Source of the DNA: Blastocladiella emersonii ATCC 22665 | Lineage: Eukaryota > Fungi > Blastocladiomycota | Assembly (NCBI GenBank): GCA_025594325.1 | Contig: JANHCV010000010.1 | Span: forward strand, 744,001-808,000 | Length of the DNA stretch: 64,000 nucleotides | Direction of reading: 5' to 3' | Made by a program: the position numbers and the translations under genes | In this document: piece by piece, positions 1 to 64,000 of the stretch | Layout of the letters: every line of letters begins with the position of its first letter | Numbering within the stretch: the first letter of the stretch is position 1 | The notes under the pieces: model-generated | What the model was told of the DNA's origin: nothing | The model's input: only the letters and a program-made list of their open reading frames with translations | Database searches by the model: none

Positions 1-55
1 TCGCAGCAATGGTTGCAGTCGACCGAGTCGGTTCCTGTCGTGTCAGCTCCACACT

Positions 56-493
56 GTGCGAGCATCTTCGCGGCTTCCTCGCATCGTGGACTCACCTCGT
101 GGTCGTTTAGCCGTCGCATGGTGGTTGGGGAGCGACAAGGGTGCCGAGAACACGGTCAACGGGCGCAAGCAGGGCGCCGCTCCCGGCAAGGACGGCACGT
201 TTGCGGCCAAGACGCGGAGCGAGCTGAGCATGCCCGTGTGGTTTGCGCGCTGGCTCGAGGTAGCGGCCAAGGCTAGGCACGACACATCGACGTGGTGCGT
301 TGTTCATCCGATGAGGGACCATGTCGACGGGATCTCGCTGATCCCGTCGCGGTGTAGGTCGCGATACTCCGACGCCAAGCTCGCGGCGGTGCAGTATCAG
401 GCAGCCAAGGCCCACCTGCGCCGCGAGAGCCCCGTCTTCGTCCACTGGGGCGGCAACAGGGCGTCACTCGACGACTTTTCGATAACGCAATAG
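56..493 (+). CDS. Possible 3' exon or fragment of an uncharacterised gene (second copy at 44060-44497, minus strand)
   Basis: Open frame only; no recognisable domain and no ATG at its start. Confidence 0.2.
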   Translation: MRASSRLPRIVDSPRGRLAVAWWLGSDKGAENTVNGRKQGAAPGKDGTFAAKTRSELSMPVWFARWLEVAAKARHDTSTWCVVHPMRDHVDGISLIPSRCRSRYSDAKLAAVQYQAAKAHLRRESPVFVHWGGNRASLDDFSITQ

Positions 494-636
494 AACCTTG
501 CAGCAGAGAATGTGGACTTTGGAAGCATCAGCGCGCCCATCACGAGGGCGTGATGTGGCGGGGGTGGCGCGATTCGGGTGCCTTGCCTTGACCGCACTGC
601 TTCGCCACAGCCGGCCCTCTCTCCCCTTGCCAACCC

Positions 637-3234
637 TTGCACATGAAAACAATGAATAAACCACCGCTGCTACTATCATCCCTGCCCGAGCACGCCATCG
701 CACTGATCGTCGCGCTGAGCACGCCGTCGGCCAAGCGGCTGCTCGCCTCCCGCGTCCTCGCCGACGCCGCCACGACCAGCCGTCTCCTGCTCCCACTCGT
801 CTGGTTCAACCGTGTCGGCGAGGCACTAGGCGACCTGCTCGTTGACGCCGCGCCCGACAAACTGCTCGACGTGAGCCGGATCCCCGAGTGGTCGACGCCG
901 CTCGCGCGGTGTGCCTGTGCCTCGATCGCACTGCGCGGCCGCTCCGACGCACCGCCGCGCCCGCCCCTCAACGGCGACATGTTCCACGCGCTGCTCCGCT
1001 CGTTCCTGCGCACCAGCAAGTCGAAGGCGTCGCTCGTCGAGCGCCAGCGCAAGCTGCTCGCCAAGGTGGCGCTCATGGAGCCCGACGACCGCGAGAGCAG
1101 CAACGAGGACGACGTGCCCGAGCCCGCCGCGAGTCTCGACGGTGCGGCGCCCCGCCCAACGGGCGCCGTGACGGGCTTCTTCACCGACGGTCTCGTGCTC
1201 GCGCTGTACCTCGAGGCGGTCGGCAACATGGCCGATCTCGACTCGGCGCTCGCCGCCATGGTGCGCAAGCTGCCCACTCTCGCTCTCGAGGGGAGAGCCC
1301 CGCTCAAGCGCATGCTCGAGTGGATCCCCGACCACACGCCCGAGGTCGCCAGGGACCTGGCCGACTTGCGCGAGGACCTCGAGGACCTCGAGGGCGACGA
1401 CTCGGACGACGACGCAGCCGAAGTGGAGGAACTCGCACTGGGACCACCGGCGGTGATCATTCAGAACGCGGGCGTGAACGTGTGCGTCGACTTTCTCTCG
1501 CTCGTCGCCATCTCGGCGGCCGTGCACATGAACCTGCCCGCGCTCGAGGCCGTCGCCAAGCGTCACCCTCGCTTCGATGCCGTCGTTTTGCGGGTTCTCG
1601 AGTTCGAGTGCGTGTACGCGTGCTTCCTCACCCACATCAGCATGCACCCGCTCGAGCAGACCATGGGCGTGCTCGACTGGCTTCGCGGGCGCGGCTGGGA
1701 CCCGCGCGGTGATCTCCCAATCAACGACCACGGCCACGGGCCGCCGCACTACTCGTACGTGATCAGCTACTACCTCGACCCGCTGCGCTCCGACGGGGCG
1801 GCCCTCGTGCGCGTGTTCGAGACGTACGACCGCGACCGCGACCGACTCGCTCCGCTTTTGGGGGATGGGCAGCGGCACCTGTTCTGCACCGCGCTCGCCG
1901 AGTGGGTCGAGCAGGGCCAGGTCGCGGCGGTCATCAAGGTCGCGCGCGCGTGGCCGTGGCTGCTCACGCCTCCGTACTGGGCGCCGCTCGTGACGCGCGC
2001 CGTCGCGGCCGGTCTCCCGCCCACGCAGGTCCGCACGATGCTCCTCGTTTCTGTCGCACCGACTGCCGGTACCTCACCAACGGGACCCGCACCAAGTCGC
2101 GTCGAGGCGGCCCGCCCGCTGCTCAACGCGATGCTGCGCGCCGTCGAGGAGCCGTACGGCGCGAGCCCCGGCCTCGTCACGCGCATCATCGCGCTCGCCG
2201 TCGAGCACTGCGGTGGTGCCGACGGAGCAGCCGAGATCGTCGTCGAGCGGCTCGACGTGATCGGCGACCGGCTGTTCGGGTACCACCTCGAGTCGCTCGG
2301 CCTCGGCGCCAAGAACGCGCGCACCAAGGTCGCGGCCCGCCTGCTCGAGCTGCTCGGCGACGACCACGCGCCCTTTTCGTACCAGTACTCGGGTGCGCTC
2401 GCCGCGTGCCTGATCCCGGTCCTCGTGTCACCGCACGCCAAGCACGTCCTCGACGCCATCACCACGACTGGCGACGCGGCGGCATCGCTGTCGCGGTGGT
2501 CGATCCTGTACTCGTCGTTTCTCGCGGCGGTCGCGACCGAGTGCGCTGGGCGCAACTGGGAGTCGCAGGTCCCGCGCGAGGACGGCCGCGAGCTGCAGAC
2601 CGACACGCGCACGATCCCGGCGTGGACCGCGCTCCTCGGGTACTGCGCGCCCGCCGCCGTCGCCTCAATGTCCGAGCCCGTCACCACTAAGACGGTCCGC
2701 TCGCTCGAGGTCGTGTGCAACGCGACGTACCCGACCTGGAAGGACAAGACCCGCGCCAAGCAGCGCGAGATGGCCGTCGCCGACAATTTTCTGCGCGCCG
2801 CGGCGCAGCACGCGCCGGCCGAGTTTGCGTCACTGCTCGCGCGGGTTGGTGGCGACCGCGACGAGGACGCGGGCCCGCAGTTCGTGCTCGGGTTCGCGCC
2901 CATGTTCCCCGAGGGCTCTCTCGACGGCGGCAGCATCGTGTCGCCCGCGTCGGTCGCGCGCCACCTGGTCCGGTACCTCGCGTCGTACGGTGACGTGGAC
3001 ACGGCGCACTTTCGCGGCGTCTTCCGCGCGTGTTTGGAGACGGCCGTGTCGCAGGAGTGTTTGCGGCTCGTGGCCAAGACGCTGATCGAGCGCCGCCGAC
3101 TCACGAGCGACGCGGTGATGCAGTTCGAGGCCAAGCTCGTGCCGCGCGTCCCCGGGCTCGCGGCGGCGTGGGCCGATGTCGTGGCCGCGGCGTGGGACCC
3201 GCCTCAAGCTGATGGTAGTGATGATGAAGAGTAG
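637..3234 (+). CDS. Uncharacterised 865-aa protein with an F-box-like N-terminus; intact copy of the gene disrupted by the virus
   Basis: Long ORF with strong GC3 bias; N-terminal LLSSLPEHAIALIV resembles an F-box start (inference). Confidence 0.8.
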   Translation: MHMKTMNKPPLLLSSLPEHAIALIVALSTPSAKRLLASRVLADAATTSRLLLPLVWFNRVGEALGDLLVDAAPDKLLDVSRIPEWSTPLARCACASIALRGRSDAPPRPPLNGDMFHALLRSFLRTSKSKASLVERQRKLLAKVALMEPDDRESSNEDDVPEPAASLDGAAPRPTGAVTGFFTDGLVLALYLEAVGNMADLDSALAAMVRKLPTLALEGRAPLKRMLEWIPDHTPEVARDLADLREDLEDLEGDDSDDDAAEVEELALGPPAVIIQNAGVNVCVDFLSLVAISAAVHMNLPALEAVAKRHPRFDAVVLRVLEFECVYACFLTHISMHPLEQTMGVLDWLRGRGWDPRGDLPINDHGHGPPHYSYVISYYLDPLRSDGAALVRVFETYDRDRDRLAPLLGDGQRHLFCTALAEWVEQGQVAAVIKVARAWPWLLTPPYWAPLVTRAVAAGLPPTQVRTMLLVSVAPTAGTSPTGPAPSRVEAARPLLNAMLRAVEEPYGASPGLVTRIIALAVEHCGGADGAAEIVVERLDVIGDRLFGYHLESLGLGAKNARTKVAARLLELLGDDHAPFSYQYSGALAACLIPVLVSPHAKHVLDAITTTGDAAASLSRWSILYSSFLAAVATECAGRNWESQVPREDGRELQTDTRTIPAWTALLGYCAPAAVASMSEPVTTKTVRSLEVVCNATYPTWKDKTRAKQREMAVADNFLRAAAQHAPAEFASLLARVGGDRDEDAGPQFVLGFAPMFPEGSLDGGSIVSPASVARHLVRYLASYGDVDTAHFRGVFRACLETAVSQECLRLVAKTLIERRRLTSDAVMQFEAKLVPRVPGLAAAWADVVAAAWDPPQADGSDDEE

Positions 3235-3366
3235 AGCTAAAGATTGATGTGTATACTTTGATTTTGGGGTCACACACACTGAGGTACACACGCAAGGGTC
3301 ACACGGCAGGAGGGGAAGGAACAACAGGAGGGAATCAAACACACAGGACGACTGACGGGCAGCAGC

Positions 3367-3783
3367 TTACTGGCGGTTCCACGAGTTGGCGTCGGCGGGG
3401 ACGGGCAGCTTGTCGGCCTGCGTGCCCGCGAAGCTGACGATCTTACACCCGCCCATGTGCGAGACGTTCATGTCGCGCGACTTGCCGGGGCACGTCCACG
3501 TCTGCGCGACCGACCACGTCGGCGTGACCTCCATGCGGATCGTGATGGCGTCGGCCTTGGCGTCGTACGACCAGGTGCCCTTGCCGCCGGCCTCGGGGCA
3601 CGGCGCGCGGAAGCAGCGCACGCTGGACGCCACCGTGAGCTTGCCGTCGGCGGCGAACGTGAGCGAGTGCATGGTGCCGGCCTTGTACGTGGCGGGGACC
3701 GGGAAGGGCGCCTTGGCGGCGGCGGCGGTGGCGGTCGCGACGAGGGCCAGGACGAGGGCGGCGAGGAAGGCGACGGCGTTCAT
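3367..3783 (-). CDS. Small secreted protein (138 aa, 4 Cys, CFRAPCP motif), copy 1
   Basis: Hydrophobic signal peptide MNAVAFLAALVLALVATATA, GC3-biased codons, upstream CTATAAAG box. Confidence 0.85.
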   Translation of the reverse strand: MNAVAFLAALVLALVATATAAAAKAPFPVPATYKAGTMHSLTFAADGKLTVASSVRCFRAPCPEAGGKGTWSYDAKADAITIRMEVTPTWSVAQTWTCPGKSRDMNVSHMGGCKIVSFAGTQADKLPVPADANSWNRQ

Positions 3784-4524
3784 GGTGGCGATGAGTGGTG
3801 CGGGAGCTTGGCTGCTTGGGCTGTTGGGTGAGGATCAGACGCCGAGAGAGCGAGGGGCGCGGCCGGTCTTTATAGGGCTCGGGTCTGCCTCTTGAACAGC
3901 TTCTCGAGCAGTGCTCGGCGCGACACGGCGGCAGAAGCCGACGCACTCGATGAAAGCCCTTTCAGCGGCGAGATTGGTTTGCTGCAGTCGGACCCCTTCT
4001 CGATCCCGGATCCAGTGCAACGGTGACCAGCCTGCCGTGAGGGGCTCGACATTTGCAGGACCCGGTGACGCTGGATGGTGGCGCAGCACGCGCTCGCGTT
4101 TCATCATGGCCCACGCTTCCCCGCTCTGTGGCCGCGCTACGCCCAACCTTGGCCCAACTCGGCAACCGTGCATGCAGGTCGATGCAGCCTGAAATGAGGG
4201 CAATCGATTAGGTGTTCTAAGAAAGTGCCGCGCTCCAAGAAACGTTCTCTCGGTGAAACGCGACCTGCCTTCCTTCGTTGAGGGTTGGAACGTTTGCTAA
4301 CGTGGCGTTTTGGACCTGGCGACGTCACACTCCGAACTAAGGGAACGAGTTCGAACTCACCGGTGGGGGTAAGGGCGGATCTTCTAACACAGCCGACCTG
4401 GTGTCGGGGACGCGTTGTTCATGATCAGCGGTGCTCACATGATTTCTCGACGCGTCTCTCGTTACTTACGAGCGCCCAGGGCAATTGAAAACATGAGCTC
4501 AAATTTCAAGGATCAGGAGACATG

Positions 4525-6896
4525 CTACTCACTGCGCGCCTTCAAGATACTCGCCCACCGCTGCTCCTTGGCCAGGTGCCCGTCCACAACGGCAGCAAAG
4601 ATCGGGTCCGCCGCAGCGACAGGCGCAACCCGCTGGAGTCCCGTCACGGTCAACGTGCCGCGACCATGCGCGAACCGGAGCAGGGTCTCCGCATCGACAA
4701 CTCCGTCAAGGATTCCTTCGGGCAACACGTGCAGCAGTTTGGCGGGGACGCGATGGCTCTCTTTCAAAAGCTCGAGCAGCCAACGCGGATCAGCCCACGC
4801 AACTGACTCGAGAGCGTGTTGCGCTGGCCCAACATTGGACGCGTTCGGTACGCGACTCGGATTCTCGATCTCATGCAGGATCGCTGACTCCAGGCCGCTG
4901 ACAAGCGAATGCCGAATGATCGAGACTTTGCGGTCGCGCCTAATTCTGACGCCGCGCACCGCCGACGGGAACCGCAACAGCAGGGTATCGAACGCAACGC
5001 ACCAAGCGGGCTGGTGCGTGAGGGGAACGCTTGCGTCGAAGACAAGTCCAGGCGCGGTGAAACGAGCGTCTGCAAATCCGAGCCGCGAGTCGAGCGACGT
5101 GGTGCAGCTCCACAGCATCGTGTCAAGCCAGGCGGTCGCGGTCCCTGTCGCTTCGACAATTTTGAGAGCATGCGCGCATGTTGCGGTTGAGCCAAATGCG
5201 ACAGTGGCGAGCCATGCGAGAGAACAGGTGTCCGCGGCCAGTGGATCGTCGCGGCTGTTGCGAAGTCTTGCAAGCGCCTTGTTGACGATCGCGAAAAGAT
5301 CGACTGGGTTGGCTGTGACGTCGCAGTTGAGAAGTCGCATAAACGCGTCGCCTGGTAAGTCGCATGAGCAAATAATATCGCTAAACACGTCCGTGAAGTC
5401 GTCGAATCCCGATTTGCGCGCAAGCGTGACGAGAGATTGCGGAATGCTGGTGTAACTGCCGGGCGCGTCGGGTTTGTCATCGCCATCCCCAGTTGACGAC
5501 CAGTGAGTTAAGACGTATTGAAATCCTACGTTAACTCCACGTGAGAACAAGACGCGCGATGGAGCTTGCCGCTGAACGTACCCCCGGCAATCGCTTCAAA
5601 CCAATCATCCTCGCTCAAGTGAGCACGGACCAGGTCATTGATTTGGGGACAGTTCTTCAACGCCAGAACAACGACAAGGTCCCAGCCCCAACCACCGCGG
5701 TCAAAAAGGCCATGTTCAAGGACTAGCGCGAACTCGCTGGGGTCGATAAAGGGCTCCTCGCTGAGCCAAGTCATGAGGCGGTCTTGGATTGTATCTAGGT
5801 CGTCGTCGTTCAAGCCCTCGAGTACAAGCTCCGCGTGATTCGCAAGCGCCTGCGCGAACATAGTGGGTCCGTGACCAGAGATCCGGGCCAAGAGCGAACC
5901 GACATCTGCGGTCGCAGTGTTGATCCAGCCGCGCGTGTCAAGCCAGTGAAGAACGCGAAGGTTGGGTTCACTCGATTCCGGACTCGAGATCAAACCGGAG
6001 CAGGAGATCGAGTTTGAATTGAAATCTTCGCGCAAGCCAAGCTCATTGGTGACAATTGCCGAAATTTCTTCAGTGCGGAGGAAGGTGATGAGGGCACGCG
6101 TATTGAGCCCGACGCCCGGATCAAGCAAAGGCTCGAGCGCGCGAAAGCTCCATCTTGAAACCGCCCAGGAGCCGAGGAACTCGACCAGTCGCAGCAGGTA
6201 AGAGGAATTTTCAAGTACGTCACTTCCTGGCCCGGCTTGAAGTTGGCCGCAATTCAGGCCGCGATTGCTCGGGAGACGCCTTGCTTCGTTCACAAGTGCG
6301 ACCCACTCAAAGCGATCCAATGCCACCTGCAACACTTGCGGACAGCGCGTCACGAGTTCGCCGAGCAGCAATTCGTAGAAATGGACGTACTCCGTTGCAC
6401 TGGCGGTGAGCAGGAGCACAAAGTACAGTGCGAGCGTTGGTCGGAGCATTCGGGCGCTTGAGTTGACCGGATCACCGGCGCGAATTTCTGCGGCGAGCTG
6501 GTCCGCATCCTTGGCCCGCGCGAGGGATGCGAGCTTCGGGCCGAACACCAAGGTGAAAAATCTCGTGAGAGTACTCAACCAAGAGTCACAAAACACGCCC
6601 GACTCCTCGAGCAAGTGCGCCAGATTCCGTGCAGCGATGAGGCTCGCGCGGCGGCGGCTAGGCGGTCCGAGATGGGAAGTGGAGTCCATAGGCGGGTATT
6701 CGTATATTTGCAGGACCTCGTAGAGCGTCCATGACGCGCGGACGCGCTGATTCTCGACGACCGCAAGCAGCTGCCTCGAGGCGGCCGCAATGGTGTAGCG
6801 CGGTTTCGACAGCTGGCACATAACAGTCAAGAGCTCGGGCGGCACGTCGCCGAGTGTCAGCGGCACTGCGGCCACTGAATGCATTGAGTTATCCAT
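4525..6896 (-). CDS. Two-exon uncharacterised protein (~771 aa) with an F-box-like N-terminus
   Basis: ORFs 5526-6896 and 4525-5550 join in frame across a 56-bp GTACGT...TTAACGTAG intron (5526-5581); N-terminus LTLGDVPPELL. Confidence 0.7.
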
Positions 6897-7182
6897 CGCG
6901 AGGGTTCGGTCTGTGTCGAGTTGCGGACAGCCCGAGCGGAGCGCGAGCGAAACGCGCGGAGCGGCGGCGTGCTCGGTTCACGCGTCATCTGACCTGTCTC
7001 ACAGTCACATGATATCCCGGCGCGTCTCCGACTGTCCCGCCCGCCCGAACGCGGTGACGTTCGGGGTCAATCACACGAAGGTCAGTGACAGAACGTGCTG
7101 GAGCTATTCGAGAGAAAGAACAGGCAGATTCTGAAGTATACTGAAGGACGGCAAGTGTATTCCAAATCCAACCGCGGCGCTC

Positions 7183-9667
7183 CTACTCGCAACTCGCAGA
7201 CTGCTCCGCCGTTTCCAGGAATCCGGCTATAATTGCATCAAAGCGCTGGTCCGCTGCAGAGATGGGCGCGAGCCGCCGAAGTCCAGTCGCGGTCAACATG
7301 TCGCGACCACGGACGAGCTGCGAGAGAGTTTCGGCGTTGACCACGCCATCGAGAACTCCTTTTGGAAAGGCGTGCATCAGTCTAGCTGGGACGGGATCGT
7401 GTGCCACGAGAAACTTGAGCAACCAATGCGGATCCATCCGTGCAAAGGAATCGAGAGTGTGCCGCGTTGGCTCCATGCTGGGCGCCTCCCGCTGAGCCGC
7501 ATCATTGTTAGGAATGGACTCATTTGTCGTGAGCAAGGCGAGCAGCCAGAGCGGATCAGTTCGCGTGATCGGCTCAAGAGCGTGCTGAGTCGACTCGATG
7601 CCGGGCGTGTCCTGTGCAAGTGCAGAATCAGTTGATTCCCGCTGAACCGCATCATCCAGCCCGTGAATAAGCGACTGCAAACCATTTGAGAACTCGCGGT
7701 CTCGCTTCATGCCAATCTCGCGCACCACCGATGGAAAGCGTGCCAACAGGGCGGAGAGAGCGTCGCGCCACGCGAGCTGATGGATGAGCGGGAAGTCCAC
7801 GTCAAACACAAGTTTGGGCGCCGTGAACCGCGAGTGATTCAAGCCGAGTTGCTGATCGAGCGGCACCGCACAGGTCCAAAGCATCGCGTCAAGCCAGCAC
7901 GGCGCGCATCCGGTCTCGGCAACAATATCGAGAGCGCGTGCACGGGTAGAGGTTGAGCCAAACGCAACAGTGGTGAGCCACGCAATTGAGCAGGTTGCTT
8001 TGGCCAGCGGGTCCTCGGACCGATCGGCAATGCAAACGATGACCTTACACACGATTGCAACAAGATCGACCGGGTCCGCGGTGATATCGCAATCGAGTAG
8101 GCGCATAAGCTCGTCGCCGGCGACTCGTGCGAGGAAATGACTTTGCTGAACAACTCCGCGAAATTGCCGAGCCCCGACTCGCGTGCAAGTTTGATGGCGG
8201 ACTGCGGGATCGTGGTCGGTGCGTAGGGCATCAGAGACCCATCCACACTCCAAGACGGTGGCGGGACAAGAATCCCGTGTTTAAATGCTAGACGGGTTTG
8301 TGTGAGTCCAAGTTCGACGTTATTCGCTTGCATTTTGCATCCCGCCAACGACCACGTGAGGCCAGATCTCCTCCCCAACATGAGCACGGATCTGCTCGGT
8401 GAAATCCAGACGATTGCGCAGTACCTGAGCCATGGCGAGACCCCAGTCCCACGCATACCGGTCCAGCAAGCCGTATTCGAGAACAATCGCAAACTCGCTG
8501 GGAGCGATGAAAGGTTCCCTGTCAAGCCAAGTGACAACGTGGGCTTGAATGCTCGTCAATTCTTCGCCCTTCAAACCCTCGAGAACAATTTGCGCATGAT
8601 GCGCAAGCGCATGCGCGGTCAAGGTGGGTGCTCGACGGGCGATTCGGGCGAGGAGCGATCCCATGAGCGGAGGTGCAGCTGCGGTGTTGGTCCAGCCGTT
8701 CGCAACCAGCCAGTCAAGCACTTTGATCTCGTCTGCCGAGGAACTGTTGATCGGGTACGGAGACTTCTCGAATGAGTCCATCAAGCGCGTCACAACTGCT
8801 GTTTGCTTGAGAAATGAGATGAGCGCGGGCGTGTCGAGTCCCACGCGCGGATCAAGCAAGGGCTCCAGTGTATCGTAGGACATGCGCAGGACCGCAGTAT
8901 ACCCGAGACACTCGACCAAACGCAGCGGAAGATAGAGAGGGTTGTTGGGCAGCAGTTTGTTGCGGCCAACTTGAAAGGCACTCTTGATGCTGGATAAACA
9001 CAATTCACCGGTCGCGAAGTCGTCCCAAATGCACCACAAATGTGTGACATGCAGGAGCAGAGGGCAAGTGTTGATGATTTCTGAGAGTGGCAGCGCATAG
9101 ACCGAGTGGCACCAGGCCGCCCCAGCGGTAAAAAGAAGCTGAAAGTGTGCATAGAGCGTGGGCCGAGAGAAGCTAGGGTCCAAGATATAGTTGAAGTTGG
9201 GCGAGGTTTCCTTCTTTAATTGCTCAATGTCCTTGCCTCGGGCAAGGCGTGCGAGTTTGGGGACACAGATCCAGGACACATAAGACACAAGTAGACCGTT
9301 GTTTGCCGCACTGCAAGCTCCCGACGGGACGCAGCGGCAGGTGTTCGAGTCGCGGCACTCGGCCTTGGTTGGCTGGCTCCTTGAAGAGACTCCTGATGTC
9401 AAAGCGAATAGGATCACTGCGGCGATGAATCTCAAGTGGAATAGAACCGATTGTGCGCCGCTTGCCTGCTTCGATGAGCCGCTTGAGCTCGAGGAGCGAC
9501 CAAGCAGCCAGGACCTGCCGCTCGTCGATGACGGCAAGGAGCCAGCGCGAGGCGGCTGCAACGGCCTGACGCGGTCGAACAAGCTGGCACATAACAGTCA
9601 AGATCTCGTGCGGCACATCAGCCAGAGTCAGAGGCTTCATGTCTGAGGAATGCATCGAGTGGTTCAT
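7183..9667 (-). pseudogene. Degraded tandem paralogue of the 4525-6896 gene
   Basis: Homologous peptides (LTLADVPHEILTVMCQL, LEPLLDPRVGLDT, LMRLLDCDITADPVDL) are split across frames, with shifts near 9300-9370 and 8110-8130; the intron donor GT is missing. Confidence 0.7.
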
Positions 9668-10292
9668 AGTTTGCGAGGAGTTTTCCGTCTGATGCAAGGT
9701 GACGGGGAGAGTTGCGACTCGAGGAGCGCGTCGCGCGCGTGCGAACTCGTGGGGCGCACATCGTCCCCCCGCACGTGCCTGCACGCCACGAACCGCGAAT
9801 ATAGTCAATATCCATGACTGCGCACCCGTTGTCTCTCTACGTTCATGCAATGATTTGTTAATTTTGGGCTAATTTCGCGACAGGAGAACGTATCTTTGGG
9901 CTCGCTCATTCTGGGAGCGCCGGGAGTCGAGGTGCGAGACGCGCTGCGCCACCGGCGTGATCAACGCCACCCGCCCGAGAGCGCCACACTTTGGCGCAGA
10001 CTCAACGATTTCCCAGGCCCTCGCTCGCACGAAATGAACGTAACTGAATGTAAACACCGCTCCCGACTGCAGGTCGAGCCGTAGACTAGGCGCACGCGGA
10101 TCTCGGGCCCCACGCCGACCTCGAGCGCCACTCGACCCGCCGACCACATCTTGCAATTTTCGCGCCTCACTTGATTGGTCCCTGCGCCTGCGCCTGCGCC
10201 GCTGAACGCCATCGCAGCGCTCGAGCAGTGATCCCTGGACTCGCTTTCCCTCTTTCTCCTGGTGTGCTGCCACCCTCGCCGTCGTCGCCACC

Positions 10293-12989
10293 ATGAGCGC
10301 GCCCAACCCGATCCGCACGCTGTCGCAGCCCCAACTTCACCAGCAACAGCAACATGCCGCGATCCGGATTCCGTCGCCCGACCTCCCCTCGGCGGCGGCC
10401 GGCTCCTCGTCCATCTCGATCCGCACCACGGACTCCTCGCCCGTCTCCACCTGCTCGACCGCCGAAGACGTCGGACCATTGAGCCCGTCCGCCGCCGGCG
10501 TCTCGGAGCACGAGCAGCAGTCTACGCGCCTCTACGGCGGTCACCACGGCGCCACCGCAAACAACTCGTCGACGCATCTCGCGCCAGCGTCCCCGACGGG
10601 CGGTAGCGGCGCGGCGACGCTGCAGCGCAAGCCGTCCAACGGCGGGACCGCCGGTAGCGGTGGCGCCGCTCCTGCTACGAGCGCGCCCGTCATGCGCGCC
10701 GTTGAGGACGACGTGATTTCGGGGCTCGACGAGGTCGAGGCCGAGTTCATTCGCATGCAAGCGTACGGCAACGTGCGCGGCTGGCGCCTCCGCGTGTGCC
10801 TGCGCGTTGTGACGGGCACGCTTGGGTACCTCGTGTGCGGGACGCTGGTGACGGCTGGGCCCGGCGTGGCCGGTATTCTGATCCACCGGCCAGCGGCGGA
10901 CCCGTGGGTCCTGGATGTGGGCTCCACAAAAGTGACGCTCGCGACGGAGCTCATCCGGTGGTCGGCGTGGGCGACGATTCTATGGTGGGCGCTCATGGCC
11001 TCGTTCACCACGGTGCGGCTCGTGCGGCGCATGGAGCTCGACCAGTCGCGGCTGCACAACGTACGCGCTGCGCTCGCGTCGGTTCGCGATGATCCGTGGC
11101 TAACGTGTAGTACCGTCCCGTGTAGTCGCTTCGCGCGTTCGAGTACTACGCCTGTGTCGCCGTGTGCATGGTCCTGTCCGTGATCCTCTTCACCTTCATC
11201 TTCCCGACCTCGACACACGTCGTCGCCGAGACGTATCACGGCGTTGCCCTCAACACGGTCGCCTCCGCCGCCGTCATCGCCATCGTGCTCTTCATCCAGA
11301 AGCTCTGCCTGTACCTCACGGCGTGGAGCTACTACCAGACCGCGTACCGCGAAAAGGAGAAACGCAAGGTCTTTGCCCTGACGAGTACGTTTCTCCTACC
11401 GCTTTTAATCACGCTGCGAGACCAATTCACTCTCACCCGGCGTCTATGTAGCGCTTCACTGGCTCGAGGTCGCGGTCCCGCCGTCGCTCGACCTGGCCGC
11501 CGAGTCCGACTCGACCATGTGGGACAGCGTGCGCATCACGCCCAACAAGAGCAAGAAAAACGCGCGGTTCCGCCCGAGCATTCTCAAGGAGGGCCGCGGC
11601 TCGCTCGAGCTCGGCCGTTCCGGGTCGCCGATCCAGCGGCCCGACTCGCCCGCGGTCCCCGACGGCATCTGGGTCCTGCCCGACGGCAACACGGTGCGCA
11701 CGGGCCCCACCGCTGCCGCCGCGGACTCGGGCACGCCGCGCGACTCCATGGACGTGCCGCGCGCGTCGACGGTCGGCCCGCAGCCGCGCCCGTCCATCGA
11801 CCTGATGCGCCAGCACACGGTCAAGACGTACCCGCGCCGGCCGCGCGGGAGCAGCGCGCCGATGCACCGGCTCAGCACGGCGAGCGCATCTGAGATCCAC
11901 GGCGCGGCGCCGCCGAGCCCGCCGCCCGTCCCGACCAAGGCCGACTCGGAGGCCAAGTACTCGCCCGAGGAGGCCAAGAAGCGCGCCAAGCACATCTACC
12001 ACCGGCTCACGCGCAGCTCGCGCCGCAACCGCGTGCTCACGCTCGACCATTTCCTGCCGTACTACGAGGGCGACGACGCGGCCGCGCGCGAGGCGTTCAA
12101 CCTGTTCGACATCGACAACAACGGCGACACGACGTACGCTGAGCTCGTGGACGCGGTGCAGGCCATCTACTCGGACTGCGCGGACCTTGCCAAGGCGCGC
12201 GCGCTGCTCGCCGTCGTGCTCGCCAAGCTTGATCGCGCGTTCTGGGTGTTCTCGGTGCTGTGCAGCGCCGTGCTCATCTGCGTCGTGTGGGGCATGGATC
12301 TCGGCCGCGTCCTGGTCCCGCTCGGCTCGTTCCTCGTCGCGCTGTCGTTTGCGTTCGGCAGCACGGTGCGCAGCATGTTCGAGTCGGTCGTGTTCGTGTT
12401 CAGCACGCACGCGTACGACGTCGGCGACCGCGTGTTCGTCGACGGCATGAACCTTGTCGTGCGCGAGATCGGGATCCTGTCGACGACCTTCGAGCGGTGG
12501 GACGGCCACCTCATCTACCAGAGCAACGTCGAGCTGCAGCGCAAGACCATCGTCAACGTGCGGCGGTCGCCGCCCATGACGGAGCCGATCGAGGTGCAGG
12601 TCGCGTTCGACACGTCGGCGGCCAAGATCGCCGCACTCGAGGACCGCCTCAACGCGTTCCTGCGCACTCACCGCCGCGACTACCGCGACGCGCCCGGCCT
12701 GTTCGTGCAGGTGTTCGAGATCGAGAACGTGAACCGCGTCAAGCTCGTCATCTTCCTCGACCACCGGTCCAACTGGCAGGACGCGCGCAAGCGGTGGCAG
12801 CGCCGGTCCAAGTTCGTCGCCGCTCTCAAGGACGCCATGGCGCTGCTCGACATCAAGTACTCGCTGCCGCCCGCGCGCCACGAGATCTACGACGCCACGG
12901 ACCGCACCGAGCTGCCCGCGGCCATGATCACGCGCGCCCAGTTCGGCCAGGAGCTCATCCATCGACCTGTGGCGCAGCGCGCCATGTAA
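10293..12989 (+). CDS. MscS-family mechanosensitive channel with EF-hand (Msy1/Msy2-like), multi-exon
   Basis: FNLFDIDNNGD EF-hand; HAYDVGDRVFVDG...TTFERWDG...IVNVRRS MscS core; TM segments; introns around 11.1-11.45 kb. Confidence 0.9.
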
Positions 12990-13101
12990 GTGTACATTTA
13001 TGAGGATAGAGGTCAGTGTATTTGAAGTCTGCGTTTGGGTGAATCAATGGGCGAGCTTTGGGTAACTCAACTCCGCGGGCAGCAAAAGCTTGGTCTAGCG
13101 A

Positions 13102-14997
13102 TCACTGCTGTGCGGCCGCGCCTTGCGCGAGGAGCGCCTCGAGTCGGAGCTTGCCCTCATCCGTGACCGCCGTGCCGTCGATATTCACCTTGGTAAGCAA
13201 GGGAAGATCGCGGTTCTCCAACGCGTCAATGACCGCGTCTTCAGCGGACGTTCCTTGCAAGTTGAGCTCCTCGAGCGAAGCGGGCAGCCCGCTGGCAACG
13301 TTCGCGAAGGCGAGTCCATGCTGCGAGAAAGAGCTCAGGTCAAGTACGCGAAGCGACGTTGCGGACGGGAGCCAGTTGGCGAGGGCGTCCAACGGCGTCC
13401 ACACGCCGAATTCGTCGAGCTCAAGCACATTGAGGTTCCGATTGTACGACAGATCGAGCAGCTCGAGCGAGTGCGGCGGCAGGGCGGTGAAAAACTGCTG
13501 GAACCCGTGCGTTGCAAATTCGCACTGCTGCATGGAAAGGCCGCGGAGCGTCTGCGGGAGTGCCTGTGCAAGCTCGGCCATGTTGACCGCCTTCACCTCG
13601 CACGAGTTGAGCTTGAGCGTGTGCAAAACCTGCGAGGTCGATGCCAGCCATCGCATGGTGTTCACAAGCTCCGCGGGCTCGAATGTGTTGGCCGAAATAT
13701 CAAGGCTGGTGAGAGTATGCGGCGACCAGGCAAGCAAGTTGGCAAGAAAACCATGTTCGAGCTTGGTCCTGGCGACGTCAAGGCTTGTGAGCCGCGGGAG
13801 CGCGCGGGTCGCGAGGGCACGGATCGCCTCGTCATGAACAACGTTGTAGCTGAGCTCGAGCTCCTCGATTGCGTCGGGAAGACCTTCGATAACCGCCGCG
13901 ACGGCCTCGGAGGGCAGCGAGCACTCCTTGAGAGACAGCCGACGCAAAGCGGGAAGAAGCTTGAGGCGGCGCTGGAGCGCTTGGGCAGCAGCCGCGAAAG
14001 CTTGGTTACTGCTGAGGTCAAGTTCCACCAGGCCGAGGGGCAGGAGATCGGCGACGATCGCGGCTGAATCGCGTTCGAGTTGGCAGCAGCTAAGGTTGAG
14101 GGACTTGAGTGTAGAAGGCAAGTTATCCATTAGCTTGCGGACCGCATGCGCGTCACCGAACCGGCTGGCCCACAGGTCAAGAATCTTGAGCGTGGTCGGA
14201 AGCTGCGGAGCAAGAATCGAGAGAAGCTCGCCCGACATGTGACTGAGGCCCATGTTGAGGTTCTCGAGACGCGAAGGGAGCATCATCGAAGCAGCATCCT
14301 CGCTGATTTCGCGGGACGTATGCTCGAAGCGGTTGTGGTAAATGATGAGCGACGTGACCGTGGGCGGGAAGCGAAGCTGAAGCACGCGCGTCACGTTGAG
14401 ATCGCAGCAATGAAGCGTCACGGACGTAACGCGCTGGTCGGGGGCGGCGAGCGCACTGTCGAGCATGGCGATACCGTCGGACGTGATGCGCTTGTACTCG
14501 ATCGCGACCTTGTCAAGAGCGCCGCGCTTGATGTCGTCGGCGATCCGAGCGATCGCTGCGTCGCCAGGCGCGACGCCCGCTTCGGCCGGGTGGAAGAGGT
14601 CAAGCGCGACCTTGGTCGTGACGAAAAATCCGCTCTTGCCGTGGTCCTGGTATCCAACGCTGCGCCACCACGCGAACAACTCCTCGTTGCCATTTTGGAC
14701 CAAATGGTTCAGTGCAGCGGCGTCGACGTCGAGGTCAAGGTTGTAGTCCCGGATCAGGCTGAGCAGCGGGATGTTGCCCCGGCACGCCGCTCGGAACGGG
14801 AAGAAAGCAGGGCAGGCGTCCAAGGCGGCACGAGTGACTCGCGGGGCACGGCTGCGCGGGAGGACCCGCACGTACTGCATGATCCCGTTGCGGGTGCCGT
14901 GGGGCCAGTGCAGCTCGATCGCCCGGACGAGGATGTCCTCGAGGATCTCGGGGACGTCTAGTTTACATTGCATGGAGTTCATGGTCATTTGATTCAT
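13102..14997 (-). CDS. RNI-like leucine-rich-repeat protein
   Basis: Repeated LxxLDLSxN / LxxLxLxxC motifs; start taken at MNQMTMN (14997). Confidence 0.85.
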   Translation of the reverse strand: MNQMTMNSMQCKLDVPEILEDILVRAIELHWPHGTRNGIMQYVRVLPRSRAPRVTRAALDACPAFFPFRAACRGNIPLLSLIRDYNLDLDVDAAALNHLVQNGNEELFAWWRSVGYQDHGKSGFFVTTKVALDLFHPAEAGVAPGDAAIARIADDIKRGALDKVAIEYKRITSDGIAMLDSALAAPDQRVTSVTLHCCDLNVTRVLQLRFPPTVTSLIIYHNRFEHTSREISEDAASMMLPSRLENLNMGLSHMSGELLSILAPQLPTTLKILDLWASRFGDAHAVRKLMDNLPSTLKSLNLSCCQLERDSAAIVADLLPLGLVELDLSSNQAFAAAAQALQRRLKLLPALRRLSLKECSLPSEAVAAVIEGLPDAIEELELSYNVVHDEAIRALATRALPRLTSLDVARTKLEHGFLANLLAWSPHTLTSLDISANTFEPAELVNTMRWLASTSQVLHTLKLNSCEVKAVNMAELAQALPQTLRGLSMQQCEFATHGFQQFFTALPPHSLELLDLSYNRNLNVLELDEFGVWTPLDALANWLPSATSLRVLDLSSFSQHGLAFANVASGLPASLEELNLQGTSAEDAVIDALENRDLPLLTKVNIDGTAVTDEGKLRLEALLAQGAAAQQ

Positions 14998-15275
14998 GGC
15001 GAGGTGCGGGGAGCAACACTCGACGGGGAGCGTGGACGACGGCCGCGATCCCTGTGAGATTCGGACCTCCAGCCCTGCCTCCAGCCCGACCTCCGCCTGC
15101 AACGTCTCACCCGCCGTGTCACGCAAGGGATCGTGGAATTCGGATGCCGCAAAGCTCAAAATTAAAGAGGGGGGTCGCGAGTGATAGGAGAGAGGGAGGA
15201 GGATAAACATGACGGGGAGAGAAGGAGGGTAGAGGAGAGTACACACACGACGACGCACGCACGCAGCGGTCCGTG

Positions 15276-18200
15276 TCATTGCTGCTGCTGCTGCGACGCC
15301 GCGTCAAGCCCGGCGGGCACGGTCCAGAGCTTGAGGTTTTGGTCCTTGGACGCGGCCGCCGTGACGACGACCACGGTGCCCTCGTCGTCGGCCGCGGACG
15401 CGAGAGACGCGACGTTACCGCCCGAGTGTGCGCCTGCGAGCGGGACGGGCTTGCCCGGCGCACTCGCGGTCCCGCCGGATCCGGGTCCGCCGGCGCCCGC
15501 GAGGCTGCCCGCGGGTGCGCTTCCCGGCGGTCCACCAGCGCTGCCACCGGATCCCGCGGCGCCGTTAGCCGCCGTGCCGTTCTCGCCGAGGAAGTTCCAC
15601 ACGAACGCGTTCTCGTACTCGCCGAACACGACGTGCGACGGCGGTGCGCCGGGGGCGGCGCTGGCCATGAACGCGCACGACATGATTTTGCCGGACTGCG
15701 CGGGCGCCGAGACGAGCGGCTTGAGCCCAGACCCCGCCGCGTCCCACACGGTGACCGCGTCCTCGGACGCCGTGACGAGGAGGGACCCGTCGCGCGCCCA
15801 GTCGATGCTGTGGATATTCCCCGCGTGCGCCGTGGCGAAGACGCGGACGTGCTCGGCGGCCGCCAGCGCGGTACCTGGTGGCGGGATGTTGATGACGAAC
15901 AGCCACGTCGCGAGGGCCGCGACGACGGTGCGGGACCCCTCGCGCGGCGACGCGCGGAGCGGGTTGGCCGAGTACGCGGGGCGGGTGCCGCCGGTGCCGG
16001 CGATGAGGGGCGGGAGCGGGAGGTTGGCGAGCGGGGTGCCGGACGCGCAGTCGAAGATGTGCAGGTCGCCCTCGCCGTCGATGGTGCACAGCAGGGTGCC
16101 GGCGACCTGGTCGATGGACGTGGCGACGGCACCGACGCCGAACTTGCGCTCGAGCGTGATATCGTCGGCCGTCGGGTTGCGCGGGTCGCCCGCGACGCGG
16201 AACACGCGCGCCATGCCGTCGAACGACGCCGCGAGCAGGTAGTCGCCCGAGAACCGGACGCACGTCAGCTGGCCCGCGAAATCGTCGAGCACGCGCAGCG
16301 TCTCGACGTGCCCGGACCCGGGCCCGCCGGGCATCGCGCTGCCGCGCCGCGCCCACAGCATGAGCTTGCGGTCGTGCGAGCCCGACGCGATGAGGTGGCC
16401 GGCCGGGTGGATGTCGCACGATGTGAGCTTGTTGTGGTGGCCCTGCAGCGTGGCGAAGTGGACGAGCGGCGCGGCGGCCGCGCCGAACGAGCTCGCGGTG
16501 CCGCTGCCCGGGTCCGCGTCAAAGATGTCCATCTCCATGCCCTCGAGGAACCCGCCCATGAGGTCCTCGCCGTCGATCAGCAGGTGCGCCATGTTGTCCA
16601 TTTCGCTGCCACTCGCCGCCGCCGACGTCGCGCTGGTGCCCGGTTGGCTCACGCCGCCGCCGCCACCGCCGCTGCCGAGGTGCTGCGCGTGCTGGGTTGG
16701 CGACAGGAGGAGCTGCTGCTGCGACTGGCCGGCCGACGAAACGCCGCCGCCGCCGGGGCCGCCGAGCCCGGACGGGCTGCCGAACCCGCTCGCCGACATG
16801 CCCGAGTGCACGAGCGACGACTGCGAGCCGTTGCCGCCGCCGCCGCTGCCCGCGAGCATCTGCTGCTGCTGCTGAAGCTGCTGGACCTGCATTGCCGAGA
16901 GCGCCCCGTTCATAGCGGGGCTCCCAGGAAAGTTCTGCGAGAGCTGCTGCTGCTGCTGCTGCTGCGCGTACATGGCGGCGGCCGCGGCCGCGTTCGGGTC
17001 CATGAGCTGCTGCTGCTGCTGCTGCTGCTGCTGGCCAGGTCCTGGCGGCTGGCGGACGCCCATCATGCCAGCGGGCCCGCCTTGCTGCTGCTGCATCGCG
17101 AGCTGCTGCTGCTGCTGTTGCTGCTGATGCTGGATCGCGATCTGCTGGGCCTGCTGCTGCTGCTGCATGTCGTGCTGGTGCTGCATCTGCTGCTGCTGCT
17201 GCATCACCTGGCGGCGAAACGTGAACAAAAAGTTCTGCTCGGCGGGCGACGCCTGGTACCCGTTGCGGATCTGGTTGGCGAGCTGGTCGTAGCGCTGCTG
17301 CAGCTGCATCTGCTGCTGGACCGACATGGCGACCGGCTGCTGTTGCTGCTGCTGCTGTTGTTGTTGCTGCTGCTGGAGCGCCATCTGCTGCTGCATCGCG
17401 AGCTGGTGCTGCTGGTGCTGGTGCTGCTGCTGCGCTTGTGGTGGCGGCGGTGGCGGCGACATGATCCCCGCGGCGGCCGCGGCGGCAGCCGCCTGCTGCT
17501 GCTCCTGCTGCTGCTTCTGGAGCGCCGCGTTGGCGTCCTGGACGACCTGCTGCTGGTGCGAGAACAGCTGGGCCTGCGCGAGCGTGGGCGACGGCGACAT
17601 GGTGTGCATGGACCCGGAACCGTCGTTGCGCGGCCGTTTGCGCTGCGGGCCACCAGCGGACTCGCCGAGGTTTGGTGGTGGTGGTGTGGGCTGGCCGGGC
17701 TGACGCACGGACGCGGCGGACGCGGCGGCGGCGGCCGCGGCCTGGTTCATCTGCTGCTGCTGCTGCTGCTTCATGCGCGCGAGCGCCTGCGCCTGCATCG
17801 CCGACGCGTTCTGCTGCTGCTGCTGCTGCTGTTGGTGCTGGAGCGCGAGCTGCTGCTGCATCATCTGCGGCGACGCGGACGGGTTCATGGCGCCGCCGGG
17901 CGGCGGCGGTGGTGGGGCGCGCGGCTGGCCGCCGCCCTGCATCATGCCAGGGTGCGACGGCGGCGGGCCGCCGGGCCGCTGCTGCTGCTGCTGCTGCTGC
18001 TGGTTCTGGCCCTGGGTGAGCTGGTTGAGCTTGATGTGCATGATGTTGAGGACCGACTGCTTCTCCTGCTCGTTGAGGGTGCGCGTGTCACGGCCCTGCA
18101 GGCCGAGCTCGGCGATGGCGGCCGAGAAGAGCGCGCTCTGCAGCTGCGAGTTGGTCTGCGCGGGCGGCGGCATCGAGCCGGACTGGCTCCCGTTACCGTT

Positions 18201-19578
18201 GCCGCCGGTGCCCTGCTGCTGGATGTGCTGCTGCTGCTGCTGCTGCTGCTGGAGCTGAATCTGCTGCTGCTGCTGGGCGAGCATCTGCATGTGCTGCTGC
18301 TGCGACATGCCCTGGGGCGGCTGCGGCTGCGGCGTCGAGCCCTGGTTCATGCCCGCCTGCTGCTGCTGCATCTGGAGCTGTTGCTGCTGGGCCTGGGCCT
18401 GGGCCTGGGCCTGAGCCTGTTGCTGCATCTGCTGCATCTGCTGCTGCTGTTGCTGCATCTGGAGGGCCTGGGGCATCTGCTGCGGCGTCATGGGGCCGGG
18501 GGTCCCGCCCATCCCGGGCTGCTGCTGCTGCTGCTGCGGGTTCCCGTCCTGGCCGCGGGCGAGGCCCGGGTGCGCAAACGCGCCGCCCTGCTGCTGCTGC
18601 TGTGGCGGCTGGCCCTGCTGCTGCTGCTGGCCGTTGAGCTGGGCGTGCATCTGGGCGGGGGTCGGCGGCTGGTTGACGGGGGTACCGCCGAGCGAGTGGA
18701 TGGACTGGGCGCGGGCCATGGCGTGGAGCTGGTGCTGCTGGTTCTGCTGGTGCTGGTGCTGCTGCTGCTGGAGGGCGAGCTGCTGCTGCTGCTGTTGCTG
18801 GTGCTGCTGCATCGCGAGCTGTTGCTGTTGCTGCTGCTGCTGGATCGCGAGCTGCTGCTGCTGCTGGAGCTGGTGCTGCTGCTGCGCGGCCGCAGCCTGC
18901 TGCTGCTGTTGCTGGAGCATGGCGATGGCGCCGGGCCCCGACCCGGAGCCGGGTGGCGGGGCGGACGGCGGCTGGCCGAGGACCGCGGGCGGGACGCCGT
19001 TGGGCGGGGTCGCGCCGCCGGTGCTGCTCGGCGGCCCGTTGGGCACGCCGTCGGGCCCGTAGTGGCCGTGCATCTGCATCTGCAGCACGCGTTCCTTTTC
19101 GCGCTGCTGGCGCAGTTTCTGGTGCTACACGTTTTGTGGGGATGTCAGATCGGCGCGAGCAGCAGCAGCGAGCGCCAGATCGCGTACCTCGACAAAGACG
19201 AGCGCCTCGCGCGACCCGCCCGAGGTGGCGCGGGCCTTGAACATGTCCCAGAACACGGTCCACCACTCGTAGAGGAAGCCGCCGTCCGGGGTATCGATGG
19301 GGATGGGCATGGAGGGGATCAGGTTGAAGTCGGTGACGGGGCGGTAGATGTCGGCGCCCGCGCCAGCAGCCGCGGCGGCGGCAGGCGACGAGGGGTTGGA
19401 GGGCGAGGCGAGCACCTCATTGTAGAAGCTCAGGGCGGCGGCGCGGTAGTTGCGCTTCCGGCAGTAGTCGAATATGTACAGATTGAGCCTGGACGCGGGA
19501 GAGCGGGTGGTGAGACACGGTCGGTCGGTCGGTCGGACGAGCGAGAGAAGCGCGGGCGTACATGCGATCACCGTCCAT
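15276..19578 (-). CDS. LisH/LUFS + poly-Q + WD40 transcriptional co-regulator (LEUNIG/Flo8-type), 3 exons
   Basis: Spliced N-terminus MDGDRMLNLYIFDY...FLYEWWTVFWDMF; very long Q-rich middle; WD40 repeats (GHHNKLTSCDIHP...SHDRKLMLW). Confidence 0.85.
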
Positions 19579-21327
19579 GATGGCAACAAGACTGCGGGAG
19601 CAACGAACGAACGACGAGCACGAGCGGGAAGGCGGGAAGAGACGGAGCGAGATGCGCGAGACTACGGAATCGAGGCACACGAGCAGGTCAGTCGACATGG
19701 TCGGTCGGTCGACCGGCGCGGTCGCGGGCGTGGTCGCGAAAGCGCACCAAAAGGGAAGCGAGGTGCTCGGGCACGGCGACACGTCGCGTGCGTGCGCGGT
19801 GAGGATGACGCGCCAAACGGCACTCGGCGGACCGCGGGGTCTCAGCGAACAAGCGCGATGGCGCCGATGCACCGAGTTGGCGCGCGCGCGGTCGGTCGGG
19901 GGGAAGTGCGGCACGGCGGTCGGCGGGGAGAAGAGAGAAACTCCCTCACGCGCTCGCGCCGCTACGGCTCCTGCAGCGAGTAGCGGGCAGCCGAGATGTG
20001 GGACCACGGCGGGCGCGGAGACGCAATATAGGGAGCAAGATGCACTCCGGGTCTCACGAGCGAGCGCGGGTCGGGGCGTGCGGGCGGGCGGACGGCGTGC
20101 ACGCGGGCGGGCCGGGCGATGAACGATGAGCAGAGTGCGGGGGTGGCGCGGAGCGGAAGCGCAATCGGGCCGCACGTCGGCACGTCGTCGCGGACAGGAC
20201 ACGGGCGAGTCTACACCACGAAGCAGGGCGAGGGCGGGCAGGCACGGCGCACGGCGCGGCTGCGGTGAGTTAAAAATCGCGACGCGGTCGGGTTGCGCCG
20301 GCCCCGCTGCTCGCTCGCTCGCGGCAGTCCTCGGCGGCCAGCGGCGGGTCCCGCGTCCAGTTGCCGCCGGTCATGGCGCCTCGTTGCTTGCGTCGGGCGT
20401 GACGCGACGCGGGTGAGGCCCCAGCGCCGCATCCGCGGGACATGGATGGATGGCCCGGCGCAGGGACGGCATGGTATGCCAGGGACCGAGGGCGCGACCA
20501 AGCGAGCGAGCGAGCAGGGACGGGATGGGATGGCGCGAGCACGAAGCGTGCGTACCCGCTGGCGGGGGCAGGGGCGGAAAATAGAGTCCGGGACCCTGGT
20601 CGCGGTCAGGCGCGCAGAGCGATCACCGCCGCGTGGATGTGGACGAGAAGGCGGGCGGGCGGCAACGCGTGGGCCGTGGGCAGCGCTCGGAGGAAGGCGA
20701 GGGCCGGCGGCAGGTGGCGGGGCCGTGGCGCAGGAGCAGCAGCGAGCGCCAGCCGTGATCGGGGACGGCGCGATGCGTGCGTGTGCGTGCGCGGGCTGAG
20801 CCACGGGCGGGTGGGCGGGCCGGTCGCGGGTCGAGTCGGCGAGCGGGCGGGCAGGCTGCGCGGTAGTGGCGCCGGCAGCGGCAGGATCGTAGGGCGCGGG
20901 TCGCTCGTCGTCAGTGTGGAGGCCGCGGCAGAGCGTCGTGGCGGCAAGAGGGGAGGGGCAGAGGGCGGGCAGAGGGAACGAGCAGCAGCGCGGCACGCGC
21001 GAGCAGGCGACCGCGGCACGCCGATATTGGCTGAGCCGCAATTCCTGCCACTCCCATCGGCCCACCTGCACGTGCGCTTTTCGCCTCACGTGCCCCGTTT
21101 CCGCCTCGCCGAGCCGTGTTTGCCTCGCTCGCTCGAGCGCTTCGCCGCGACCGCTGCCGATCACTCGGATAGCGACCCTCGCCCTTGACGGAGCGACTAG
21201 ACCACGCTGGCACCGTCACCGAGGCGACCCTCTCCATGCATCTTCTCTGACGTAACGGATCGACCCACCTTCGCCTCGCCCGCTGCTCCAACCGCGAGAG
21301 ATCACCCCGCTCGCCCACACCTCCACC

Positions 21328-23280
21328 ATGCTGCTGCTGGCTCGCCAGGCGATCCACCGCTCGGCCACGGCGCCCCTCGCCGGCCGGAGCGTCGCCGGCT
21401 TGCTCGCGCGCCCGCTCTCGACCGGCCCCGCACCACCAAGGGACGCCGCACCCGCGCCCGTTCCTGCGCCGATGCATCGCCGCCCGCTCGATCCGGCCTC
21501 GTCCATGCGCCTGCAGTCGTGCAAGCCGCGGATCGTGCTCCCGAAGGTGGTCCCGGCCGCTATCTCGAGACCTGCTCCTGCCGCGGCAGTACCGGCGCCG
21601 AAACCCGCCGCGCCTGCGGAACAACCGCCCCTCGAGTCGCTCCACGACGACCCACTCGAGCTGCACGCCGTCGACCACTTCACCCCGCCCGTCGACGCGC
21701 TGACGGCGCTCGTCGTCAAGGACCTGAACCGCGCGCTCGCCGCGTCCGACCCGAACGCTGCGTGGGCGAGCTACCTGGTCCTGACCAACTCGCGGTCCAT
21801 GACCGCCCGCGTCCGCGCCGGCACTCCGACCGTCCCCGCGCGCATGGACCACGTCCCGCCGCACGCGCACTCGCTGGTCCTGCACCTCGTCAAGTCGCTG
21901 ACCAACCGCCAGTTTGCCGAGCGCCACCGCGTGCGCCTGCCGCTCTACGTCGTCATCACGCGCGTCGAGCACGTCGTCGAGTGCATGCAGACCGCCGGCG
22001 TTCCGCTGTCGCACCACGACATCCACGCCCTCGTCGACCTGTACGCGCGCGCCGGCCAGGTCCGGTCCATGGAGCACTGGTTCCGCTGCTACGTCGACTT
22101 GCCGGCCGCCGACGGCGCGGCGCCAGCTGTTCCCGTCAAGCTCGTCAACAGCATGCTGTCCGGCTACGTCCGCACCCACCGCATGCGCGAGGCCCTGCGC
22201 TGGTACGACATTGCCGTCGCCAAGTACGGCCTCGCCGCCAACCAGTTCACCTACGCCACCCTCATGGCTCTCTTCGGCCGCGCCAACGACGTCGACGTGC
22301 TCGAGAAACTCTTCGCCCTCGCCGGCGGCAGCGTCCCGGAATCGAGCCCGTTCGCCGACCTCGAGGCCAAGGCCGACGAGCACCTCGCCGCGCTCGCCCA
22401 GCGTGCTGCCCAGGAGAGCGAAACGCACCAGCTCGATCTCGCGGACGCGCCCGAGTCGGCTGCCGCCGCGACCGACGCGCCGCCCGCCGCAGAACCCACC
22501 AAGGCGTCCGTCTTCAACTACGCCGCCGCCGTCGACCGCCTCGCCGCCGTTTCGCGCCCCGCCGCCCTGACGTCGTCGTCGCTCCCCGAGTACCCGGCGT
22601 ACGTGCAGCTGATCCGCGGTCTCGCGCGGGCGCACAGCCCGATCCGCGCGCTCGCCGTCGTGCACACGTTCCTCGCCAACCACCCGGCGACCTCGGCCGC
22701 CTCGGGCGCGTCGCCGATGCACGCCGGCCGCGCCGCCACCCGCCACGTCCTCGACGCCGCCGTCTACACGCTCGCGCGCAACGGAGCCCTGGGCCCCGCG
22801 CAGTCCCTCGTCGCCGCGTACGAGAAGAAGTTCGGCGTCGAGCCGACCGTTCGGGTGCAGAATTATCTGCTCCAGAACCTCGTCGCCACCCACAGCACGC
22901 GCCGCGCCCGCAAGGTCGCGCGCGGCATGCTCGCTAAGGAAATGCACCGCCGCGAGCTGGATTCCGCCGCGGGCGTCATTCCCGCGGACGTCGGACGGAG
23001 GTCCGCGTGGACGAGCGGGATCGAGCTCGCTACGTTGCCGAGTGCCACGGCAAAGGCCCTCAACGGCGGCAAGTCGCTCGGACCTGCGGAACCACCATCC
23101 GCCGCGACGCCGTCGCGGCACCGCCGCCGCAAGACGTACCTCAACTTCATCAGCATGACGACGGTCATGAAGGGCGCGCGGTACGACACGCCGGCCGAGC
23201 TCCCGTACTGGAGCAAGACGGCGCGGCACCTCGGGCTGCGCCAGGCGCGCGTCTGGCGGCGTCACCTCATCGCCGCGTAG
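21328..23280 (+). CDS. Pentatricopeptide-repeat protein, probably mitochondrial
   Basis: PPR motifs LVNSMLSGYVR...FTYATLMALFGR; Arg/Ala/Ser-rich presequence-like N-terminus. Confidence 0.8.
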   Translation: MLLLARQAIHRSATAPLAGRSVAGLLARPLSTGPAPPRDAAPAPVPAPMHRRPLDPASSMRLQSCKPRIVLPKVVPAAISRPAPAAAVPAPKPAAPAEQPPLESLHDDPLELHAVDHFTPPVDALTALVVKDLNRALAASDPNAAWASYLVLTNSRSMTARVRAGTPTVPARMDHVPPHAHSLVLHLVKSLTNRQFAERHRVRLPLYVVITRVEHVVECMQTAGVPLSHHDIHALVDLYARAGQVRSMEHWFRCYVDLPAADGAAPAVPVKLVNSMLSGYVRTHRMREALRWYDIAVAKYGLAANQFTYATLMALFGRANDVDVLEKLFALAGGSVPESSPFADLEAKADEHLAALAQRAAQESETHQLDLADAPESAAAATDAPPAAEPTKASVFNYAAAVDRLAAVSRPAALTSSSLPEYPAYVQLIRGLARAHSPIRALAVVHTFLANHPATSAASGASPMHAGRAATRHVLDAAVYTLARNGALGPAQSLVAAYEKKFGVEPTVRVQNYLLQNLVATHSTRRARKVARGMLAKEMHRRELDSAAGVIPADVGRRSAWTSGIELATLPSATAKALNGGKSLGPAEPPSAATPSRHRRRKTYLNFISMTTVMKGARYDTPAELPYWSKTARHLGLRQARVWRRHLIAA

Positions 23281-24090
23281 CCGAGGCTTCTTGGATCACC
23301 CCACCCTCCTGTTTGTTTGCTCGTTACCTGTGATATATACACTTCTAGTCATGAACCGGTCCGCTGCTCACGTATGCCATGACGTGACCGACGGCCTGAA
23401 AGCTTGCGTGCACGCCAGACAAACGGCCATTTGCTAGAGTATCGCGATGCTTGTCGCATAAGGTGTGACGCAGCTCAAGCTGGTAAGACCAGCCGGTGCG
23501 AAAGGCGCAAGAGAGGCCAGAGCAGGCTTGCGAGACGCGTCGAGGTATCATGTGACCGCCACCGATCATGAACGACGCGTCCCCGACCCAAGGCCGGCTG
23601 AGTTGCAAGGTGTCTCCTCACCGATAAGCTCTTGGGAGTGACGTCGCAGGGTCCGAAATGCCACGTTAGCAAACGTTCCAACCCTCAACGAAGGAAGGCA
23701 GGTCGCGTTTCACCGAGAGAACGTTTCTTGGAGCGCGGCACTTTCTTAGAACACCTAATCGATTGCCCTCATTTCAGGCTGCATCGACCTGCATGCACGG
23801 TTGCCGAGTTGGGCCAAGGTTGGGCGTAGCGCGGCCACAGAGCGGGGAAGCGTGGGCCATGATGAAACGCGAGCGCGTGCTGCGCCACCATCCAGCGTCA
23901 CCGGGTCCTGCAAATGTCGAGCCCCTCACGGCAGGCTGGTCACCGTTGCACTGGATCCGGGATCGAGAAGGGGTCCGACTGCAGCAAACCAATCTCGCCG
24001 CTGAAAGGGCTTTCATCGAGTGCGTCGGCTTCTGCCGCCGTGTCGCGCCGAGCACTGCTCGAGAAGCTGTTCAAGAGGCAGACCCGAGCC

Positions 24091-24098
24091 CTATAAAG
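24091..24098 (+). promoter_or_regulatory. TATA box (CTATAAAG) upstream of the secreted-protein gene
   Basis: 92 bp upstream of ATG 24183; the same octamer precedes both Cys-rich peptide genes (46530, 47755). Confidence 0.6.
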
Positions 24099-24182
24099 AC
24101 CGGCCGCGCCCCTCGCTCTCTCGGCGTCTGATCCTCACCCAACAGCCCAAGCAGCCAAGCTCCCGCACCACTCATCGCCACC

Positions 24183-24599
24183 ATGAACGCCGTCGCCTTC
24201 CTCGCCGCCCTCGTCCTGGCCCTCGTCGCGACCGCCACCGCCGCCGCCGCCAAGGCGCCCTTCCCGGTCCCCGCCACGTACAAGGCCGGCACCATGCACT
24301 CGCTCACGTTCGCCGCCGACGGCAAGCTCACGGTGGCGTCCAGCGTGCGCTGCTTCCGCGCGCCGTGCCCCGAGGCCGGCGGCAAGGGCACCTGGTCGTA
24401 CGACGCCAAGGCCGACGCCATCACGATCCGCATGGAGGTCACGCCGACGTGGTCGGTCGCGCAGACGTGGACGTGCCCCGGCAAGTCGCGCGACATGAAC
24501 GTCTCGCACATGGGCGGGTGTAAGATCGTCAGCTTCGCGGGCACGCAGGCCGACAAGCTGCCCGTCCCCGCCGACGCCAACTCGTGGAACCGCCAGTAA
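24183..24599 (+). CDS. Small secreted protein (138 aa), copy 2
   Basis: Translation identical to 3367-3783. Confidence 0.85.
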   Translation: MNAVAFLAALVLALVATATAAAAKAPFPVPATYKAGTMHSLTFAADGKLTVASSVRCFRAPCPEAGGKGTWSYDAKADAITIRMEVTPTWSVAQTWTCPGKSRDMNVSHMGGCKIVSFAGTQADKLPVPADANSWNRQ

Positions 24600-24731
24600 G
24601 CTGCTGCCCGTCAGTCGTCCTGTGTGTTTGATTCCCTCCTGTTGTTCCTTCCCCTCCTGCCGTGTGACCCTTGCGTGTGTACCTCAGTGTGTGTGACCCC
24701 AAAATCAAAGTATACACATCAATCTTTAGCT

Positions 24732-27245
24732 CTACTCTTCATCATCACTACCATCAGCTTGAGGCGGGTCCCACGCCGCGGCCACGACATCGGCCCACGC
24801 CGCCGCGAGCCCGGGGACGCGCGGCACGAGCTTGGCCTCGAACTGCATCACCGCGTCGCTCGTGAGTCGGCGGCGCTCGATCAGCGTCTTGGCCACGAGC
24901 CGCAAACACTCCTGCGACACGGCCGTCTCCAAACACGCGCGGAAGACGCCGCGAAAGTGCGCCGTGTCCACGTCACCGTACGACGCGAGGTACCGGACCA
25001 GGTGGCGCGCGACCGACGCGGGCGACACGATGCTGCCGCCGTCGAGAGAGCCCTCGGGGAACATGGGCGCGAACCCGAGCACGAACTGCGGGCCCGCGTC
25101 CTCGTCGCGGTCGCCACCAACCCGCGCGAGCAGTGACGCAAACTCGGCCGGCGCGTGCTGCGCCGCGGCGCGCAGAAAATTGTCGGCGACGGCCATCTCG
25201 CGCTGCTTGGCGCGGGTCTTGTCCTTCCAGGTCGGGTACGTCGCGTTGCACACGACCTCGAGCGAGCGGACCGTCTTAGTGGTGACGGGCTCGGACATTG
25301 AGGCGACGGCGGCGGGCGCGCAGTACCCGAGGAGCGCGGTCCACGCCGGGATCGTGCGCGTGTCGGTCTGCAGCTCGCGGCCGTCCTCGCGCGGGACCTG
25401 CGACTCCCAGTTGCGCCCAGCGCACTCGGTCGCGACCGCCGCGAGAAACGACGAGTACAGGATCGACCACCGCGACAGCGATGCCGCCGCGTCGCCAGTC
25501 GTGGTGATGGCGTCGAGGACGTGCTTGGCGTGCGGTGACACGAGGACCGGGATCAGGCACGCGGCGAGCGCACCCGAGTACTGGTACGAAAAGGGCGCGT
25601 GGTCGTCGCCGAGCAGCTCGAGCAGGCGGGCCGCGACCTTGGTGCGCGCGTTCTTGGCGCCGAGGCCGAGCGACTCGAGGTGGTACCCGAACAGCCGGTC
25701 GCCGATCACGTCGAGCCGCTCGACGACGATCTCGGCTGCTCCGTCGGCACCACCGCAGTGCTCGACGGCGAGCGCGATGATGCGCGTGACGAGGCCGGGG
25801 CTCGCGCCGTACGGCTCCTCGACGGCGCGCAGCATCGCGTTGAGCAGCGGGCGGGCCGCCTCGACGCGACTTGGTGCGGGTCCCGTTGGTGAGGTACCGG
25901 CAGTCGGTGCGACAGAAACGAGGAGCATCGTGCGGACCTGCGTGGGCGGGAGACCGGCCGCGACGGCGCGCGTCACGAGCGGCGCCCAGTACGGAGGCGT
26001 GAGCAGCCACGGCCACGCGCGCGCGACCTTGATGACCGCCGCGACCTGGCCCTGCTCGACCCACTCGGCGAGCGCGGTGCAGAACAGGTGCCGCTGCCCA
26101 TCCCCCAAAAGCGGAGCGAGTCGGTCGCGGTCGCGGTCGTACGTCTCGAACACGCGCACGAGGGCCGCCCCGTCGGAGCGCAGCGGGTCGAGGTAGTAGC
26201 TGATCACGTACGAGTAGTGCGGCGGCCCGTGGCCGTGGTCGTTGATTGGGAGATCACCGCGCGGGTCCCAGCCGCGCCCGCGAAGCCAGTCGAGCACGCC
26301 CATGGTCTGCTCGAGCGGGTGCATGCTGATGTGGGTGAGGAAGCACGCGTACACGCACTCGAACTCGAGAACCCGCAAAACGACGGCATCGAAGCGAGGG
26401 TGACGCTTGGCGACGGCCTCGAGCGCGGGCAGGTTCATGTGCACGGCCGCCGAGATGGCGACGAGCGAGAGAAAGTCGACGCACACGTTCACGCCCGCGT
26501 TCTGAATGATCACCGCCGGTGGTCCCAGTGCGAGTTCCTCCACTTCGGCTGCGTCGTCGTCCGAGTCGTCGCCCTCGAGGTCCTCGAGGTCCTCGCGCAA
26601 GTCGGCCAGGTCCCTGGCGACCTCGGGCGTGTGGTCGGGGATCCACTCGAGCATGCGCTTGAGCGGGGCTCTCCCCTCGAGAGCGAGAGTGGGCAGCTTG
26701 CGCACCATGGCGGCGAGCGCCGAGTCGAGATCGGCCATGTTGCCGACCGCCTCGAGGTACAGCGCGAGCACGAGACCGTCGGTGAAGAAGCCCGTCACGG
26801 CGCCCGTTGGGCGGGGCGCCGCACCGTCGAGACTCGCGGCGGGCTCGGGCACGTCGTCCTCGTTGCTGCTCTCGCGGTCGTCGGGCTCCATGAGCGCCAC
26901 CTTGGCGAGCAGCTTGCGCTGGCGCTCGACGAGCGACGCCTTCGACTTGCTGGTGCGCAGGAACGAGCGGAGCAGCGCGTGGAACATGTCGCCGTTGAGG
27001 GGCGGGCGCGGCGGTGCGTCGGAGCGGCCGCGCAGTGCGATCGAGGCACAGGCACACCGCGCGAGCGGCGTCGACCACTCGGGGATCCGGCTCACGTCGA
27101 GCAGTTTGTCGGGCGCGGCGTCAACGAGCAGGTCGCCTAGTGCCTCGCCGACACGGTTGAACCAGACGAGTGGGAGCAGGAGACGGCTGGTCGTGGCGGC
27201 GTCGGCGAGGACGCGGGAGGCGAGCAGCCGCTTGGCCGACGGCGT
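24732..27245 (-). pseudogene. Second copy of the 865-aa gene, interrupted near codon 29 by the viral insertion (5' part at 43828-43916)
   Basis: Matches 637-3234 from TPSAKRLL onward; the N-terminal codons lie beyond the element. Confidence 0.9.
27241..27245 (+). repeat. 5-bp target-site duplication GGCGT (second copy 43828-43832)
   Basis: The empty site at 721-725 (ACGCC) has one copy; both element flanks carry it. Confidence 0.97.
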
Positions 27246-28065
27246 TGTCGTATCCCTTAAGGGATACGACATGGGCTGACCCACTGCCACTTGGGCTGAC
27301 CAATTGCTTACCCCGAGCGGTCGGCGACAGTCACTCGGGGTAACCACGTGAGACCCCGTTGCTTACCCCGGGTGGTTAATAAAATGTCGGATTCAAATGT
27401 CGTGTTCCCTTAGGGAACACGACACGCGGACGGAGGCCGAAGGCCGAAGCAGGTGGGCGGGAGGGTGGGTGGAAGGGAGGGGGCGAGCGGTCCAGGAGTG
27501 AGTCCCTGACCTGACCCCCGAGCCTGTCCCTAACCAACCCCTTGGGCTGACCATTGCTTACCCCGAGCGGTCGGCGGCGGCCGGCGAGCGCAGCGAGACG
27601 AAGAGCAGCGCAGCTGCGGCTACCCACTGACAGAGTTCCCTGGTCTGGTCCCTGAGCACGGCTGCGAGTCGATCTGCGAGTTGATCTGCAAGACAAGTCC
27701 GAGAGCAGATCCCTGAGCCTGTCCCTGACCAACCACTCAGGCTGACCATTGCTTACCCCGAGCGGTTGGCGGCGGCCGGCGAGCGCAGCGAGACGAAGAG
27801 CAGCGCAGCTGCGGCTACCCACTGACAGAGTTCCCTGGTCTGGTCCCTGAGCACAGCTGCAAGTCGATCTGTGAGCAGCCCCCGAGCCAGTCCCTGACCA
27901 CCTGCCGCAAGCAGCTGCTATGAAGCCACTCACTGTAAAGTTCCACTTTCATGGCATATTACGACAGAGTATATATATACACTACCCTTTTTTGCCATGA
28001 AAGTGGAACTTTCAAAGACAAGAGGTCAGGGTACGGGGGGTCAGGGCAGGGGAGCGTCTTAGCAG
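27246..28065 (+). repeat. Left terminal inverted repeat
   Basis: Reverse complement of 43009-43827 apart from 3 substitutions and one 1-bp indel noticed; contains two ~195-bp-period internal repeats. Confidence 0.95.
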
Positions 28066-28089
28066 GCAGCGTCTTAGCAGGCAGCGTCT

Positions 28090-28240
28090 TAGCAGGAAGG
28101 GGCATGCCAGGTCGGGGGTGCCGGGTCAAGGAGGGTCGGGGGTGCCAGGTCGGGGGTGCCGGGTCAAGGAGGGTCGGGGGTGCCAGGTCAGGGGTGCCAG
28201 GTTGGGGGTGCCGGGTCAAGGAGGGTCGGGGGTGCCCGTT
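28090..28240 (+). repeat. G-rich minisatellite (GGTCGGGGGTGCCR-type units)
   Basis: About eight G-tract units, all on one strand. Confidence 0.8.
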
Positions 28241-28304
28241 GCTACGTCATGCCAAGTGCGTTGAATGCGTTTGTCAATTTAAACTTTGTTGGACTACTGT
28301 AACT

Positions 28305-28457
28305 ATGCGAGGCTGTATCAAAGAGATCGTCCCCCTGCCCAAGCCGCCATGCGATCACTATGATGCTCCCAGCTGGGTCCATGACAATGAGCTGCTGTGG
28401 GTCCAAGTTGTGTACCCGTGCTGCGGGCACAAGTACACATACCGCCGGGTAGTCTGA
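28305..28457 (+). CDS. Small viral ORF (50 aa, Cys/His-containing)
   Basis: MRGCIKEIVP...YPCCGHKYTYRRVV; preceded by TGTTG-N8-TAAC motif. Confidence 0.5.
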   Translation: MRGCIKEIVPLPKPPCDHYDAPSWVHDNELLWVQVVYPCCGHKYTYRRVV

Positions 28458-28717
28458 GAGCGACCAGTAAAGGCTTCAAGGTAGCTAACCAAGTTAACTT
28501 GAAGGATCTATTCAAAGCAGACAGTGTACACAACCTTGGCACCTGGCAGGGCCACGTCGCGGATGGCCGTGTAGTTGGCTGTCGACTGGGGGCCCGGATG
28601 GCCAGTCCAAGGGATGCTCGTGGAAGGTGCGCGGGGCGTTGATGCAGTAGAGCCAGTATTCATTGTCCTGTGTCTTACTATGCCTTCGCAGAAAGAATTT
28701 AAAGCACATGTCGTTGC

Positions 28718-28819
28718 TTACTCTACGGCGTGGAATACTTTGCTTGTGTACCTGACAATGGCCAGGTTGGCTACCAGGATCAGGGCGTTGGTGGCAACAA
28801 GGAGCGTCTCGAGGATCAT
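28718..28819 (-). CDS. Small hydrophobic viral peptide (33 aa)
   Basis: MILETLLVATNALILVANLAIVRYTSKVFHAVE; preceded by TGTTG-N8-TAAAC motif. Confidence 0.55.
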   Translation of the reverse strand: MILETLLVATNALILVANLAIVRYTSKVFHAVE

Positions 28820-28850
28820 GTTTACAGTACAACAACAATTAAAGTCAACG

Positions 28851-29594
28851 TCAGATGAACGCGAGCTCGACGTAGAAGGGTTGGCCAAGAAAGTCGACAG
28901 AGCGCAGGTTCTTGTCTACCACGTCAATGTCAATACAGTCAATCTGCTGGGCCTGTCCCTGCGCGTCAAAGCGAAAGTAGTCACCCATGTGTGGTCGATG
29001 CTCGAACCAGCTGCCAAAGGGTTGCGTGACGTGGATGCTACAAAGTACGCCGTTGTCTTGTGGGTACGCGCTGTACATGTTTTCCGCAAGCCGGGTGCCA
29101 AGGTTGCGCGAGTAGACGTGAAGCAGGTTGATGGGCGAGATGTTGACCAGCGCCGACGCGTACTGGACCTTGCTGTAGCCATACGCTCCAACAAAGCCCA
29201 TGTGGACGTTCAGCGACGCCGTCCCTGTTCCAATTGTAAAGTCGACCGTGTCGTTGGCCAGGCGCATCTTCTGGGTAGTCGAGTCAACCTGGACGTCCCA
29301 TGTGCCCTGCCAGAGGTACGCTGAGGGCGCGTTGTTGAGCAGGCTCTTGAGCGTGGCCGTGAACGTCTCGACCGTGTAGTTGCCATCAGGGACGGTGATG
29401 GTGCCCGGGAACGTCAGCGCGCCACGGCTCTGGGTCAGGTACACTTTGTTGGCCTTGGAGTTGACCGTGTGCCAGCTGTTGCAGAGGTACGCCGAGTTGA
29501 CCTTGACGCCGCGCACGGACAGGGGTCGTGGTAGGTACAGGATGCCGTTCTTGAGGTCGCGGCTGCAGATGGTCAGCGTCTTGTACTCGGACAT
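28851..29594 (-). CDS. Minor capsid protein (penton, single jelly roll)
   Basis: SRD N-terminus, ITVPDGNYT, MGF, and C-terminal IDIDVVDKNLRSVDFLGQPFYVELAF match the PLV/virophage penton pattern; adjacent to MCP. Confidence 0.8.
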   Translation of the reverse strand: MSEYKTLTICSRDLKNGILYLPRPLSVRGVKVNSAYLCNSWHTVNSKANKVYLTQSRGALTFPGTITVPDGNYTVETFTATLKSLLNNAPSAYLWQGTWDVQVDSTTQKMRLANDTVDFTIGTGTASLNVHMGFVGAYGYSKVQYASALVNISPINLLHVYSRNLGTRLAENMYSAYPQDNGVLCSIHVTQPFGSWFEHRPHMGDYFRFDAQGQAQQIDCIDIDVVDKNLRSVDFLGQPFYVELAFI

Positions 29595-29612
29595 TTAAAC
29601 AAAGACAACAAT

Positions 29613-29879
29613 TTATTGTACAGCTGTCCCCGTGTCGTCAGCGTCTGCCTCAAAGATCTCGCTCGTCGGTCGGTTGTACCAGGTGTGAATGTCTTGGGCA
29701 AGGTCCACGCCCTTGGTCACCATCTGCGCAATGGAGCTCACGGCGGGGTTGTGCGACCGCTCAAAGAACTTGGACACGGTCTTGACGCCTTTGAGGACGG
29801 TTGGCATGTGTTTGTTGACAAAGGACCCAACCTGGCCGAGCACATTGCTAAAGTTGGTCCAGAGGTTACGGAAGATCAT
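29613..29879 (-). CDS. Small amphipathic-helix protein, possibly membrane-lytic (protein VI-like)
   Basis: FRNLWTNFSNVLGQVGSFVNK amphipathic pattern; lies between MCP and penton. Confidence 0.6.
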   Translation of the reverse strand: MIFRNLWTNFSNVLGQVGSFVNKHMPTVLKGVKTVSKFFERSHNPAVSSIAQMVTKGVDLAQDIHTWYNRPTSEIFEADADDTGTAVQ

Positions 29880-29921
29880 GGCGGGGTTTAACTCTACGCA
29901 AGAAAAGAAAGGACAGGGCCG

Positions 29922-31142
29922 TTACTTGTAGATGTTGATCTCGCCGGTTGGCAGGAACTCGTAGACCACGTCGATGCCAATGAAGGCGTCCACGCGCTGG
30001 TTCGGGGCCACGCTTGAAGTCAGGATCACCTGCATGTCCACGGCCTGGCTCTTGCAAGACTTGTCGCCGCTGACCACGGTGCGACTTGACTCAAGGTCAC
30101 GGCCAACAACAAAGGTACCCTTGGCCAGCGCGTTGAACTTGTCGACTGTGAGGCCAGCGCCAATGACGTGGCCATGGAAGGCATTGGTCAGCTCAACGAA
30201 CGCCTCAGACGCGTAGTCGTCACATCGGATGGGTCGCTGAGGGAAGAGTCGGCCGGCCACGCTGAACTGGTACAATGTAATGGTCTTGGCACGAAGGAAC
30301 GAGTCCTTGGCATTGTTGTTGAGCACGGCATTGTTGCGGAACAACAGCAGGATGTCTTTCTGTGAGGCCGAGCGGTCCGAGATGTTGAGCGTTGAGTTGG
30401 GCACCGAGTAGTTCAGGAAGTGGTGGTTGTAGGTCGTGCCAAAGAGCTTGAGGCCCTGCTTCTTGAAGGCCGCGTCCATGACCGCGATCTGCTGGTCGTT
30501 GAGCTTGATCAGGTCCGAGACGATGCAGACGTCCTTGACTGTGTAGCCCGGGATGACATTGTTCTTGACAATGCAGGCGTCACTGCCAGGTGCGAGGGTG
30601 AACTCGACGCAGATGCCGCCCGTGTACTTCATTGGCAGGTGCTTCTGGTTTGCCAGCAGGGCCGACTTGATGGGCAGCATGTACCGGTGCAGCCTGGACA
30701 AGACGGCGAACTTGTCTGCGCCGGACGCAAAGTAGCCCTGTGCCACGCCGAGACACGAGTCCTTGAGGTACTGGGGGACCATCACGTCGGCCTCGATGCG
30801 CTGACGCAGGTTGTAGTACGGGAGCTCTTCGAGTAGGGCACCAGACGCGCTGTAGATGCGGACACGGTCAATGACGCTGAAGATACCATCGCAGAAAGCG
30901 ACGTTGGCGTCCGTGGTCTTGGCCGAGAACTGCAGGAAAGTACAGTGCGTGACCATCATGTTGTCGCGCGGCGGGAGCAGGACGCTGATGCTGTTGCCAG
31001 GAGCAAACTCGGGGCCGCCCTGAGCTGTGAACTGGACGGTCTGGCGCTCGGCATAGACGGACTCCTTGGGCAGGTTGAACGACATCTCGGGAGGGAGAGT
31101 CTTGGACAGGACCTGCGAGAACTGGGCGTTGGTACTGGACAT
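29922..31142 (-). CDS. Major capsid protein (double jelly roll, PLV-type)
   Basis: 406 aa, beta-rich; EFAPGNSISVLLP, SVIDRVRI, LPMKYTGGICVEFTLAP, YQFSVAGRLFPQRPI, FVVGRDLE; next to ATPase and penton. Confidence 0.85.
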   Translation of the reverse strand: MSSTNAQFSQVLSKTLPPEMSFNLPKESVYAERQTVQFTAQGGPEFAPGNSISVLLPPRDNMMVTHCTFLQFSAKTTDANVAFCDGIFSVIDRVRIYSASGALLEELPYYNLRQRIEADVMVPQYLKDSCLGVAQGYFASGADKFAVLSRLHRYMLPIKSALLANQKHLPMKYTGGICVEFTLAPGSDACIVKNNVIPGYTVKDVCIVSDLIKLNDQQIAVMDAAFKKQGLKLFGTTYNHHFLNYSVPNSTLNISDRSASQKDILLLFRNNAVLNNNAKDSFLRAKTITLYQFSVAGRLFPQRPIRCDDYASEAFVELTNAFHGHVIGAGLTVDKFNALAKGTFVVGRDLESSRTVVSGDKSCKSQAVDMQVILTSSVAPNQRVDAFIGIDVVYEFLPTGEINIYK

Positions 31143-31182
31143 GGTTTAGTTTAGGACTCGGCAACAAAAAAAAGTCAAGAGT

Positions 31183-31980
31183 CTACTGCTTCACGATCCA
31201 CTCGCTGAAGCTGTCTACGAGCCGGTACTTGGGCGGGTTCTGGTTGTTGACGCCCAGGAAGCGTTGCTTCGTGTTGCCAGTACGCGTGTCAAAGAGCTGT
31301 TCAATGATGGCCTCAAACTCCTTGAGGTCGAACTGCGACCCAATCTCCTTGTGCAGCGTCTGGACCTCGGTCTTGTCATAGATTGGGTAGACGACGCTGT
31401 AGCTGCAATTGATGCGCAGAGTCTTGGGCAGGGCACACCACTGCTGGACGCCAATGATGCAGCTGATCTTCAAGTGCCGCGAGTTGCACAGAAAGTTGGT
31501 CAGCGTTTGGTGGCTCAGCAGCTTGAGCCCAAGCACGTTGTCAATGATCAGCAGCTGGTCCTGGAGCGCCTTCTTGCCAGACTCTTCGAATGTCTTGGTC
31601 AGGTCCTGGCGCATCTTGAGCAGGGTCGGGATGAACTGCTCGGGGTCCGTGACAATGCACCCTGGCTTGATCTTGAGCCGGTCCGGGTCGCGCTCCTGGG
31701 GGTCCAGCACGTTGCGCTCCTTCTTGGGCGGTCGCAGGATCGGTTGACTGGCAATGTACTCGTACTTGTCGTTGGCGTGGAACGTCGGGTTAAAGACCCA
31801 GATGTTGTCGAACTGGCCCTTGTAAAAGTGCGGGAAGCAGACCATGTTTGCGATCAGCGTCGACTTGCCCTGACCCTTGGCGCCAATGACGTTCATGGTG
31901 AACGGGTGCTTGGGGATCAGCAGCGGCTCGCTGTCATCGTTGCGCGTAAAGCCGTTGTCAATGGCAACAATGTCGTACAT
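31183..31980 (-). CDS. A32/FtsK-family genome packaging ATPase
   Basis: Walker A GAKGQGKST; Walker B LLIIDN (usually DD); SRHLKIS...Q...LPKTLRIN motif. Confidence 0.9.
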   Translation of the reverse strand: MYDIVAIDNGFTRNDDSEPLLIPKHPFTMNVIGAKGQGKSTLIANMVCFPHFYKGQFDNIWVFNPTFHANDKYEYIASQPILRPPKKERNVLDPQERDPDRLKIKPGCIVTDPEQFIPTLLKMRQDLTKTFEESGKKALQDQLLIIDNVLGLKLLSHQTLTNFLCNSRHLKISCIIGVQQWCALPKTLRINCSYSVVYPIYDKTEVQTLHKEIGSQFDLKEFEAIIEQLFDTRTGNTKQRFLGVNNQNPPKYRLVDSFSEWIVKQ

Positions 31981-32006
31981 TTAAAGACTGCCAACAAAAA
32001 AGGGCG

Positions 32007-33722
32007 TCAGTCCCAGCTGAGGTCAAGCACAATGCCGCTGCGCCTTGGGGTCTCGCGGACCTGCTTGATGGGCCGCTCAGGGATCTTCTGGTGACGCTGG
32101 ATCTTGGGCGCTGTCAGCCCGCTACCCGCTGCCCGCTTGTCTGTGAACAGCTTCGCGTCGGTCGGCTTCTTGTAGCCCAGTTGCTTGAGGATCTGTTCGA
32201 GGAGCATGTCGGTCTTCTTAGAACTACCGCCGGAATTGTTTTGCGCGGCCAGCTCCCTGATCATGGCCTCGAGGCCGCTTGTGTCGGCAGGCTGGACAAT
32301 GACTTGGGGTGCAGGGATCGTGTCCAGCTTGGACCCAAGGTCTTGGAGCGTCTTGGTCATGGCCTCGTTGCTCTGGGTCTGCCCTTGGATCGCGCCCTGG
32401 ACGCCGCTTGCGAGCTGGTTCATGAGCACCTGCTGGTTGCTGAGCGCAGAGGACATGCCCGTGGCAATCTCAGACACAAGCGCGCGGTTGCCAGCGTCAA
32501 TCTGGCGGACAAAGTCGTTGCGTTTGGCTCGGAGCGTGTCCACGATCCCGGACGCGAGGTTGGCAAATGCGTCCATGGCCAGTCCCTGAGCGGCCGCCGA
32601 CTGCTCGATGAGCGCCTGGTACGCCTGGTACTGCATGACCTGGGACCCGGCAAACTGCGAGGCAATGAGCTCGAGCGCGACCATGACGTTCGGGTCATTG
32701 TTGTACTGGACCAGGATCTGCTGCCGCATGTCCACGTTCTGCTCGTAGTAGTTGTTCTCGTACTGGGTGATGAACTGCCGCATGTCGACGTTCTGCGTGT
32801 TCTGCTGCGTGTAGCTGTTGTACACGAACTGGTTAAACTGTTGAAAGTTCTGGACAACGTCGACCTCCATGTTGTCCGTGGTTGTCAGCGCCCGCTCGGG
32901 GTTGTAGACCTGCAAGTCCTTGGAGCCCTCAATCATGCGTGCCTCGTCCATGGCCGGGTGGACGTGACCCTCGTTGTACACGCCTTGTCGCTGTGCCACG
33001 TCCGGGCCGTAGCTTGGTGGCATGACCACGAGGTCGCGGGTGCCGTCGTCAAGCCTTGGGGGCGGGTCGTTGCCGCCGTCATTGTCATTCTGGATCAGGT
33101 ACTGGCCGGGGATCATGGCGCCGTACTCGTCAATGTCTTGACCAACATAGTCGCCGGCCTCGACCGGGTACTGCTCAGGCATGACTGGCCGGACAGGCAC
33201 GGGGAGCAAGTGGTCCGGTACAGCGTCCTCATCAATGACGTCCAGGGCTCGCAAGATCTCTTCTGCCAGCTCGTCGCGCTCCTCTTCGCTGCTGCCCCTG
33301 TCGCTGTCCGTGGCCAACTCGGGGGCCTCTGGTCTGGGGCTTGCCGCTGGTGGAGCGACTGGGACTCGAGTGACCTTGCCCGTTGCCTGGTGCTCTTCCC
33401 ACGCTTTAAGCGTGTCTTGGACGTGCTCCTGGAGGTCCTTGACCTCGTACCCAGTGACGCCGTCCTGGTGCTTGAGGTAGAACAGCGAGTCGCCTCGTTT
33501 GCGGCCAAAGTCGTTGGCATAGCTCTCGGGCGTCACCTTGTAGTCAAAGGCAAGGATGTAAGGCACCCAGACGTCGAGGAGCTCTTTGGCATTGGGGAAC
33601 GTGTACTCGCGGCCATCAATGGTCGCCTTGATCTTCTGCCCTGCAAGGCGCTCAGCCGTGATGCGGCCGTCGGTTGCCTTGGTCACTCTTGCGAGTAGTT
33701 CTGGTACTGTTCTTTGGCCCAT
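32007..33722 (-). CDS. Uncharacterised viral protein (571 aa) with N/Q-rich repeat and coiled-coil region
   Basis: Long ORF with element-type codon usage; duplicated QNVDMRQ motif. Confidence 0.75.
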   Translation of the reverse strand: MGQRTVPELLARVTKATDGRITAERLAGQKIKATIDGREYTFPNAKELLDVWVPYILAFDYKVTPESYANDFGRKRGDSLFYLKHQDGVTGYEVKDLQEHVQDTLKAWEEHQATGKVTRVPVAPPAASPRPEAPELATDSDRGSSEEERDELAEEILRALDVIDEDAVPDHLLPVPVRPVMPEQYPVEAGDYVGQDIDEYGAMIPGQYLIQNDNDGGNDPPPRLDDGTRDLVVMPPSYGPDVAQRQGVYNEGHVHPAMDEARMIEGSKDLQVYNPERALTTTDNMEVDVVQNFQQFNQFVYNSYTQQNTQNVDMRQFITQYENNYYEQNVDMRQQILVQYNNDPNVMVALELIASQFAGSQVMQYQAYQALIEQSAAAQGLAMDAFANLASGIVDTLRAKRNDFVRQIDAGNRALVSEIATGMSSALSNQQVLMNQLASGVQGAIQGQTQSNEAMTKTLQDLGSKLDTIPAPQVIVQPADTSGLEAMIRELAAQNNSGGSSKKTDMLLEQILKQLGYKKPTDAKLFTDKRAAGSGLTAPKIQRHQKIPERPIKQVRETPRRSGIVLDLSWD

Positions 33723-33799
33723 GATGGTTACTGTATGGACCGAAAATAAAACGTCCCCCTGTCGGTACCTTTTTCCCCGTGGCAGGTGCCTTTTGTCCC

Positions 33800-34051
33800 T
33801 CAGACGGTGCTATTTGCCCCCTGGTCCCGGCGCTTGGCGTTGAGTGCCTTGTAGATCCGGATCTTGACCCGCTCTGCCCGCGCTGCCTCGTTGTCGACGT
33901 GCGTGTACCGGTTGGCCTTGTGGTCGCGCTTCCATAGCCACTTGGCCTTGTCCTCGTCGCTCTTGCTGTACCAGCTGCTTGGCACGGGCATGGTCCCGGC
34001 GAGGTGCTCCCGCCACTCGTCCAGGCTCAGGTCATGGTCGCTGGAAATCAT
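33800..34051 (-). CDS. Small basic viral protein (83 aa)
   Basis: Compact ORF divergent from the fibre gene and filling the intergenic gap. Confidence 0.55.
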   Translation of the reverse strand: MISSDHDLSLDEWREHLAGTMPVPSSWYSKSDEDKAKWLWKRDHKANRYTHVDNEAARAERVKIRIYKALNAKRRDQGANSTV

Positions 34052-34071
34052 TCTGTTGCTTAAGGTTAAAC

Positions 34072-36015
34072 ATGGTCAAGAATATCTTTAACGTCTCAAG
34101 TACTGCGTCTCCGACTGTGTCTACCACGGGGGTCCCGGACGTGTCCAAGGCCTACGTTGACGCAGCCATCAGTGCCGTGTACGCCACGGTTGGCACACCT
34201 GTTGCTGGCCCTGGCGTGGCAGTCTCAGGGACCACTGTGTCGGCCAAGGTCGACAACCAGACCCTTGGCGTGGGCGCAGCAGGGCTCTATGTCAAGTCGG
34301 TTGGCACGGCACAGCTGCTCCCGGCCAGCGTCACGGCCGACAAGGTCGCCACGATTACAGCAGGGCAGGTCACTGGCAAGCTCGTCGATGCTCAGCTGGA
34401 CACTGTGTCTGCGTCCAAGGTCGTGGGCGTGCTCAGTGCGTCCAACCTCCCAGCCGTCGGAACCTCGGTCCTGGCAGACGGCTCAGTGACAGATGCCAAG
34501 GTTGCGTCTGTGTCCGGGTCCAAGCTCGTGGCAGGCACAGTCGGGACCTCGGTCCTGGCAGACGGCTCAGTGACTGATGCCAAGGTCGCGTCCATGTCCG
34601 GGTCCAAGCTCGTGGCAGGCACGGTCGGCACAGCGGCTCTTGTTGACCTGGCAGTCACAGATGCCAAGGTCGCGTCCGTGTCTGGGTCCAAGCTCGTTGC
34701 AGGGACTATTGGGACGGGAGCCCTGGCAGACGGTGCCGTATCCAACGCCAAGGTGGCAGCTGGCATCGACGGGTCCAAGCTGGCAGCGGGCACGGTCGGC
34801 TCCCTGGTCCTGGCAGACGCGGCCGTGACCAACGCCAAGCTGGCAACTGGCATCGATGGGGGCAAGCTCAACGTTGGGTCCATTGGAACAGCCCACCTGG
34901 CAGCAGGCGCAGTCACGGACGCCAAGGTTGCGGACGTGTCGGCGGTCAAGCTCACTGGGATCCTCAACCCTGCCCGCATCGCCGACGGGACCCTGACCAA
35001 CGCCAAGCTGGCATCTGGCATTGACTCGGCCAAGCTTGCAGGGACCATTGACCTGGCACGACTCCCCGACGTCTCGGCCAAGGTCACGGCGGTGAGCGCA
35101 GCCTCGGTCGCTGGCACGCTCCCCCAGTCCACCCTTGGGCTTGGCGCTGCCTTTGCCTTTGCAAATACGACGGACAGTTTGACATCAAGCACTGGAGCAG
35201 TCACCATTGCTGGTGGTCTTGGAGTTGGCAAGCAACTGACTGTGCCCAACGTCCTGGTCCGGAATGCCACAAGCGCGAACCTTGTCTTTGACTCGGCTGC
35301 CAATACATTGACGTACGTCGACTTTAAGCAGGCAGGCGTACTGCGAAGCAACCTGGCATGCACAGCGGCAGGTAACATTGAGATTGCGTCTGCGACCACG
35401 GGCGGGGTCTCCCTTGTGGCAGGTGGCGGCAATGTGGTCGTGGGCTCGGCGACGCTTGGCACAGAAAGGTTCCGCGTCAATGGCACTGGTCGCTTCACAG
35501 GGCAGCTCACCCTTGACCTCGCTCCAGTGGCAGGCACCGACGCGGCAAACAAGGCGTACGTTGACTCGCGGTCTGGCACGACCCGGTACGTCGCTCAGGC
35601 CGAGCACCGCTCTACAAACGGAGTGACCACGGGCGGCAAGATCATTGGCGGCACAGCATCGACGGGCCCGGCCACCTTTGCGTTCCAGTCCACGGCGGGC
35701 GCGTTCACGTCTGTGATCAATGGATGCGTCAAACCCCCTGTCAGTGGCTACTACCTCGTCCATGCAAAGGGCTACTACGCAAACGGCGCGCTCCCTGGAG
35801 CCCACACTGTGAACTTTGCGCTGTACAATATGACGGACATGATTGCAGTGTCGCTTGTCACCGGGTGCCGCGCTGAAGGCAACGTCCAGTTCCTTCAGTT
35901 CTCGAGCATTGAGTACCTTGACGCGGCCAAGAGCTACTCTTTCATCTGGATCCCGTCGGTCGCAGTTGCCAACGACTGCCAGGTCATCATTCAAAGCCAC
36001 TGGACCCTGCTCTAA
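34072..36015 (+). CDS. Fibre/spike protein with 28-aa repeats
   Basis: VGTSVLADGSVTDAKVASVSGSKLVAGT repeats (84-bp period); DAANKAYVD motif typical of phage-type fibres. Confidence 0.8.
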   Translation: MVKNIFNVSSTASPTVSTTGVPDVSKAYVDAAISAVYATVGTPVAGPGVAVSGTTVSAKVDNQTLGVGAAGLYVKSVGTAQLLPASVTADKVATITAGQVTGKLVDAQLDTVSASKVVGVLSASNLPAVGTSVLADGSVTDAKVASVSGSKLVAGTVGTSVLADGSVTDAKVASMSGSKLVAGTVGTAALVDLAVTDAKVASVSGSKLVAGTIGTGALADGAVSNAKVAAGIDGSKLAAGTVGSLVLADAAVTNAKLATGIDGGKLNVGSIGTAHLAAGAVTDAKVADVSAVKLTGILNPARIADGTLTNAKLASGIDSAKLAGTIDLARLPDVSAKVTAVSAASVAGTLPQSTLGLGAAFAFANTTDSLTSSTGAVTIAGGLGVGKQLTVPNVLVRNATSANLVFDSAANTLTYVDFKQAGVLRSNLACTAAGNIEIASATTGGVSLVAGGGNVVVGSATLGTERFRVNGTGRFTGQLTLDLAPVAGTDAANKAYVDSRSGTTRYVAQAEHRSTNGVTTGGKIIGGTASTGPATFAFQSTAGAFTSVINGCVKPPVSGYYLVHAKGYYANGALPGAHTVNFALYNMTDMIAVSLVTGCRAEGNVQFLQFSSIEYLDAAKSYSFIWIPSVAVANDCQVIIQSHWTLL

Positions 36016-37124
36016 AGCCCGCGGTCCCACTTTTCTTGGACTCGGACTGGGACGCGCCTGACCCGGGTCGAGGGCTCCCTTGGCGTGACTGGGGTGCGCG
36101 CAACAGGGAGCCTTGGAAGACCTGGACCTACACGCTGCCTTGTTGGCGGGTCCTGGGTCGCTGTGACTGGCTGGACGTCGCTTCGAGGGTAGAAGCCCTT
36201 GAGGCCTTGGACCTTGTAGCTCGGATTGCTCACGCCCGACCCCTTGCGCACGACCTGGACCTGGCTCACAGTTGTCGACCAGACCGGCTTCCCCTTGGCC
36301 TCCATGGCAGTCTTGTACGGCTCGCGGACTCGGACCTGGGTCCCTACCTTCAACAACGCGCTCAGAGGGTCGCCCTCGGGCTTGCCCTTGGCAGCTCGGA
36401 TCTCCTTGAGCTCTTGCTTGGCCGTTTCGCGGGGCATGTCATGGAACGCGTTGGGTGCCTTGCTTGTGGCCCTCGACTTGCTGCTGTTGATCACAGATTC
36501 AATGGTCTCGAGGTGCTTGGGCCAGTCGTTGTTGCCTGGGATGGACAGCCACGGTGTGAGCATCCGGCGGATGGTCCCGTTCATGCGTTCAACAACACCT
36601 TGACCGTATGGCACTCCTGCCTTGCCCTTGATGTGCTTGGCCTCGGTCCCGGCCTCTATGCCAAAGAACTCGGTCCCATTGTCCGTCTGGATCGTGGCAG
36701 GTGCAAGGCTGTGCTTGGCGACCACGCTGGACCATGCTTCCCGCGTCTTGTCCTTGGTCTTGATGGGTTGGAGGTAGACGCAGCGGCTCGCCAGGTCGAC
36801 ACACGTGAGAATGTAACGGAAGCCCTTGTACGTACCGTTTTCGCCCATGTCAATGAGGTTGAGCTGAAAGTTGCGGCCAGGACTTGTTGAGTTGATGCTT
36901 CGAATGTCTCGGCGCTTCTGAGGTGCGCGCTTGTACTGCTGCCACACGGACTGGTTGTTGAGCCACCGCTCGAGCTGGGCGCGGTAGATGTGCTTCCCTG
37001 TGTGCTCTTGGTCGACAATGTCAAAGAGCCAACGGATGCCAACCCCAACATGGCCGCGTTTGTAGTACAAGTCTTTCAGGTACTCGGTCTGTTCAGCAGT
37101 CAAAGGTTCTTCGTGGGCATACAT
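36012..37124 (-). CDS. Retroviral-type (rve) integrase, Polinton/Maverick-like; first catalytic Asp appears replaced by Asn
   Basis: LKDLYY...WLNNQ N-terminus; FQLNLIDM, YILTCVD, IQTDNGTEF, VVERMNGTIRR; C-terminal VGTQVRV SH3-like region. Confidence 0.92.
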   Translation of the reverse strand: MYAHEEPLTAEQTEYLKDLYYKRGHVGVGIRWLFDIVDQEHTGKHIYRAQLERWLNNQSVWQQYKRAPQKRRDIRSINSTSPGRNFQLNLIDMGENGTYKGFRYILTCVDLASRCVYLQPIKTKDKTREAWSSVVAKHSLAPATIQTDNGTEFFGIEAGTEAKHIKGKAGVPYGQGVVERMNGTIRRMLTPWLSIPGNNDWPKHLETIESVINSSKSRATSKAPNAFHDMPRETAKQELKEIRAAKGKPEGDPLSALLKVGTQVRVREPYKTAMEAKGKPVWSTTVSQVQVVRKGSGVSNPSYKVQGLKGFYPRSDVQPVTATQDPPTRQRVGPGLPRLPVARTPVTPREPSTRVRRVPVRVQEKWDRGL

Positions 37125-37152
37125 TGTATTAACAAAGGTGGAGACAAAAGGA

Positions 37153-38280
37153 TTACTGAGGCGTCATGTAGTAGGTCAGCGCAACGGGGACGCTGTGACC
37201 CATCTCGTGCGCGCGTTTGGCAATAGCTTGCTGCGCAGCAAAGTTCTCACTGGTGGAGATACGGCGGATCACTGCCACGCCGCCATCCTCAAAGCCGACC
37301 GTCTTTGCAGCCCAACTAATCGACGTACACCAGGTGCTGCTAACCCTCTTGCGGAGCGTGGTGTCCTTGAGCTCCTCGAGGGTGTAGTTGTTGAAGACAA
37401 AGTCATGACCTTCGGCGAGACGCTGGGCGAGGATACGCTTGAGAGCGGCGGCGACCTTGGGCTCACTAACTGTGTGCGAGAAGTTGTAGCCACAGCCCTC
37501 TGTCTTGACAATGACATCGCCGGCCAGAATCTGGGTCTCTGGGTCGTAGTACGGGTACCCAGTGGTTGGCTTCGTGGTCAGGAACGCAGGGTCGGAGCGC
37601 ACCGCACTCACAACTTGGAGGTACAGACGCAGGAGCCCCGTGCCCGAGCCCTTTGCATCAACAATAGCGGCGCAAATGGCGTCACGGCTTGGGAGCGCAC
37701 CAGACTCGAGTTCCTTGCGCGCGTTGCGGAAGTCGGCAGCGTCCTGCTTCTTGGCCTCTGTGTACTTGGCCCCGAGTTCGGTCCACCCGTTCCAGGTGCA
37801 GTACTTGGCCAGGGCCTTGAGCGTCTCGACCTGCAGACCCTGGACGTTCTTGGACCCCTTGATCGCGCGGTACGTGGCCACGGCCTTGGACACGGCATTG
37901 ACGTTGTGGATATCCATGCCCGACTTGGCAAATGCAAGGAGCACGCAAGTTGTCTTGGTCTTGTCCGTGTCGCTCAGCGTGGCCTGCTCCCCGTTCTTGT
38001 CCACCACAGGCGCGTTGACACATGCCTCGATGGCATCCTCAGTCAGCTCAGCAAACTTGACCTTGGGGGTGTCGACTTCCACGGGAGTGACTTGCTGATC
38101 AGCGCCGTGATCTGGGTCGTGTGACTCGATGGCCTTGAGTCGCGCGTCCAAGTCCTTGAAGCGCTTGTTGATTGACCCAAACACGGGCTGGAGCTTGTCC
38201 ATGACTTGCTGCACCACGTCTGCGGCAACATGCTGAGCGAGGGCAACGGCGACCTGGGAGGCAACAGACTCGAGCGACAT
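37153..38280 (-). CDS. Tyrosine recombinase-family protein
   Basis: Ordered candidate catalytic set: R (SAVRSD), K (IVKT), R (VIRR), H (MGHS), Y (LTYY) at the C-terminus. Confidence 0.7.
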   Translation of the reverse strand: MSLESVASQVAVALAQHVAADVVQQVMDKLQPVFGSINKRFKDLDARLKAIESHDPDHGADQQVTPVEVDTPKVKFAELTEDAIEACVNAPVVDKNGEQATLSDTDKTKTTCVLLAFAKSGMDIHNVNAVSKAVATYRAIKGSKNVQGLQVETLKALAKYCTWNGWTELGAKYTEAKKQDAADFRNARKELESGALPSRDAICAAIVDAKGSGTGLLRLYLQVVSAVRSDPAFLTTKPTTGYPYYDPETQILAGDVIVKTEGCGYNFSHTVSEPKVAAALKRILAQRLAEGHDFVFNNYTLEELKDTTLRKRVSSTWCTSISWAAKTVGFEDGGVAVIRRISTSENFAAQQAIAKRAHEMGHSVPVALTYYMTPQ

Positions 38281-38405
38281 GGTTTACTGACTGTCAACAA
38301 AAAGGCTCCATGGGCTCAAGTGCGTTTGAACGCAACGTTCTTTTTTCTGGGTAGCTGGGCCTGGGTCAGGGTCAGGGTGGTGGCAAGTCATGGACCGTGG
38401 GAGGG

Positions 38406-39720
38406 CCCAGGTCACGGTTTGAGAGGTTCGTGACCTCGGCCTCTGCTGGTGCCCAAGTCGGGGTCATGGGGGGGGGGGGTGGAGGTCCGGTTCTTCGCCG
38501 TCAGTCGCGTCCCAGGTCACGGTTTGAGCGGATCGTGACCTCGGCCTCGACTGGCTCCCAAGTTGAGCTCATGGGGGGTTCGTGACCTCGGCCTCTGCTG
38601 GTGCACAAGTCGGGGTCATGGGGGGTGGAGGTCCGGTTCTTCGCCATCAGTCGCGTCCCAGGTCACGGTTTGAGCGGATCGTGACCTCGGCCTCGACTGG
38701 CTCCCAAGTTGAGCTCATGGGGGGTTTGTGACCTCGGCCTCTGCTGGCGCCCAAGTCGGGGTCATGGGGGGTGGAGGTCCGGTTCTTCGCACTCAGTCGT
38801 GTCCCAGGTCACAGTTTGAGCGGATCGTGACCTCGGCCTCGACTGGCTCCCAAGTTGAGCTCATGGGGGGTTCGTGACCTCGGCCTCTGCTGGCGCCCAA
38901 GTCGGGGTCATGGGGGGTGGAGGTCCGGTTCTTCGCCCTCAGTTGTGTCCCAGGTCACGGTTTGAGCGGATCGTGACCTCGGCCTCGACTGGCTCCCAAG
39001 TTGGGCTCATGGGGGGTTTGTGACCTCGGCCTCTGCTGGCGCCCAAGTCGGGGTCATGGGGGGGGGAGGCCCGGTTCTTCGCCGTCAGTCGTGTCCCAGG
39101 TCACAGTTTGAGCGGATCGTGACCTCGGACCCTACTGGCTCCCAAGTTGGGCTCCTGGGGGGGTCTGTGACTTTGCCCTCAGTCGCTGCCCAGGTCACGG
39201 TTTGAGAGGTTCGTGACCTGAGACGCGATTGGCTCCCAAGTTGGGCTCCTGGGGGGTCCGTGACTTTGCCCTCAGTTGCTGCCCAGGTCACGGTTTGAGC
39301 GGGCCGTGACCTCGGCCTCTGCTGGCTCCCAAGTTGGGCTCCTGGGGGGTCCGTGACTTTGCCCTCAGTCGCTGCCCAGGTCACGGTTTGAGCGGGCCGT
39401 GACCTCGGCCTCTGCTGGCTCCCAAGTTTGGGCTCCTGGGGGGTCCGTGACTTTGCCCTCAGTCGCTGCCCAGGTCACGGTTCAAGGATCGTGACCTGAG
39501 ACGCGATTGGCTCCCAAGTTGGGCTCCTGGGGGTCTGTGACTTTGCCCTCAGTCGCTGCCCAGGTCACGGTTCAAGGATCGTGACCTCGGACCCTACTGG
39601 CTCCCAAGTTGGGCTCCTGGGGGGTCCGTGACTTTGCCCTCAGTCGCTGCCCAGGTCACGGTTCAAGGATTGTGACATCGGCCTCAACTGGCTCCCAAGT
39701 CGGGGTCATGGGGGAGGTCG
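38406..39720 (+). repeat. Tandem array of hairpin-containing units (4 x 146 bp, then ~6 x 90-94 bp, plus partial end units)
   Basis: CCCAGGTCAC starts at 38406, 38511, 38657, 38803, 38949, 39095, 39189, 39282, 39375, 39469, 39559, 39650. Confidence 0.95.
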
Positions 39721-39888
39721 TGTCTGGGTCAGGGACAGGTCACGCAAGGGCAGCCGGGCCTGGGTCAGGACAGTGGCAAGTCATGGGCCATGCCAACAAG
39801 GGCTCCCGGGTCACAGCCATTAGCGCTAAATCCTGCGCGTTTAAACGCACCTGCCCTGTCACCTTTTCTGTTACCTCATCATAACAAC

Positions 39889-42800
39889 ATGGTCTGCGAG
39901 ACGGTCCCCGACAATGCAGGTGGCAAATCCTTTGGTCTCCAGTGGTACCGTGGCAAGGACGGCGGCGGCAGCGACATGGGCCCTCAGCGCAAGCTCTTGT
40001 CCGAGCTGCAAGACGACGAGACGGTCATCAAGCGCCTCATCAACAAGGGCGTCGACAACCATGGCGAACCCAAGGCGGCGCACTATTTTGCCAAGGTCAA
40101 GACAGTGGGCCTGGCTGGGCTCCTCAACAAGAACCGCTGCATCCAGGAGATGGTCCACCCCGAGCGCCTGTCCAAGGTCTACTTTGACATTGACTGCCCG
40201 GGCAACAACAAGGACGTGACGCTGGACGTCATCAAGAAGGTCATCCTGGCCCAGTTCCCCGGCGCCAACCTCCAGGTCTGCGGCTACGAGACGGACCTCA
40301 AAAAGTCGTGGCACATTGTCCTCAGCAACTACACGGCCACGCTCAAGGACATGTCGTTCCTGAAGCTGTTCTGCAGCCACCCCGACCACGTCAAGCTCGG
40401 CTTTGACGCCAGCGTGTACAGCAAGCACCGCTTCATGAAGTGCATCAACCAGTCCAAGCCCAAGAAGACACCCGGCACGTTCAAGGCAGGGAACAAGGAC
40501 CGCCTGTCCAAGCATCTGATCCAGTACGACTTTGACCCCAACTGCGTGCCGATCTCGGACCTGTCCTTTGTCGAGTTTGTGTCTGCCAAGGCCAAGGCAG
40601 CGCGGGCCAAGCGCCGCAAGGGTCGCTTTGACTACGACCTCGACATCCCCAAGTTCAAGGACGTGCAGATCGACCCCGACTTCTTCTACTACAACGCCAC
40701 GCCACTCGAGATCCTCCACAACCTCCCTGTCAGCCCCGAGAACGCGTTCCACAACAACGTGACCTGGCTGATCATGACCTGGGCCATGCGCAAGGGTGTC
40801 ACCTTTGAACAGTTCTGGGCGTGGACGTCGCAGCAGGACAACTCGGCTCAGCGCTTTGCCAAGTACCAGCAGCGGTGGGGCGAGATTGCCAGCAACTGCG
40901 ACTACCAGGTGCCAGACAAGTTCATCAAGGCCATCTTCTACAAGCGGTTCCGGGACGCGTTCAAGTCCAAGGCCATGATCAAGTTTGAGCAGTCGCTCCA
41001 GGTCCCCGCCGACGTGACCGTCCCCAACCAGTTCCTGAGCTGCAACGACATTACCGAGGCCAAGTTCAACGTGCTGGCCACGGGCATGGGCTCCAACAAG
41101 ACAGGCGCTGTTTGCGACTACATTGCCAAGTACCCAGACGCGCGAGTGGTCTGGATCACACCTCGCATCACCCTGGCCCACAACACCGAGGGTCGAGCCC
41201 GCGAACAGAAGCTTGGCTTTGTCAACTACCGCAGCATCAAGGACAAGAAGACACTGGGGGATCACAAGCGACTCATTGTCTCGCCGTGCTCGCTGCACTA
41301 CTTGACCGAGCCCTACAACATTGTTGTGGTGGACGAGTCCGAGACAGTCCTCAAGATGTTCCAGGACGCCAAGTTGCACACAACCACCATTCGCAACAAC
41401 CTCGAGGCCAACCTCAAGGCCTTCAAGACGCTGTGCGAGCACAAGGGCAGCAAGGGTATCTTCATGGACGCGTTTGTCACGAACCTGACTATGGACGTCC
41501 TCCGCTCCTTTACTGTTGAGCACAACATCAAGACCATACTCCATGGTAAGATCAAGGTGATCACGAACACGCTTGGCAAGGAGTTTGAGCCGCGCAAGAT
41601 GAGCCTCATCACCGACAACAAGGACAAGGACAAGGAGAAGTCCGCCGAAGACATCATGGAGAGCAACATCATTGCCGACCTCAAGGCCAACAAGAAGCTC
41701 TACCTCTTCCTCCCACGACCATGCAAGAAGTCAACCAAGTGGTCGGTGCAGACCTTTGGCGAGTACCTTGAGCGGGTCTTTGCCGAGGAGACGTGGAAGA
41801 TTGGCAAGCAGATCAAGCTCTACCACGGCGACCGCCCCAACCACGAGGACAAGGAACTCATTGACCCCAACTCTGTGTGGGGCGACAATACGGTCCGTAT
41901 AGTCATCGCCAACCTCAAGATCACCATTGGCGTCAACTTCTCGACAAAGAACAAGTTTGACAAGGTGTACGCGCGCTACGAGTCCTGGGTCCCTGCCCGC
42001 AACTTCTTCCAGGCAATCTACCGCGTGCGCTACCCCATTGACAACGAGATCGTGTTCATGATCAGCAATGGTTGCCACGGCGCGTACATGAACAAGTCCC
42101 AGGTTATTAACTCAGACTTGGTCGGCAAACTTCACCAGGCCATTGTCAAGAACACAGATCTCGAGAACGAGATGGCCGCTGTGACCTCGTGCCTCAAGGT
42201 CTTTGACACCTTCCGCAAGGTTGCCAACATTGTCATGGACGACTCCCCCGAGTACTACTACAAGGCGCACCCCGAGATTGAGGATGTCATGACATCGGGC
42301 TGGTCCTTTGACTGGGCAAACGTCCAGCTTCCATCCAAGGAGACCCTGCGCGACCACTGCAAGGGTACACTCAAGGACCCGGACTGGACCATCTGCCTCT
42401 CCGTCCGCAAGGCCTTCTTCATCCGCAAGTTCAAGGGTCTGAGCGAGAACAACATGGAGGCCATCTGGGACGACAACGCCGAGCGCTTCATGGAACGTAT
42501 CCAGTACTTTTACACCAAGGACAAGGCCCACGTCCTGCACAAGCTCCTTGACCACAACGGCATGGACCTCCGCACGTCCGAGGAGTTCAACATCCAGGCC
42601 ACCATCCCCGCCACGTTTGAAGCAGACATCCACAAGTACTTCAAGAAGCTTGGGTATTACAAGTGTGACACAGCAACAGTCCTAAACAGGCTTCTCAGCA
42701 CTTACTTTAACAAGTGCCTTGCTGTGCCAGACAAGGATGAACCCCGGGTCTCAGTACGCGGCAAGAAGTACACTAACCTGAAGTGGACGGAAGACATCAA

Positions 42801-42909
42801 CTACTTTGTCATGTACAAGACCTGGACCACTGCCCCGGCCGAGTCGGCGCCATTTGTCCTGGAGCTGGACCTGGACGAGGTCTACGACGAGCTCATCAAC
42901 GAGCCCTAA
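39889..42909 (+). CDS. AEP primase-polymerase fused to a UL9-like superfamily-2 helicase
   Basis: AEP motifs YFDID, KKSWHI, DASVYSKHRFMK..QSK; PriCT-like segment; helicase GMGSNKT, VVVDESE, FMDA, ITIGVNF, FQAIYRVR. Confidence 0.85.
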   Translation: MVCETVPDNAGGKSFGLQWYRGKDGGGSDMGPQRKLLSELQDDETVIKRLINKGVDNHGEPKAAHYFAKVKTVGLAGLLNKNRCIQEMVHPERLSKVYFDIDCPGNNKDVTLDVIKKVILAQFPGANLQVCGYETDLKKSWHIVLSNYTATLKDMSFLKLFCSHPDHVKLGFDASVYSKHRFMKCINQSKPKKTPGTFKAGNKDRLSKHLIQYDFDPNCVPISDLSFVEFVSAKAKAARAKRRKGRFDYDLDIPKFKDVQIDPDFFYYNATPLEILHNLPVSPENAFHNNVTWLIMTWAMRKGVTFEQFWAWTSQQDNSAQRFAKYQQRWGEIASNCDYQVPDKFIKAIFYKRFRDAFKSKAMIKFEQSLQVPADVTVPNQFLSCNDITEAKFNVLATGMGSNKTGAVCDYIAKYPDARVVWITPRITLAHNTEGRAREQKLGFVNYRSIKDKKTLGDHKRLIVSPCSLHYLTEPYNIVVVDESETVLKMFQDAKLHTTTIRNNLEANLKAFKTLCEHKGSKGIFMDAFVTNLTMDVLRSFTVEHNIKTILHGKIKVITNTLGKEFEPRKMSLITDNKDKDKEKSAEDIMESNIIADLKANKKLYLFLPRPCKKSTKWSVQTFGEYLERVFAEETWKIGKQIKLYHGDRPNHEDKELIDPNSVWGDNTVRIVIANLKITIGVNFSTKNKFDKVYARYESWVPARNFFQAIYRVRYPIDNEIVFMISNGCHGAYMNKSQVINSDLVGKLHQAIVKNTDLENEMAAVTSCLKVFDTFRKVANIVMDDSPEYYYKAHPEIEDVMTSGWSFDWANVQLPSKETLRDHCKGTLKDPDWTICLSVRKAFFIRKFKGLSENNMEAIWDDNAERFMERIQYFYTKDKAHVLHKLLDHNGMDLRTSEEFNIQATIPATFEADIHKYFKKLGYYKCDTATVLNRLLSTYFNKCLAVPDKDEPRVSVRGKKYTNLKWTEDINYFVMYKTWTTAPAESAPFVLELDLDEVYDELINEP

Positions 42910-43008
42910 GACAGTCCACGACCTGCCACGCTGCCTTCCTGCCTGCTAAGACGCTGCCTGCTAAGACGCTCCCTTGCCCTGACCCCTGTCCCGCCCAATA
43001 CATTGATG

Positions 43009-43827
43009 CTGCTAAGACGCTCCCCTGCCCTGACCCCCGTACCCTGACCTCTTGTCTTTGAAAGTTCCACTTTCATGGCAAAAAAGGGTAGTGTATATAT
43101 ATACTCTGTCGTAATATGCCATGAAAGTGGAACTTTACAGTGAGTGGCTTCATAGCAGCTGCTTGCGGCAGGTGGTCAGGGACTGGCTCGGGGGCTGCTC
43201 ACAGATCGACTTGCAGCTGTGCTCAGGGACCAGACCAGGGAACTCTGTCAGTGGGTAGCCGCAGCTGCGCTGCTCTTCGTCTCGCTGCGCTCGCCGGCCG
43301 CCGCCGACCGCTCGGGGTAAGCAATGGTCAGCCTGAGTGGTTGGTCAGGGACAGGCTCAGGGATCTGCTCTCGGACTTGTCTTGCAGATCAACTCGCAGA
43401 TCGACTCGCAGCCGTGCTCAGGGACCAGACCAGGGAACTCTGTCAGTGGGTAGCCGCAGCTGCGCTGCTCTTCGTCTCGCTGCGCTCGCCGGCCGCCGCC
43501 GACCGCTCGGGGTAAGCAATGGTCAGCCCAAGGGGTTGGTTAGGGACGGGCTCGGGGGTCAGGTCAGGGACTCACTCCTGGACCGCTCGCCCCCTCCCTT
43601 CCACCCACCCTCCCGCCCACCTGCTTCGGCCTTCGGCCTCCGTCCGCGTGTCGTGTTCCCTAAGGGAACACGACATTTGAATCCAACATTTTATTAACCA
43701 CCCGGGGTAAGCAACGGGGTCTCACGTGGTTACCCCGAGTGACTGTCGCCGACCGCTCGGGGTAAGCAATTGGTCAGCCCAAGTGGCAGTGGGTCAGCCC
43801 ATGTCGTATCCCTTAAGGGATACGACA
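43009..43827 (-). repeat. Right terminal inverted repeat
   Basis: Reverse complement of 27246-28065. Confidence 0.95.
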
Positions 43828-44552
43828 GGCGTGCTCAGCGCGACGATCAGTGCGATGGCGTGCTCGGGCAGGGATGATAGTAGCAGCGGTGGTTCATTCA
43901 TTGTTTTCATGTGCAAGGGTTGGCAAGGGGAGAGAGGGCCGGCTGTGGCGAAGCAGTGCGGTCAAGGCAAGGCACCCAAATCGCGTCACCCCCGCCACAT
44001 CACGTCCTCGTGATGGGCGCGCTGATGCTTCCAAAGTCCACATTCTCTGCTGCAAGGTTCTATTGCGTTATCGAAAAGTCGTCGAGTGACGCCCTGTTGC
44101 CGCCCCAGTGGACGAAGACGGGGCTCTCGCGGCGCAGGTGGGCCTTGGCTGCCTGATACTGCACCGCCGCGAGCTTGGCGTCGGAGTATCGCGACCTACA
44201 CCGCGACGGGATCAGCGAGATCCCGTCGACATGGTCCCTCATCGGATGAACAACGCACCACGTCGATGTGTCGTGCCTAGCCTTGGCCGCTACCTCGAGC
44301 CAGCGCGCAAACCACACGGGCATGCTCAGCTCGCTCCGCGTCTTGGCCGCAAACGTGCCGTCCTTGCCGGGAGCGGCGCCCTGCTTGCGCCCGTTGACCG
44401 TGTTCTCGGCACCCTTGTCGCTCCCCAACCACCATGCGACGGCTAAACGACCACGAGGTGAGTCCACGATGCGAGGAAGCCGCGAAGATGCTCGCACAGT
44501 GTGGAGCTGACACGACAGGAACCGACTCGGTCGACTGCAACCATTGCTGCGA
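43828..44552 (-). repeat. Arm 2 of the inverted duplication, part right of the virus
   Basis: Reverse complement of 1-725, with 4 substitutions noticed in 43890-44010. Confidence 0.95.
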
Positions 44553-46614
44553 GTACGCGAACGCAACGCGCGTCGACACGATGGCGGGCACCTGGACGAT
44601 GTGATCAGCGACGCGGTGAACGAGCGCGCGCTCGAGGGCCGTCGGGTTGAACAGGTCGCCAACGACGACGGACGCGAGCACGATCGGGTCGGGGATCAGA
44701 ATGCTCAGCAGCGCGCCCTGCAGCCCGACGCACTGCCACTGCGCGAGCTTGTCACTGCAGCTGTGCGAGCACGTCGGGACCGCGTCGTTACGGCCGGGTT
44801 TGGTACGCAGCACGCCGACCATGTCAAAGCCGTTGCGTCCGCGCACGAGGCCGGCGCTGCCGCCTTCGGCCGCAGCGGCGTGGATCAGCGCGCGCTTGTG
44901 CTCGGTGCGGTTCGCTTCGCTGACAGCATCGACTGAGCCTTGCTCGCGGACGTGGTCGGCGAGCGACTCGAGGCTCCCGTCACCGCCTACATAGTAGTCT
45001 TGGGGTCAGTGGCTGACGCGCAGCATCGTCGTGAAAGCCACAAACAGGGTGCCTGCGAGATGTACATGTGCAGCCGCACGTCGGAGCGGATGCGAAACCG
45101 CTTCGGCTCGTCAGCCTGCTCGCTTGAGACGGGCTCGAGGATCTGGCACCACTTCGCTGGTTTCCCGCTGGCCAACAGGTCGACCTGCTCAAGCAAGAAG
45201 CTAGCCACAAGCGAGTCGTCAGTTCGAGCCATGGAGACTGTGCGGGCGATTGACAACGTACCGCCGGAATGCGCGGCGGCAGAGCACCTCGGCGTGGCTG
45301 TCGTTGACCGTCTCGCACGACGCCGAGTCGCGGTTGAGGCACTTGAGTCCCGTCCCGATCGCGACGCAAGTCAACGGCTGCCCTAAGTGTGCTTTAAGTT
45401 CAGCGAGAGACTCATGAAGACCATGCGACCCTGCAGCGGACCGGCGACCTCGGCGACGATGCCAGCGACGCACGTCCAATCCCGCCGCTTGCTCCCGGGC
45501 GGGTGAGCTGGCCGGTACCCGATCCGGTCAAACCGGTCGAGCACCGTCTGTGCGATCGCGTCGCCGTCCATTGCAGCAAGTAGTGTCGGATTTAGTTCAT
45601 TGGCTTGCATAGCAGTGGTAGCGGCGGAGAGGGAGGGTCTGAGCAACGGCGGTCTATTCAGAGGTCTTCATCGGCAGCAAACTCCTGCTCTCGCCGCTTG
45701 TCGATGCGGTCTTGCTTCTTGGAGTGGATCTCGGCGCCGAGCACCTGGAACTGTGCCGCGACTACAGCAAGGCGGCAATGGTCCTCGTTGCACACAAGGG
45801 CGAGCGGTGACCTCCTGTTACGGAGCTCCGTTACGCACATATCAGATCTGTGTTGCTCGCTTTCGTACGGCTATGCAGATGAGTTGAGCGGTCTTCTTTG
45901 CGCATCGCAAGCGTCTGGCGACAGCATAGAGCTCGAGGGTCAGGTGAGTGGCGCAGCGCGTCCCTCATTTCAAGCCACGACGCGCGTCCCCGTTCCCCAA
46001 GCAAGTTCGCGGGGGCTCCCCACTTCGGACGTCCTCTCGGTGCAAAGGATCCGGAACTGACGTCAATGTGGACCGAGTTCCTTCGTTGGCTTCCCAACGC
46101 GATCGGTTCTTGTTCCGGGCGCCGTCGAAAAGGTCGCAAGCCGGTGTGGCACCCTCGGACGCATGCACGTAAAGCGCCTGAAAACAACTTTGCTCGGATG
46201 TGTTGGGTCTGTTGCTGGCACCTGGTGACCATCGTCACGCGTGCGAGCGCCGAGAGACGCGCGCGCATCTTTGCATGAGAGCGCAGCCGTGTCAATCTCA
46301 TGTGATGAGCTCGTTCTCGTGATGGTCCCTCTCATTGAAGTTGGGAGCTTGAACAGGCTCGTTGCGAAAGATTTCGCGGGAGGGTTGGGCCGCCGACGCT
46401 CAAGGAACCCGTTCTCGGCCGTTGCAGGAGCTGGCCATGCAAGTTGGAGCGCCTCATCGGCGTGCGAGGGCGAGTTTCTCGCGCTGGCGAAGCTCGCCAG
46501 CTGTTGATGACGGTGGGGATGAGCGAGGCCTATAAAGCCAAGGCGCTCCCGTGTTAAATGCTCGAGACACTAGCAAAGGCCACACTCAGCCCTTCTCCAA
46601 GTCCTCGTAACAAT

Positions 46615-46915
46615 ATGCGCGCCACCAAGATCATCTTCGCGTTCGCTGCCGTCCTCGCCCTTTCGGTGTCCACGGTCGCCGCTGCTCCTGCCGGTGAGGT
46701 CGGGACGGACGCTGCCGTCCGTACGTTGCTCCTGCGCGACCATGTTCATGCCTCAACGAAAGGCTAAAGAGATCCCACGTCTTCGTGTTATAGGCCCCAT
46801 ATGGTGCTATCCTTCGTGCGCCCGCCGCTGCCAAGCCACCTGCGGCTCGGATCGCAACTGTCTGGTCGATTGCTATGACGACTGTGAGCACATGTGCCCC
46901 CCTCACCGCGCCTAA
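46615..46915 (+). CDS. Secreted Cys-rich peptide 1 (2 exons; intron 46721-46793)
   Basis: Spliced: MRATKIIFAFAAVLALSVSTVAAAPAGEVGTDAAVRPIWCYPSCARRCQATCGSDRNCLVDCYDDCEHMCPPHRA; upstream CTATAAAG. Confidence 0.85.
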
Positions 46916-47829
46916 GGAGTCCACGATGCCCTGAAGCGCTGAAGCTAGCGGCGCGAGCGAGAGATCAAGCGCAACCGAGCAAGATGGGTTTTGAAAAGAG
47001 GATAGTTGTTCCGGAGAGCAGAAAACATATAGGCGTTGATCTCTATACTTGACTTGAGGTGAGCGAGCGTGAGGCGGGGCTCGGTGTCCTTGGTCATGCG
47101 CGTGACGCAGCGTCAGGCATCTAGACGATCGGCACCATGTGCTGCGACATTTAGCTGCGTCGAAAGGAGCTGTATCAGCGCAACAGCGCGAGGTGCTGAC
47201 TGACATTTTCTTGACCACCGGTTACGCGACGACGGAGAGGCGAAAGTCGCCGATCACTCGGTCATGTGGGTGGCGCAGCACGTCGTCGTTGGTCGCTCAT
47301 CGCGCGTTGCGTGTCGTCGAAGTGGGTCGAGTTCCACAACTAGCCTCTGGTACCGAGAAATATGCTCCTCAATTTTAAGGCTTTTCGAAGACATGGGCGA
47401 GGGACGCGAAATTCGCGTGCAAGGTCGGGCAGCGGTCCACATCAAGCACTTAACGCCGACCCGTGTCGTCTGGTCGCGAGTTCACCACGCACGAACGTGC
47501 GCGTTCAGGGCTCCCATCATGGTCTTTCGTGGGACCATACGGCTTACGTACGCGCGCCGCCCAAGGATTTCGCGGTTCGATGAGCCGTCCGCTCCGTATA
47601 TGGCACTCGTGCTCCGCGCCCACGTCCTCGAAATGGAGCGCGAACGCGAGTTGGATCGCCTCCTCCACGCGACCGTGAGCAACTGTTGTTCGCTCAGCTG
47701 CAGGTCGCGCGACCTCGCGCGCATCAGTGTCAGGAAGGAGGGGACGAGCGAATACTATAAAGCCGAGCGCCCTCCCGCCGCTCACTCTTGCTCTCCAGCT
47801 CACAACTCTCCGCAAGACCTTCCAACAAG

Positions 47830-48136
47830 ATGCGCGCCGCCAAGCTTCTGCTCGCCTTCGCCGCCGTCCTCGGCCTGACCGCGACCTCGGTCGCTGCTGC
47901 CCCCGCCAGCGAGGTTGCCGCCAAGACCGTTGTTCGTACGTTGATCTCACGACTCCCGCGCCGTTCGTGAACAATCACTCACCACTCGCGCCTCCCTCTC
48001 TCCTTCAGGCCCGCAGTCGTGCTGGATCCAGTGCGCCAACAACTGCGACGACCGGTGCGGGTCGGACCGCGGCTGCCTCAGCGACTGCTACGACATCTGC
48101 GACACGGTTTGCCGCGACCCGCCGATCCAGTGGTAA
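47830..48136 (+). CDS. Secreted Cys-rich peptide 2 (2 exons; intron 47936-48008)
   Basis: Spliced: MRAAKLLLAFAAVLGLTATSVAAAPASEVAAKTVVRPQSCWIQCANNCDDRCGSDRGCLSDCYDICDTVCRDPPIQW; same intron position, phase and length as peptide 1. Confidence 0.85.
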
Positions 48137-49481
48137 GAAAGAGATCGCGGTGACGGCGGTCGGGATCCGTCCATCCGAGTTTTGACGACGTAGACGATGT
48201 GGTTGTGGGCCGAGATTGAGTGAATACACGCTCCCGAGCTTTTGTACACGTTTCACGGTGTGATGTATGAGTGGGACGCCAGATCGTCAAGGTAGTCATG
48301 GCAGGGAACGAGAAGGAGCTGCGGGAGCTCACGAGCGAGGTCCAACACGCGTCCTTCCTGAGCCAGCCCATGTGCAAAACAAGGTTTTGTATCAGCACAA
48401 ACACGCGAGGCGCTCACGGACATTGTCTCAGCCACCGTGGCCCACCCGTCTCGCGGCCCGTCGCTCCCTGACCTGGTGCGGCGACGCGGGAAACGCGAAT
48501 CCCGCGCCATGAAGCGAGCAACGAACGCGAACGGCGCTCGATCACACGAGATTAGGGAGCGGCGGGCGGCATCGCAGGGGGGTACTGGTCGTTGGCCAAG
48601 GAAAGGTTGAGCGCCAGACGAATGAGAAGAGTGTGCACCGGCTACGTAGTGCTGGAAGAGGCCTGTATGAGGAAACCGTTTGCGTTTGAGGTGCAAGAGA
48701 GGCCATGGACCAGGTTGTAGGAACCTGGTGTTCGTCAAGCGCGAACAGCTGCGATTCGGAGGCGGGAACGTGTAACCGCACATGGCGTCAAGCCGGGAGC
48801 AGTAAGGCGTCGAGAACTTATTGACGACAGCTTCGCTCCAGCGCCTACGCTCAGCAAAGCGAAAGCGTAAATCAACCGCGTGTGGCATGGAACGCCTTGC
48901 GTTGGACGTACCGAAACGGTGTAAAGGCCGCTTGCGCATGTTGGGCCCCCGCACGTTCTTGACTTTCTGATCCAAGTCGGCATGTCAATGAGTCTGTTGC
49001 GCAGGATGCCGTTAGCCATCTGAGACCTTGCGACGTGCTGCCAGGCGATTGTAAACACGTACACGCATACACCGGTTTAGCTTGAGTGAGACACAAGCCG
49101 AGGGGCTCATGGTATCGCTGCTCAGCTCCTCGGACCAGGTTCACATACGGCGAGGGTCCACAATCTGAGACGGTAAATGGTAGCGCAAGGCAATCCGCTC
49201 GCGTCCAGTCACTCGAGACCCCGCCGCCCAGCCGGGCATTCATATTGCAAGCAGTCTAGCAGTTCATTCGATGCCATCTCCGGCGTTGTCGTGTGCGATG
49301 GGAGAGAGACGCGATGCCGCACGGGCGCACGCGTCGATCAAGTCGAGCGCCACGTGTTGCGCGCCTCGGCGCCTCGCCGCGCCCACACGCGCCCACCGCA
49401 CCACCGCCTTCGCCGCGCCGCGGTCCCTTTCTCCCCCTCCCTCTCTCCCCTCCACGGACACGCAAGCCTCCAGCCCCTGCA

Positions 49482-50707
49482 ATGCCATCAACCTCCGACT
49501 ACCTGCTCGCCGTCGGCAGCCTTGCCGTGGTCGCGGCACTGCTGGCCGTGGGCCTGCGGTGCCTGGCGACGGGCGCCGCGGCCTCGCTGATCCCGGCACG
49601 CATCCGCGTCCCGGGCATGCCGGAGCCTTCCGCTGCGGGACCAAGCAAGGCGAGTCTCGCGTACGGCGGAGCCGTCAACAGTCCACCACCACCAGCGGGG
49701 CGCACGCTGGGCGGGTCGCCATCCCGCGCCGTCGCGCCCGCCGTTGCCGAGTTCGACGCCGCGACCGAGTACCTGACGTCCGCGCGGCCCGCGCGCTCTG
49801 TATCCGACTCGGTTCTCCCGTCGCGCCCGATCCCGCACCTCCCCGAGACCGAACCCGTACACGCGTGGCTGCGCGCGCCGAGCCTCGAGCGCGACGCCGT
49901 GGCTGAGGTCGACCTGACGGTCGTCGTGCCGGCGTTCAACGAGGAGGCGCGGTTGCCCGAGATGCTGGACGAGGCCTTCACCTACCTCTCCACCTCCTCC
50001 CCACAAAAAACGTACGAGATCCTGGTCGTCGACGACGGGAGCCGCGACGCGACCGTCGCGACGGCGCTGGCGTGGTCGCGGCGGGTGCATGCGCCGCTGG
50101 CCGTCGTGCGGCACCCGCGGAACGCGGGTAAGGGCGCCGCGGTGCGGTCGGGGATGCTGCGCGCGCGCGGGTCGCGGGTTCTGTTTGCGGACGCGGACGG
50201 CGCGACGCGGTTCGCGGATCTCGCGAAGCTCGAGGCCGCGCTCCCGCTCGGCGCGACCGAGGCGGTCGTGGTCGGGAGTCGTGCGCATCTTGTCACGTCT
50301 GAGGCCGTCGTCAAGGTGTGTTTCCTGTCTCACTCACATGCATCGCAAACTGACCCGTCCACCGAATCTAGCGGTCCAAGCTACGCAACCTGCTCATGTA
50401 CGGCTTCCACTGGGTCCTGTGGCTGCTGGCCGGCCCACTGCGCGCCATCGGCGACACGCAGTGCGGGTTCAAGCTGCTGACGCGATCCGCGGCGCGCCGC
50501 GTGGTGCCCGGGCTGCACGTGCGCGGGTGGATCTTTGACATTGAGCTACTCCTGCGCGCGCGGTGGGCGGGGATGCCGATCGCCGAAGTCGCCGTGTCGT
50601 GGCACGAGGTCAGCGGGTCCAAAGTCAACCTCGTCCAGGACAGCGTCCGCATGCTCCGCGACCTCGTCTGGCTGCGCATTATGTACGCGTGCGGCGTGTG
50701 GGCGTAG
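49482..50707 (+). CDS. ALG5: Dolichyl-phosphate beta-glucosyltransferase (intron 50316-50371)
   Basis: LTVVVPAFNEEARL, EILVVDDGSRD, GKGAAV, LFADADGAT, VVKRSKLRNLLMYGFH, DTQCGFKL, WIFDIELL. Confidence 0.95.
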
Positions 50708-50786
50708 GGCGGTAGTATAGATACATTATTCTGCGCAACACGAGCGAGCGAGAGGGGGTACAAAATTGGTGGGGTGTTTGGCGGGG

Positions 50787-51899
50787 TTAGGTCGCGGCGA
50801 CGGGCAACTCCGACGACGAGCTCGTGCGCGAGAACGGGTACACGGTGCGCAGCGCCTCGGTCATGCCCTCGAGCGCGGGCTCAAACGGTTCCTCTTCTTC
50901 GAGCTCCGCGACACTGCCAACGTCGGACCCGTGCTCGCTCGCCGACGCGTCGCTCGCGACCGAGGCCGTCTCGGACGCGTCGAGTTCCACCACAGCCGGC
51001 GCCGCAGCTGCTGTTGGTGGTGGTGGCGGAACCCCCGCGCCCGCGGCCACATTCAACGGGTTATTCGGCGGCCCCTCCGCGCGCGGCGGCCGCGTCGCGA
51101 ACCAGAGCGACCCAGCAGCGTCCATCGCCCGCCCCGCCGTCATCTCCTTGGCCTTGAGCAGCTGCTCCGCGAGGTCCTCGGGCGCGCCGTACCAGACGAG
51201 CCAGCGGACCGTCTCAACGAGCACGTCCAAATCCGGCGGCGGTCCCGTCGGCGGGTCGGCGTGGCCCTCAGCCGCGAGGTCGGTCTGGCTTTGGTAGTTG
51301 TTGAGCCGCTGGAAGCACATCCCCAGACTGCGGCGGTCGGGGACCGCGCCGTGCTGGAGGAGCAGCTTGACGACGGGCAGGTGCAGGCGGTACGCGGCGT
51401 ACCGGAGCGCGTAGCCGTGGTTCGCGTTCGGGTTGGCGCCGTGGTGGAGCGCAAGCTGCGCGACCGCCAAATTCCCGTTCAGGGCGCCGACGCCCAGCGC
51501 GCGGTCGCGCGCGGCCTGCGGGACGAGCGGGCCGTCGAGCAGCGCGTGCAGGATGCGCAGGTACGCGTGGTCGGCGGCCCACTTGACGACGTAATAGTCG
51601 TCACCGCCAATGAACGCGCCGCCGGCGAGGATGGCGGGCAGCACGCGGTCGTCGAGGATGGCGCCGCCGTGCAGCGACTCGATGGCGGCGCGCGACAGGA
51701 CCCAGGTGCGGCCCCAGTGGGTCAGAAACCACAGCGCGCGTAGCGTCGTCGACTTGGACAAGAGGTACACCTCGCGGTTCACCAGGCTCATGGCCTGCGG
51801 GTGCGGCAGGTAGCTGAAGATGCGCTCGAGCGCCGGGATGGGCAGCCGCGCAAAGGCGCACGAGGGCGCGGGCGCGGGGGCCGCTTCCGCAGAGTCCAT
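50787..51899 (-). CDS. Ankyrin-repeat protein with F-box-like N-terminus
   Basis: LPIPALERIFSYL; GNLAVAQLALHHGANPNA...ALRYAA...VVKLLLQHGA. Confidence 0.8.
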   Translation of the reverse strand: MDSAEAAPAPAPSCAFARLPIPALERIFSYLPHPQAMSLVNREVYLLSKSTTLRALWFLTHWGRTWVLSRAAIESLHGGAILDDRVLPAILAGGAFIGGDDYYVVKWAADHAYLRILHALLDGPLVPQAARDRALGVGALNGNLAVAQLALHHGANPNANHGYALRYAAYRLHLPVVKLLLQHGAVPDRRSLGMCFQRLNNYQSQTDLAAEGHADPPTGPPPDLDVLVETVRWLVWYGAPEDLAEQLLKAKEMTAGRAMDAAGSLWFATRPPRAEGPPNNPLNVAAGAGVPPPPPTAAAAPAVVELDASETASVASDASASEHGSDVGSVAELEEEEPFEPALEGMTEALRTVYPFSRTSSSSELPVAAT

Positions 51900-52154
51900 T
51901 TGCTTCGTTGTATGACGAGGTGTGCGGGGTTGCGGAAGAGAGAGAGAGAGCGCCGAAAGAGGAGCGGCTCGGCGCACGCCGCCCGAAATGAACGCGTCGA
52001 GCCGCATCGCGTGATGCACGCGTGTGTCCCGCTTTTCGGGTGGTGGCTTCGCCGCGCCACTCTCATCCTCTCTCCCCCCTCCCCTCCCCTCCCTCCGATC
52101 CTTCCCAAACCACCCCCAACGCAATGCACACCACCACCGCCCGCAAATGAAACC

Positions 52155-55100
52155 ATGATCCCCGTCACGCCCTCCACGCAGCGCACCTTCGACGTCGACG
52201 ACGCGTCGGGCGGCCTGCTGACGGGCCGCCACGTCGACTACGTGCTGGCCGCCGAGTTCGACATTGACCGCGGGTCCGCGCTGTCGCACGAGTACCCGGA
52301 GCCCACCGGCACCAAGCGCGAGGCCCTCGCCGAGCTCATGCTGCCCGACGGCGCCCACCTGCGCACGTCCGACTGGACCGTCTTCTTCCTCAACCAGCGC
52401 CAGGACGCGGCCGCCTCCCCGGCTTCGCCCGATAAACCCCTCCTGTTCGTCCTCAACCACGTGTGCACCAAGCACGACGCCTCGACGCGCCGCGGCGCAC
52501 GCATGATGGCCATGGCCGTTGCCTCGCGCCACCACTTTGTGCACGTCTTCAAGCCGGTCCTCGTCCTCGCCATGATGGAGTACCTCGACAACCCGGACCG
52601 CGCCATCCTCGCCAAGGTGTTTGCGGCGATCAACGACATGGATCTCGCCGCGATCCCGCGCCTCACGCGCGCCGAGCGCCTCATCATGCGCAACGCCGAC
52701 AACAACTCGAGCCTGCTGTTCGCGCGCCTGCTCGGCACCCCCGAGGACGTGCCGGCGGCGAGCGGTGGTGCGGCGGGTGCGGGCGCCGTGGCGGGCGGAC
52801 CGGGCGGCGCGGCGGCCGATTTCGGGAACGGGCCGCGGCGGCGGAGCTCGCTGTCGAACCTGGCCGCCGACGCGCGCGCCTCGACGGGTTCCGGCAGTGG
52901 TGCACTTGCTACGCCGGCTGCGGGCGCGGGCGCGCGGTCGAACAAGGACCCGTCGTACCACGAGACCCACGTCCTGTACGACGGGAAGCGGATCCTGGTG
53001 CGGATCCCGATGACCTTCATCACGACGACCGAGGAGGTCATGGACTTTTCGATGATCGCGCTGTTCAACAAGTTTGCGCACCACGCGCCGTTCCCGGCCC
53101 CGCACTACCCGTCGCTGCACGCGCACGGGGCCGCGACACCCGCGATCCTGCTGCTGCTCAACGCGATGCTCACGCACCAGCGCGTCCTGTTCGTCGCGCA
53201 CGGCATGCCCGCGGGCGAGGTCGCCAACTACGTGCTCGCGGCGTGCGCGCTCGCGTCCGGGTGCGGCGCCGTGTTCCGCGGGTTCACCGAGCGCGCGTTC
53301 CCGTACACGTGTCTCGCTAACGTCGACGAGCTGCTCGCGTGGTACGTTCGAGTCTTCGCTTCGCGACGACCAGGACTGACTCGTGGGGATGTAGCCCGGG
53401 GTACATCGCCGGCGTGACCAACCCGTTCTTCGAAGAAAAGACGCACTGGTGGGACGTGTGCTGCAATGTGGTCACGGGCAAGATCCGCGTCTCGCCCAAC
53501 ATCAAGATGGACGAGCCCGCGCGCTCCTCTTCCTCCTCGACCTCGTCCACGCCCAACCTCGCCGCGGCCTCGGTCCGCTCGTACCTGCCGTCCTTTTTCT
53601 CGTCGGACAGCAAGCGCAAGTCACAGTGGGCGGTGACCTCGGGCGGCACCCCGCTCGGCGCCTCGGGCATGTCGTCGGCCAGCACCCCCGCCATGGCGTC
53701 GCCGCTCGGCACCGCGCCGCCGCTCACGGCTACGGCTACGACGCCGCCGGCGCCCGCGCCCGTCACGATCCAGTCCGCCTCCGCCGCGACCTCGGCGTCC
53801 ACGTTCCCGTCGACGGAGAACACGTCGACCGCCGCCGCTTCCTCCTCCGACGAAAACCCGCAACTCGCCCGTGCCGTTTCGGCGCCGCACGATCTGGCGC
53901 CGCCGCCCGTCCTGCCGACGCTCCGCCACGTCGTCGGCAGCATCACGAGCGACCCGGCGCTCCGCACCACCTCGAGCCCAGCCGAGAGCAGCCCGACCGA
54001 GTCAGCCGAGGCCATCTCGCCCGAACTCAACCCGCCTCCGCGCAACTCGTCGCTGACCGGCCCTTCGACCCGGCCTGCGGCGTCGGAACTCGGCATCGCG
54101 ATCCCGCGCGCCGCGTCGCCCGCCGCGCACTCGGAGGTCGCGTCGGCGCTCCTCCGCGACCCCGCGACGCTCGCCGATTTCGACGCGGGCGTGCGGTGGA
54201 ACTCGGACGGGACGCTCGCGAGGCGCATGCGCGCGAAGAGTACGGGCGAGCACGGCGGCGGTGGGGCGCGGCCCGCGGTCCCGGTGCCGGTGCCGGCGCA
54301 GTCGTTGCAGCAGCGGCGGCGCAGCCTGTCGCGCGGCGCCGTCGAGCGCGCGGCGGCCGCGGCGGGCGGAGGTGGGAAGCCGGCGCTCGGGATCGACACC
54401 ACGGCGGCGCCACCGGTCCCCGCCGTCCCCGCCGCGGCGCCCGCGAGCGCAAGCGTAGCGACACCCGCGACATCGATCGCGCCACCCGTGACCCCCTCGG
54501 CCTCCCCCGCCTCGCCCGCAACCAGCTCGACGAAATGGGTCAAGGACAAGGACAACGCGGACTTCACGTTCGTCGACGACGTGCAGTCGGCGATCGCGGG
54601 CCACTTCTCGGAGCTGTACATCCGGTCGCGCGTGCAAGCGTACCTGCACCGGTGGGTCCGGCTCGCCGCCTTCTACGAGCGCGTGACGCACGGCCGCACC
54701 GCGCTGCAACCCCCGACCGCGCCCGGCACGGGCACGGGCCCCGTGTGGCCGTCCATGGACGCGCGCGCACGGGACCTCGCGGTGCACGCGCCGGTGATCG
54801 AGGCGTGGCGCGCGCGGTCGCCGAGCTACGGGACGTACGTGGCGGACCTGGCCGCGGCGACGGCCGTCGGCGGGGCCGGCGGCCGCCCGTGGGGCCTCGA
54901 CGTACCGCACCTGCTCGACCGGCTGACGGTGCAGACGGGGCTCGCGGGCGACGACGTCGAGGCCGTCTACGACGCGCTGCTCGCGTACGTCGCGAGCCCC
55001 GCCGAGGTCACGCAGCTGCTCGCGTACCTGCCGCTGTCGAGTGGCGGGCTGATGCCGCTCGCGGCGCCCGGCGTGTTCCACCCGAGCGTCACGGTGCGCG

Positions 55101-55318
55101 CCAAGGCGAGGCGGTTTGTGCACCGCCTCATGATGCACAGCGTCGGCGACGTGTACCTGCGCGCCCTGAATCCGTTTGTGCGCCAGCAGTTTTACCGCGG
55201 GATCCATGCGGGCGCGACGGGGTCGCCGGTCCAGGCGCGGAGTAACAGTGGGGCGGCGGCGAACTGGGAGACGGTGGCGAGGCCAAGCACGGCGGCGGGG
55301 CCGGGGTCGACGGTGTGA
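52155..55318 (+). CDS. Afi1/MesA-like polarity protein (intron 53342-53394)
   Basis: VLAAEFDIDRGSALSHEYP...LAELMLPDGAH...DWTVFFL; PGYIAGVTNPFFE...WWDVCC. Confidence 0.88.
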
Positions 55319-55447
55319 CGAGGAGGGCGAATCATAGAGTTTGGCTAAACGCGTTCTTTACATAAGGGTAGGTCTGAGCGAGCTGTACGCGCGCAGCAAG
55401 TGGAGGGGGGAGGGCAAGACACACAAAACTGGACGAGTCAACACTGC

Positions 55448-56561
55448 TTACGCCTTCTTGGCGGCGGCCGAGTGCTTGGCGTAGGCGGCTTCGAGGTCAG
55501 CCACGTCGTCGGCCGAGCCGAGGAAGATGGGCGAGCGCATGTGAATCTTGTCGGGCTGAATGTCGAGGATCGGGGCGGTGCCCGTCGAGGCGCGGCCGCC
55601 GGCGTTCTCGAGGAGGAAGGCCATGGGGAAGCACTCGTAGAGGACGCGGAGCTTGCCGGACTTGGACTTGGCGTCGGCCGGGTACGCGAAGATGCCGCCG
55701 TAGAGGAGGGTGCGGTGGACGTCGGCGACCATGGACCCGACGTAGCGCGCCGAGTAGGGCGCGGGCTTGCCGTCGACCTTGCGGGCCTTGAGCGCGGCAA
55801 AGTACTCGGTGCAGGCCGCGTCCCAGTACACGGCGTTGCCCTCGTTGACCGAGTAGATCTTGCCGCGCGAGGGGACGCGGATGTTGGGGTGGGTCAGGAT
55901 GAACTCGCCGATGGTCGTGTCGAGCGTGTACCCGTTCACCTTGCCCGTGCCCGTCGACAGCACCAGGTTCGTGCTCGACCCGTACATGCAGTAGCCCGCG
56001 CACACCATCTCGCGGCCGGGGCGCAGCACCTGCGAGTCGACCGAGGCCGTCGCGTCCTTGTTGATTCGGTAGATCCCGAAGATGGTGCCGATCGAGACGC
56101 CGGCCTCGATGTTGGACGAGCCGTCGAGCGGGTCGAAGACCACCGCGTAGTGGTGCGAGCCCGAGTCGCGGTCCTTGGTCGGGACCACGATGATCTCCTC
56201 GTCCTCCTCGGAGACCATGACGCCGACCTTGCCCGACGACTTGAGCGAGTTGATGAAGATCTCGTTGGCCAGCACGTCCAGCTTCTTCTGGTCCTCGCCC
56301 TGCACGTTGGTCTCGCCGGCGAGGCCGGTGCTACGTTCGCGGTGACGTGCGGGGTCAGCAGACGACCGCACAGCGACAGCAGGGCGCAGCGTACAGGTTG
56401 ACGATACCGGCCTTGCGCACGCACGTGGCGACAAACTTGCACCCGAGCTGGATCGAGACGAGCAGCAGCGTCAGGTCGCCCGTCGCGTCCTTGTGAGCGC
56501 GCTGCTCGGCCAGCACGTGGCGCGACAGGGTGACGAGGTCGGTGCGGGTGTGGTCGCTCAT
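55448..56561 (-). CDS. FBP1: Fructose-1,6-bisphosphatase (intron 56331-56394)
   Basis: QKKLDVLANE, VFDPLDGSSNI, RYVGSMVADVHRTLLYGG, GKLRVLYECFPMAF. Confidence 0.97.
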
Positions 56562-56967
56562 GGTTTATATAATGGAATGCTACGTGGGAGTGGTGCGTGG
56601 TGCAGGAGAGGAGGCGGCGCGTGGGGGCGCGCTGGGTATTTGTAGGCCTCCTCCCCGCAGCCCCGCAGAGTCTATGCGCGCCGCCCAGCAGAAGCTGCAG
56701 CAGAAGATTATCAGCCGGCGTGCCACACCCACGGGCAGGCAGCAGCGGCGCGACGTGTTCCGGCCGCCGCCGACGAGGAACGCGTCGCCGCGGGCGCGAT
56801 GGGCGCATCGACCCGGGCCGCCCCGCGCGTTTCACCGTGGCGTGCAAGTCACCTGACCGCCGCCGCCGACGCGATCCGCCCGCCCCGCTTTGCGTTGCTT
56901 CGGCTCGCTCGGCCGGCTCTCCCCTCAACCGCCCCGCATGCTCATGTAATCTGCCCGCCCGACCGCC

Positions 56968-58251
<1,284 letters not shown>

Positions 58252-58453
58252 GTTGAATAGGTAATTCGCGGGACAGGGAACACAGCGAGCGCGATGGCGC
58301 GGCTCAAAACTGAACGAAAGCGGCTCGGCGGCAACCGGTCACCTGATGTCTCGCGCCGTCTCCCCTCCTTCGCGTCGCGTCGCGTCGTTGTGAGCAATCC
58401 AAACGTGTTTTTCTTTGCAAGGTTTAATGGCAGCAACAACAAGCAACATCATC

Positions 58454-59581
58454 TCAGAACACCATCGCGACAACCGCCGCGACGACCACCGCGGCCGCCG
58501 CCGACGGACCCGAGCGGGAGCCCGACGACGCCTGCGGGTCCGTCGACGCGGCGCCCTGCGCGCCCTCGACCGGGGCCGCCTGCGCGCCTTCGGCCGGAGG
58601 AGCCGCCTGCGCGCCCTCGGCGGGCGGAGCCGGGGCAGCGCCGCCCTCCGCGGGCGGGGCGGGAGCAGCACCGCCTTCGGCCGGAGGCGCAGCGGGGGCA
58701 CCCTCGCCGCCCGGAGCCGGAGCCGGGGCGGGGGTCTCGGTCGGCGCAGCGGGCGCGGCCGAGGCCGTCGTCGACGCGGACGCCGATTCGGTGGCCGAGG
58801 CCGCGGCGCTCGACGAGGAGCTCATGGCCATGGACGTGCTGGACGCCATGGGCGGCTGGTCGGCGGCGGGCGCCGAGGGCGCGGGGGCCGCGCTGGCGCC
58901 GCCGCCGGTGCCCTTCTTGCGCCAGCGCTTGCACACCTTGCGCTTCCCACCAGCAGCGCCGCCGCCCGCGTAGCCACCACCAGGTGCGGCAGCCGAGCCG
59001 CCCTTCTGCTTGAGCGTGACGGTCTGGAGGATCTGCCAGTTCTTACCGCCGGTCCCCGCGACGACGGCGCGGACCGTGAGGTCGCCCATCCCCGCGGCGG
59101 GCGCGGTCCACATGAGCTCGGCGCCGAGGGGCTTGTCGGCGGGCGAGGCGTGCGTGATGACCGAGTCGGTCTCGGCGGCGACCTGCAGCGCGCCGCACTT
59201 GTCGGTGTTGGACTTGAACCCCTCGGGGATCTTGAAGGTCCCGACGCGCTTCTTGGCGTCGTTGGCGGGCTCGACGTACAGCAGCAGGCCCTTGTGCGTC
59301 TTGGTCGCCGGGTTCTCCGACACGACTTTCATCATGATGGGCTTGCCCGGCTCGTACTCGGTCGTCGACGCCTCGAGCCTAGCGACGTGGGTTAGCAATG
59401 AGCGGATGGTGAGGAAGAGTGCGACTGAACCGTACTTGAACTTGAGGTCGCCCTGCGGCGGGCCCATGCCGGCCGTGATCTTCTGCTCGTTGACGGCGCA
59501 CGCGGGCGCACCGCCCGGGTTGGCCGCGGCCGTCGCGACCAGCGCGAGCAGGGCGAGGAGGATGGACTTGGTCGAGTGCAT
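58454..59581 (-). CDS. Secreted Reeler-domain protein, probably GPI-anchored (intron 59379-59435)
   Basis: Signal peptide; KGLLLYV...VGTF...ITHASPADK...WTAP; Ala/Pro/Ser stalk; hydrophobic C-terminus. Confidence 0.8.
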   Translation of the reverse strand: MHSTKSILLALLALVATAAANPGGAPACAVNEQKITAGMGPPQGDLKFKYGSVALFLTIRSLLTHVARLEASTTEYEPGKPIMMKVVSENPATKTHKGLLLYVEPANDAKKRVGTFKIPEGFKSNTDKCGALQVAAETDSVITHASPADKPLGAELMWTAPAAGMGDLTVRAVVAGTGGKNWQILQTVTLKQKGGSAAAPGGGYAGGGAAGGKRKVCKRWRKKGTGGGASAAPAPSAPAADQPPMASSTSMAMSSSSSAAASATESASASTTASAAPAAPTETPAPAPAPGGEGAPAAPPAEGGAAPAPPAEGGAAPAPPAEGAQAAPPAEGAQAAPVEGAQGAASTDPQASSGSRSGPSAAAAVVVAAVVAMVF

Positions 59582-60061
59582 TCTTGCGGGTCGGTCGGTC
59601 TCGAAGGGTTGTACACAGAGAATGGAGAGCTTCTGCAGCGAACCAGCGCGGCGAGAAGATGGAAAGGACAAGGGAGGGATAGGAGGAGGCCGAGGTCAAC
59701 TCTAGGCCGTGATGATGTATGAGTGGAGCAGGTCGGGGAGAGAGGAGGGGACGTGCAGAGGAAGGGGAGGCGGGCAGCCCGCCCGCCCGCCCGCTCGCTG
59801 TCCCCGGTCCCTGGGCGCAGCAGTCCCGCGCCTGCGCCACCACGAGCCACCTCCATTATCAGCTCTTGGACGCGCCCATTACGCCGCAAACCAAGCCGCT
59901 ACGGCTTGTCTGCGAGAAGGCAAAACTCATGAAGTGACGCGACGCGCCGCATTGATCGTAGTTGTGATCAAACGCGTGTGCGAGGCGACCGACGCGTCGG
60001 AGACAATGATGTGGAGGAAACGAAACGTGCAAATTTATGTACATGTAGCCACCACCCATCG

Positions 60062-62393
60062 TTAAACGGTCGGCATCTCGAAGCAGTTGAGCGGGAACGC
60101 GCCGTGCTTGACGGGCCGGCCGTTCATGTCGTAGAGCGTGCCGATCCCCCACCCATCGTCGAACTCGACCTCGATCGCGACCATGTCGCCGGCCGTCAGC
60201 TCGATCTCGTCGTCGCGCGTCGGCTTGTACGGGAACAGGACTACTTTGGCCTTGGACAGCGCCGCGTACTGCTGGTTGTGCTGCTCGGACCCCGCCGGCG
60301 ACGTGCCCATGACGCCCGCCGCGCTGCTCCCGCTGCTTGCCGCGGCCGGGGGAGACGGCGTGCGCGCGAGACTCCCGCGCTGGATCGCGTCGATGGCCGC
60401 GAGCCCGCTGAGACTCATCTCGCTGGCCAGCGACGCCATGTTGATGGGCGGCAGCAGCGACGGCCGGTTCGACACGTCGACCGGGTCGTACATGTACGAA
60501 GACCGGCGCTCGGTCGGCACCACGGGTGGCGGGCCCAGTTTCAGCGCCGAGCTCGGCGCGTCGCCCGAGAACAGCGACCCGACGCCGTGCTCGTTGACGA
60601 CAAACTGCTGCCCGTTCGCTAGCACGAACGAACCCGCGGGAATGTCGGGCGTCGACGTCTGGAACGCCGGCGCGAGCGAAATGGGCGCCGGCGGGATCGG
60701 CGACGGCATCGGCGAGTTCGAGTCGGGACCAGGACCGCGCGTCAGCAGCGGCTCGGCGCGGGACCGCGGCGACTGCGGCGCGTTGGCTGTCGCGCCGTAA
60801 GACGGGTTCGCGGCACCGTTGTTGCGGTACTGGTTGTTGGACGCGCTCGACGGCGCCGGCGACCCGCTAGCCGCGGCGCGCGACCGCGTGAGCGTGCCCA
60901 TGGGCGACGTCGGCATCTTGAAGGGCGCCGAGATCTGCGGCGGCGGGAGCATCGGCGTGACGGACGGACGGCGCTCCGTGATCCCCGGCTCGTTCATGTT
61001 GGGCATGTACGAGCGGAACATGTTGTCCGTGGCCGACGGCGCCGCGGAGCCCGACTTGCCGAACCCGAACCCGCCGCCAGACTCGGGCTTGCCTGCGGGA
61101 CCGATGGTCTCGCCGCGGCGGCGGCGGACCAGTACGACGGCGGCGAGCCCGACCGAGACGAGGAACACGATGCCGACGCTGAGCCCCGCCGCGACGCCCG
61201 GGCTGAATACGGTCGGCTCGGCCGCGGGCTCGCCGGCCTCCTTGGCCTGCCCGTCGGCCGACTTGCCCTCGCCCGCCTTATCATTGTCCTTGTCCTTGTC
61301 CTTGTCGCCCGTGGGCGGGAACTCGGAGCTGAAGCGCACCGGCGTGAAGCCCTTGAGCACCTCGGGGCAGTTGGGGACCGTCTTGCAGTCGTTGAGGCAG
61401 GCTTATGTACGCGCACGCGGCCCGAAGTCAGCGAGATGATCGACGTGACGAATGCGCGGAAAGAAACGCGTACCCTGGATTGGTGTCATGTAGCCGCACA
61501 AGTTGAGCTTGGCCTCGTTCATGGTGGCCGAGATGCAGTCGCGCGACGTGTCGTTGCGGTTGGTGACGGCCGTGGACCGGGCGAGGTAGTCGGCGACGCG
61601 CGAGGCCATCTCGGGCTTGGACGCCGGGTTGCACGACGGGTCGACGTCGAACTGCGCCTTGATGGCGTCGGCGAAGGTGATGGACACGCTCTTGCACAGG
61701 CCCGGCGGCCGCGGCAACTGCGCGCCGTTGCCCGTGGTCGCGACGGCGCTCACGTTGGTGCGCGTGCACGACTCCTGGAACCACACCTTGCCTGAGGGCA
61801 CCAGGAACCCGTAATTGATGATCCACTGGCACGCGTACGTGACCATGCCCGGGACGCCGTTGTTGGCGAACGGACACGCGCCCCACCGCTCCGCGACCTG
61901 CTGCGCGTTCCGCACGATGTACTTTTCGTACGCGGCGTCAAACTGCTCGGCCGACGTCAGGTTGCCGAGCCCGTCGGCCAGCAGCGGCGCCAGATCCGAC
62001 TGCGAGTTCTCGGGCTTGTTGAGCAGGAACAGCACGCCCGGCGCGATGTTGGTCGGCCCGAGGAACGCGGACGAGAAGCCTACCGTACGGCGCAGTCAAG
62101 GCTCGCGCGCGTGTCAGCTCATGAAAGCTCGCCGCGTGGCTGAAGTATGAAGTGAGCTTGAACGGACCTGAGCACCACTTGCTGCTGGCGAGCGAGTAGC
62201 CCTGGCACGTTCGTCCGGGCACGCCCGACTTGAACCCGGGCTCGAGGACCGCCTCGGTCGTCCCCGCGGCGAGCAGCAGGATAAGGGCGAGGAAGACGGC
62301 CGAGGCGGCGACCGTGGCGCCGTGGCGGTGGTCGTGCCGCGAGGGGCGGACCCACGACGGCACCGAGGAGGGACGGCGGCCGGCGGCGGTCAT
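60062..62393 (-). CDS. Single-pass membrane protein with Cys-rich ectodomain and C-terminal SH3 domain, multi-exon
   Basis: TM GVAAGLSVGIVFLVSVGLAAVVLV; SH3 FPYKPTRDDEIEL...EFDDGWGIG...GAFPLNC. Confidence 0.8.
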
Positions 62394-62843
62394 GGTGGAC
62401 GAAGGCGTGAGCGGCGCGGCGGCGACAGTTTCGAACGAAGTGATGGAGGTAGTGGTGCGAGATGCGGCCTGCGCGAGAGAACTGCCAGCGTTTGGATATG
62501 AGGTAGAGGGTCCAGCCCGAAGCGGTTGCACAAAGTCGTGCGCGAGTCGAGGAGCCGAACAAACGTTGCGAGCGGGGAGAGTGGAAAGAGGACCGATTCA
62601 AGGACGGCGGCGGCGACTCCCTGCGCAGTTCCCGAACAGGGTGGGCGATTTGATGAAATGGGTGATGAGCCACACGGGGCTTGCAGCCGACGCTGCGGAA
62701 TACGCGTTGAGCCACAGTCACGTGCGCTCACGTCACGCGCGAGACACGGTGTGAGACACTCGCCGACGCGTCCCCGCGGCGCGGATTCGGTTGGGAAAAG
62801 TCGGATTCACGCGTCTTTAACAGAACTCCACTAGTATACCACT

Positions 62844-63623
62844 TCAAATACCGCTCTCGGCGGCCGCGCGGTGCGCCGGGTGCTCGGCCCACCACGATCC
62901 GACGTCGACCTTGCCCGCGATCACAAAGTCGAGCATGCGCTCCAGCGTCACCGAGAGCGACTCGTTGTGCTCGACGGCAGCTGCAGCCGAGCGCTCGCCT
63001 GCCCGAGACGCCGTTGCCGAGGCAGGATGGGATGTTGGAGCGCGAGGTGAACCCGCGCGCGAGGCCGTGGGTGGCGCGTCTGCTTGAGCGTCGGAGGCCG
63101 GGTCAGCTTGGGCTTGGATCTCGACGGCAATCGGACACAGCGACACGACGCGATGGTGATGTTCGACGCGAAAGAGCCAGCGCTACAGGTAAGGTACGCG
63201 CGCAGCGCCCGGAGGGCTTGCTTATGTGAGCCGAGAAATAGACGCTGATCAGCTCGGCAGATCCAAGCGCCCGCGCCGATACAGCATCCCATCGGCTGTC
63301 TTGGCGACTATCGGCGCCAGGCGCGCCTCGCGGACTGAGCCACCATTGGCGCGCCGCGCCACGCCGGCGGAAACGGCTCGTACCTGCTCACCAGCCGATG
63401 TCTGGATGTGACGCCAGTAGCCGCGCGTCGTCGACGACGGGATTGGCTTCCCCATGCTCGGCTTGCTGAACGTCGTCTGGTACTGCGCGGGCCGCTCCGA
63501 CACGACGGCGAGCCCGTCGGCGGGCACGTTGATGGGCGTCGTGCTCATGGCCCACTCGCGCGACAGCTTGAGCGAGCCGAGGATCCGCTCAATGTCGGCG
63601 ATGGCTGATGCATGGTCTGTCAT
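62844..63623 (-). CDS. Uncharacterised multi-exon gene, possibly AKAP14/AKAP28-like
   Basis: IERIL...W...FSKPSMGKPIPSSTTRGYW weakly resembles the AKAP28 family; exon structure not resolved. Confidence 0.3.
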
Positions 63624-64000
63624 GGTGTCTTAACGCATGGGGTGCTTGAAGCTGGCGGGCGCGAGGTTCAGGGACCGAGGTTTGGAGGTGACGCGAGCGC
63701 GATGCGCCTGAATGGGAGACATTACTGGTCAAGTTAACGACGCGTCATTCACGACGCGTCGCTTCATTGTCGACAGGCGCGGAGCTCATGGGTCAGTATT
63801 CTAAAACGTGTCGCGGTATCAGGAAATCCCGGATGGCGTTTAATTTTCGCTGCAGCGGCGCCACCTGCGCCACCGCGCCACGCTTCACGTTGCCGTTGCG
63901 CCGCCCTTCCTCCTCGACGACACCGAACGACGCCATGGAGTTCGCTCGGACACACGGCCGATGTATCGCGCGCGCTGAAGCGCTAGAGACTTGTTCTTGC

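Follow-up and report, generated by a model that had tools for sequence, protein, structure and literature searches.

Introduction

In parvoviruses, poxviruses and chloroviruses, a terminal 3' palindrome can fold back and prime synthesis, and the end is then reopened by a site-specific nick at the base of the palindrome. The telomere resolvases TelN and TelK (of N15 and phiKO2), TelA (of Agrobacterium) and ResT (of Borrelia) possess a catalytic domain of the tyrosine-recombinase type and turn the axis of a palindrome into the tip of a hairpin; all telomere resolvases known to us are bacterial or encoded by phages. How the linear genomes of polinton-like viruses (PLVs) and virophages copy their ends without a protein-primed polymerase is a question to which palindromes were proposed as an answer in a 2026 preprint on one protist, Halocafeteria seosinensis (Haro et al., bioRxiv 10.64898/2026.07.28.741278). 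In its accessible text, this preprint describes terminal palindromes in endogenous virophages (subtypes 1, 2, 5, and 6) as well as in subtype 4 of the PLVs, links them to replication genes other than that of the protein-primed polymerase, and puts forward that hairpins prime replication; the PLVs in it are said to be without the pair of recombinase and integrase. The accessible main text of the study of EMALEs, the endogenous virophages of Cafeteria burkhardae (Hackl et al. 2021, PMC8547959), mentions neither palindromes nor hairpins. Our literature search found terminal palindromes together with PLVs only in the accessible text of the Halocafeteria preprint, and found no work joining Blastocladiella with polintons or polintons with protelomerases.

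Here, we describe an element with palindromic ends of this kind in a zoosporic fungus, Blastocladiella emersonii, which can be grown in laboratory culture; it was found in a 64-kb stretch of DNA that was analyzed as a whole (the window). The element belongs to a lineage whose capsid protein and recombinase have almost no relatives in public data; its borders can be placed to the base from an empty site within the same window, and a second palindrome has been kept symmetric through concerted change. The CA site of its integrase is placed symmetrically on both strands, which suggests a simple model in which one enzyme would both reopen hairpins and carry out integration.

Results

An integrated polinton-like virus with exact borders

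The element spans positions 27246-43827 of the window (16,582 bp) and reads 5'-TG...CA-3'. In reverse complement, bases 1-729 match 43823-44552 (99.3%) and bases 721-4328 match 23638-27245 (99.9%). The window thus also holds the target in uninterrupted form, with GGCGT present once, which makes the borders base-exact and shows the target-site duplication to be 5 bp long; the outer edge of the terminal palindrome coincides with the element end to the base. The mismatches between the two inverted-repeat arms, compared base by base, fall at positions 27388, 27525, and 27767 (Table 1).

Table 1. Coordinates of features in the window, with the evidence for each
Feature	Position	Strand	Evidence or remark
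Inverted second copy of host flanks without element (empty site)	1..4328	-	single GGCGT at 721-725
Target-site duplication GGCGT, left copy	27241..27245		once in empty site, both sides of element
Target-site duplication GGCGT, right copy	43828..43832		empty-site comparison
Left terminal inverted repeat, 794 bp	27246..28039		3 mismatches vs right arm
Right terminal inverted repeat	43034..43827		repeat search and base-by-base comparison
Terminal palindrome P1, left tip, 13+13, axis between TT and AA	27246..27271		own reverse complement
Terminal palindrome P1, right tip	43802..43827		0 mismatches vs left tip
Internal palindrome P2, left, 13+1+13, TGTCGTGTTCCCT-T-AGGGAACACGACA	27398..27424		-13.2 kcal/mol, z -7.63
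Internal palindrome P2, right arm copy	43649..43675		palindrome search
247-aa ORF adjoining capsid gene	28851..29594	-	no Pfam or PHROG match
Major capsid protein, double-jelly-roll fold, 406 aa	29922..31142	-	AF2 model and Foldseek
A32-type DNA-packaging ATPase, 265 aa	31183..31980	-	PF04665 Pox_A32, E 1.5e-11, 44.7 bits, cut-off 22.8
Fibre-like protein, 678 aa, 84-87-bp repeats	33979..36015	+	Pfam Phage_Tail_Tip 3.5e-10; PHROG tail-fibre families
rve (DDE) retroviral-type integrase, 370 aa	36012..37124	-	PDB phmmer, Pfam rve
Tyrosine-recombinase-fold protein, 375 aa	37153..38280	-	AF2 pLDDT 70.5; structure matches
Tandem array, 146-bp and 93-bp units	38328..39722		between divergent recombinase and primase-helicase genes
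Predicted primase-helicase, 1039 aa	39790..42909	+	Atlas feature lead

The element is an integrated PLV (Preplasmiviricota), combining a double-jelly-roll capsid protein, an A32-type ATPase, inverted repeats with a target duplication, and an integration enzyme. Two other assignments were rejected: a bacterial Tn7/Tn5053-like transposon was set aside in view of the Pox_A32 match and the capsid fold, and a Cafeteria EMALE in view of proteins 98-100% identical to those of the element and named Blastocladiella emersonii ATCC 22665. The open reading frames (ORFs) of the element are open. The evidence from public sequencing runs consists of assembled contigs of one sample, in which ends or strand switches are not visible; summed over the element, contig depth exceeds that of the flank roughly 10-30-fold, a ratio that does not represent a copy number. 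None of the joints listed for these contigs switches strand at the axis, which in such data bears in no way on free forms. Contigs leave the window sequence exactly at 27246 in two of the runs (seven in X1 and five in X3), and because the flanks of these diverging contigs agree poorly (0.46 and 0.52), the same tip must be present at several insertion sites.

Gene content

The integrase was recognized by phmmer against the PDB, where it matched the integrase cores of HTLV-2, PFV, and HIV (best E 4.7e-5, HTLV-2; 87 sequences at E<=1), while the Pfam rve score, 24.2 bits, lies below the cut-off of 32.6. Alignment to the HTLV-2 core yields D92, D148, and E179, TDNG and VERxNG motifs are present, and the DDE core, TG...CA ends, and short target duplication that mark an rve integrase are found together. 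For the capsid protein, the AF2 model, which is of low confidence (pLDDT 54.9), gave 149 Foldseek matches in BFVD at E<=0.001, the best at 5.6e-15; matches that carry a name are major capsid proteins, and the Atlas lead points the same way. The 247-aa ORF next to it might, as a guess from position alone, encode a minor capsid (penton) protein. No protease was detected in the element.

The predicted primase-helicase is assigned from an Atlas lead (score 0.99, to PriCT_2, Herpes_ori_bp, and ResIII clusters that are for the most part from Preplasmiviricota) together with motifs read by eye, and had no Pfam or PDB-sequence match. Pfam scans of 12 ORFs matched neither a protein-primed polymerase nor any other polymerase family, and an HUH-type nicking initiator, as in rolling-hairpin replication of the parvovirus type, was found in none of these 12. 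Each unit of the tandem array between this gene and the recombinase gene carries 9-bp inverted arms, AGGTCACGG/CCGTGACCT.

The capsid protein and the recombinase have no sequence similarity outside their own small family. Related loci were found neither with the capsid alignment (in metagenome and viral contigs) nor with the recombinase alignment, protein P0026, or the primase-helicase; the integrase gave one tblastn relative and no locus.

Terminal and internal palindromes

That each end of the element is a perfect 26-bp palindrome, with the CA-3' joined by the integrase 13 nt away from the axis on both strands, was proposed in a sequence-only reading of this DNA and holds in every base. P1, composed of TGTCGTATCCCTT and AAGGGATACGACA on the two sides of its axis, forms the outermost 26 bp of each terminal inverted repeat. 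The 26-mer occurs exactly twice in the window, with no further copy at up to 3 mismatches (expected 0.00, 100 shuffles). All other perfect palindromes in the 64 kb are shorter, reaching 16 bp at most, and when the window was shuffled 200 times by mononucleotide, half-palindromes went up to 11 (in 3/200) and never to 13. As single-stranded DNA, P1 forms a hairpin whose stem is 11 bp and whose loop is 4 nt long (-10.8 kcal/mol, z -7.06), and the 3'-terminal 195 nt fold as a row of hairpins (-51.8 kcal/mol, z -6.97), none of 200 shuffles folding as well. A palindrome that is able to fold back, as in rolling-hairpin replicons, is therefore present at the very 3' end. Exact P1 and two degenerate dyad patterns had no match in viral contigs. 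An ORF runs outward from the inverted repeat across the palindrome, and its use as a protein query gave no candidate.

P2 lies 152 bp inside each element end and has the outer TGTCGT/ACGACA and the inner CCCT/AGGG in common with P1. Its arms are perfect over 13 bp, although the middle differs from that of P1 on both arms in concert (AT in one versus GTT/AAC in the other). The half-site TGTCGT-N(1-4)-CCCT occurs eight times in the 64 kb, every time within the four palindromes (expected 0.38), and the gaps are 2-2-2 nt in P1 versus 3-1-3 nt in P2. One contig of run X4 (depth 6.1) joins 27268 to 27431, without the stretch between P1 and P2.

A divergent tyrosine recombinase

As the sequence-only reading had it, the element carries both an rve integrase and a protein of the tyrosine-recombinase fold, the former detected by sequence match and the latter by predicted fold. 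The model of the 375-aa protein has a long N-terminal helix (3-52) and a two-domain core (about 77-375). Foldseek matches included XerA (E 4.7e-3, prob 0.99), lambda Int (8.0e-3) and, at rank 4, TelA (E 8.9e-3, prob 0.94). VIA Z scores were 9.7 for XerA (228 aligned), 9.2 for XerH, 8.7 for Cre (234 aligned, rmsd 6.8), and 8.2 for IntI; with Z from 9.7 to 8.0, the top-ranked structures comprise Xer, Brujita Int and phage integrases, Cre, IntI, as well as topoisomerase IB. When the search was widened to 48,161 chains, the best 20 matches consisted entirely of recombinases, integrases, topoisomerases IB, or related DNA-binding domains; the best 50 entries of each of the two Z-ranked lists include no telomere resolvase. 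Judged from its model, the protein is a two-domain, Xer/Cre-like tyrosine recombinase. A telomere-resolvase role, which had been suggested from the sequence, is not favored by this comparison: the model appears nearer to Xer and Cre, and TelA appears in the Foldseek list only.

Among 13 recombinase sequences, R228, K259, H362, and Y371 are invariant and R340 nearly so (at least 90%); these are the presumed catalytic residues, with Y371 as the tyrosine nucleophile. More distant copies of the family have recombinases with 36-66% identity. The family is very divergent, with five matches among 1.84 billion representatives, and the sequence had no match in Pfam, PHROG, or PDB sequences. A profile of the 13 sequences matched only a deacetylase (E 0.068), which was taken as chance.

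Discussion

Possible roles of the palindromes

The element is a further case of the recently described viruses with terminal palindromes, and its ends are likely to be hairpin forming. Our leading, still tentative, explanation is that P1, as the exact tip of the 794-bp repeats of an integrated PLV, serves as a fold-back end that primes copying of the ends of a linear genome. The proposed course of events is as follows: (i) the free genome would be linear, and the 3' strand, ending in ...GGGATACGACA-3', would fold on itself with an 11-bp stem and a TTAA loop; (ii) the paired 3'-OH, now next to its own template, would start synthesis that runs back into the genome in the manner of rolling-hairpin replication, a step suggested since the element yielded no gene for a protein-primed polymerase; (iii) cutting after the CA that lies 13 nt past the tip of the hairpin would reopen a closed or turned-around end, since the palindrome repeats the integrase end sequence on both strands; and (iv) the CA-3'-OH set free by this cut would be exactly the one that becomes joined to the target, after which repair would yield the full 26-bp palindrome at each integrated end. 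One nuclease specificity would then suffice for end resolution and integration, and a telomere resolvase would be unneeded; the part given here to the integrase in reopening hairpins is something that we purely infer.

The exact borders, the TG...CA ends, the folding z values of P1 and P2, the concerted change in P2, and the presence of the same tip at several sites support fold-back priming, as do the row of hairpins at the 3' end, the confinement of the half-site to the four palindromes, the integrase, the predicted primase-helicase in place of any matched polymerase, and the Halocafeteria palindromes beside target duplications. Against it counts that free or replicating DNA was not seen among the contigs of one sample, that no dedicated nickase was found, and that the absence of a polymerase consists of missing matches only. 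Parvovirus hairpins are longer than an 11-bp stem. The stem is also short beside the 52-nt palindromes given for subtype 5 in the accessible part of the Halocafeteria preprint.

The internal position of P2 favors another explanation. Since P2 lies 152 bp inside the end and could not prime from the terminus, a dyad-binding protein would account for the two palindromes no less simply: both would be dyad-symmetric binding sites for a protein dimer, the integrase or another element-encoded protein, the hairpin would never form, and the terminal site would position the CA cut. The ends of Mu or Tn7 likewise contain several transposase-binding sites. Each element has four such sites built from TGTCGT...CCCT half-sites that occur nowhere else in the 64 kb, and the outer half of P1 is the integrase end sequence by definition. 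On the other hand, the half-site spacing differs between P1 and P2, which a rigid dimer tolerates poorly and to which a hairpin is indifferent, and perfect 13-bp complementarity on both arms goes beyond what protein recognition usually needs. The association of the Halocafeteria palindromes with the type of replication gene, reported in the accessible text of that preprint, also speaks against this explanation, which we consider unlikely, if worth keeping in view.

It is fairly improbable that P1, and with it P2, are conventional core sites of the tyrosine recombinase, used in circularization or excision between the tips, in dimer resolution, or in integration into the genome of a helper giant virus. 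A 10-6-10 or 9-8-9 layout would fit a core site, the recombinase gene sits with the primase-helicase and the right inverted repeat in an "end module" as described in the accessible text on other PLVs, and the X4 contig is without the stretch between P1 and P2. However, a fully symmetric spacer would give recombination no direction, the centers of P1 and P2 are unequal in length, the empty site has no leftover palindrome, and nothing in such a scheme requires the edge of the palindrome to be the end made by the integrase.

The sequence-only reading had gone further and cast the 375-aa recombinase as a telomere resolvase, which would cut a head-to-head junction at the axis between TT and AA and seal the hairpins, after which the integrase would cleave at the CA located 13 bp past that axis. 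This account, in which the element would harbor the first telomere resolvase of a eukaryotic virus and a single palindrome would couple telomere maintenance to integration, with the integrase reopening hairpins 13 nt past the tip, is improbable in our view, both as a mechanism and in its wider implication. The perfect palindrome with its symmetric center CTTAAG has a size suited to two recombinase monomers, the geometry yields the integrated end as found, the presumed active-site residues are conserved within the predicted fold, and TelA is among the weak Foldseek matches; moreover, Barth et al. (2024, PMC11296320) suggest, in the accessible text, action of the recombinase on PLV and poxvirus ends in the form of dimer resolution. 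These points are offset by the structural ranking, led by Xer, phage integrases, Cre, and IntI; by the internal P2, which cutting at an axis does not explain; and by the Halocafeteria PLV subtype, which has terminal palindromes even though the PLVs there are said, in the accessible text, to be without recombinase. The sequence-only interpretation is supported in part: hairpin-forming termini are a published proposal for related elements, whereas telomere resolution by the recombinase, judged on its model, is possible but unsupported. Nor is such resolution needed to account for the two enzymes, which are indeed both present, as their pairing has been explained otherwise in the accessible texts, by integration into giant virus genomes (PMC8547959) or by dimer resolution (PMC11296320). 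The recombinase is more likely a conventional one, acting in the resolution of dimers or concatemers or in site-specific integration or excision elsewhere.

That the palindrome is a functionless by-product, for instance of a broken end that underwent snap-back synthesis and became fixed in one lineage, is highly improbable, for although the Halocafeteria authors, in the accessible text, name accidental annealing after single-strand breaks as an alternative, the palindrome is identical at both ends, the same tip recurs at several insertion sites, the second palindrome has concerted changes kept in both arms, and similar ends recur in unrelated hosts.

Comparison with known systems

With the telomere resolvases, the locus has in common a tyrosine-recombinase-type domain and a palindromic site, but the model appears more like Xer and Cre than TelA, and the integrated form has no more than 13 bp beyond the axis. 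Compared with rolling-hairpin replicons, the element has no HUH nickase that we could find and a much shorter hairpin, the proposed nickase is a DDE integrase, and the genome is presumably double stranded with 794-bp inverted repeats, so that the likeness is one of working and not of membership.

Among PLVs, those associated with entomopoxviruses (Barth et al. 2024, PMC11296320) resemble the element in their inverted repeat, primase-helicase, and tyrosine recombinase at one end, but their "end module" has no rve integrase and, in the accessible text, palindromes go unmentioned. EMALE types 5-8 of C. burkhardae (PMC8547959, as far as its accessible text goes) are similar in having inverted repeats, short target duplications (there mostly 3-5 bp), and the combination of rve integrase, tyrosine recombinase, and long primase/helicase without pPolB; these mid-GC EMALEs are also, like the element, lower in GC content than the host, theirs being at roughly 70% GC. 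EMALEs, however, are virophages with a protease, which was not detected here.

To conclude, the element is close to the Halocafeteria elements as presented in the accessible text of the preprint. In both, the palindrome lies inside the inverted repeat and abuts the target duplication, and an rve integrase is present; the replication gene there is other than a protein-primed polymerase, and the one here is a predicted primase-helicase, with no polymerase match in 12 ORFs. The fungal element differs in that its terminal palindrome is 26 bp without a spacer instead of the 52 nt of subtype 5, in that each end has a further, related palindrome 152 bp inward, and in that it is a PLV of a fungal host that also carries a tyrosine recombinase.

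Borders and gene content of the element

Read in reverse complement, window positions 1-729 match 43823-44552 (99.3% identity) and positions 721-4328 match 23638-27245 (99.9%). This uninterrupted copy of the insertion site contains a single GGCGT (721-725), and the occupied site carries one on either side of the insert (27241-27245 and 43828-43832), so that the element spans 27246-43827 (16,582 bp) and has a 5-bp target-site duplication. Its ends read 5'-TG...CA-3', and its GC content is 59.3%, against 66.6% in the rest of the window. The inverted second copy of both flanks (1-4328), which is 99.3-99.9% identical, lacks the element, and extends past the window start, reflects either a recent inverted segmental duplication older than the insertion or the joining of two haplotypes during assembly. 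Genes in the flanks code for LRR, ankyrin, SH3, and glycosyltransferase proteins; a lower-GC stretch (57-60%) that separates the duplicated flank from host-like genes carries four ORFs of 346-456 aa, all without any Pfam match, and may be another foreign element.

The capsid fold, the packaging ATPase, the integrase, and the matches to fungal proteins identify the element as an integrated polinton-like virus (PLV) of a zoosporic fungus (see the table). The capsid model had 149 BFVD matches at E<=0.001 (best 5.6e-15). For the integrase, the Pfam rve score fell under the family cut-off. In the language-model analysis the predicted primase-helicase clustered with PriCT_2 and Herpes_ori_bp proteins, mostly of Preplasmiviricota; it had no Pfam or PDB-sequence match, and none of the 12 ORFs scanned matched a DNA polymerase family. 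The fibre-like protein contains 28-29-aa repeats that matched tail-fibre families of bacteriophages (Pfam Phage_Tail_Tip, 3.5e-10; PHROG tail fibre, 2.7e-9), an unusual feature in an element resembling a eukaryotic virus. The recombinase and primase-helicase genes are divergent, and a 1.4-kb tandem array occupies the entire gap separating them: 146-bp units are followed by 93-bp units, every unit having 9-bp inverted arms around a 10-nt spacer, and the array is a candidate for iterons or regulator sites.

Features of the element and its surroundings (window coordinates)
Feature	Position	Strand	Evidence
Terminal palindrome P1	27246-27271; 43802-43827		
Internal palindrome P2	27398-27424; 43649-43675		
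Terminal inverted repeat	27246-28039; 43034-43827		
195-bp direct repeat	27501-27875		
76-bp dyad	27937-28012; 43061-43136		
Inner-border tandem repeats	28053-28236; 42939-42974		
Double-jelly-roll major capsid protein	29922-31142	-	Model (pLDDT 54.9); BFVD structure matches
A32-type packaging ATPase	31183-31980	-	Pfam, E 1.5e-11
Fibre-like protein, repeat-rich, 678 aa	33979-36015	+	Pfam and PHROG matches
Retroviral-type integrase	36012-37124	-	HTLV-2, PFV, and HIV integrase cores, best E 4.7e-5
Tyrosine-recombinase-fold protein, 375 aa	37153-38280	-	Structure model
Tandem array	38328-39722		
Predicted primase-helicase	39790-42909	+	Language-model lead only
871-aa open frame	24732-27347	-	
Lower-GC stretch	4400-10000		

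Terminal and internal palindromes

Both termini are formed by P1, a 26-mer (TGTCGTATCCCTTAAGGGATACGACA) identical to its own reverse complement, whose outer edge coincides with the last base of the element, as the sequence-only reading had described. The window holds these 2 copies and, allowing up to 3 mismatches, no others. P1 is the longest perfect palindrome of the 64 kb, the runners-up being 16 bp, and shuffling of the window (n=200) produced a half-length of 13 in no case and of 11 in three. Each copy forms the tip of one arm of a 794-bp terminal inverted repeat; compared base by base, the arms show 3 mismatches (at 27388, 27525, and 27767). As a single strand, P1 folds at -10.8 kcal/mol (z -7.06), and the last 195 nt at the 3' end of the element form consecutive hairpins (z -6.97).

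When stems of 9 bp or longer with loops of 0-10 nt were sought, one additional 13-bp-armed palindrome came up, P2 (TGTCGTGTTCCCT-T-AGGGAACACGACA), located 152 bp inside each end (single-strand fold -13.2 kcal/mol, z -7.63). TGTCGT/ACGACA and CCCT/AGGG are common to P1 and P2, whereas their middles differ by complementary changes on both arms (AT versus GTT/AAC), the centre of P2 being one base shorter. The window has 8 occurrences of the half-site TGTCGT-N(1-4)-CCCT (0.38 expected), every one inside one of the four palindromes. Since the arms have changed in concert, dyad symmetry was retained through the change, which argues for a function, and this pattern would suit a hairpin and a dimer-binding site alike.

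Other repeats accompany the palindromes. The inverted repeats contain a 195-bp direct repeat (1.8 copies) and, in their inner part, a 76-bp dyad in which 20-bp arms (AAAGTTCCACTTTCATGGCA and its complement) enclose an AT-rich centre containing TATATATATA; the dyad resembles an origin or a divergent promoter. Short tandem repeats at the inner borders (15-bp AGCGTCTTAGCAGGC; 14/38-bp G-rich units) differ between the two element ends. An 871-aa open frame begins in the left inverted repeat, crosses the palindrome, and continues into the host flank; it had no family match and most likely arose by chance in GC-rich DNA.

Family copies

The proteins that match the recombinase and capsid at 98-100% identity are assigned by their sources to Blastocladiella emersonii ATCC 22665, and many diverged paralogues are spread over different contigs of that assembly. 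The read evidence comprises contigs assembled from four public runs, all of a single sample; such contigs do not reveal where molecules end or whether they switch strand. Summed contig depth over the element, which is not a copy number, was roughly 10-30x that of the left flank and fits a multi-copy family. Contigs depart from the window sequence exactly at 27246 (7 in run X1, 5 in run X3) into flanks that agree poorly, and the same tip thus occurs at several insertion sites. One contig of run X4 (depth 6.1) joins 27268 to 27431, leading from the terminal palindrome straight to the sequence behind the internal one, so some family copies may lack the intervening 162 bp; a second X4 contig ends in a variant tip, TGCCGTATCCCT.

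Proposed replication and integration of the ends

We favour, tentatively and at a little under an even chance, a model of hairpin-primed end copying and reopening by the integrase, in which the recombinase is not needed: (i) the free genome would be linear; (ii) its 3' strand, ending ...GGGATACGACA-3', would fold back, with the 3'-OH paired beside its own template; (iii) the folded 3'-OH would prime synthesis inward, and the ends would be copied without a terminal protein; (iv) the palindrome bears the integrase end sequence on each strand, at 13 nt to both sides of the axis, so that cleavage 3' to CA on the returning strand would reopen the hairpin and leave a CA-3'-OH; (v) this CA-3'-OH would either be extended, the hairpin being copied back to a full duplex palindrome, or be joined to the target, with gap repair giving the observed integrated end. 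Alternatively, the palindromes could be dyad protein-binding sites that form no hairpin, which would explain P1 and P2 together; the unequal half-site spacing of the two speaks against this, and we regard it as unlikely, if worth keeping in mind.

The sequence-only reading had the 375-aa protein act as a telomere resolvase at the TT|AA axis of P1 and the integrase cut at the CA. That the element carries both enzymes is borne out by the integrase matches and the modelled recombinase fold. The 375-aa protein had no Pfam, PHROG, or PDB-sequence match and five matches among 1.84 billion representatives, three of them (P0006, P0008, and P0009) assigned to the same fungus and the others being P0010 (a Logan protein) and P0011 (E 6.7e-4). 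Across 13 aligned sequences, R228, K259, H362, and Y371 are invariant and R340 nearly so, residues which we take to be the catalytic set of tyrosine recombinases. In the AlphaFold model (pLDDT 70.5) a long N-terminal helix precedes a core of two domains; the model's Foldseek matches in the PDB were weak and nearly all from the recombinase superfamily (XerA, E 4.7e-3; lambda Int, 8.0e-3; TelA, 8.9e-3). Ranking by Z gave XerA (9.7), XerH (9.2), Brujita Int (8.9), Cre (8.7), topoisomerase IB (8.5), and IntI (8.2), and an independent search of 48,161 chains returned the same top rows, the first 20 all belonging to the recombinase superfamily. These matches support a tyrosine-recombinase fold for the model; a special likeness to protelomerases may exist but is not supported, with no telomere resolvase among the best 50 rows of either Z-ranked list. 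A conventional recombinase core site at the palindromes seems improbable. The telomere-resolvase coupling, the boldest reading still standing, is slightly more doubtful again: its geometry, with CA 13 nt from the axis, is retained in the model that we favour, which works without the recombinase. That the palindrome is a functionless by-product is very improbable given its retained symmetry.

Comparison with described systems

In the library searched, no paper joins Blastocladiella with polintons, or polintons with protelomerases. Mid-GC endogenous virophages of Cafeteria lack pPolB and carry an rve integrase together with a tyrosine recombinase and a long primase/helicase, and their recombinase was suggested to serve, possibly, for integration into giant virus genomes; the main text of that study does not mention palindromes or hairpins (Hackl et al. 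2021, PMC8547959). In PLVs, an inverted repeat, a primase-helicase, and a recombinase have been described as together making up an end module, with the suggestion that the recombinase may resolve dimers at the ends (Barth et al. 2024, PMC11296320). Palindromes inside inverted repeats, adjoining target duplications, have been reported and proposed to be replication-priming hairpins (Haro et al. 2026, bioRxiv 10.64898/2026.07.28.741278), the one source on terminal palindromes in PLVs that we found. The element and its type of end belong to a kind described very recently, to which the present case adds a fungal host and an additional internal palindrome.

Follow-up and report, generated by a model that had tools for sequence, protein, structure and literature searches.

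An inner copy of the terminal palindrome in a Polinton-like virus of Blastocladiella emersonii: a possible second site for a dimeric recombinase

Why would a Polinton-like virus (PLV) carry a second, slightly different copy of its terminal palindrome inside each of its terminal inverted repeats (TIRs)? The locus that raises this question lies in a 64-kb stretch of Blastocladiella emersonii DNA, which we call the window. Two preprints, in their accessible text, describe two matters as unresolved: how PLVs that lack a protein-primed polymerase are excised, replicate their ends and insert again, and which substrate the widespread PLV tyrosine recombinase has (10.64898/2026.07.28.741278, 10.64898/2026.10.13.758929). 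Terminal palindromes have already been reported in such viruses; as far as the accessible literature goes, a short outer and inner pair in a fungal PLV with both types of integrase was not found there. Our literature search, with most subscription papers outside its reach, turned up neither this element nor any inner copy of a terminal palindrome, and no paper on Blastocladiella together with Polintons. Here the recombinase looks intact, the two candidate sites are short and occur in natural variants, and the host is likely culturable. Thus the question can be tested with oligonucleotides and one protein.

The element is a PLV of 16,582 bp with TG...CA ends (27246-43827). Its TIRs are 794 bp long (27246-28039 on the forward strand and 43034-43827 on the reverse strand) and differ by three mismatches, all at CpG. 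A 5-bp target-site duplication (TSD) flanks the element (27241-27245 and 43828-43832, both on the forward strand). The window also includes the empty site, a single copy of the 5 bp (721-725, reverse strand) where an inverted duplicate of the host region runs without interruption, and therefore the exact ends of the element and the TSD are fixed. Beyond their 794 bp, the TIRs remain raggedly similar across G-rich tandem repeats of 15 bp and 14/24 bp (28040-28300, 42938-43033). The inverted duplication of host DNA is near-identical, at least 4.3 kb long (1-4458 versus 23532-27245 plus 43828-44552), and runs off the start of the window. Of the two copies of an 865-aa ORF, one is broken by the virus close to the 5' end of the frame. 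The other (637-3234) is intact; a Pfam search gave no match for it. A tandem pair of diverged two-gene units, 64-73% alike, occupies 4525-9635, where the G+C content is below that of neighbouring host DNA.

Several features by which PLVs are recognised are present: a double-jelly-roll capsid protein, an A32-like ATPase, a size within 15-25 kb, TIRs and TSD-flanked integration. Of the two enzymes of canonical Polintons/Mavericks, the rve integrase is present, and no Pfam match to the protein-primed DNA polymerase B (pPolB) was found among the 14 element ORFs scanned, the sole 1000-aa ORF being origin-binding-like. No Rep-type nickase was found among the ORFs scanned either. Five ORFs without a recombination or replication assignment come first from the left. 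On the reverse strand these are a 247-aa ORF (28851-29594), a candidate minor capsid protein by position only and with no Pfam match, the major capsid protein (29922-31142), the packaging ATPase (31183-31980; PF04665, E 1.5e-11) and a 571-aa ORF without an assigned function (32007-33722). The forward strand encodes a repeat-rich fibre-like protein (33979-36015; PF09327, E 3.5e-10). The capsid assignment comes from a low-confidence structural model (pLDDT 54.9), the best matches of which are the capsids of PBCV-1 (E 7.6e-11), iridovirus and PRD1. The rve-type integrase (36012-37124, reverse strand; PF00665, E 4e-5, under the curated cut-off) has Asn at residue 89, where both of two homologs have the first catalytic Asp. 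A herpes origin-binding-protein-like helicase/primase of 1039 aa is encoded on the forward strand (39790-42909; first match 0.99, with PF02399 in 70% of the members of that cluster). Between this gene and the divergently transcribed recombinase gene lie tandem arrays of 146-bp and ~93-bp units (38328-39722).

The tyrosine recombinase (37153-38280, reverse strand) looks intact. The fold and the candidate catalytic Arg, Lys, Arg, His and Tyr are present, and these residues are conserved among homologs. Its model was matched with XerA (Z 10.1, rmsd 12.9, 231 residues aligned; Foldseek E 3e-4) and XerH-dif (Z 9.0, rmsd 5.8, 244 aligned), as well as with integrase-like proteins of giant viruses and phages. 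TelA ranks seventh (E 4.6e-3) among the Xer, Int and Cre matches in Foldseek and is absent from the rows of the second structure comparison. With only 9-16% identity to solved structures, the fold fits Xer/Int, Cre, protelomerase and topoisomerase IB relatives alike and gives no subfamily placement. Sequence searches of solved structures returned no match for the recombinase or the helicase/primase. A profile search with the recombinase returned only four proteins, three of them named from B. emersonii; all seven of its homologs (57-98% identical) and six of the eight other capsid homologs are named from this species as well. Judging by these names, B. emersonii very likely carries several subfamilies of the element.

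This copy of the element is decaying, as follows from the Asn in place of the catalytic Asp of the integrase, the location of all three TIR mismatches at CpG, and the CpG observed/expected ratio, which is 0.84 in the element versus 1.2-1.3 in host DNA. Most differences between the recombinase and its closest homolog also sit in CpG context. Decay of the CpG type suggests that the provirus is methylated by the host.

The terminal palindrome (27246-27271 on the left, 43802-43827 on the right) consists of two 13-bp arms without a spacer (26 bp, 13-0-13) and is followed by TG. Its two copies are identical on the forward strand. Thus the pair is an inverted and a direct repeat at once, i.e., non-directional. 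The inner palindrome is 27 bp long (13-1-13, with T in the centre) and lies at 27398-27424, exactly as an earlier sequence-only reading had placed and written it; its mirror copy is at 43649-43675. The left and right inner copies differ on the forward strand solely at the centre base, and therefore form a pair in inverted orientation. The offset from the terminal to the inner palindrome, start to start, is 152 bp in each TIR. The resemblance of the arms and of the CCCT/AGGG core to those of the terminal site, also claimed earlier, was borne out, as the outer bases and the core are common to both palindromes. In this copy, the differences between the two sites are symmetric. The inner palindrome has an odd centre and no TG after it, whereas the terminal one has an even centre. 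The spacing between the core and the outer bases differs by one base among the sites. The sites can be read as half-sites around a centre (10-7-10 for the inner and 10-6-10 for the terminal one), in the manner of tyrosine recombinase core sites with their 6-8-bp exchange region, a reading that any palindrome of this size allows.

These four are the only palindromes in the whole window with arms of at least 10 bp and a spacer of 0-3. The chance expectation of a palindrome with 13-bp arms is ~7e-5 per 794-bp TIR, and an arm of 12 was reached in none of 1500 simulated sequences of TIR length. The 9-bp core, with one mismatch allowed, is not enriched in the window (7 matches versus 6.3 expected). 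Behind the terminal palindrome, the body of the TIR also starts with TG (27271-27273, 43800-43802). The resulting nested TG...CA ends look as if the terminal palindrome were an opened hairpin cap.

Sister copies of the element were seen only through contigs of four runs (X1 to X4), all from one sample. We compared 263 contigs over the end of the element and 46 contigs over 27352-27459, the region of the inner site. Loose ends before 27246 agree poorly with each other, which points to several different flanks at the terminal site. The inner site occurs among the contigs in four forms, designated A, A', B and C. Form A is the perfect palindrome of this copy. Form A' has two adjacent left-arm changes (27403 and 27404) without a partner change, so that two positions are unpaired. 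Its share of contig depth, which is not a measure of copy number, is 43-45% in X1 and X2 and 100% in X3. Form A' diverges after 27453 and therefore represents a separate subfamily. The left arm of the inner palindrome is overlapped by a 13-bp tandem duplication (27382-27407, forward strand). At both places where A' is changed, its left arm agrees with the upstream copy of this duplication, whereas A matches the opposite arm. A single C>T at 27401, of the CpG type, accounts for 17% of depth in X2 and probably arose by decay once the element had inserted.

Forms B and C were read by hand from 30-letter loose ends of contigs of the one sample. Form B (loose end before 27421) has 25 bp, both arms being one base shorter. 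Its end and core bases are all kept (17/17), and the bases upstream match at two of nine places. Two of its pairs are changed on both sides, and two middle positions are unpaired. Just downstream it is ~95% like this copy and could thus be a mosaic instead of being distantly related. In form C (loose end before 27431), nine left-arm bases are visible, with the outermost ones out of view; eight of the nine pair, with one base bulged, and there are two two-sided changes. All four forms seen of the inner site have an odd centre. In short, the middle of the site varies among sister subfamilies, and the ends and the core stay. One X4 contig matches the terminal site over 27249-27268 only and rejoins at 27431; these match limits put its departure at 27248 and, presumably, at the partner position 27269, which suggests a symmetric change at the terminal site, too.

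Leaving aside variants near contig ends, which were filtered out, the list has variants at 3 of the 27 places of the inner site, at 23 of the 222 examined in the TIR flanks and at none of the 26 of the terminal site. Among close copies, the inner site thus shows no sign of being more constrained. Insertions starting at the inner TG were absent from six rows of loose ends in the 46 contigs over 27352-27459, all of which lie at 27421 or 27453, and none of the 22 listed of 36 end rows lies at 27398; contigs drop rare variants.

Is the symmetry of the inner palindrome under selection, as the sequence-only reading held? The comparison of TIRs across copies, which that reading had called for, gives a divided answer. 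The outer ends and the core are kept in two other subfamilies together with two-sided changes. However, A' has an unpartnered two-base change, other forms have an unpaired middle, and the density of variants in the inner site equals that in the flanks. The arm substitutions described as compensatory are indeed symmetric in this copy, but perfect symmetry is not general across sister copies. Because the sister copies have unpaired middle positions, it belongs to this subfamily. According to the accessible text on template switching, this process homogenises arms and can yield symmetric changes of several bases where there is no selection (PMC8604942). As template switching can mimic them, the "compensatory substitutions" carry less weight as evidence than they seem to. 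The perfect 13/13 symmetry here is likely a by-product of arm-to-arm template switching upon a constrained motif. In the simplest history, A' is older and A was perfected through template switching; the reverse order is possible. The ends, the core and the odd centre that B and C retain, in short strings of a single sample, are the better evidence.

We tentatively favour an explanation in which the inner palindrome is a putative second, probably uncut site for an element-encoded dimer, most likely of the tyrosine recombinase, that would also act on the terminal palindrome. The outer and inner blocks kept on both sides of a variable middle fit two half-sites for a dimer. Tyrosine recombinases form dimers on inverted half-sites of similar size, and such habits of the family make the recombinase the natural candidate. 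Each half-site would bind one monomer. The inner pair would help to load the protein or to pair the two ends, and cutting would take place at the terminal site only. The symmetric terminal site could serve excision, hairpin resolution or hairpin priming. Recombination between the non-directional terminal copies would allow excision, and between the inverted inner copies only inversion. Insertion itself is likely the work of the rve integrase, to which we assign it because of the 5-bp TSD.

Several observations count against a second binding site. The density of variants is no lower in the inner site than in the flanks, and A' has its two unpaired positions. The one-base variation in spacing between the outer bases and the core is awkward for a rigid protein contact. 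The two-sided changes fit a role as a hairpin or template switching equally well. As the candidate binder, the recombinase is not separable from the integrase, the helicase/primase or a host factor.

Clearly less probable is that the inner palindrome is a neutral relic, i.e., a copy of the tip (an old end or a slippage product) that was kept or made symmetric through template switching. The tandem duplication that overlaps the left arm speaks for this, as does a variant density that is the same as in the flanks. The A' arm equals the upstream copy of the duplication at the two changed places, and the two-base change of A reproduces the opposite arm exactly, which is a mark of arm homogenisation in the accessible account of that process (PMC8604942). 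Yet outside the palindrome itself the flanks of the two sites are not homologous (best local scores 18 and 10, which correspond to 9 and 5 matched bases), the ends and the core persist in B though its upstream bases do not align, and the odd centre is found in all four inner variants versus the even centre of the terminal site. An older terminus, one of the roles offered by the sequence-only reading, is not supported: since the flanks are not shared, no TG follows the inner site and the parity of the centres differs, an old end is unlikely. If the palindrome is a neutral relic after all, it is a clear case of template switching imitating compensatory evolution.

Almost as probable as a relic, and likewise doubtful, is a role of the site as a hairpin or cruciform when replication intermediates are single-stranded, for instance to signal priming to the helicase/primase. 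Primases of some plasmids recognise hairpins. The inner palindrome is predicted to form a hairpin of -13.2 kcal/mol, strong on both strands (z -7.6 and -7.9), in which two-sided changes keep the pairs and mismatches occur only in the middle, like an internal loop. No pPolB was found here, and terminal palindromes accompany non-pPolB replication in Halocafeteria elements, according to the accessible text of a preprint (10.64898/2026.07.28.741278). However, an internal hairpin has no 3' end for priming, and a role of structure only leaves the base identity with the terminal site unexplained. In addition, there is a better candidate for an origin within the TIR. It is a third inverted repeat with 20-bp arms and a 36-bp spacer containing a TA run (27937-28012, mirrored at 43061-43136; z -10.7). 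Its 20-bp arms round a TA-rich spacer resemble the layout of herpesvirus origins. The repeat would be origin-like, and among the candidate sites for the helicase it is the best. Near 27960 its spacer includes seven bases of the right arm of the terminal palindrome, possibly by chance.

The sequence-only reading had also considered an ITR-like folded end, with nested inverted repeats between the two palindromes. The proposed fold of 27246-27430 (z -6.56) gives separate terminal and inner hairpins plus weaker stems, and 27300-27380 alone folds no better than shuffles (z -1.42, with 15 of 200 shuffles equally good), which argues against a joint folded end. The nested inverted pair is present (27308-27317/27334-27343, found in the repeat search). 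It belongs to a TIR motif repeated five times, three copies of which, two forward and one reversed, lie between the palindromes (27305-27370), and two more at 27555 and 27750, so that each TIR has four forward copies and one reversed. Two 180-bp repeats, 92% alike and with a period of 195 bp, follow on the forward strand (27501-27875). An E-box-like CACGTG lies at 27345; in subfamily A', this motif is repeated in tandem directly inward of the inner palindrome (loose ends behind 27453-27465). These motifs are possible sites of host transcription factors.

We consider it unlikely, and less probable than a relic or a hairpin, that the inner palindrome is an active directional recombination site, the inner copies of which recombine by inversion only, or an attachment site for a helper giant virus. 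The asymmetric 7-bp centre of the inner site would limit its two copies to inversion, which is how FRT sites recombine inside the inverted repeats of the yeast 2-micron plasmid. The 10-7-10 and 10-6-10 readings, the inverted inner copies beside non-directional terminal ones and the intact look of the recombinase are consistent with such a site. For virophages with both enzymes, a second integrase for insertion into giant viruses has been proposed in the accessible part of the Halocafeteria preprint (10.64898/2026.07.28.741278). On the other side, the core-to-end spacing varies and no helper virus is known here. Among the joints listed in the contigs there is no strand-changing one (circle or hairpin junction), which contigs are unlikely to reveal anyway, and no inversion; in identical repeats, contigs cannot reveal such events. 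The accessible text of a paper on Mycodnaviridae, which reports giant viruses in zoosporic fungi, leaves Blastocladiella unmentioned (PMC13533422).

With the same low probability, both palindromes may form a two-site recombination system of the element. At the terminal site, the recombinase would release the provirus in circular form or seal its ends into hairpins, taking over from the terminal protein of pPolB elements. Inversion between the TIRs, driven by the directional inner site, would amplify the replicating circle, as in the 2-micron plasmid. The rve integrase would open a single terminal palindrome at its CA ends, and repair would then duplicate it at both ends of the insertion. Very improbable is a host factor, namely a telomere-repeat (Myb-type) protein that could bind TTAGGG at the inner centre: the hexamer at 27410 is kept in A, A', B and C and is missing from the terminal site, but it is single, another one at 27528 has no palindrome, and the outer arms remain unexplained.

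The putative second binding site for a recombinase dimer can be set against known systems. Scans of proteins from viral contigs and metagenome contigs found no relatives of the element proteins, and a degenerate pattern of the inner site had no matches in viral contigs. A degenerate pattern of the terminal site matched 23 metagenome loci, which we treated as unrelated: three of the 23 are perfect palindromes, no locus is accompanied by another core within 500 bp, and no relatives of the seven element proteins tried are encoded there (best E 0.32).

The recombination sites dif/Xer, loxP, FRT and lambda att, as well as protelomerase sites, consist of two inverted half-sites. Like the core sites of tyrosine recombinases, the inner and terminal palindromes can be read as two inverted half-sites over 26-27 bp, in an element that encodes an enzyme of this fold; unlike at such sites, insertions of the element have a 5-bp TSD, the mark of an rve integrase. 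Protelomerase sites are even-centred palindromes, as is the terminal site but not the odd-centred inner one. The ITR of parvoviruses and AAV is a folded, T-shaped terminal structure. The terminal palindrome here can form a hairpin, but no T-shaped fold joins both palindromes and the ORFs scanned include no Rep-type nickase. The element shares TIRs, an rve integrase, a double-jelly-roll capsid, an A32 ATPase and a size of 15-20 kb with canonical Polintons/Mavericks, and differs from them in that no pPolB was found and in its origin-binding-like helicase/primase, tyrosine recombinase and palindromic TG...CA tips.

Among PLVs and virophages, the accessible text of one preprint calls the link of the tyrosine recombinase with AEP or PolA replicases elusive (10.64898/2026.10.13.758929), and that of another, on PgVV, names the recombinase as the likely integrase of its PLVs (10.1101/2022.07.28.501842). 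Close to our element are those of Halocafeteria seosinensis, where virophages (subtypes 1, 2, 5 and 6) and PLV subtype 4 have terminal palindromes in their TIRs; the accessible text links these palindromes to non-pPolB replication and rve integrases and proposes a hairpin-priming model (10.64898/2026.07.28.741278). As here, the palindrome lies within the TIR beside the TSD. The example given is 52 nt long versus 26 nt here, and that text mentions no second inner copy (10.64898/2026.07.28.741278). Its screen used a minimum palindrome length of 20; if this is the length of an arm, 13-bp arms are missed, and short palindromes of the present kind would escape it (10.64898/2026.07.28.741278). An rve integrase together with a tyrosine recombinase is found in our element and in some Halocafeteria virophages, but not in Halocafeteria PLVs as far as the accessible text goes (10.64898/2026.07.28.741278).

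The arrangement of the sites is best compared with the TIRs of Sleeping Beauty. In the available account, these contain an outer and an inner site of different length, the inner one nucleates the pairing of ends, and only the outer one is cut (PMC7827188). The parallel with this IR/DR-type end is a functional analogy only: in Sleeping Beauty, a DDE transposase with a PAIRED-like domain binds direct repeats that are not palindromic (PMC7827188), whereas here the sites are palindromes in a capsid-encoding element, with an rve integrase and a 5-bp TSD instead of a Tc1/mariner transposase and a TA target. What the two systems have in common is one outer and one inner related site per TIR, slightly unequal in length, the inner of which is proposed to stay uncut (PMC7827188).

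Follow-up and report, generated by a model that had tools for sequence, protein, structure and literature searches.

A 76-bp dyad in the terminal repeats of an integrated polinton-like virus is a probable replication origin for the virus's own primase-helicase

How does a small integrated virus that carries no polymerase gene besides an AEP primase begin to copy its DNA, and is the starting place marked in its genome? The window (the whole 64,000-nucleotide stretch of DNA analyzed here) contains such an element, and a 76-bp dyad lies in each of its terminal inverted repeats (TIRs). The original prediction took this dyad for the site that a UL9-like helicase-primase of the element binds and unwinds. 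On the basis of comparative sequence analysis, we consider it probable (roughly 65%) that the dyad is the element's origin of DNA replication and is read by its own primase-helicase. The observed basis for this reading is the geometry of the site, the symmetry retained among copies of the element, the UL9-like fold of a protein whose primase motifs are intact, and the co-occurrence and adjacency of the site with the helicase gene.

The element extends from position 27246 to 43827 (16,582 bp; 16.6 kb), has the termini TG...CA, and carries the features of an integrated polinton-like virus (PLV), namely, TIRs, a target duplication, an integrase, and an A32-like packaging ATPase (Table 1). Its two 794-bp TIRs differ from each other at three positions. 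The corresponding empty site is found at 721-725, in an inverted duplicate of the host region (1-4328) without the virus. Seven protein clusters named Blastocladiella emersonii are 58 to 95% identical to the helicase, and further matching clusters are named Allomyces, Borealophlyctis, and chytrid MELD virus. Because of these names, we infer that the element is a multicopy PLV of a zoosporic fungus. Giant viruses occur in zoosporic fungi (PMC13533422) and are possible helper candidates.

Table 1. Features of the element and of its insertion site, in window coordinates
Feature	Position	Strand	Remarks
5-bp target-site duplication	left 27241..27245; right 43828-43832	+ (left)	
Left terminal inverted repeat	27246..28039	+	794 bp; begins TG
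Perfect terminal palindrome	27246..27271; mirror 43802-43827		26 bp
Second perfect palindrome	27398-27424; mirror 43649-43675		27 bp
76-bp dyad, likely origin, left copy	27937..28012		arms 27937-27956 and 27993-28012
Possible minor capsid protein	28851..29594	-	position only; no family match
Probable major capsid protein, polinton-like type	29922..31142	-	size, position, profile matches
A32-like packaging ATPase	31183..31980	-	PF04665, E 1.5e-11
Fibre-like repeat protein	34072..36015	+	
rve-type integrase	36012..37124	-	PF00665, E 4e-5, below curated cut-off
Tyrosine recombinase	37153..38280	-	pattern R231, K259, R, H362, Y371
GC-rich tandem array	38425..39722		periods 47/93/146 bp; between divergent recombinase and helicase starts
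AEP primase + UL9-like superfamily 2 (SF2) helicase + helical/winged-helix-like C-terminal domain	39889..42909	+	about 1006 aa; proposed origin reader
Right terminal inverted repeat	43034..43827	-	794 bp; terminates CA
76-bp dyad, likely origin, right copy	43061..43136		identical mirror in right TIR

The surroundings of the element also showed several features. A host region of at least 4.3 kb is duplicated in inverted orientation at 99 to 100% identity (1-4328 versus 23638-27245 plus 43828-44552), with the virus in one copy; this may reflect a recent duplication in inverted orientation or the joining of two haplotypes during assembly. Two identical copies of a host gene are located at 24732-27272 (minus strand) and 643-3234 (plus strand), and the element is inserted 26 codons into one of them. 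An ATG within the terminal palindrome of the element reopens the interrupted frame, and the restarted product (846 aa) equals the intact 863-aa copy beyond nine element-encoded residues. A terminal-palindrome ATG facing outward is likewise offered by the other end of the element. The host stretch at 4329-10000 has a lower GC content and contains duplicated orphan genes (5526-6896 and 9224-9667; 4525-5340 and 7183-8106), which had no match among the families scanned.

The profile of the tyrosine recombinase matched recombinases of virophage contigs and gave four matches against 1.8 billion representatives. With the capsid profile, the matches were 430- to 490-aa genes in other small-virus contigs, and nothing in the virophage capsid set was matched. 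Sequence searches of solved structures with the helicase, recombinase, and capsid profiles returned nothing useful, the probable capsid profile having no match there, and a PHROGs search of the element yielded only weak transposase, terminase, and fibre rows. Among the open reading frames of the element, we found no ICP8, UL5/8/52, or viral polymerase genes.

What distinguishes the dyad from the DNA around it? The sequence check agreed with the structure first described and with its mirroring in the right TIR: the two 20-bp arms are exact reverse complements of each other and enclose a spacer of 36 bp, which is 72% A+T. The dyad sits 27 bp inside the inner edge of each TIR, and the right copy starts 152 bp past the helicase stop codon. 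A self-complementary 12-bp TA core (27969-27980) is centered exactly on the dyad axis (27974/27975). The AT-rich site in otherwise GC-rich DNA was also borne out: with a GC content of 34%, compared to mostly 55 to 76% in the window, the two copies are the lowest-GC 76-mers of the 64 kb. They are also its longest perfect-arm hairpins (gap of 0 to 60), and the chance expectation of a perfect 20-bp arm pair with such a gap in the window is ∼2e-5. When folded as single-stranded DNA, the dyad had a z of −7.0, and 0 of 200 shuffles were equally stable. A 5-bp inverted repeat lies within each arm, at the outer end, and there is no separate third box. Viral contigs contained 0 exact matches to the 20-bp arm, a locus search with the single protein gave no match, and a scan for bacterial promoters and terminators found nothing at the dyad. 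Three weak miRNA-precursor rows from Rfam were far below the gathering score and were read as reflecting hairpin shape only. An open reading frame that starts inside the left arm (27951-28457) is likely spurious because it lacks a family match and runs over tandem repeats.

Other repeats occur in and near the TIRs. Each TIR holds two related perfect palindromes of 26 to 27 bp, one at the extreme end, which may serve in hairpin priming or as targets of the tyrosine recombinase. Within the TIR, 27501-27875 is a 195-bp tandem duplication, of which contigs of other copies skip one unit, and short G-rich tandem arrays are found just inside the TIR at 28053-28236. The array between the recombinase and helicase genes covers 1.3 kb and is built from a 47-bp unit with higher periods of 93 and 146 bp and short internal dyads.

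We then asked about the protein proposed to read the dyad. The predicted start of its gene at 39889 was confirmed, and its AEP motifs and SF2 motifs are both intact. The name UL9-like proved apt for its structure model (pLDDT 82.7), for which the best fold match among solved structures was HSV-1 OBP (9hgi; E 1.4e-15). The helicase part aligned to 9hgi with a Z of 24.1 over 366 residues, just 1.3 above DEAD-box proteins. Among predicted structures, the best matches were giant-virus AEP-UL9 fusions. The family PF02399 was present on 8 of 17 homologues and absent from the window's own protein. In UL9, residues 547 to 821 are the origin-binding domain (PMC12543377). The C-terminal domain of the element's protein, folded alone, had no Foldseek match at E ≤ 0.001, and its top rows were weak winged-helix matches. 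Its alignment to 9hgi 547-821 (Z 4.3; rmsd 4.5; 141 residues) is weak and within the range of unrelated folds; this row was in the top three and was the sole one among the 50 matches listed to cover the globular part rather than one long helix. The RVKNL recognition motif is absent from the primase-helicase and its alignment. In six relatives (L034 to L037, L042, and L050), the helicase frame ends early and the last part is a separate small open reading frame, the same in all six, possibly representing a programmed frameshift or a split gene.

If the arms are bound by a protein, is their symmetry retained when their letters change? Other copies of the element were read as short assembled contigs from four sequencing runs, all from one sample that may be the window's own source. 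In a variant contig of a related copy, positions 27950-27954 and 27995-27999 were all altered, and 5 of 5 pairs were still complementary; one matching base was inserted at each outer arm end, and the spacer flanks were altered without compensation. A second variant had 27947 T>A and the partner change 28002 A>T on separate contigs (depths of 18 and 17.8); an extra base was listed for its left arm and not for its right arm. No change was listed in the central 27969-27980 at a share of at least 4% in the contigs of other copies. Thus, arm letters drift across copies while symmetry, spacing, and core are retained. The five paired changes may stem from a single arm-to-arm copying event rather than from selection, and since each variant may be one such event, these data show maintenance and not selection. 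Taken further, the same explanation would have the dyad functionless, its symmetry generated by arm-to-arm copying, and replication starting by hairpin priming at the terminal 26-bp palindromes. Such palindromes are present in the element and have been proposed as primers for non-pPolB elements (10.64898/2026.07.28.741278), and a third variant was strongly diverged between 27926 and 28008. We regard this explanation as highly improbable. The listed letters of the strongly diverged copy still open with an A-run, G, and T, as the arm does, and the span (∼67 to 80 bp), center, and position of the dyad recur beside helicases that are just 24 to 31% identical to the window's, a recurrence that neutral copying does not predict.

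That recurrence emerged from a survey of relatives. Profile searches identified 57 loci with this helicase, which formed 33 clusters at 70% identity; two with less than 600 bp of flank were left out, and 31 had usable flanks. To call sites, we scanned the DNA up to 10 kb from the query gene and applied a fixed rule that required arms of at least 25 bits, a span of 50 to 92, and a TA-type center. The same dyad build, with other arm sequences, was found in 20 of the 31 clusters, as the expectation of conservation in related elements had it, and within 600 bp of the helicase gene in 17 of 31. Of all sites, 25 of 32 were within this distance, compared to 10.3 expected from intergenic length. Spans were mostly 67 to 80 bp. 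Of the 20 listed sites, 7 had an AAAG-G/T motif that started 34 to 36 bp from the axis, in most cases on both arms and otherwise on one; in the window it starts 38 bp from the axis on both arms. The window's arms are otherwise little like those of relatives (best local score, 22). Relaxing the rule, a step taken with the data already in view, brought the clusters with a site to 23 of 31. Among the eight without one, three have contigs that end within 114 bp of the gene, one has a strong dyad with another core, and four (L008, L019/L058, L051, and L059) are clear negatives with the helicase and long flanks. An SF2-like gene at L104 also had no site in 5.5 kb.

Site carriers include both virophages and PLVs. 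The helicases of L030, with a PLV-type capsid, and L031, with a virophage capsid, are 62% identical, and the arms of their sites are near-identical. More generally, arm likeness increased with helicase identity (Mantel rho 0.30; p 0.003; n = 28), although kinship among the genomes overstates independence in this value. At the loci nearest to the window's on the helicase tree (L001 and L006), the site lies 31 and 40 bp past the stop. Some genomes (L022, L046, and L094) have three to five copies, more than an origin needs. At the extreme end of the L003 contig, 600 bp past the helicase gene, a 56-bp perfect palindrome (L003:13313-13368) is possibly a hairpin end.

Many of the relatives' sites begin 1 to 50 bp after the helicase stop, a location at which a transcription signal could also be expected. 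The dyad might be a TATA-type promoter or a terminator hairpin as in giant-virus parasites, in which hairpin terminators and late promoters are found on the flanks of the genes of transpovirons and virophages (PMC7031253). A TATA is present at the center, and both copies in the window lie downstream of genes pointing at them. We nevertheless find this quite unlikely, based on how rarely the site accompanies other genes. Under the relaxed rule, it was found at the 3' ends of 13 of 24 helicase genes, compared to 4 of 175 other genes and 1 of 13 recombinase genes, and at the 5' ends of 9 of 30 helicase genes, compared to 8 of 182 other genes and 0 of 13 recombinase genes. A terminator of the giant-virus hairpin-rule type would be present at most genes' 3' ends. 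In addition, the site occurs at both ends of the helicase gene and in either orientation. Hairpins that follow the mimivirus rule have a short loop, and the loop here (17 to 36 nt) is longer. The dyad thus tracks this helicase gene and not the recombinase or generic gene ends, as an initiator-origin pair predicts.

Does the association hold in genomes selected without regard to the helicase? A control set of 80 loci was fetched by recombinase, blind to the helicase, and the whole records were then searched for the helicase. We left out 44 loci that were less than 90% complete, were unscored, had no sequence, or belonged to a multicontig bin; three of these had a site (L093, with an AEP-SF2-like gene, and the partial contigs L085 and L087). 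L079 was counted as helicase positive on local HMM and Pfam evidence, though the whole-record search missed it. Among near-complete genomes, with similar lengths scanned, the site was present in 8 of 11 helicase-positive genomes compared to 1 of 25 helicase-negative genomes (Fisher p 4e-5, which overstates independence because the genomes are related). Five of the 11 helicase-positive contigs were already in the helicase set; in the six new contigs alone, 5 had the site. One genome, L096, had one site and no SF2 helicase detected.

These frequencies also bear on the possibility that the dyad is a target of the tyrosine recombinase, either an FRT/lox-like inversion site or a telomere-resolution site making hairpin ends. 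The element does carry a recombinase with the full catalytic pattern in addition to its rve integrase, the symmetry of the dyad is centered on a small palindrome, and one virophage, L024, retains sites and recombinase after loss of the SF2 helicase. However, 24 of 25 near-complete genomes with a recombinase and no helicase lacked the site in the DNA scanned, only 4 of 50 sites in the recombinase loci (duplicates included) were near the recombinase gene, and 1 of 26 recombinase gene ends carried a site. No strand-change joint or flipped spacer was seen among the matches listed, in contigs that cannot show absence. Sites of the lox, FRT, att, and tel types have a spacer of 6 to 8 bp between the binding arms, a length that the 36-bp spacer far exceeds. 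A recombinase target is therefore, in our view, very unlikely.

Many of the helicase-negative genomes carry SF3 helicases. Dyads were found close to the SF3 helicase gene in 7 of 12 such loci; most of these dyads were wider, and most lacked a TATA center. SF3/D5 primase-helicase genes are flanked by such wider dyads (∼90 bp or more) at L063 (11773-11869 and 14518-14614) and also at L109, L130, L137, and L062. In L024, a D5 helicase is found in place of the SF2 helicase. This virophage has a wide dyad adjoining the D5 helicase gene and keeps two sites like those of its close relative L022 (features at L024:5789-5997 and 17519-17613). We read the two sites as relics of a replicase swap; they are equally open to another role.

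The tie between gene and site could also arise if the dyad, bound by the same helicase, marks where a mobile replicase cassette ends or serves as an operator for autoregulation, and is not where replication of the genome starts. In at least eight loci (L001, L004, L007, L018, L022, L030, L031, and L047), sites are found on both sides of the helicase gene, and site and gene occur together with both capsid types. A preprint describes repeats bracketing replicase modules and suggests that AEP and PolA replicases move alone (10.64898/2026.10.13.758929). In the window, on the other hand, no copy precedes the gene start, and the opposite TIR places the second copy 12 kb away from the gene; the extra copies in L022, L046, and L094 lie far from the gene. 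We consider a boundary or operator without origin function unlikely. Origin and mobility roles are compatible: possibly, and we say so tentatively, the AEP-UL9 gene and its flanking TA-centered palindromes form a self-contained cassette that swaps between virophages and PLVs. Such a cassette would supply a one-protein initiator-helicase-primase with its own origin and might preserve the ancestral form of UL9/oriS initiation, the origin-binding domain included.

Kindred dyads beside the same kind of helicase gene in many distant small viruses make the dyad a likely start site for copying, and the proposed role as the origin of a UL9-like helicase-primase finds its support on this comparative basis. 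How might initiation proceed? The C-terminal domain would anchor protein molecules to the pair of inverted arms, and the central TA run would melt, as its composition and the example of HSV oriS suggest. The SF2 motor would then unwind the DNA, and priming at the same place would fall to the AEP domain fused to it, so that one protein may do the work of UL9 and of the separate herpes helicase-primase. With one dyad near each end, synthesis could start from either end of the linear genome. Since the element lacks a polymerase gene besides the AEP, elongation would fall to the AEP itself or to a polymerase borrowed from the host or a helper virus.

For viruses without a protein-primed polymerase, most PLV replication strategies being described as unknown (10.64898/2026.07.28.741278), the dyad offers a candidate origin of defined extent (76 bp), and the primase-helicase offers a single candidate for the initiator. 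The host is culturable, non-pathogenic, and fungus-like, and natural arm variants in the same genome allow specificity swaps. If our reading is correct, UL9-type origin recognition reaches far beyond herpesviruses, and the element would represent a minimal eukaryotic replicon of one protein and one site. In the literature searched, we found no paper that presents palindromes of this class as origins; subscription papers and the supplements and figures of preprints could hold one.

Parts of this picture are already in print, namely, AEP-SF2 replicases, repeat-bracketed replicase modules, and terminal palindromes (10.64898/2026.10.13.758929, 10.64898/2026.07.28.741278, PMC8502044). The element resembles the chytrid MELD viruses and Yellowstone Lake virophage 7 in its S2H helicase family, rve integrase, packaging ATPase, and TIRs; the passages on these viruses name the helicase and describe no origin or palindrome (PMC8502044). 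The S2H of Powellomyces MELD virus 2 matches the window's helicase at 30% identity. Like the window's element, the Halocafeteria virophages and PLVs include non-pPolB, rve-integrase elements with palindromes in their TIRs (10.64898/2026.07.28.741278). Those palindromes are at the extreme ends, and the search settings limited their gaps to 10 nt (10.64898/2026.07.28.741278), whereas the window's dyad lies away from the termini, its arms are 36 bp apart, and its occurrence follows that of the helicase gene. In the Polisuviricotina, AEP-SF2 fusions are a known minority and repeats can bracket replicase genes (10.64898/2026.10.13.758929); the text on replicase modules does not define this palindrome class, connect it with SF2 helicases, or give it the role of an origin (10.64898/2026.10.13.758929).

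The comparison with herpesvirus oriS, drawn in the original prediction, held for geometry and not for box sequence. As in HSV-1 oriS and oriL, inverted arms surround an AT-rich center, two copies lie inside inverted repeats (PMC12543377), and the proposed partner is an SF2 helicase that matches UL9 best among solved folds. The arms differ from those of HSV-1 in being perfect repeats of 20 bp, and they do not contain the Box 1 octamer (Table 1 of PMC12543377) in its exact form. Box 1 can be matched in the window's arm only with a one-base deletion (chance of ∼0.011 per 20-mer, calculated after the fact), and a one-edit match was found in 1 of 20 relatives' sites. No third box that would pair with Box 1, as in the oriS* hairpin, was identified in the element. 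The protein lacks RVKNL and has its primase fused to the helicase, and the genome around it is that of a 16.6-kb integrating virus of a fungus-like host, without ICP8, UL5/8/52, or polymerase genes. The dyad is thus not a member of the oriS class, for which box sequence, RVKNL, and cofactors fail, but by analogy it may well work with its primase-helicase as HSV oriS does with UL9.

Follow-up and report, generated by a model that had tools for sequence, protein, structure and literature searches.

A 17-base two-part motif, TGTTG-N8-TAA(A/C), marks 10 of the 12 ORF starts of a polinton-like virus (PLV) integrated in the genome of the fungus Blastocladiella emersonii. Judged by its sequence and position, the motif is likely the element's own promoter, of a compact two-part type, and we tentatively predict that its reader is supplied by a virus rather than being the unaided host Pol II; by analogy, a helper giant virus may possibly read it. 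Throughout the text, the window denotes the whole 64-kb stretch of DNA that was analysed.

The integrated element and its genes

The element is a PLV with an A32 ATPase, a capsid protein, an rve-like integrase, a primase-helicase, TIRs and a TSD. Its general layout is as follows:

27246..43827, no strand: integrated polinton-like virus, 16,582 bp, with a 5-bp TSD (GGCGT) at 27241-27245 and 43828-43832
27246..28039, plus strand: left TIR, 794 nt, starting with TGTCG, 100% complementary to the right TIR
43034..43827, minus strand: right TIR, ending with CGACA, perfect partner of the left TIR
38425..39722, no strand: tandem-repeat block, with units of 146 bp and 93 bp, separating the divergently oriented 375-aa and primase-helicase genes

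The termini read TG..CA, and the left TIR holds 195-bp repeats together with an inner palindrome (27937-28012). The GC content inside the element is 0.55-0.63 (about 58-60% overall) compared with 0.64-0.75 in the flanks. Two palindromes, GCGTTTGAACGC (38322) and GCGTTTAAACGC (39837), bracket the tandem-repeat block and lie 15-18 nt upstream of the T-runs of both putative promoters at this place. The element is multi-copy in B. emersonii, and its many near-identical copies in a laboratory strain show that it has spread recently, with no giant virus being known from this culture.

Among the predicted proteins, the ATPase matches Pfam Pox_A32 (1.5e-11, 44.7 bits, cut-off 22.8) and the fibre-like 647-aa ORF matches Phage_Tail_Tip (1.9e-10). 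The integrase (370 aa) matches rve at 4e-05 with 24.2 bits, which is under the cut-off of 32.6, and both of its distant homologues carry PF00665. Atlas feature matches of the 1006-aa primase-helicase-like ORF are Preplasmiviricota clusters with PriCT_2/Herpes_ori_bp/ResIII at 0.99. The capsid protein has 352 sequence relatives at E<=0.001 and is probably double-jelly-roll-like. Its AF2 model is poor (mean pLDDT 47.5), and a Foldseek search of BFVD with this model returned 81 matches at E<=0.001 with TM-scores of just 0.2-0.4; many of the best 50 of these 81 bear the name of a major capsid or coat protein (NCLDV, virophage, STIV), and the third-ranked match, from Tetraselmis viridis virus S1, has no name. 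In the 375-aa ORF, the C-terminal MGHSVPVALTYY resembles, by eye, box II of tyrosine recombinases. Neither a protein-primed family-B DNA polymerase nor an adenain-like cysteine protease gave a Pfam hit in 11 of the 12 ORFs (all except the 83-aa ORF), in a search that was relaxed to E<=5 for six ORFs and that could miss divergent versions. These missing hits speak against filing the element under Polinton/Maverick or the Maveriviricetes virophages; in their place, it has a primase-helicase-like protein. Likewise, the Pfam scan revealed no RNA-polymerase-like gene among the assignable ORFs of the element.

A bipartite motif at gene starts

The motif sites, followed by the two ORFs without a convincing site, are:

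28287..28303, plus strand: TGTTG-gactactg-TAAC; 50-aa Cys-rich ORF (28305-28457), 1 nt from TAAC to ATG
28821..28837, minus strand: TGTTG-ttgtactg-TAAA, then C and the ATG; 33-aa hydrophobic ORF (28718-28819)
29594..29610, minus strand: TGTTG-tctttgtt-TAAA, overlapping the ATG (TAAATG) of the 247-aa ORF (28851-29594), a putative penton; 18-nt spacer
29887..29903, minus strand: TCTTG-cgtagagt-TAAA, then C, one mismatch; 88-aa ORF (29613-29879), 8 nt from TAA to ATG, 27.4 bits
31150..31166, minus strand: TGTTG-ccgagtcc-TAAA within a duplicated TAAACTAAAC, T8 ahead; major capsid gene (29922-31142, 406 aa)
31980..31996, minus strand: TGTTG-gcagtctt-TAAA, sharing bases with the start codon (TAAATG); A32-type packaging ATPase (31183-31980, 265 aa)
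34054..34070, plus strand: TGTTG-cttaaggt-TAAA, then C and the ATG; 647-aa fibre-like ORF (34072-36015)
34065..34081, minus strand: TCTTG-accatgtt-TAAC, one mismatch; 83-aa ORF (33800-34051), 13 nt from motif to ATG, 17.9 bits
38283..38299, minus strand: TGTTG-acagtcag-TAAA, then CC and the ATG; 375-aa ORF (37153-38280), a putative recombinase
39869..39885, plus strand: TGTTA-cctcatca-TAAC, one mismatch, 3 nt before the ATG (39889-39891) of the 1006-aa ORF (39889-42909)
36012..37124, minus strand: integrase ORF, no convincing motif upstream, 8.5 bits
32007..33722, minus strand: 571-aa ORF, upstream only a T-run and TAAC (TCGGT-N8-TAAC, 33727-33743), unconvincing, 8.6 bits

The seven sites without a mismatch are the only matches to TGTTGNNNNNNNNTAAM in the 64-kb window and all fall within 28287-38299. 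By chance, 0.18 matches would be expected in the window, and none of 100 dinucleotide shuffles gave as many as 7. The shorter pattern GTTG-N8-TAA occurs eight times compared with 1.54 expected, seven times at the TGTTGNNNNNNNNTAAM sites and once more at 14079 on the plus strand. In Markov simulations of the element core composition (order-1 and order-3 chains, 300 sequences each), the mean number of TGTTGNNNNNNNNTAAM matches was 0.13 and 0.09, respectively, with a maximum of 2. When the twelve 45-nt upstream regions were shuffled at matched composition, GTTG-N8-TAA occurred in a mean of 0.03 regions (at most 2 regions in 5000 shuffles), compared with 7 observed. Since the upstream 45-mers are AT-richer than the element (42% versus ~59% GC) and TGTTG by itself is frequent (72 copies on both strands of the element core), the matches might in principle stem from chance or from the base composition of intergenic DNA. 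However, seven matches at exact spacing stand against 0.03-0.18 expected under four null models, none of which reached 7, and with the shuffle and simulation controls refuting it this explanation has practically no probability left.

The spacing is equally specific: in a scan of spacers of 0-20 nt in the element core, N8 gave 7 matches and any other length 0-2, and the T-run and TGTTG stand exactly 8 nt from TAA in 10/10 sites. A dyad enumeration (4-mer, gap, 3-mer) over the 12 upstream regions with no motif preset ranked TGTT-N9-TAA top, with 8/12 regions. Together with three one-mismatch sites (88-aa, 83-aa and 1006-aa ORFs), the exact sites account for 10/12 ORF starts. A PWM built from nine of these ten sites, leaving out the 83-aa site, scored all ten at 17.6-32.7 bits and the integrase and 571-aa ORFs as listed above, and the top score in the window beyond the element was 11.6 bits. 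Because of this construction, the 83-aa site is the sole independent hit and the positional argument drawn from the scores is partly circular. The host part of the window (~47 kb) contains no exact match at N8.

These data bear out an earlier note on this DNA, which had proposed a fixed 8-nt spacing in an element-specific start signal. The spacing is real (7 exact matches versus 0.09-0.18 expected, with N8 alone enriched), and the seven spacers quoted there agree letter for letter with the sequence. Its two near-matches are genuine as well (TCTTG-N8-TAAAC at the 88-aa ORF, TGTTA-N8-TAAC at the 1006-aa ORF), and its remarks that the integrase lacks the motif and that none was noticed before host genes agree with the integrase score and with the host part of the window. 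The phylum at which the note pointed, Blastocladiomycota, is indeed that of the host. That shuffled AT-matched sequence might carry the motif equally often, as the note had considered, is contradicted by the upstream-region shuffles.

The placement of the sites speaks for a signal at gene starts. All ten (at least 17.6 bits) have the orientation of their ORF, and their TAA ends 0-14 nt ahead of its ATG (0-8 nt for the seven exact sites); none of the ten lies inside a gene. For the capsid gene, the ATG is the real start because the N-terminus MS(S/L)T(N/Q)A.FS is kept in homologues of 36-38% identity. The intergenic spacers of 18, 20, 26, 28, 31, 40 and 42 nt are almost wholly motif, and the sites of the 83-aa and fibre ORFs overlap back to back. 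Nevertheless, seven minus-strand genes follow each other head to tail with very short spacers, and the motif could instead act in RNA, directing processing, polyadenylation or translation (re)initiation in long polycistronic transcripts. The T-run and TGTTG could then be the 3'-end signal of the preceding gene, and TAA is a stop codon which overlaps the ATG twice (TAAATG). We regard such a function as improbable, as the TAA of the motif does not serve as stop of the preceding gene (the 88-aa ORF, for instance, stops at 29613-29615, and the TAA is at 29595-29597), no co-oriented gene precedes four of the sites (50-aa, fibre, 375-aa and primase-helicase ORFs), and the motif is absent at all four gene ends without a co-oriented downstream gene. 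Furthermore, AG is inconsistent in the spacers, and inspection by eye revealed no hairpin common to the sites.

Candidate readers of the motif

If the motif is a virus-read promoter, the T-run and TGTTG (about -22 to -9) would serve as docking site for a factor or polymerase, and transcription would start within the TAAA just before the ATG, leaving leaders of ~0-14 nt and making each gene its own transcription unit. The reader would be the polymerase or factors of a helper giant virus and not bare host Pol II; a non-host, possibly NCLDV, reader is suggested by the architecture and by the virophage precedent. The integrase, having no motif, would be expressed differently under a virus-read promoter. 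The initiator is TAAA in 7/10 sites, TAAC in 3/10 and TAAAT(G) in 2/10, with TAAAC or TAAC being the commonest forms. Speculatively, two temporal classes might be distinguished, one with TAAC (50-aa, 83-aa and primase-helicase) and one with TAAA(C/T) (all structural genes and the 375-aa ORF).

Candidate helpers exist, since giant viruses infecting Blastocladiomycota (Allomyces) have been described (PMC13533422, in the part drawn on here). On the other hand, several observations count against a giant virus as reader. In the literature searched, no report ties Blastocladiella to giant viruses or virophages, and the Mycodnaviridae paper does not name Blastocladiella in its text or in 10 of its supplements. 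None of the 121 IMG/VR stretches listed represents a giant-virus contig with several promoter-like matches; the sole contig with two matches among them carries a repeat of coding appearance. In three large viral contigs, the motif matched no more than a reversed-pattern control. In addition, the GC content of the element is far closer to that of the host than to that of the AT-rich giant viruses on which virophage promoters are modelled, and the poxvirus-type TAAAT is found in just 2/10 sites. The passages of the Mycodnaviridae paper considered here give VLTF3, TFIIB and a capping enzyme and mention no RNA polymerase, so a fungal helper might itself use host Pol II. In that case, the distinction between a host and a non-host reader would be blurred.

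An alternative is that the motif is a promoter or regulator site which host Pol II reads in the nucleus, either alone or with an element-encoded DNA-binding factor (for example one of the unassigned 571-aa, 375-aa, 83-aa or Cys-rich 50-aa proteins), in an autonomous, helper-free PLV or transposon. We consider this reading possible, though somewhat less probable than a virus-supplied reader. It fits with i) the lack of a recognisable RNA polymerase in the element, ii) its nuclear integration with rve-like integrase, TSD and perfect TIRs, iii) its multi-copy state in a laboratory strain for which no giant virus was found in the literature searched, iv) its host-like GC content and v) an extra upstream palindrome or repeat at three genes that resembles a factor-binding site. 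Some PLVs are also thought to be lytic by themselves, according to the part of 10.64898/2026.06.19.733378 used here. However, with the motif ending 0-14 nt from the ATG and its partner 8 nt upstream, there is no space for a TATA at ~-30 and an ordinary leader; the layout general for Pol II, a TATA at ~30 nt plus a leader of tens of nt, is not found here. Host sequence in the window is devoid of the motif, and per-gene promoters in 18-42-nt spacers are a giant-virus/virophage layout (PMC8547959 and PMC5294985, in the parts considered). Taken together, a reader supplied by a virus is the interpretation that we tentatively prefer.

Comparison with known viral promoters

The architecture resembles that of the bipartite vaccinia intermediate/late and ASFV late promoters, in which a short spacer separates a T-containing core from a TAAA/TAAAT initiator located at the ATG (PMC5294985, parts used here). 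Shared features are the T-containing core, the short fixed spacer and an element (here a putative initiator) that overlaps or abuts the ATG and would leave almost no 5'UTR. In contrast, the core of our motif is a T-run plus TGTTG, its spacer is 8 nt compared with about 5-7 bp in late promoters, and the string GTTG is absent from the text of that review (PMC5294985). The putative initiator also differs, being mostly TAAAC/TAAC, and the link to the poxvirus late initiator made in the earlier note is weaker than implied there, since just 2/10 sites read TAAATG. Poxvirus post-replicative promoters are read by the viral multisubunit RNA polymerase together with late factors, and the resulting mRNAs carry 5' poly(A) heads. 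A further likeness exists to the cytoplasmic linear killer plasmids of yeast, small polinton-supergroup replicons in fungi with UCS promoters, a short motif before each gene that is read by a non-host polymerase. These plasmids, however, possess genes for an RNA polymerase and a capping enzyme of their own and are cytoplasmic and capsid-free, whereas the element described here has no recognisable polymerase.

Another integrated virus, the endogenous Chlamydomonas giant virus punuivirus, has the NCLDV-type late promoter consensus AAANAACATAAG (10.64898/2026.10.09.758095, part used here). Both cases combine a short motif <200 nt upstream of virion-gene ORFs with a GC-rich host and differ from host-type promoters; the punuivirus motif has another sequence, is not described as bipartite in that part of the source, and is part of a giant virus, not of a PLV.

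The closest parallels are found in virophages and PLVs, as far as the parts of the sources used here describe them. Virophages/EMALEs of Cafeteria burkhardae have type-specific upstream motifs that are thought to be recognised by giant-virus factors; the mavirus TCTA equals the CroV late promoter, and the differences between EMALE types are interpreted as matching different giant viruses (PMC8547959). Like the EMALEs, the Blastocladiella element is an integrated, TIR-flanked, capsid-encoding small dsDNA virus in a protist-grade host, with a single short motif upstream of most ORFs that is not found in the host. Unlike in the EMALEs, the motif has two parts at a fixed distance of 8 nt and lies directly at the ATG, and the element has ~59% GC, a fungal host and no recognisable protein-primed polymerase or protease. 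The PLV PgVV-14T, the Phaeocystis globosa virus virophage, carries the early motif of its helper, AAAATTGA (10.1101/2022.07.28.501842). It shares with our element PLV-type genes (A32 ATPase, MCP, mCP, recombinase, fibre-like protein) and a helper-type motif upstream of several ORFs. In PgVV, 5 ORFs have a known mimivirus-type early motif and helper dependence is experimentally supported, whereas the Blastocladiella element has an undescribed motif at 10/12 ORFs. The kind of system is already known, and the motif and the host phylum are new.

Gene starts marked by a fixed-spacing motif

The 64-kb window contains seven copies of the motif TGTTG-N8-TAA(A/C) where 0.18 are expected, and none of 100 dinucleotide shuffles reached this number. 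An earlier note had quoted these seven sites before genes, with an exact 8-nt spacer, and near-matches before the primase and the 88-aa ORF. All of them are borne out: every exact copy lies on the coding strand with its TAA ending 0-8 nt before the ORF-opening ATG (7/7), and both near-matches are present.

Copies of the motif at ORF starts of the integrated element
28287 (+), 28821 (-), 29594 (-), 31150 (-), 31980 (-), 34054 (+) and 38283 (-): exact copies, coding strand, found by pattern match; ORFs of 50 aa, 33 aa, 247 aa, 406 aa (likely capsid, MCP), 265 aa (ATPase), 647 aa (fibre-like) and 375 aa
88-aa ORF: one mismatch, TCTTG...TAAAC, spacing unchanged
1006-aa ORF (primase-helicase-like), ATG at 39889: one mismatch, TGTTA...TAAC, spacing unchanged
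83-aa ORF, in divergent orientation to the fibre gene: one mismatch, TCTTG...TAAC, 17.9 bits

The looser form GTTG-N8-TAA has eight matches in the 64-kb window against 1.54 expected, the extra site being 14079 (+). As GC content is lower in the element than around it, we repeated the test on the element's own composition. Markov models of the 15-kb core (300 each) gave means of 0.13 (order-1) and 0.09 (order-3) with a maximum of 2. When the twelve 45-nt upstream regions (42% GC) were shuffled individually, GTTG-N8-TAA appeared in a mean of 0.03 regions and in at most 2 in 5000 shuffles; seven regions carry it in the real sequence, so that the equal frequency in composition-matched shuffles named by the earlier note as speaking against the motif did not occur. 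In a scan of spacers from 0 to 20 nt, the core holds seven hits at N8 and 0-2 at each other length. N8 alone is thus enriched, and with this spacing the motif has no match in the remaining 47 kb of the window, in line with the earlier note, which noticed none before host genes. An unbiased enumeration of dyads (4-mer, gap, 3-mer) in the 60 nt that precede each of the twelve ORFs ranks TGTT-N9-TAA first, in 8/12 regions.

The site of the 83-aa ORF surfaced only through a weight matrix (PWM) made from the other nine sites. This matrix finds ten sites of at least 17.6 bits, all inside the element, while the remainder of the window scores 11.6 at most, a separation that is circular for the nine founding sites. 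It finds no convincing site at the 571-aa ORF (8.6 bits) or at the rve-like integrase ORF (8.5 bits), for which the lack of a match had already been remarked.

A T-run precedes most motif sites, and the MCP site has T8 ahead of it and a TAAAC doubled in tandem. The intergenic spacers of 18, 20, 26, 28, 31, 40 and 42 nt consist almost wholly of the motif. Since four motif sites have no co-oriented upstream gene, and the motif is missing at gene ends without a downstream gene, it tracks gene starts and not ends, for which reason we rejected a polyadenylation signal. Stop-start coupling was rejected because the motif's TAA differs from the stop codon of the upstream gene, and a splice acceptor or branch point because AG is inconsistent among the spacers. 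The initiator reads TAAC at the 50-aa, 83-aa and primase-helicase ORFs and TAAA(C/T) at the 375-aa ORF and at every putative structural gene, a split that may reflect temporal classes.

Anatomy and copy number of the element

The arms of the terminal inverted repeat (TIR) are 794 nt long and 100% complementary in an inverted-repeat search (27246-28039 and 43034-43827), reaching 820 nt at 99.5% by BLAST. The element ends in TGTCG...CGACA and is flanked on both sides by the 5-bp direct repeat GGCGT, which together with the TIR ends sets its length at 16,582 bp. Each TIR has at its inner end a palindrome with 38-nt arms and an AT-rich centre (TATATATA; 27937-28012 and 43061-43136), adjoined at 28053-28236 by G-rich tandem repeats of 15 bp and 38 bp.

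A Pfam match to Pox_A32 (1.5e-11) identifies the 265-aa ORF as a packaging ATPase of the A32 type. Within the 647-aa ORF there is a Phage_Tail_Tip segment (Pfam, 1.9e-10), upstream of which at least three in-frame 84-bp (28-aa) repeats lie at 34456-34754. The 370-aa ORF matches rve below threshold (24.2 bits, Pfam cut-off 32.6), and its only two homologues, both distant, carry PF00665. The 406-aa ORF is likely the capsid protein: 352 sequences of the representative library are related to it at E<=0.001, and a Foldseek search against viral models gave 81 matches at E<=0.001, albeit from a poor AlphaFold model (pLDDT 47.5) and with TM-scores of only 0.2-0.4. Among the best 50 of these 81, many bear the name of a major capsid or coat protein (from NCLDV, a virophage and STIV), and the third-ranked match is a Tetraselmis viridis virus S1 protein without a name. 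For the 1006-aa ORF, language-model features, the one source of this lead, suggest a primase-helicase by resemblance to Preplasmiviricota clusters with PriCT_2, Herpes_ori_bp and ResIII (0.99). The C-terminus of the 375-aa ORF (...MGHSVPVALTYY...) resembles by eye what we take to be the consensus of tyrosine-recombinase box II; its AF2 model has a pLDDT of 36.7. For the unassigned proteins, sequence searches of the PDB returned nothing useful and Pfam at E<=5 no match, and the Atlas gave no usable match to the 571-aa ORF. Penton for the 247-aa ORF and recombinase for the 375-aa ORF, the names used in the earlier note, are thus tentative labels. Polymerase B, a protease and an RNA polymerase were not detected in the eleven ORFs scanned (all but the 83-aa ORF). 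In its gene set the element matches a polinton-like virus (PLV) better than it does a Polinton or a virophage of the mavirus type.

The motif is the sole mark of gene status for the 50-aa and 33-aa ORFs. The former (28305-28457) is rich in Cys and His (C4, C16, H18, C39, C40, H42) and may be a zinc binder, and the latter (28718-28819), being hydrophobic, may represent a small membrane protein. In the 260-nt gap between these convergent ORFs lies a 65-aa ORF (28512-28709, -) with no upstream motif. The palindromes GCGTTTGAACGC (38322-38333) and GCGTTTAAACGC (39837-39848) stand 15-18 nt upstream of the T-runs of two divergent promoters, those of the 375-aa ORF and the primase-helicase; two direct TGCGTT copies (28258-28275) stand at a matching distance from the T-run of the 50-aa ORF. 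These repeats may represent an additional factor-binding site common to three non-structural genes. Between the divergent 375-aa and primase-helicase genes, a 1.3-kb tandem-repeat block (38425-39722) of 146-bp and then 93-bp units, each with GGTCACG...CGTGACC inverted repeats, could be an origin or regulatory region.

The nearest relatives of the capsid are 82-100% identical and annotated in Blastocladiella emersonii ATCC 22665 itself, on several contigs of 1-2.8 Mb, and its 90% cluster counts 26 members (25 named, 15 listed). These near-identical capsids on several contigs indicate that the element is multi-copy and was recently active in B. emersonii. Beyond these, the closest proteins are unnamed and share 36-39% identity. 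Profile searches with a capsid alignment found no related loci in metagenome or viral contigs, nor did the ATPase alignment or a second capsid alignment in viral contigs, or the single sequence P0009 in metagenome contigs.

Around the element, the window has 64-75% GC and codes for proteins of eukaryotic type, with LRR, ankyrin, SPA and GT2 domains. A stretch of lower GC at 4400-9700 (-) (58%, flanks ~68%) was considered as a further viral element and rejected, being a gene pair duplicated in tandem (ORFs of 271 and 307 aa, and of 456 aa against 187 plus 147 aa), with no Pfam match in the five long frames scanned and nothing viral-looking. The N-termini of the 456-aa and 147-aa ORFs appear F-box-like by eye (...LTLGDVPPELLTVMCQL...).

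Candidate readers of the motif

Fixed spacing, strand, the link to the ATG, the short spacers that the motif fills and its absence from the window's host DNA together argue for a per-gene promoter with an initiator. Based on the layout of NCLDV promoters and on precedents from virophages and PLVs, the T-run/TGTTG half would be the docking site, TAAA(C/T) would be the start site, and virus-supplied machinery would read both. As with every step past the anatomy of the motif, we infer the reader, which would most likely be the machinery of a co-infecting giant virus; Blastocladiomycota do have giant viruses, according to PMC13533422. A bolder proposal is tentative and, in our judgement, rather more doubtful than probable: that B. 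emersonii, long used as a laboratory model, harbours a family of intact virophage-like proviruses wired to the late-type promoter of an undiscovered blastoclad giant virus, with a poxvirus-like order of core, spacer and TAAA and TGTTG as a new core. If so, the motif would be a ready-made probe for finding that virus, and the proviruses could be an inducible anti-giant-virus defence in the fungus.

Alternatively, host RNA polymerase II could read the motif, with or without an element-encoded factor. This explanation keeps about a third of the probability, because the element has ~59% GC, near that of the host, TAAATG occurs at only two sites, and the element has spread in a laboratory strain of B. 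emersonii for which no giant virus is reported in the literature searched. Moreover, the accessible part of the Mycodnaviridae paper lists VLTF3, TFIIB and a capping enzyme, with RNA polymerase not among these (PMC13533422), so that a fungal helper might itself steer host Pol II; Blastocladiella is not named in this paper's text or in ten of its supplements. The lack of a helper contig also counts here. A scan of IMG/VR with TTTGTTG-N8-TAAAC-N0-6-ATG returned at least 121 stretches, and no viral contig with repeated promoter-like hits is found among the matches listed. Among these, one contig has two hits and a similar contig one, all three in a conserved, coding-looking repeat of 39% GC, and only 9/122 hits are followed by at least 60 open codons. 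On three viral contigs of 192-357 kb, the motif is no commoner than a reversed control.

Through their promoters, virophages and PLVs sense their giant-virus helper, and giant viruses of zoosporic fungi have been described only recently. Since promoters sense the helper, a sharply defined motif predicts the helper's promoter grammar and is thus a concrete prediction on the fungal giant-virus partner, testable because B. emersonii can be cultured. Should host Pol II be the reader, the motif would instead amount to an ultra-compact Pol II promoter of an unusual sort, serving an autonomous PLV, and would bear on helper-free gene expression of polinton-like viruses.

Comparison with known promoter systems

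The literature searched, which leaves out most subscription journals, contains neither TGTTG-N8-TAA(A/C), nor a strict bipartite form in a PLV, nor such an element in Blastocladiella; it links this genus to no virophage, polinton or Nucleocytoviricota and holds no virophage-like partners in Blastocladiomycota. The string GTTG is absent from the text of a 2017 promoter review (PMC5294985), and the word promoter from the entomopoxvirus-PLV paper. Chytrid genomes are reported to contain PLV-like ATPases (10.64898/2026.06.19.733378).

Integrated virophage-like viruses with an upstream motif of their own are already known. As PMC8547959 describes, the promoters of virophages correspond to those of their giant viruses, and endogenous virophage types differ in their upstream motif. 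Likewise, PgVV, a polinton-like virus of Phaeocystis globosa virus, has the helper's AAAATTGA upstream of five ORFs, according to a preprint (10.1101/2022.07.28.501842). For vaccinia, the promoter review describes a T-containing upstream core, separated by a short spacer from an initiator at the start codon that reads TAAA in intermediate and TAAAT in late promoters, a layout that leaves virtually no 5'UTR and which ASFV's late promoter is said to resemble (PMC5294985). The layout of the element motif resembles this order of core, short spacer and TAAA. The link to the poxvirus late initiator itself is weaker than the earlier note implied, as the element has TAAATG only twice.
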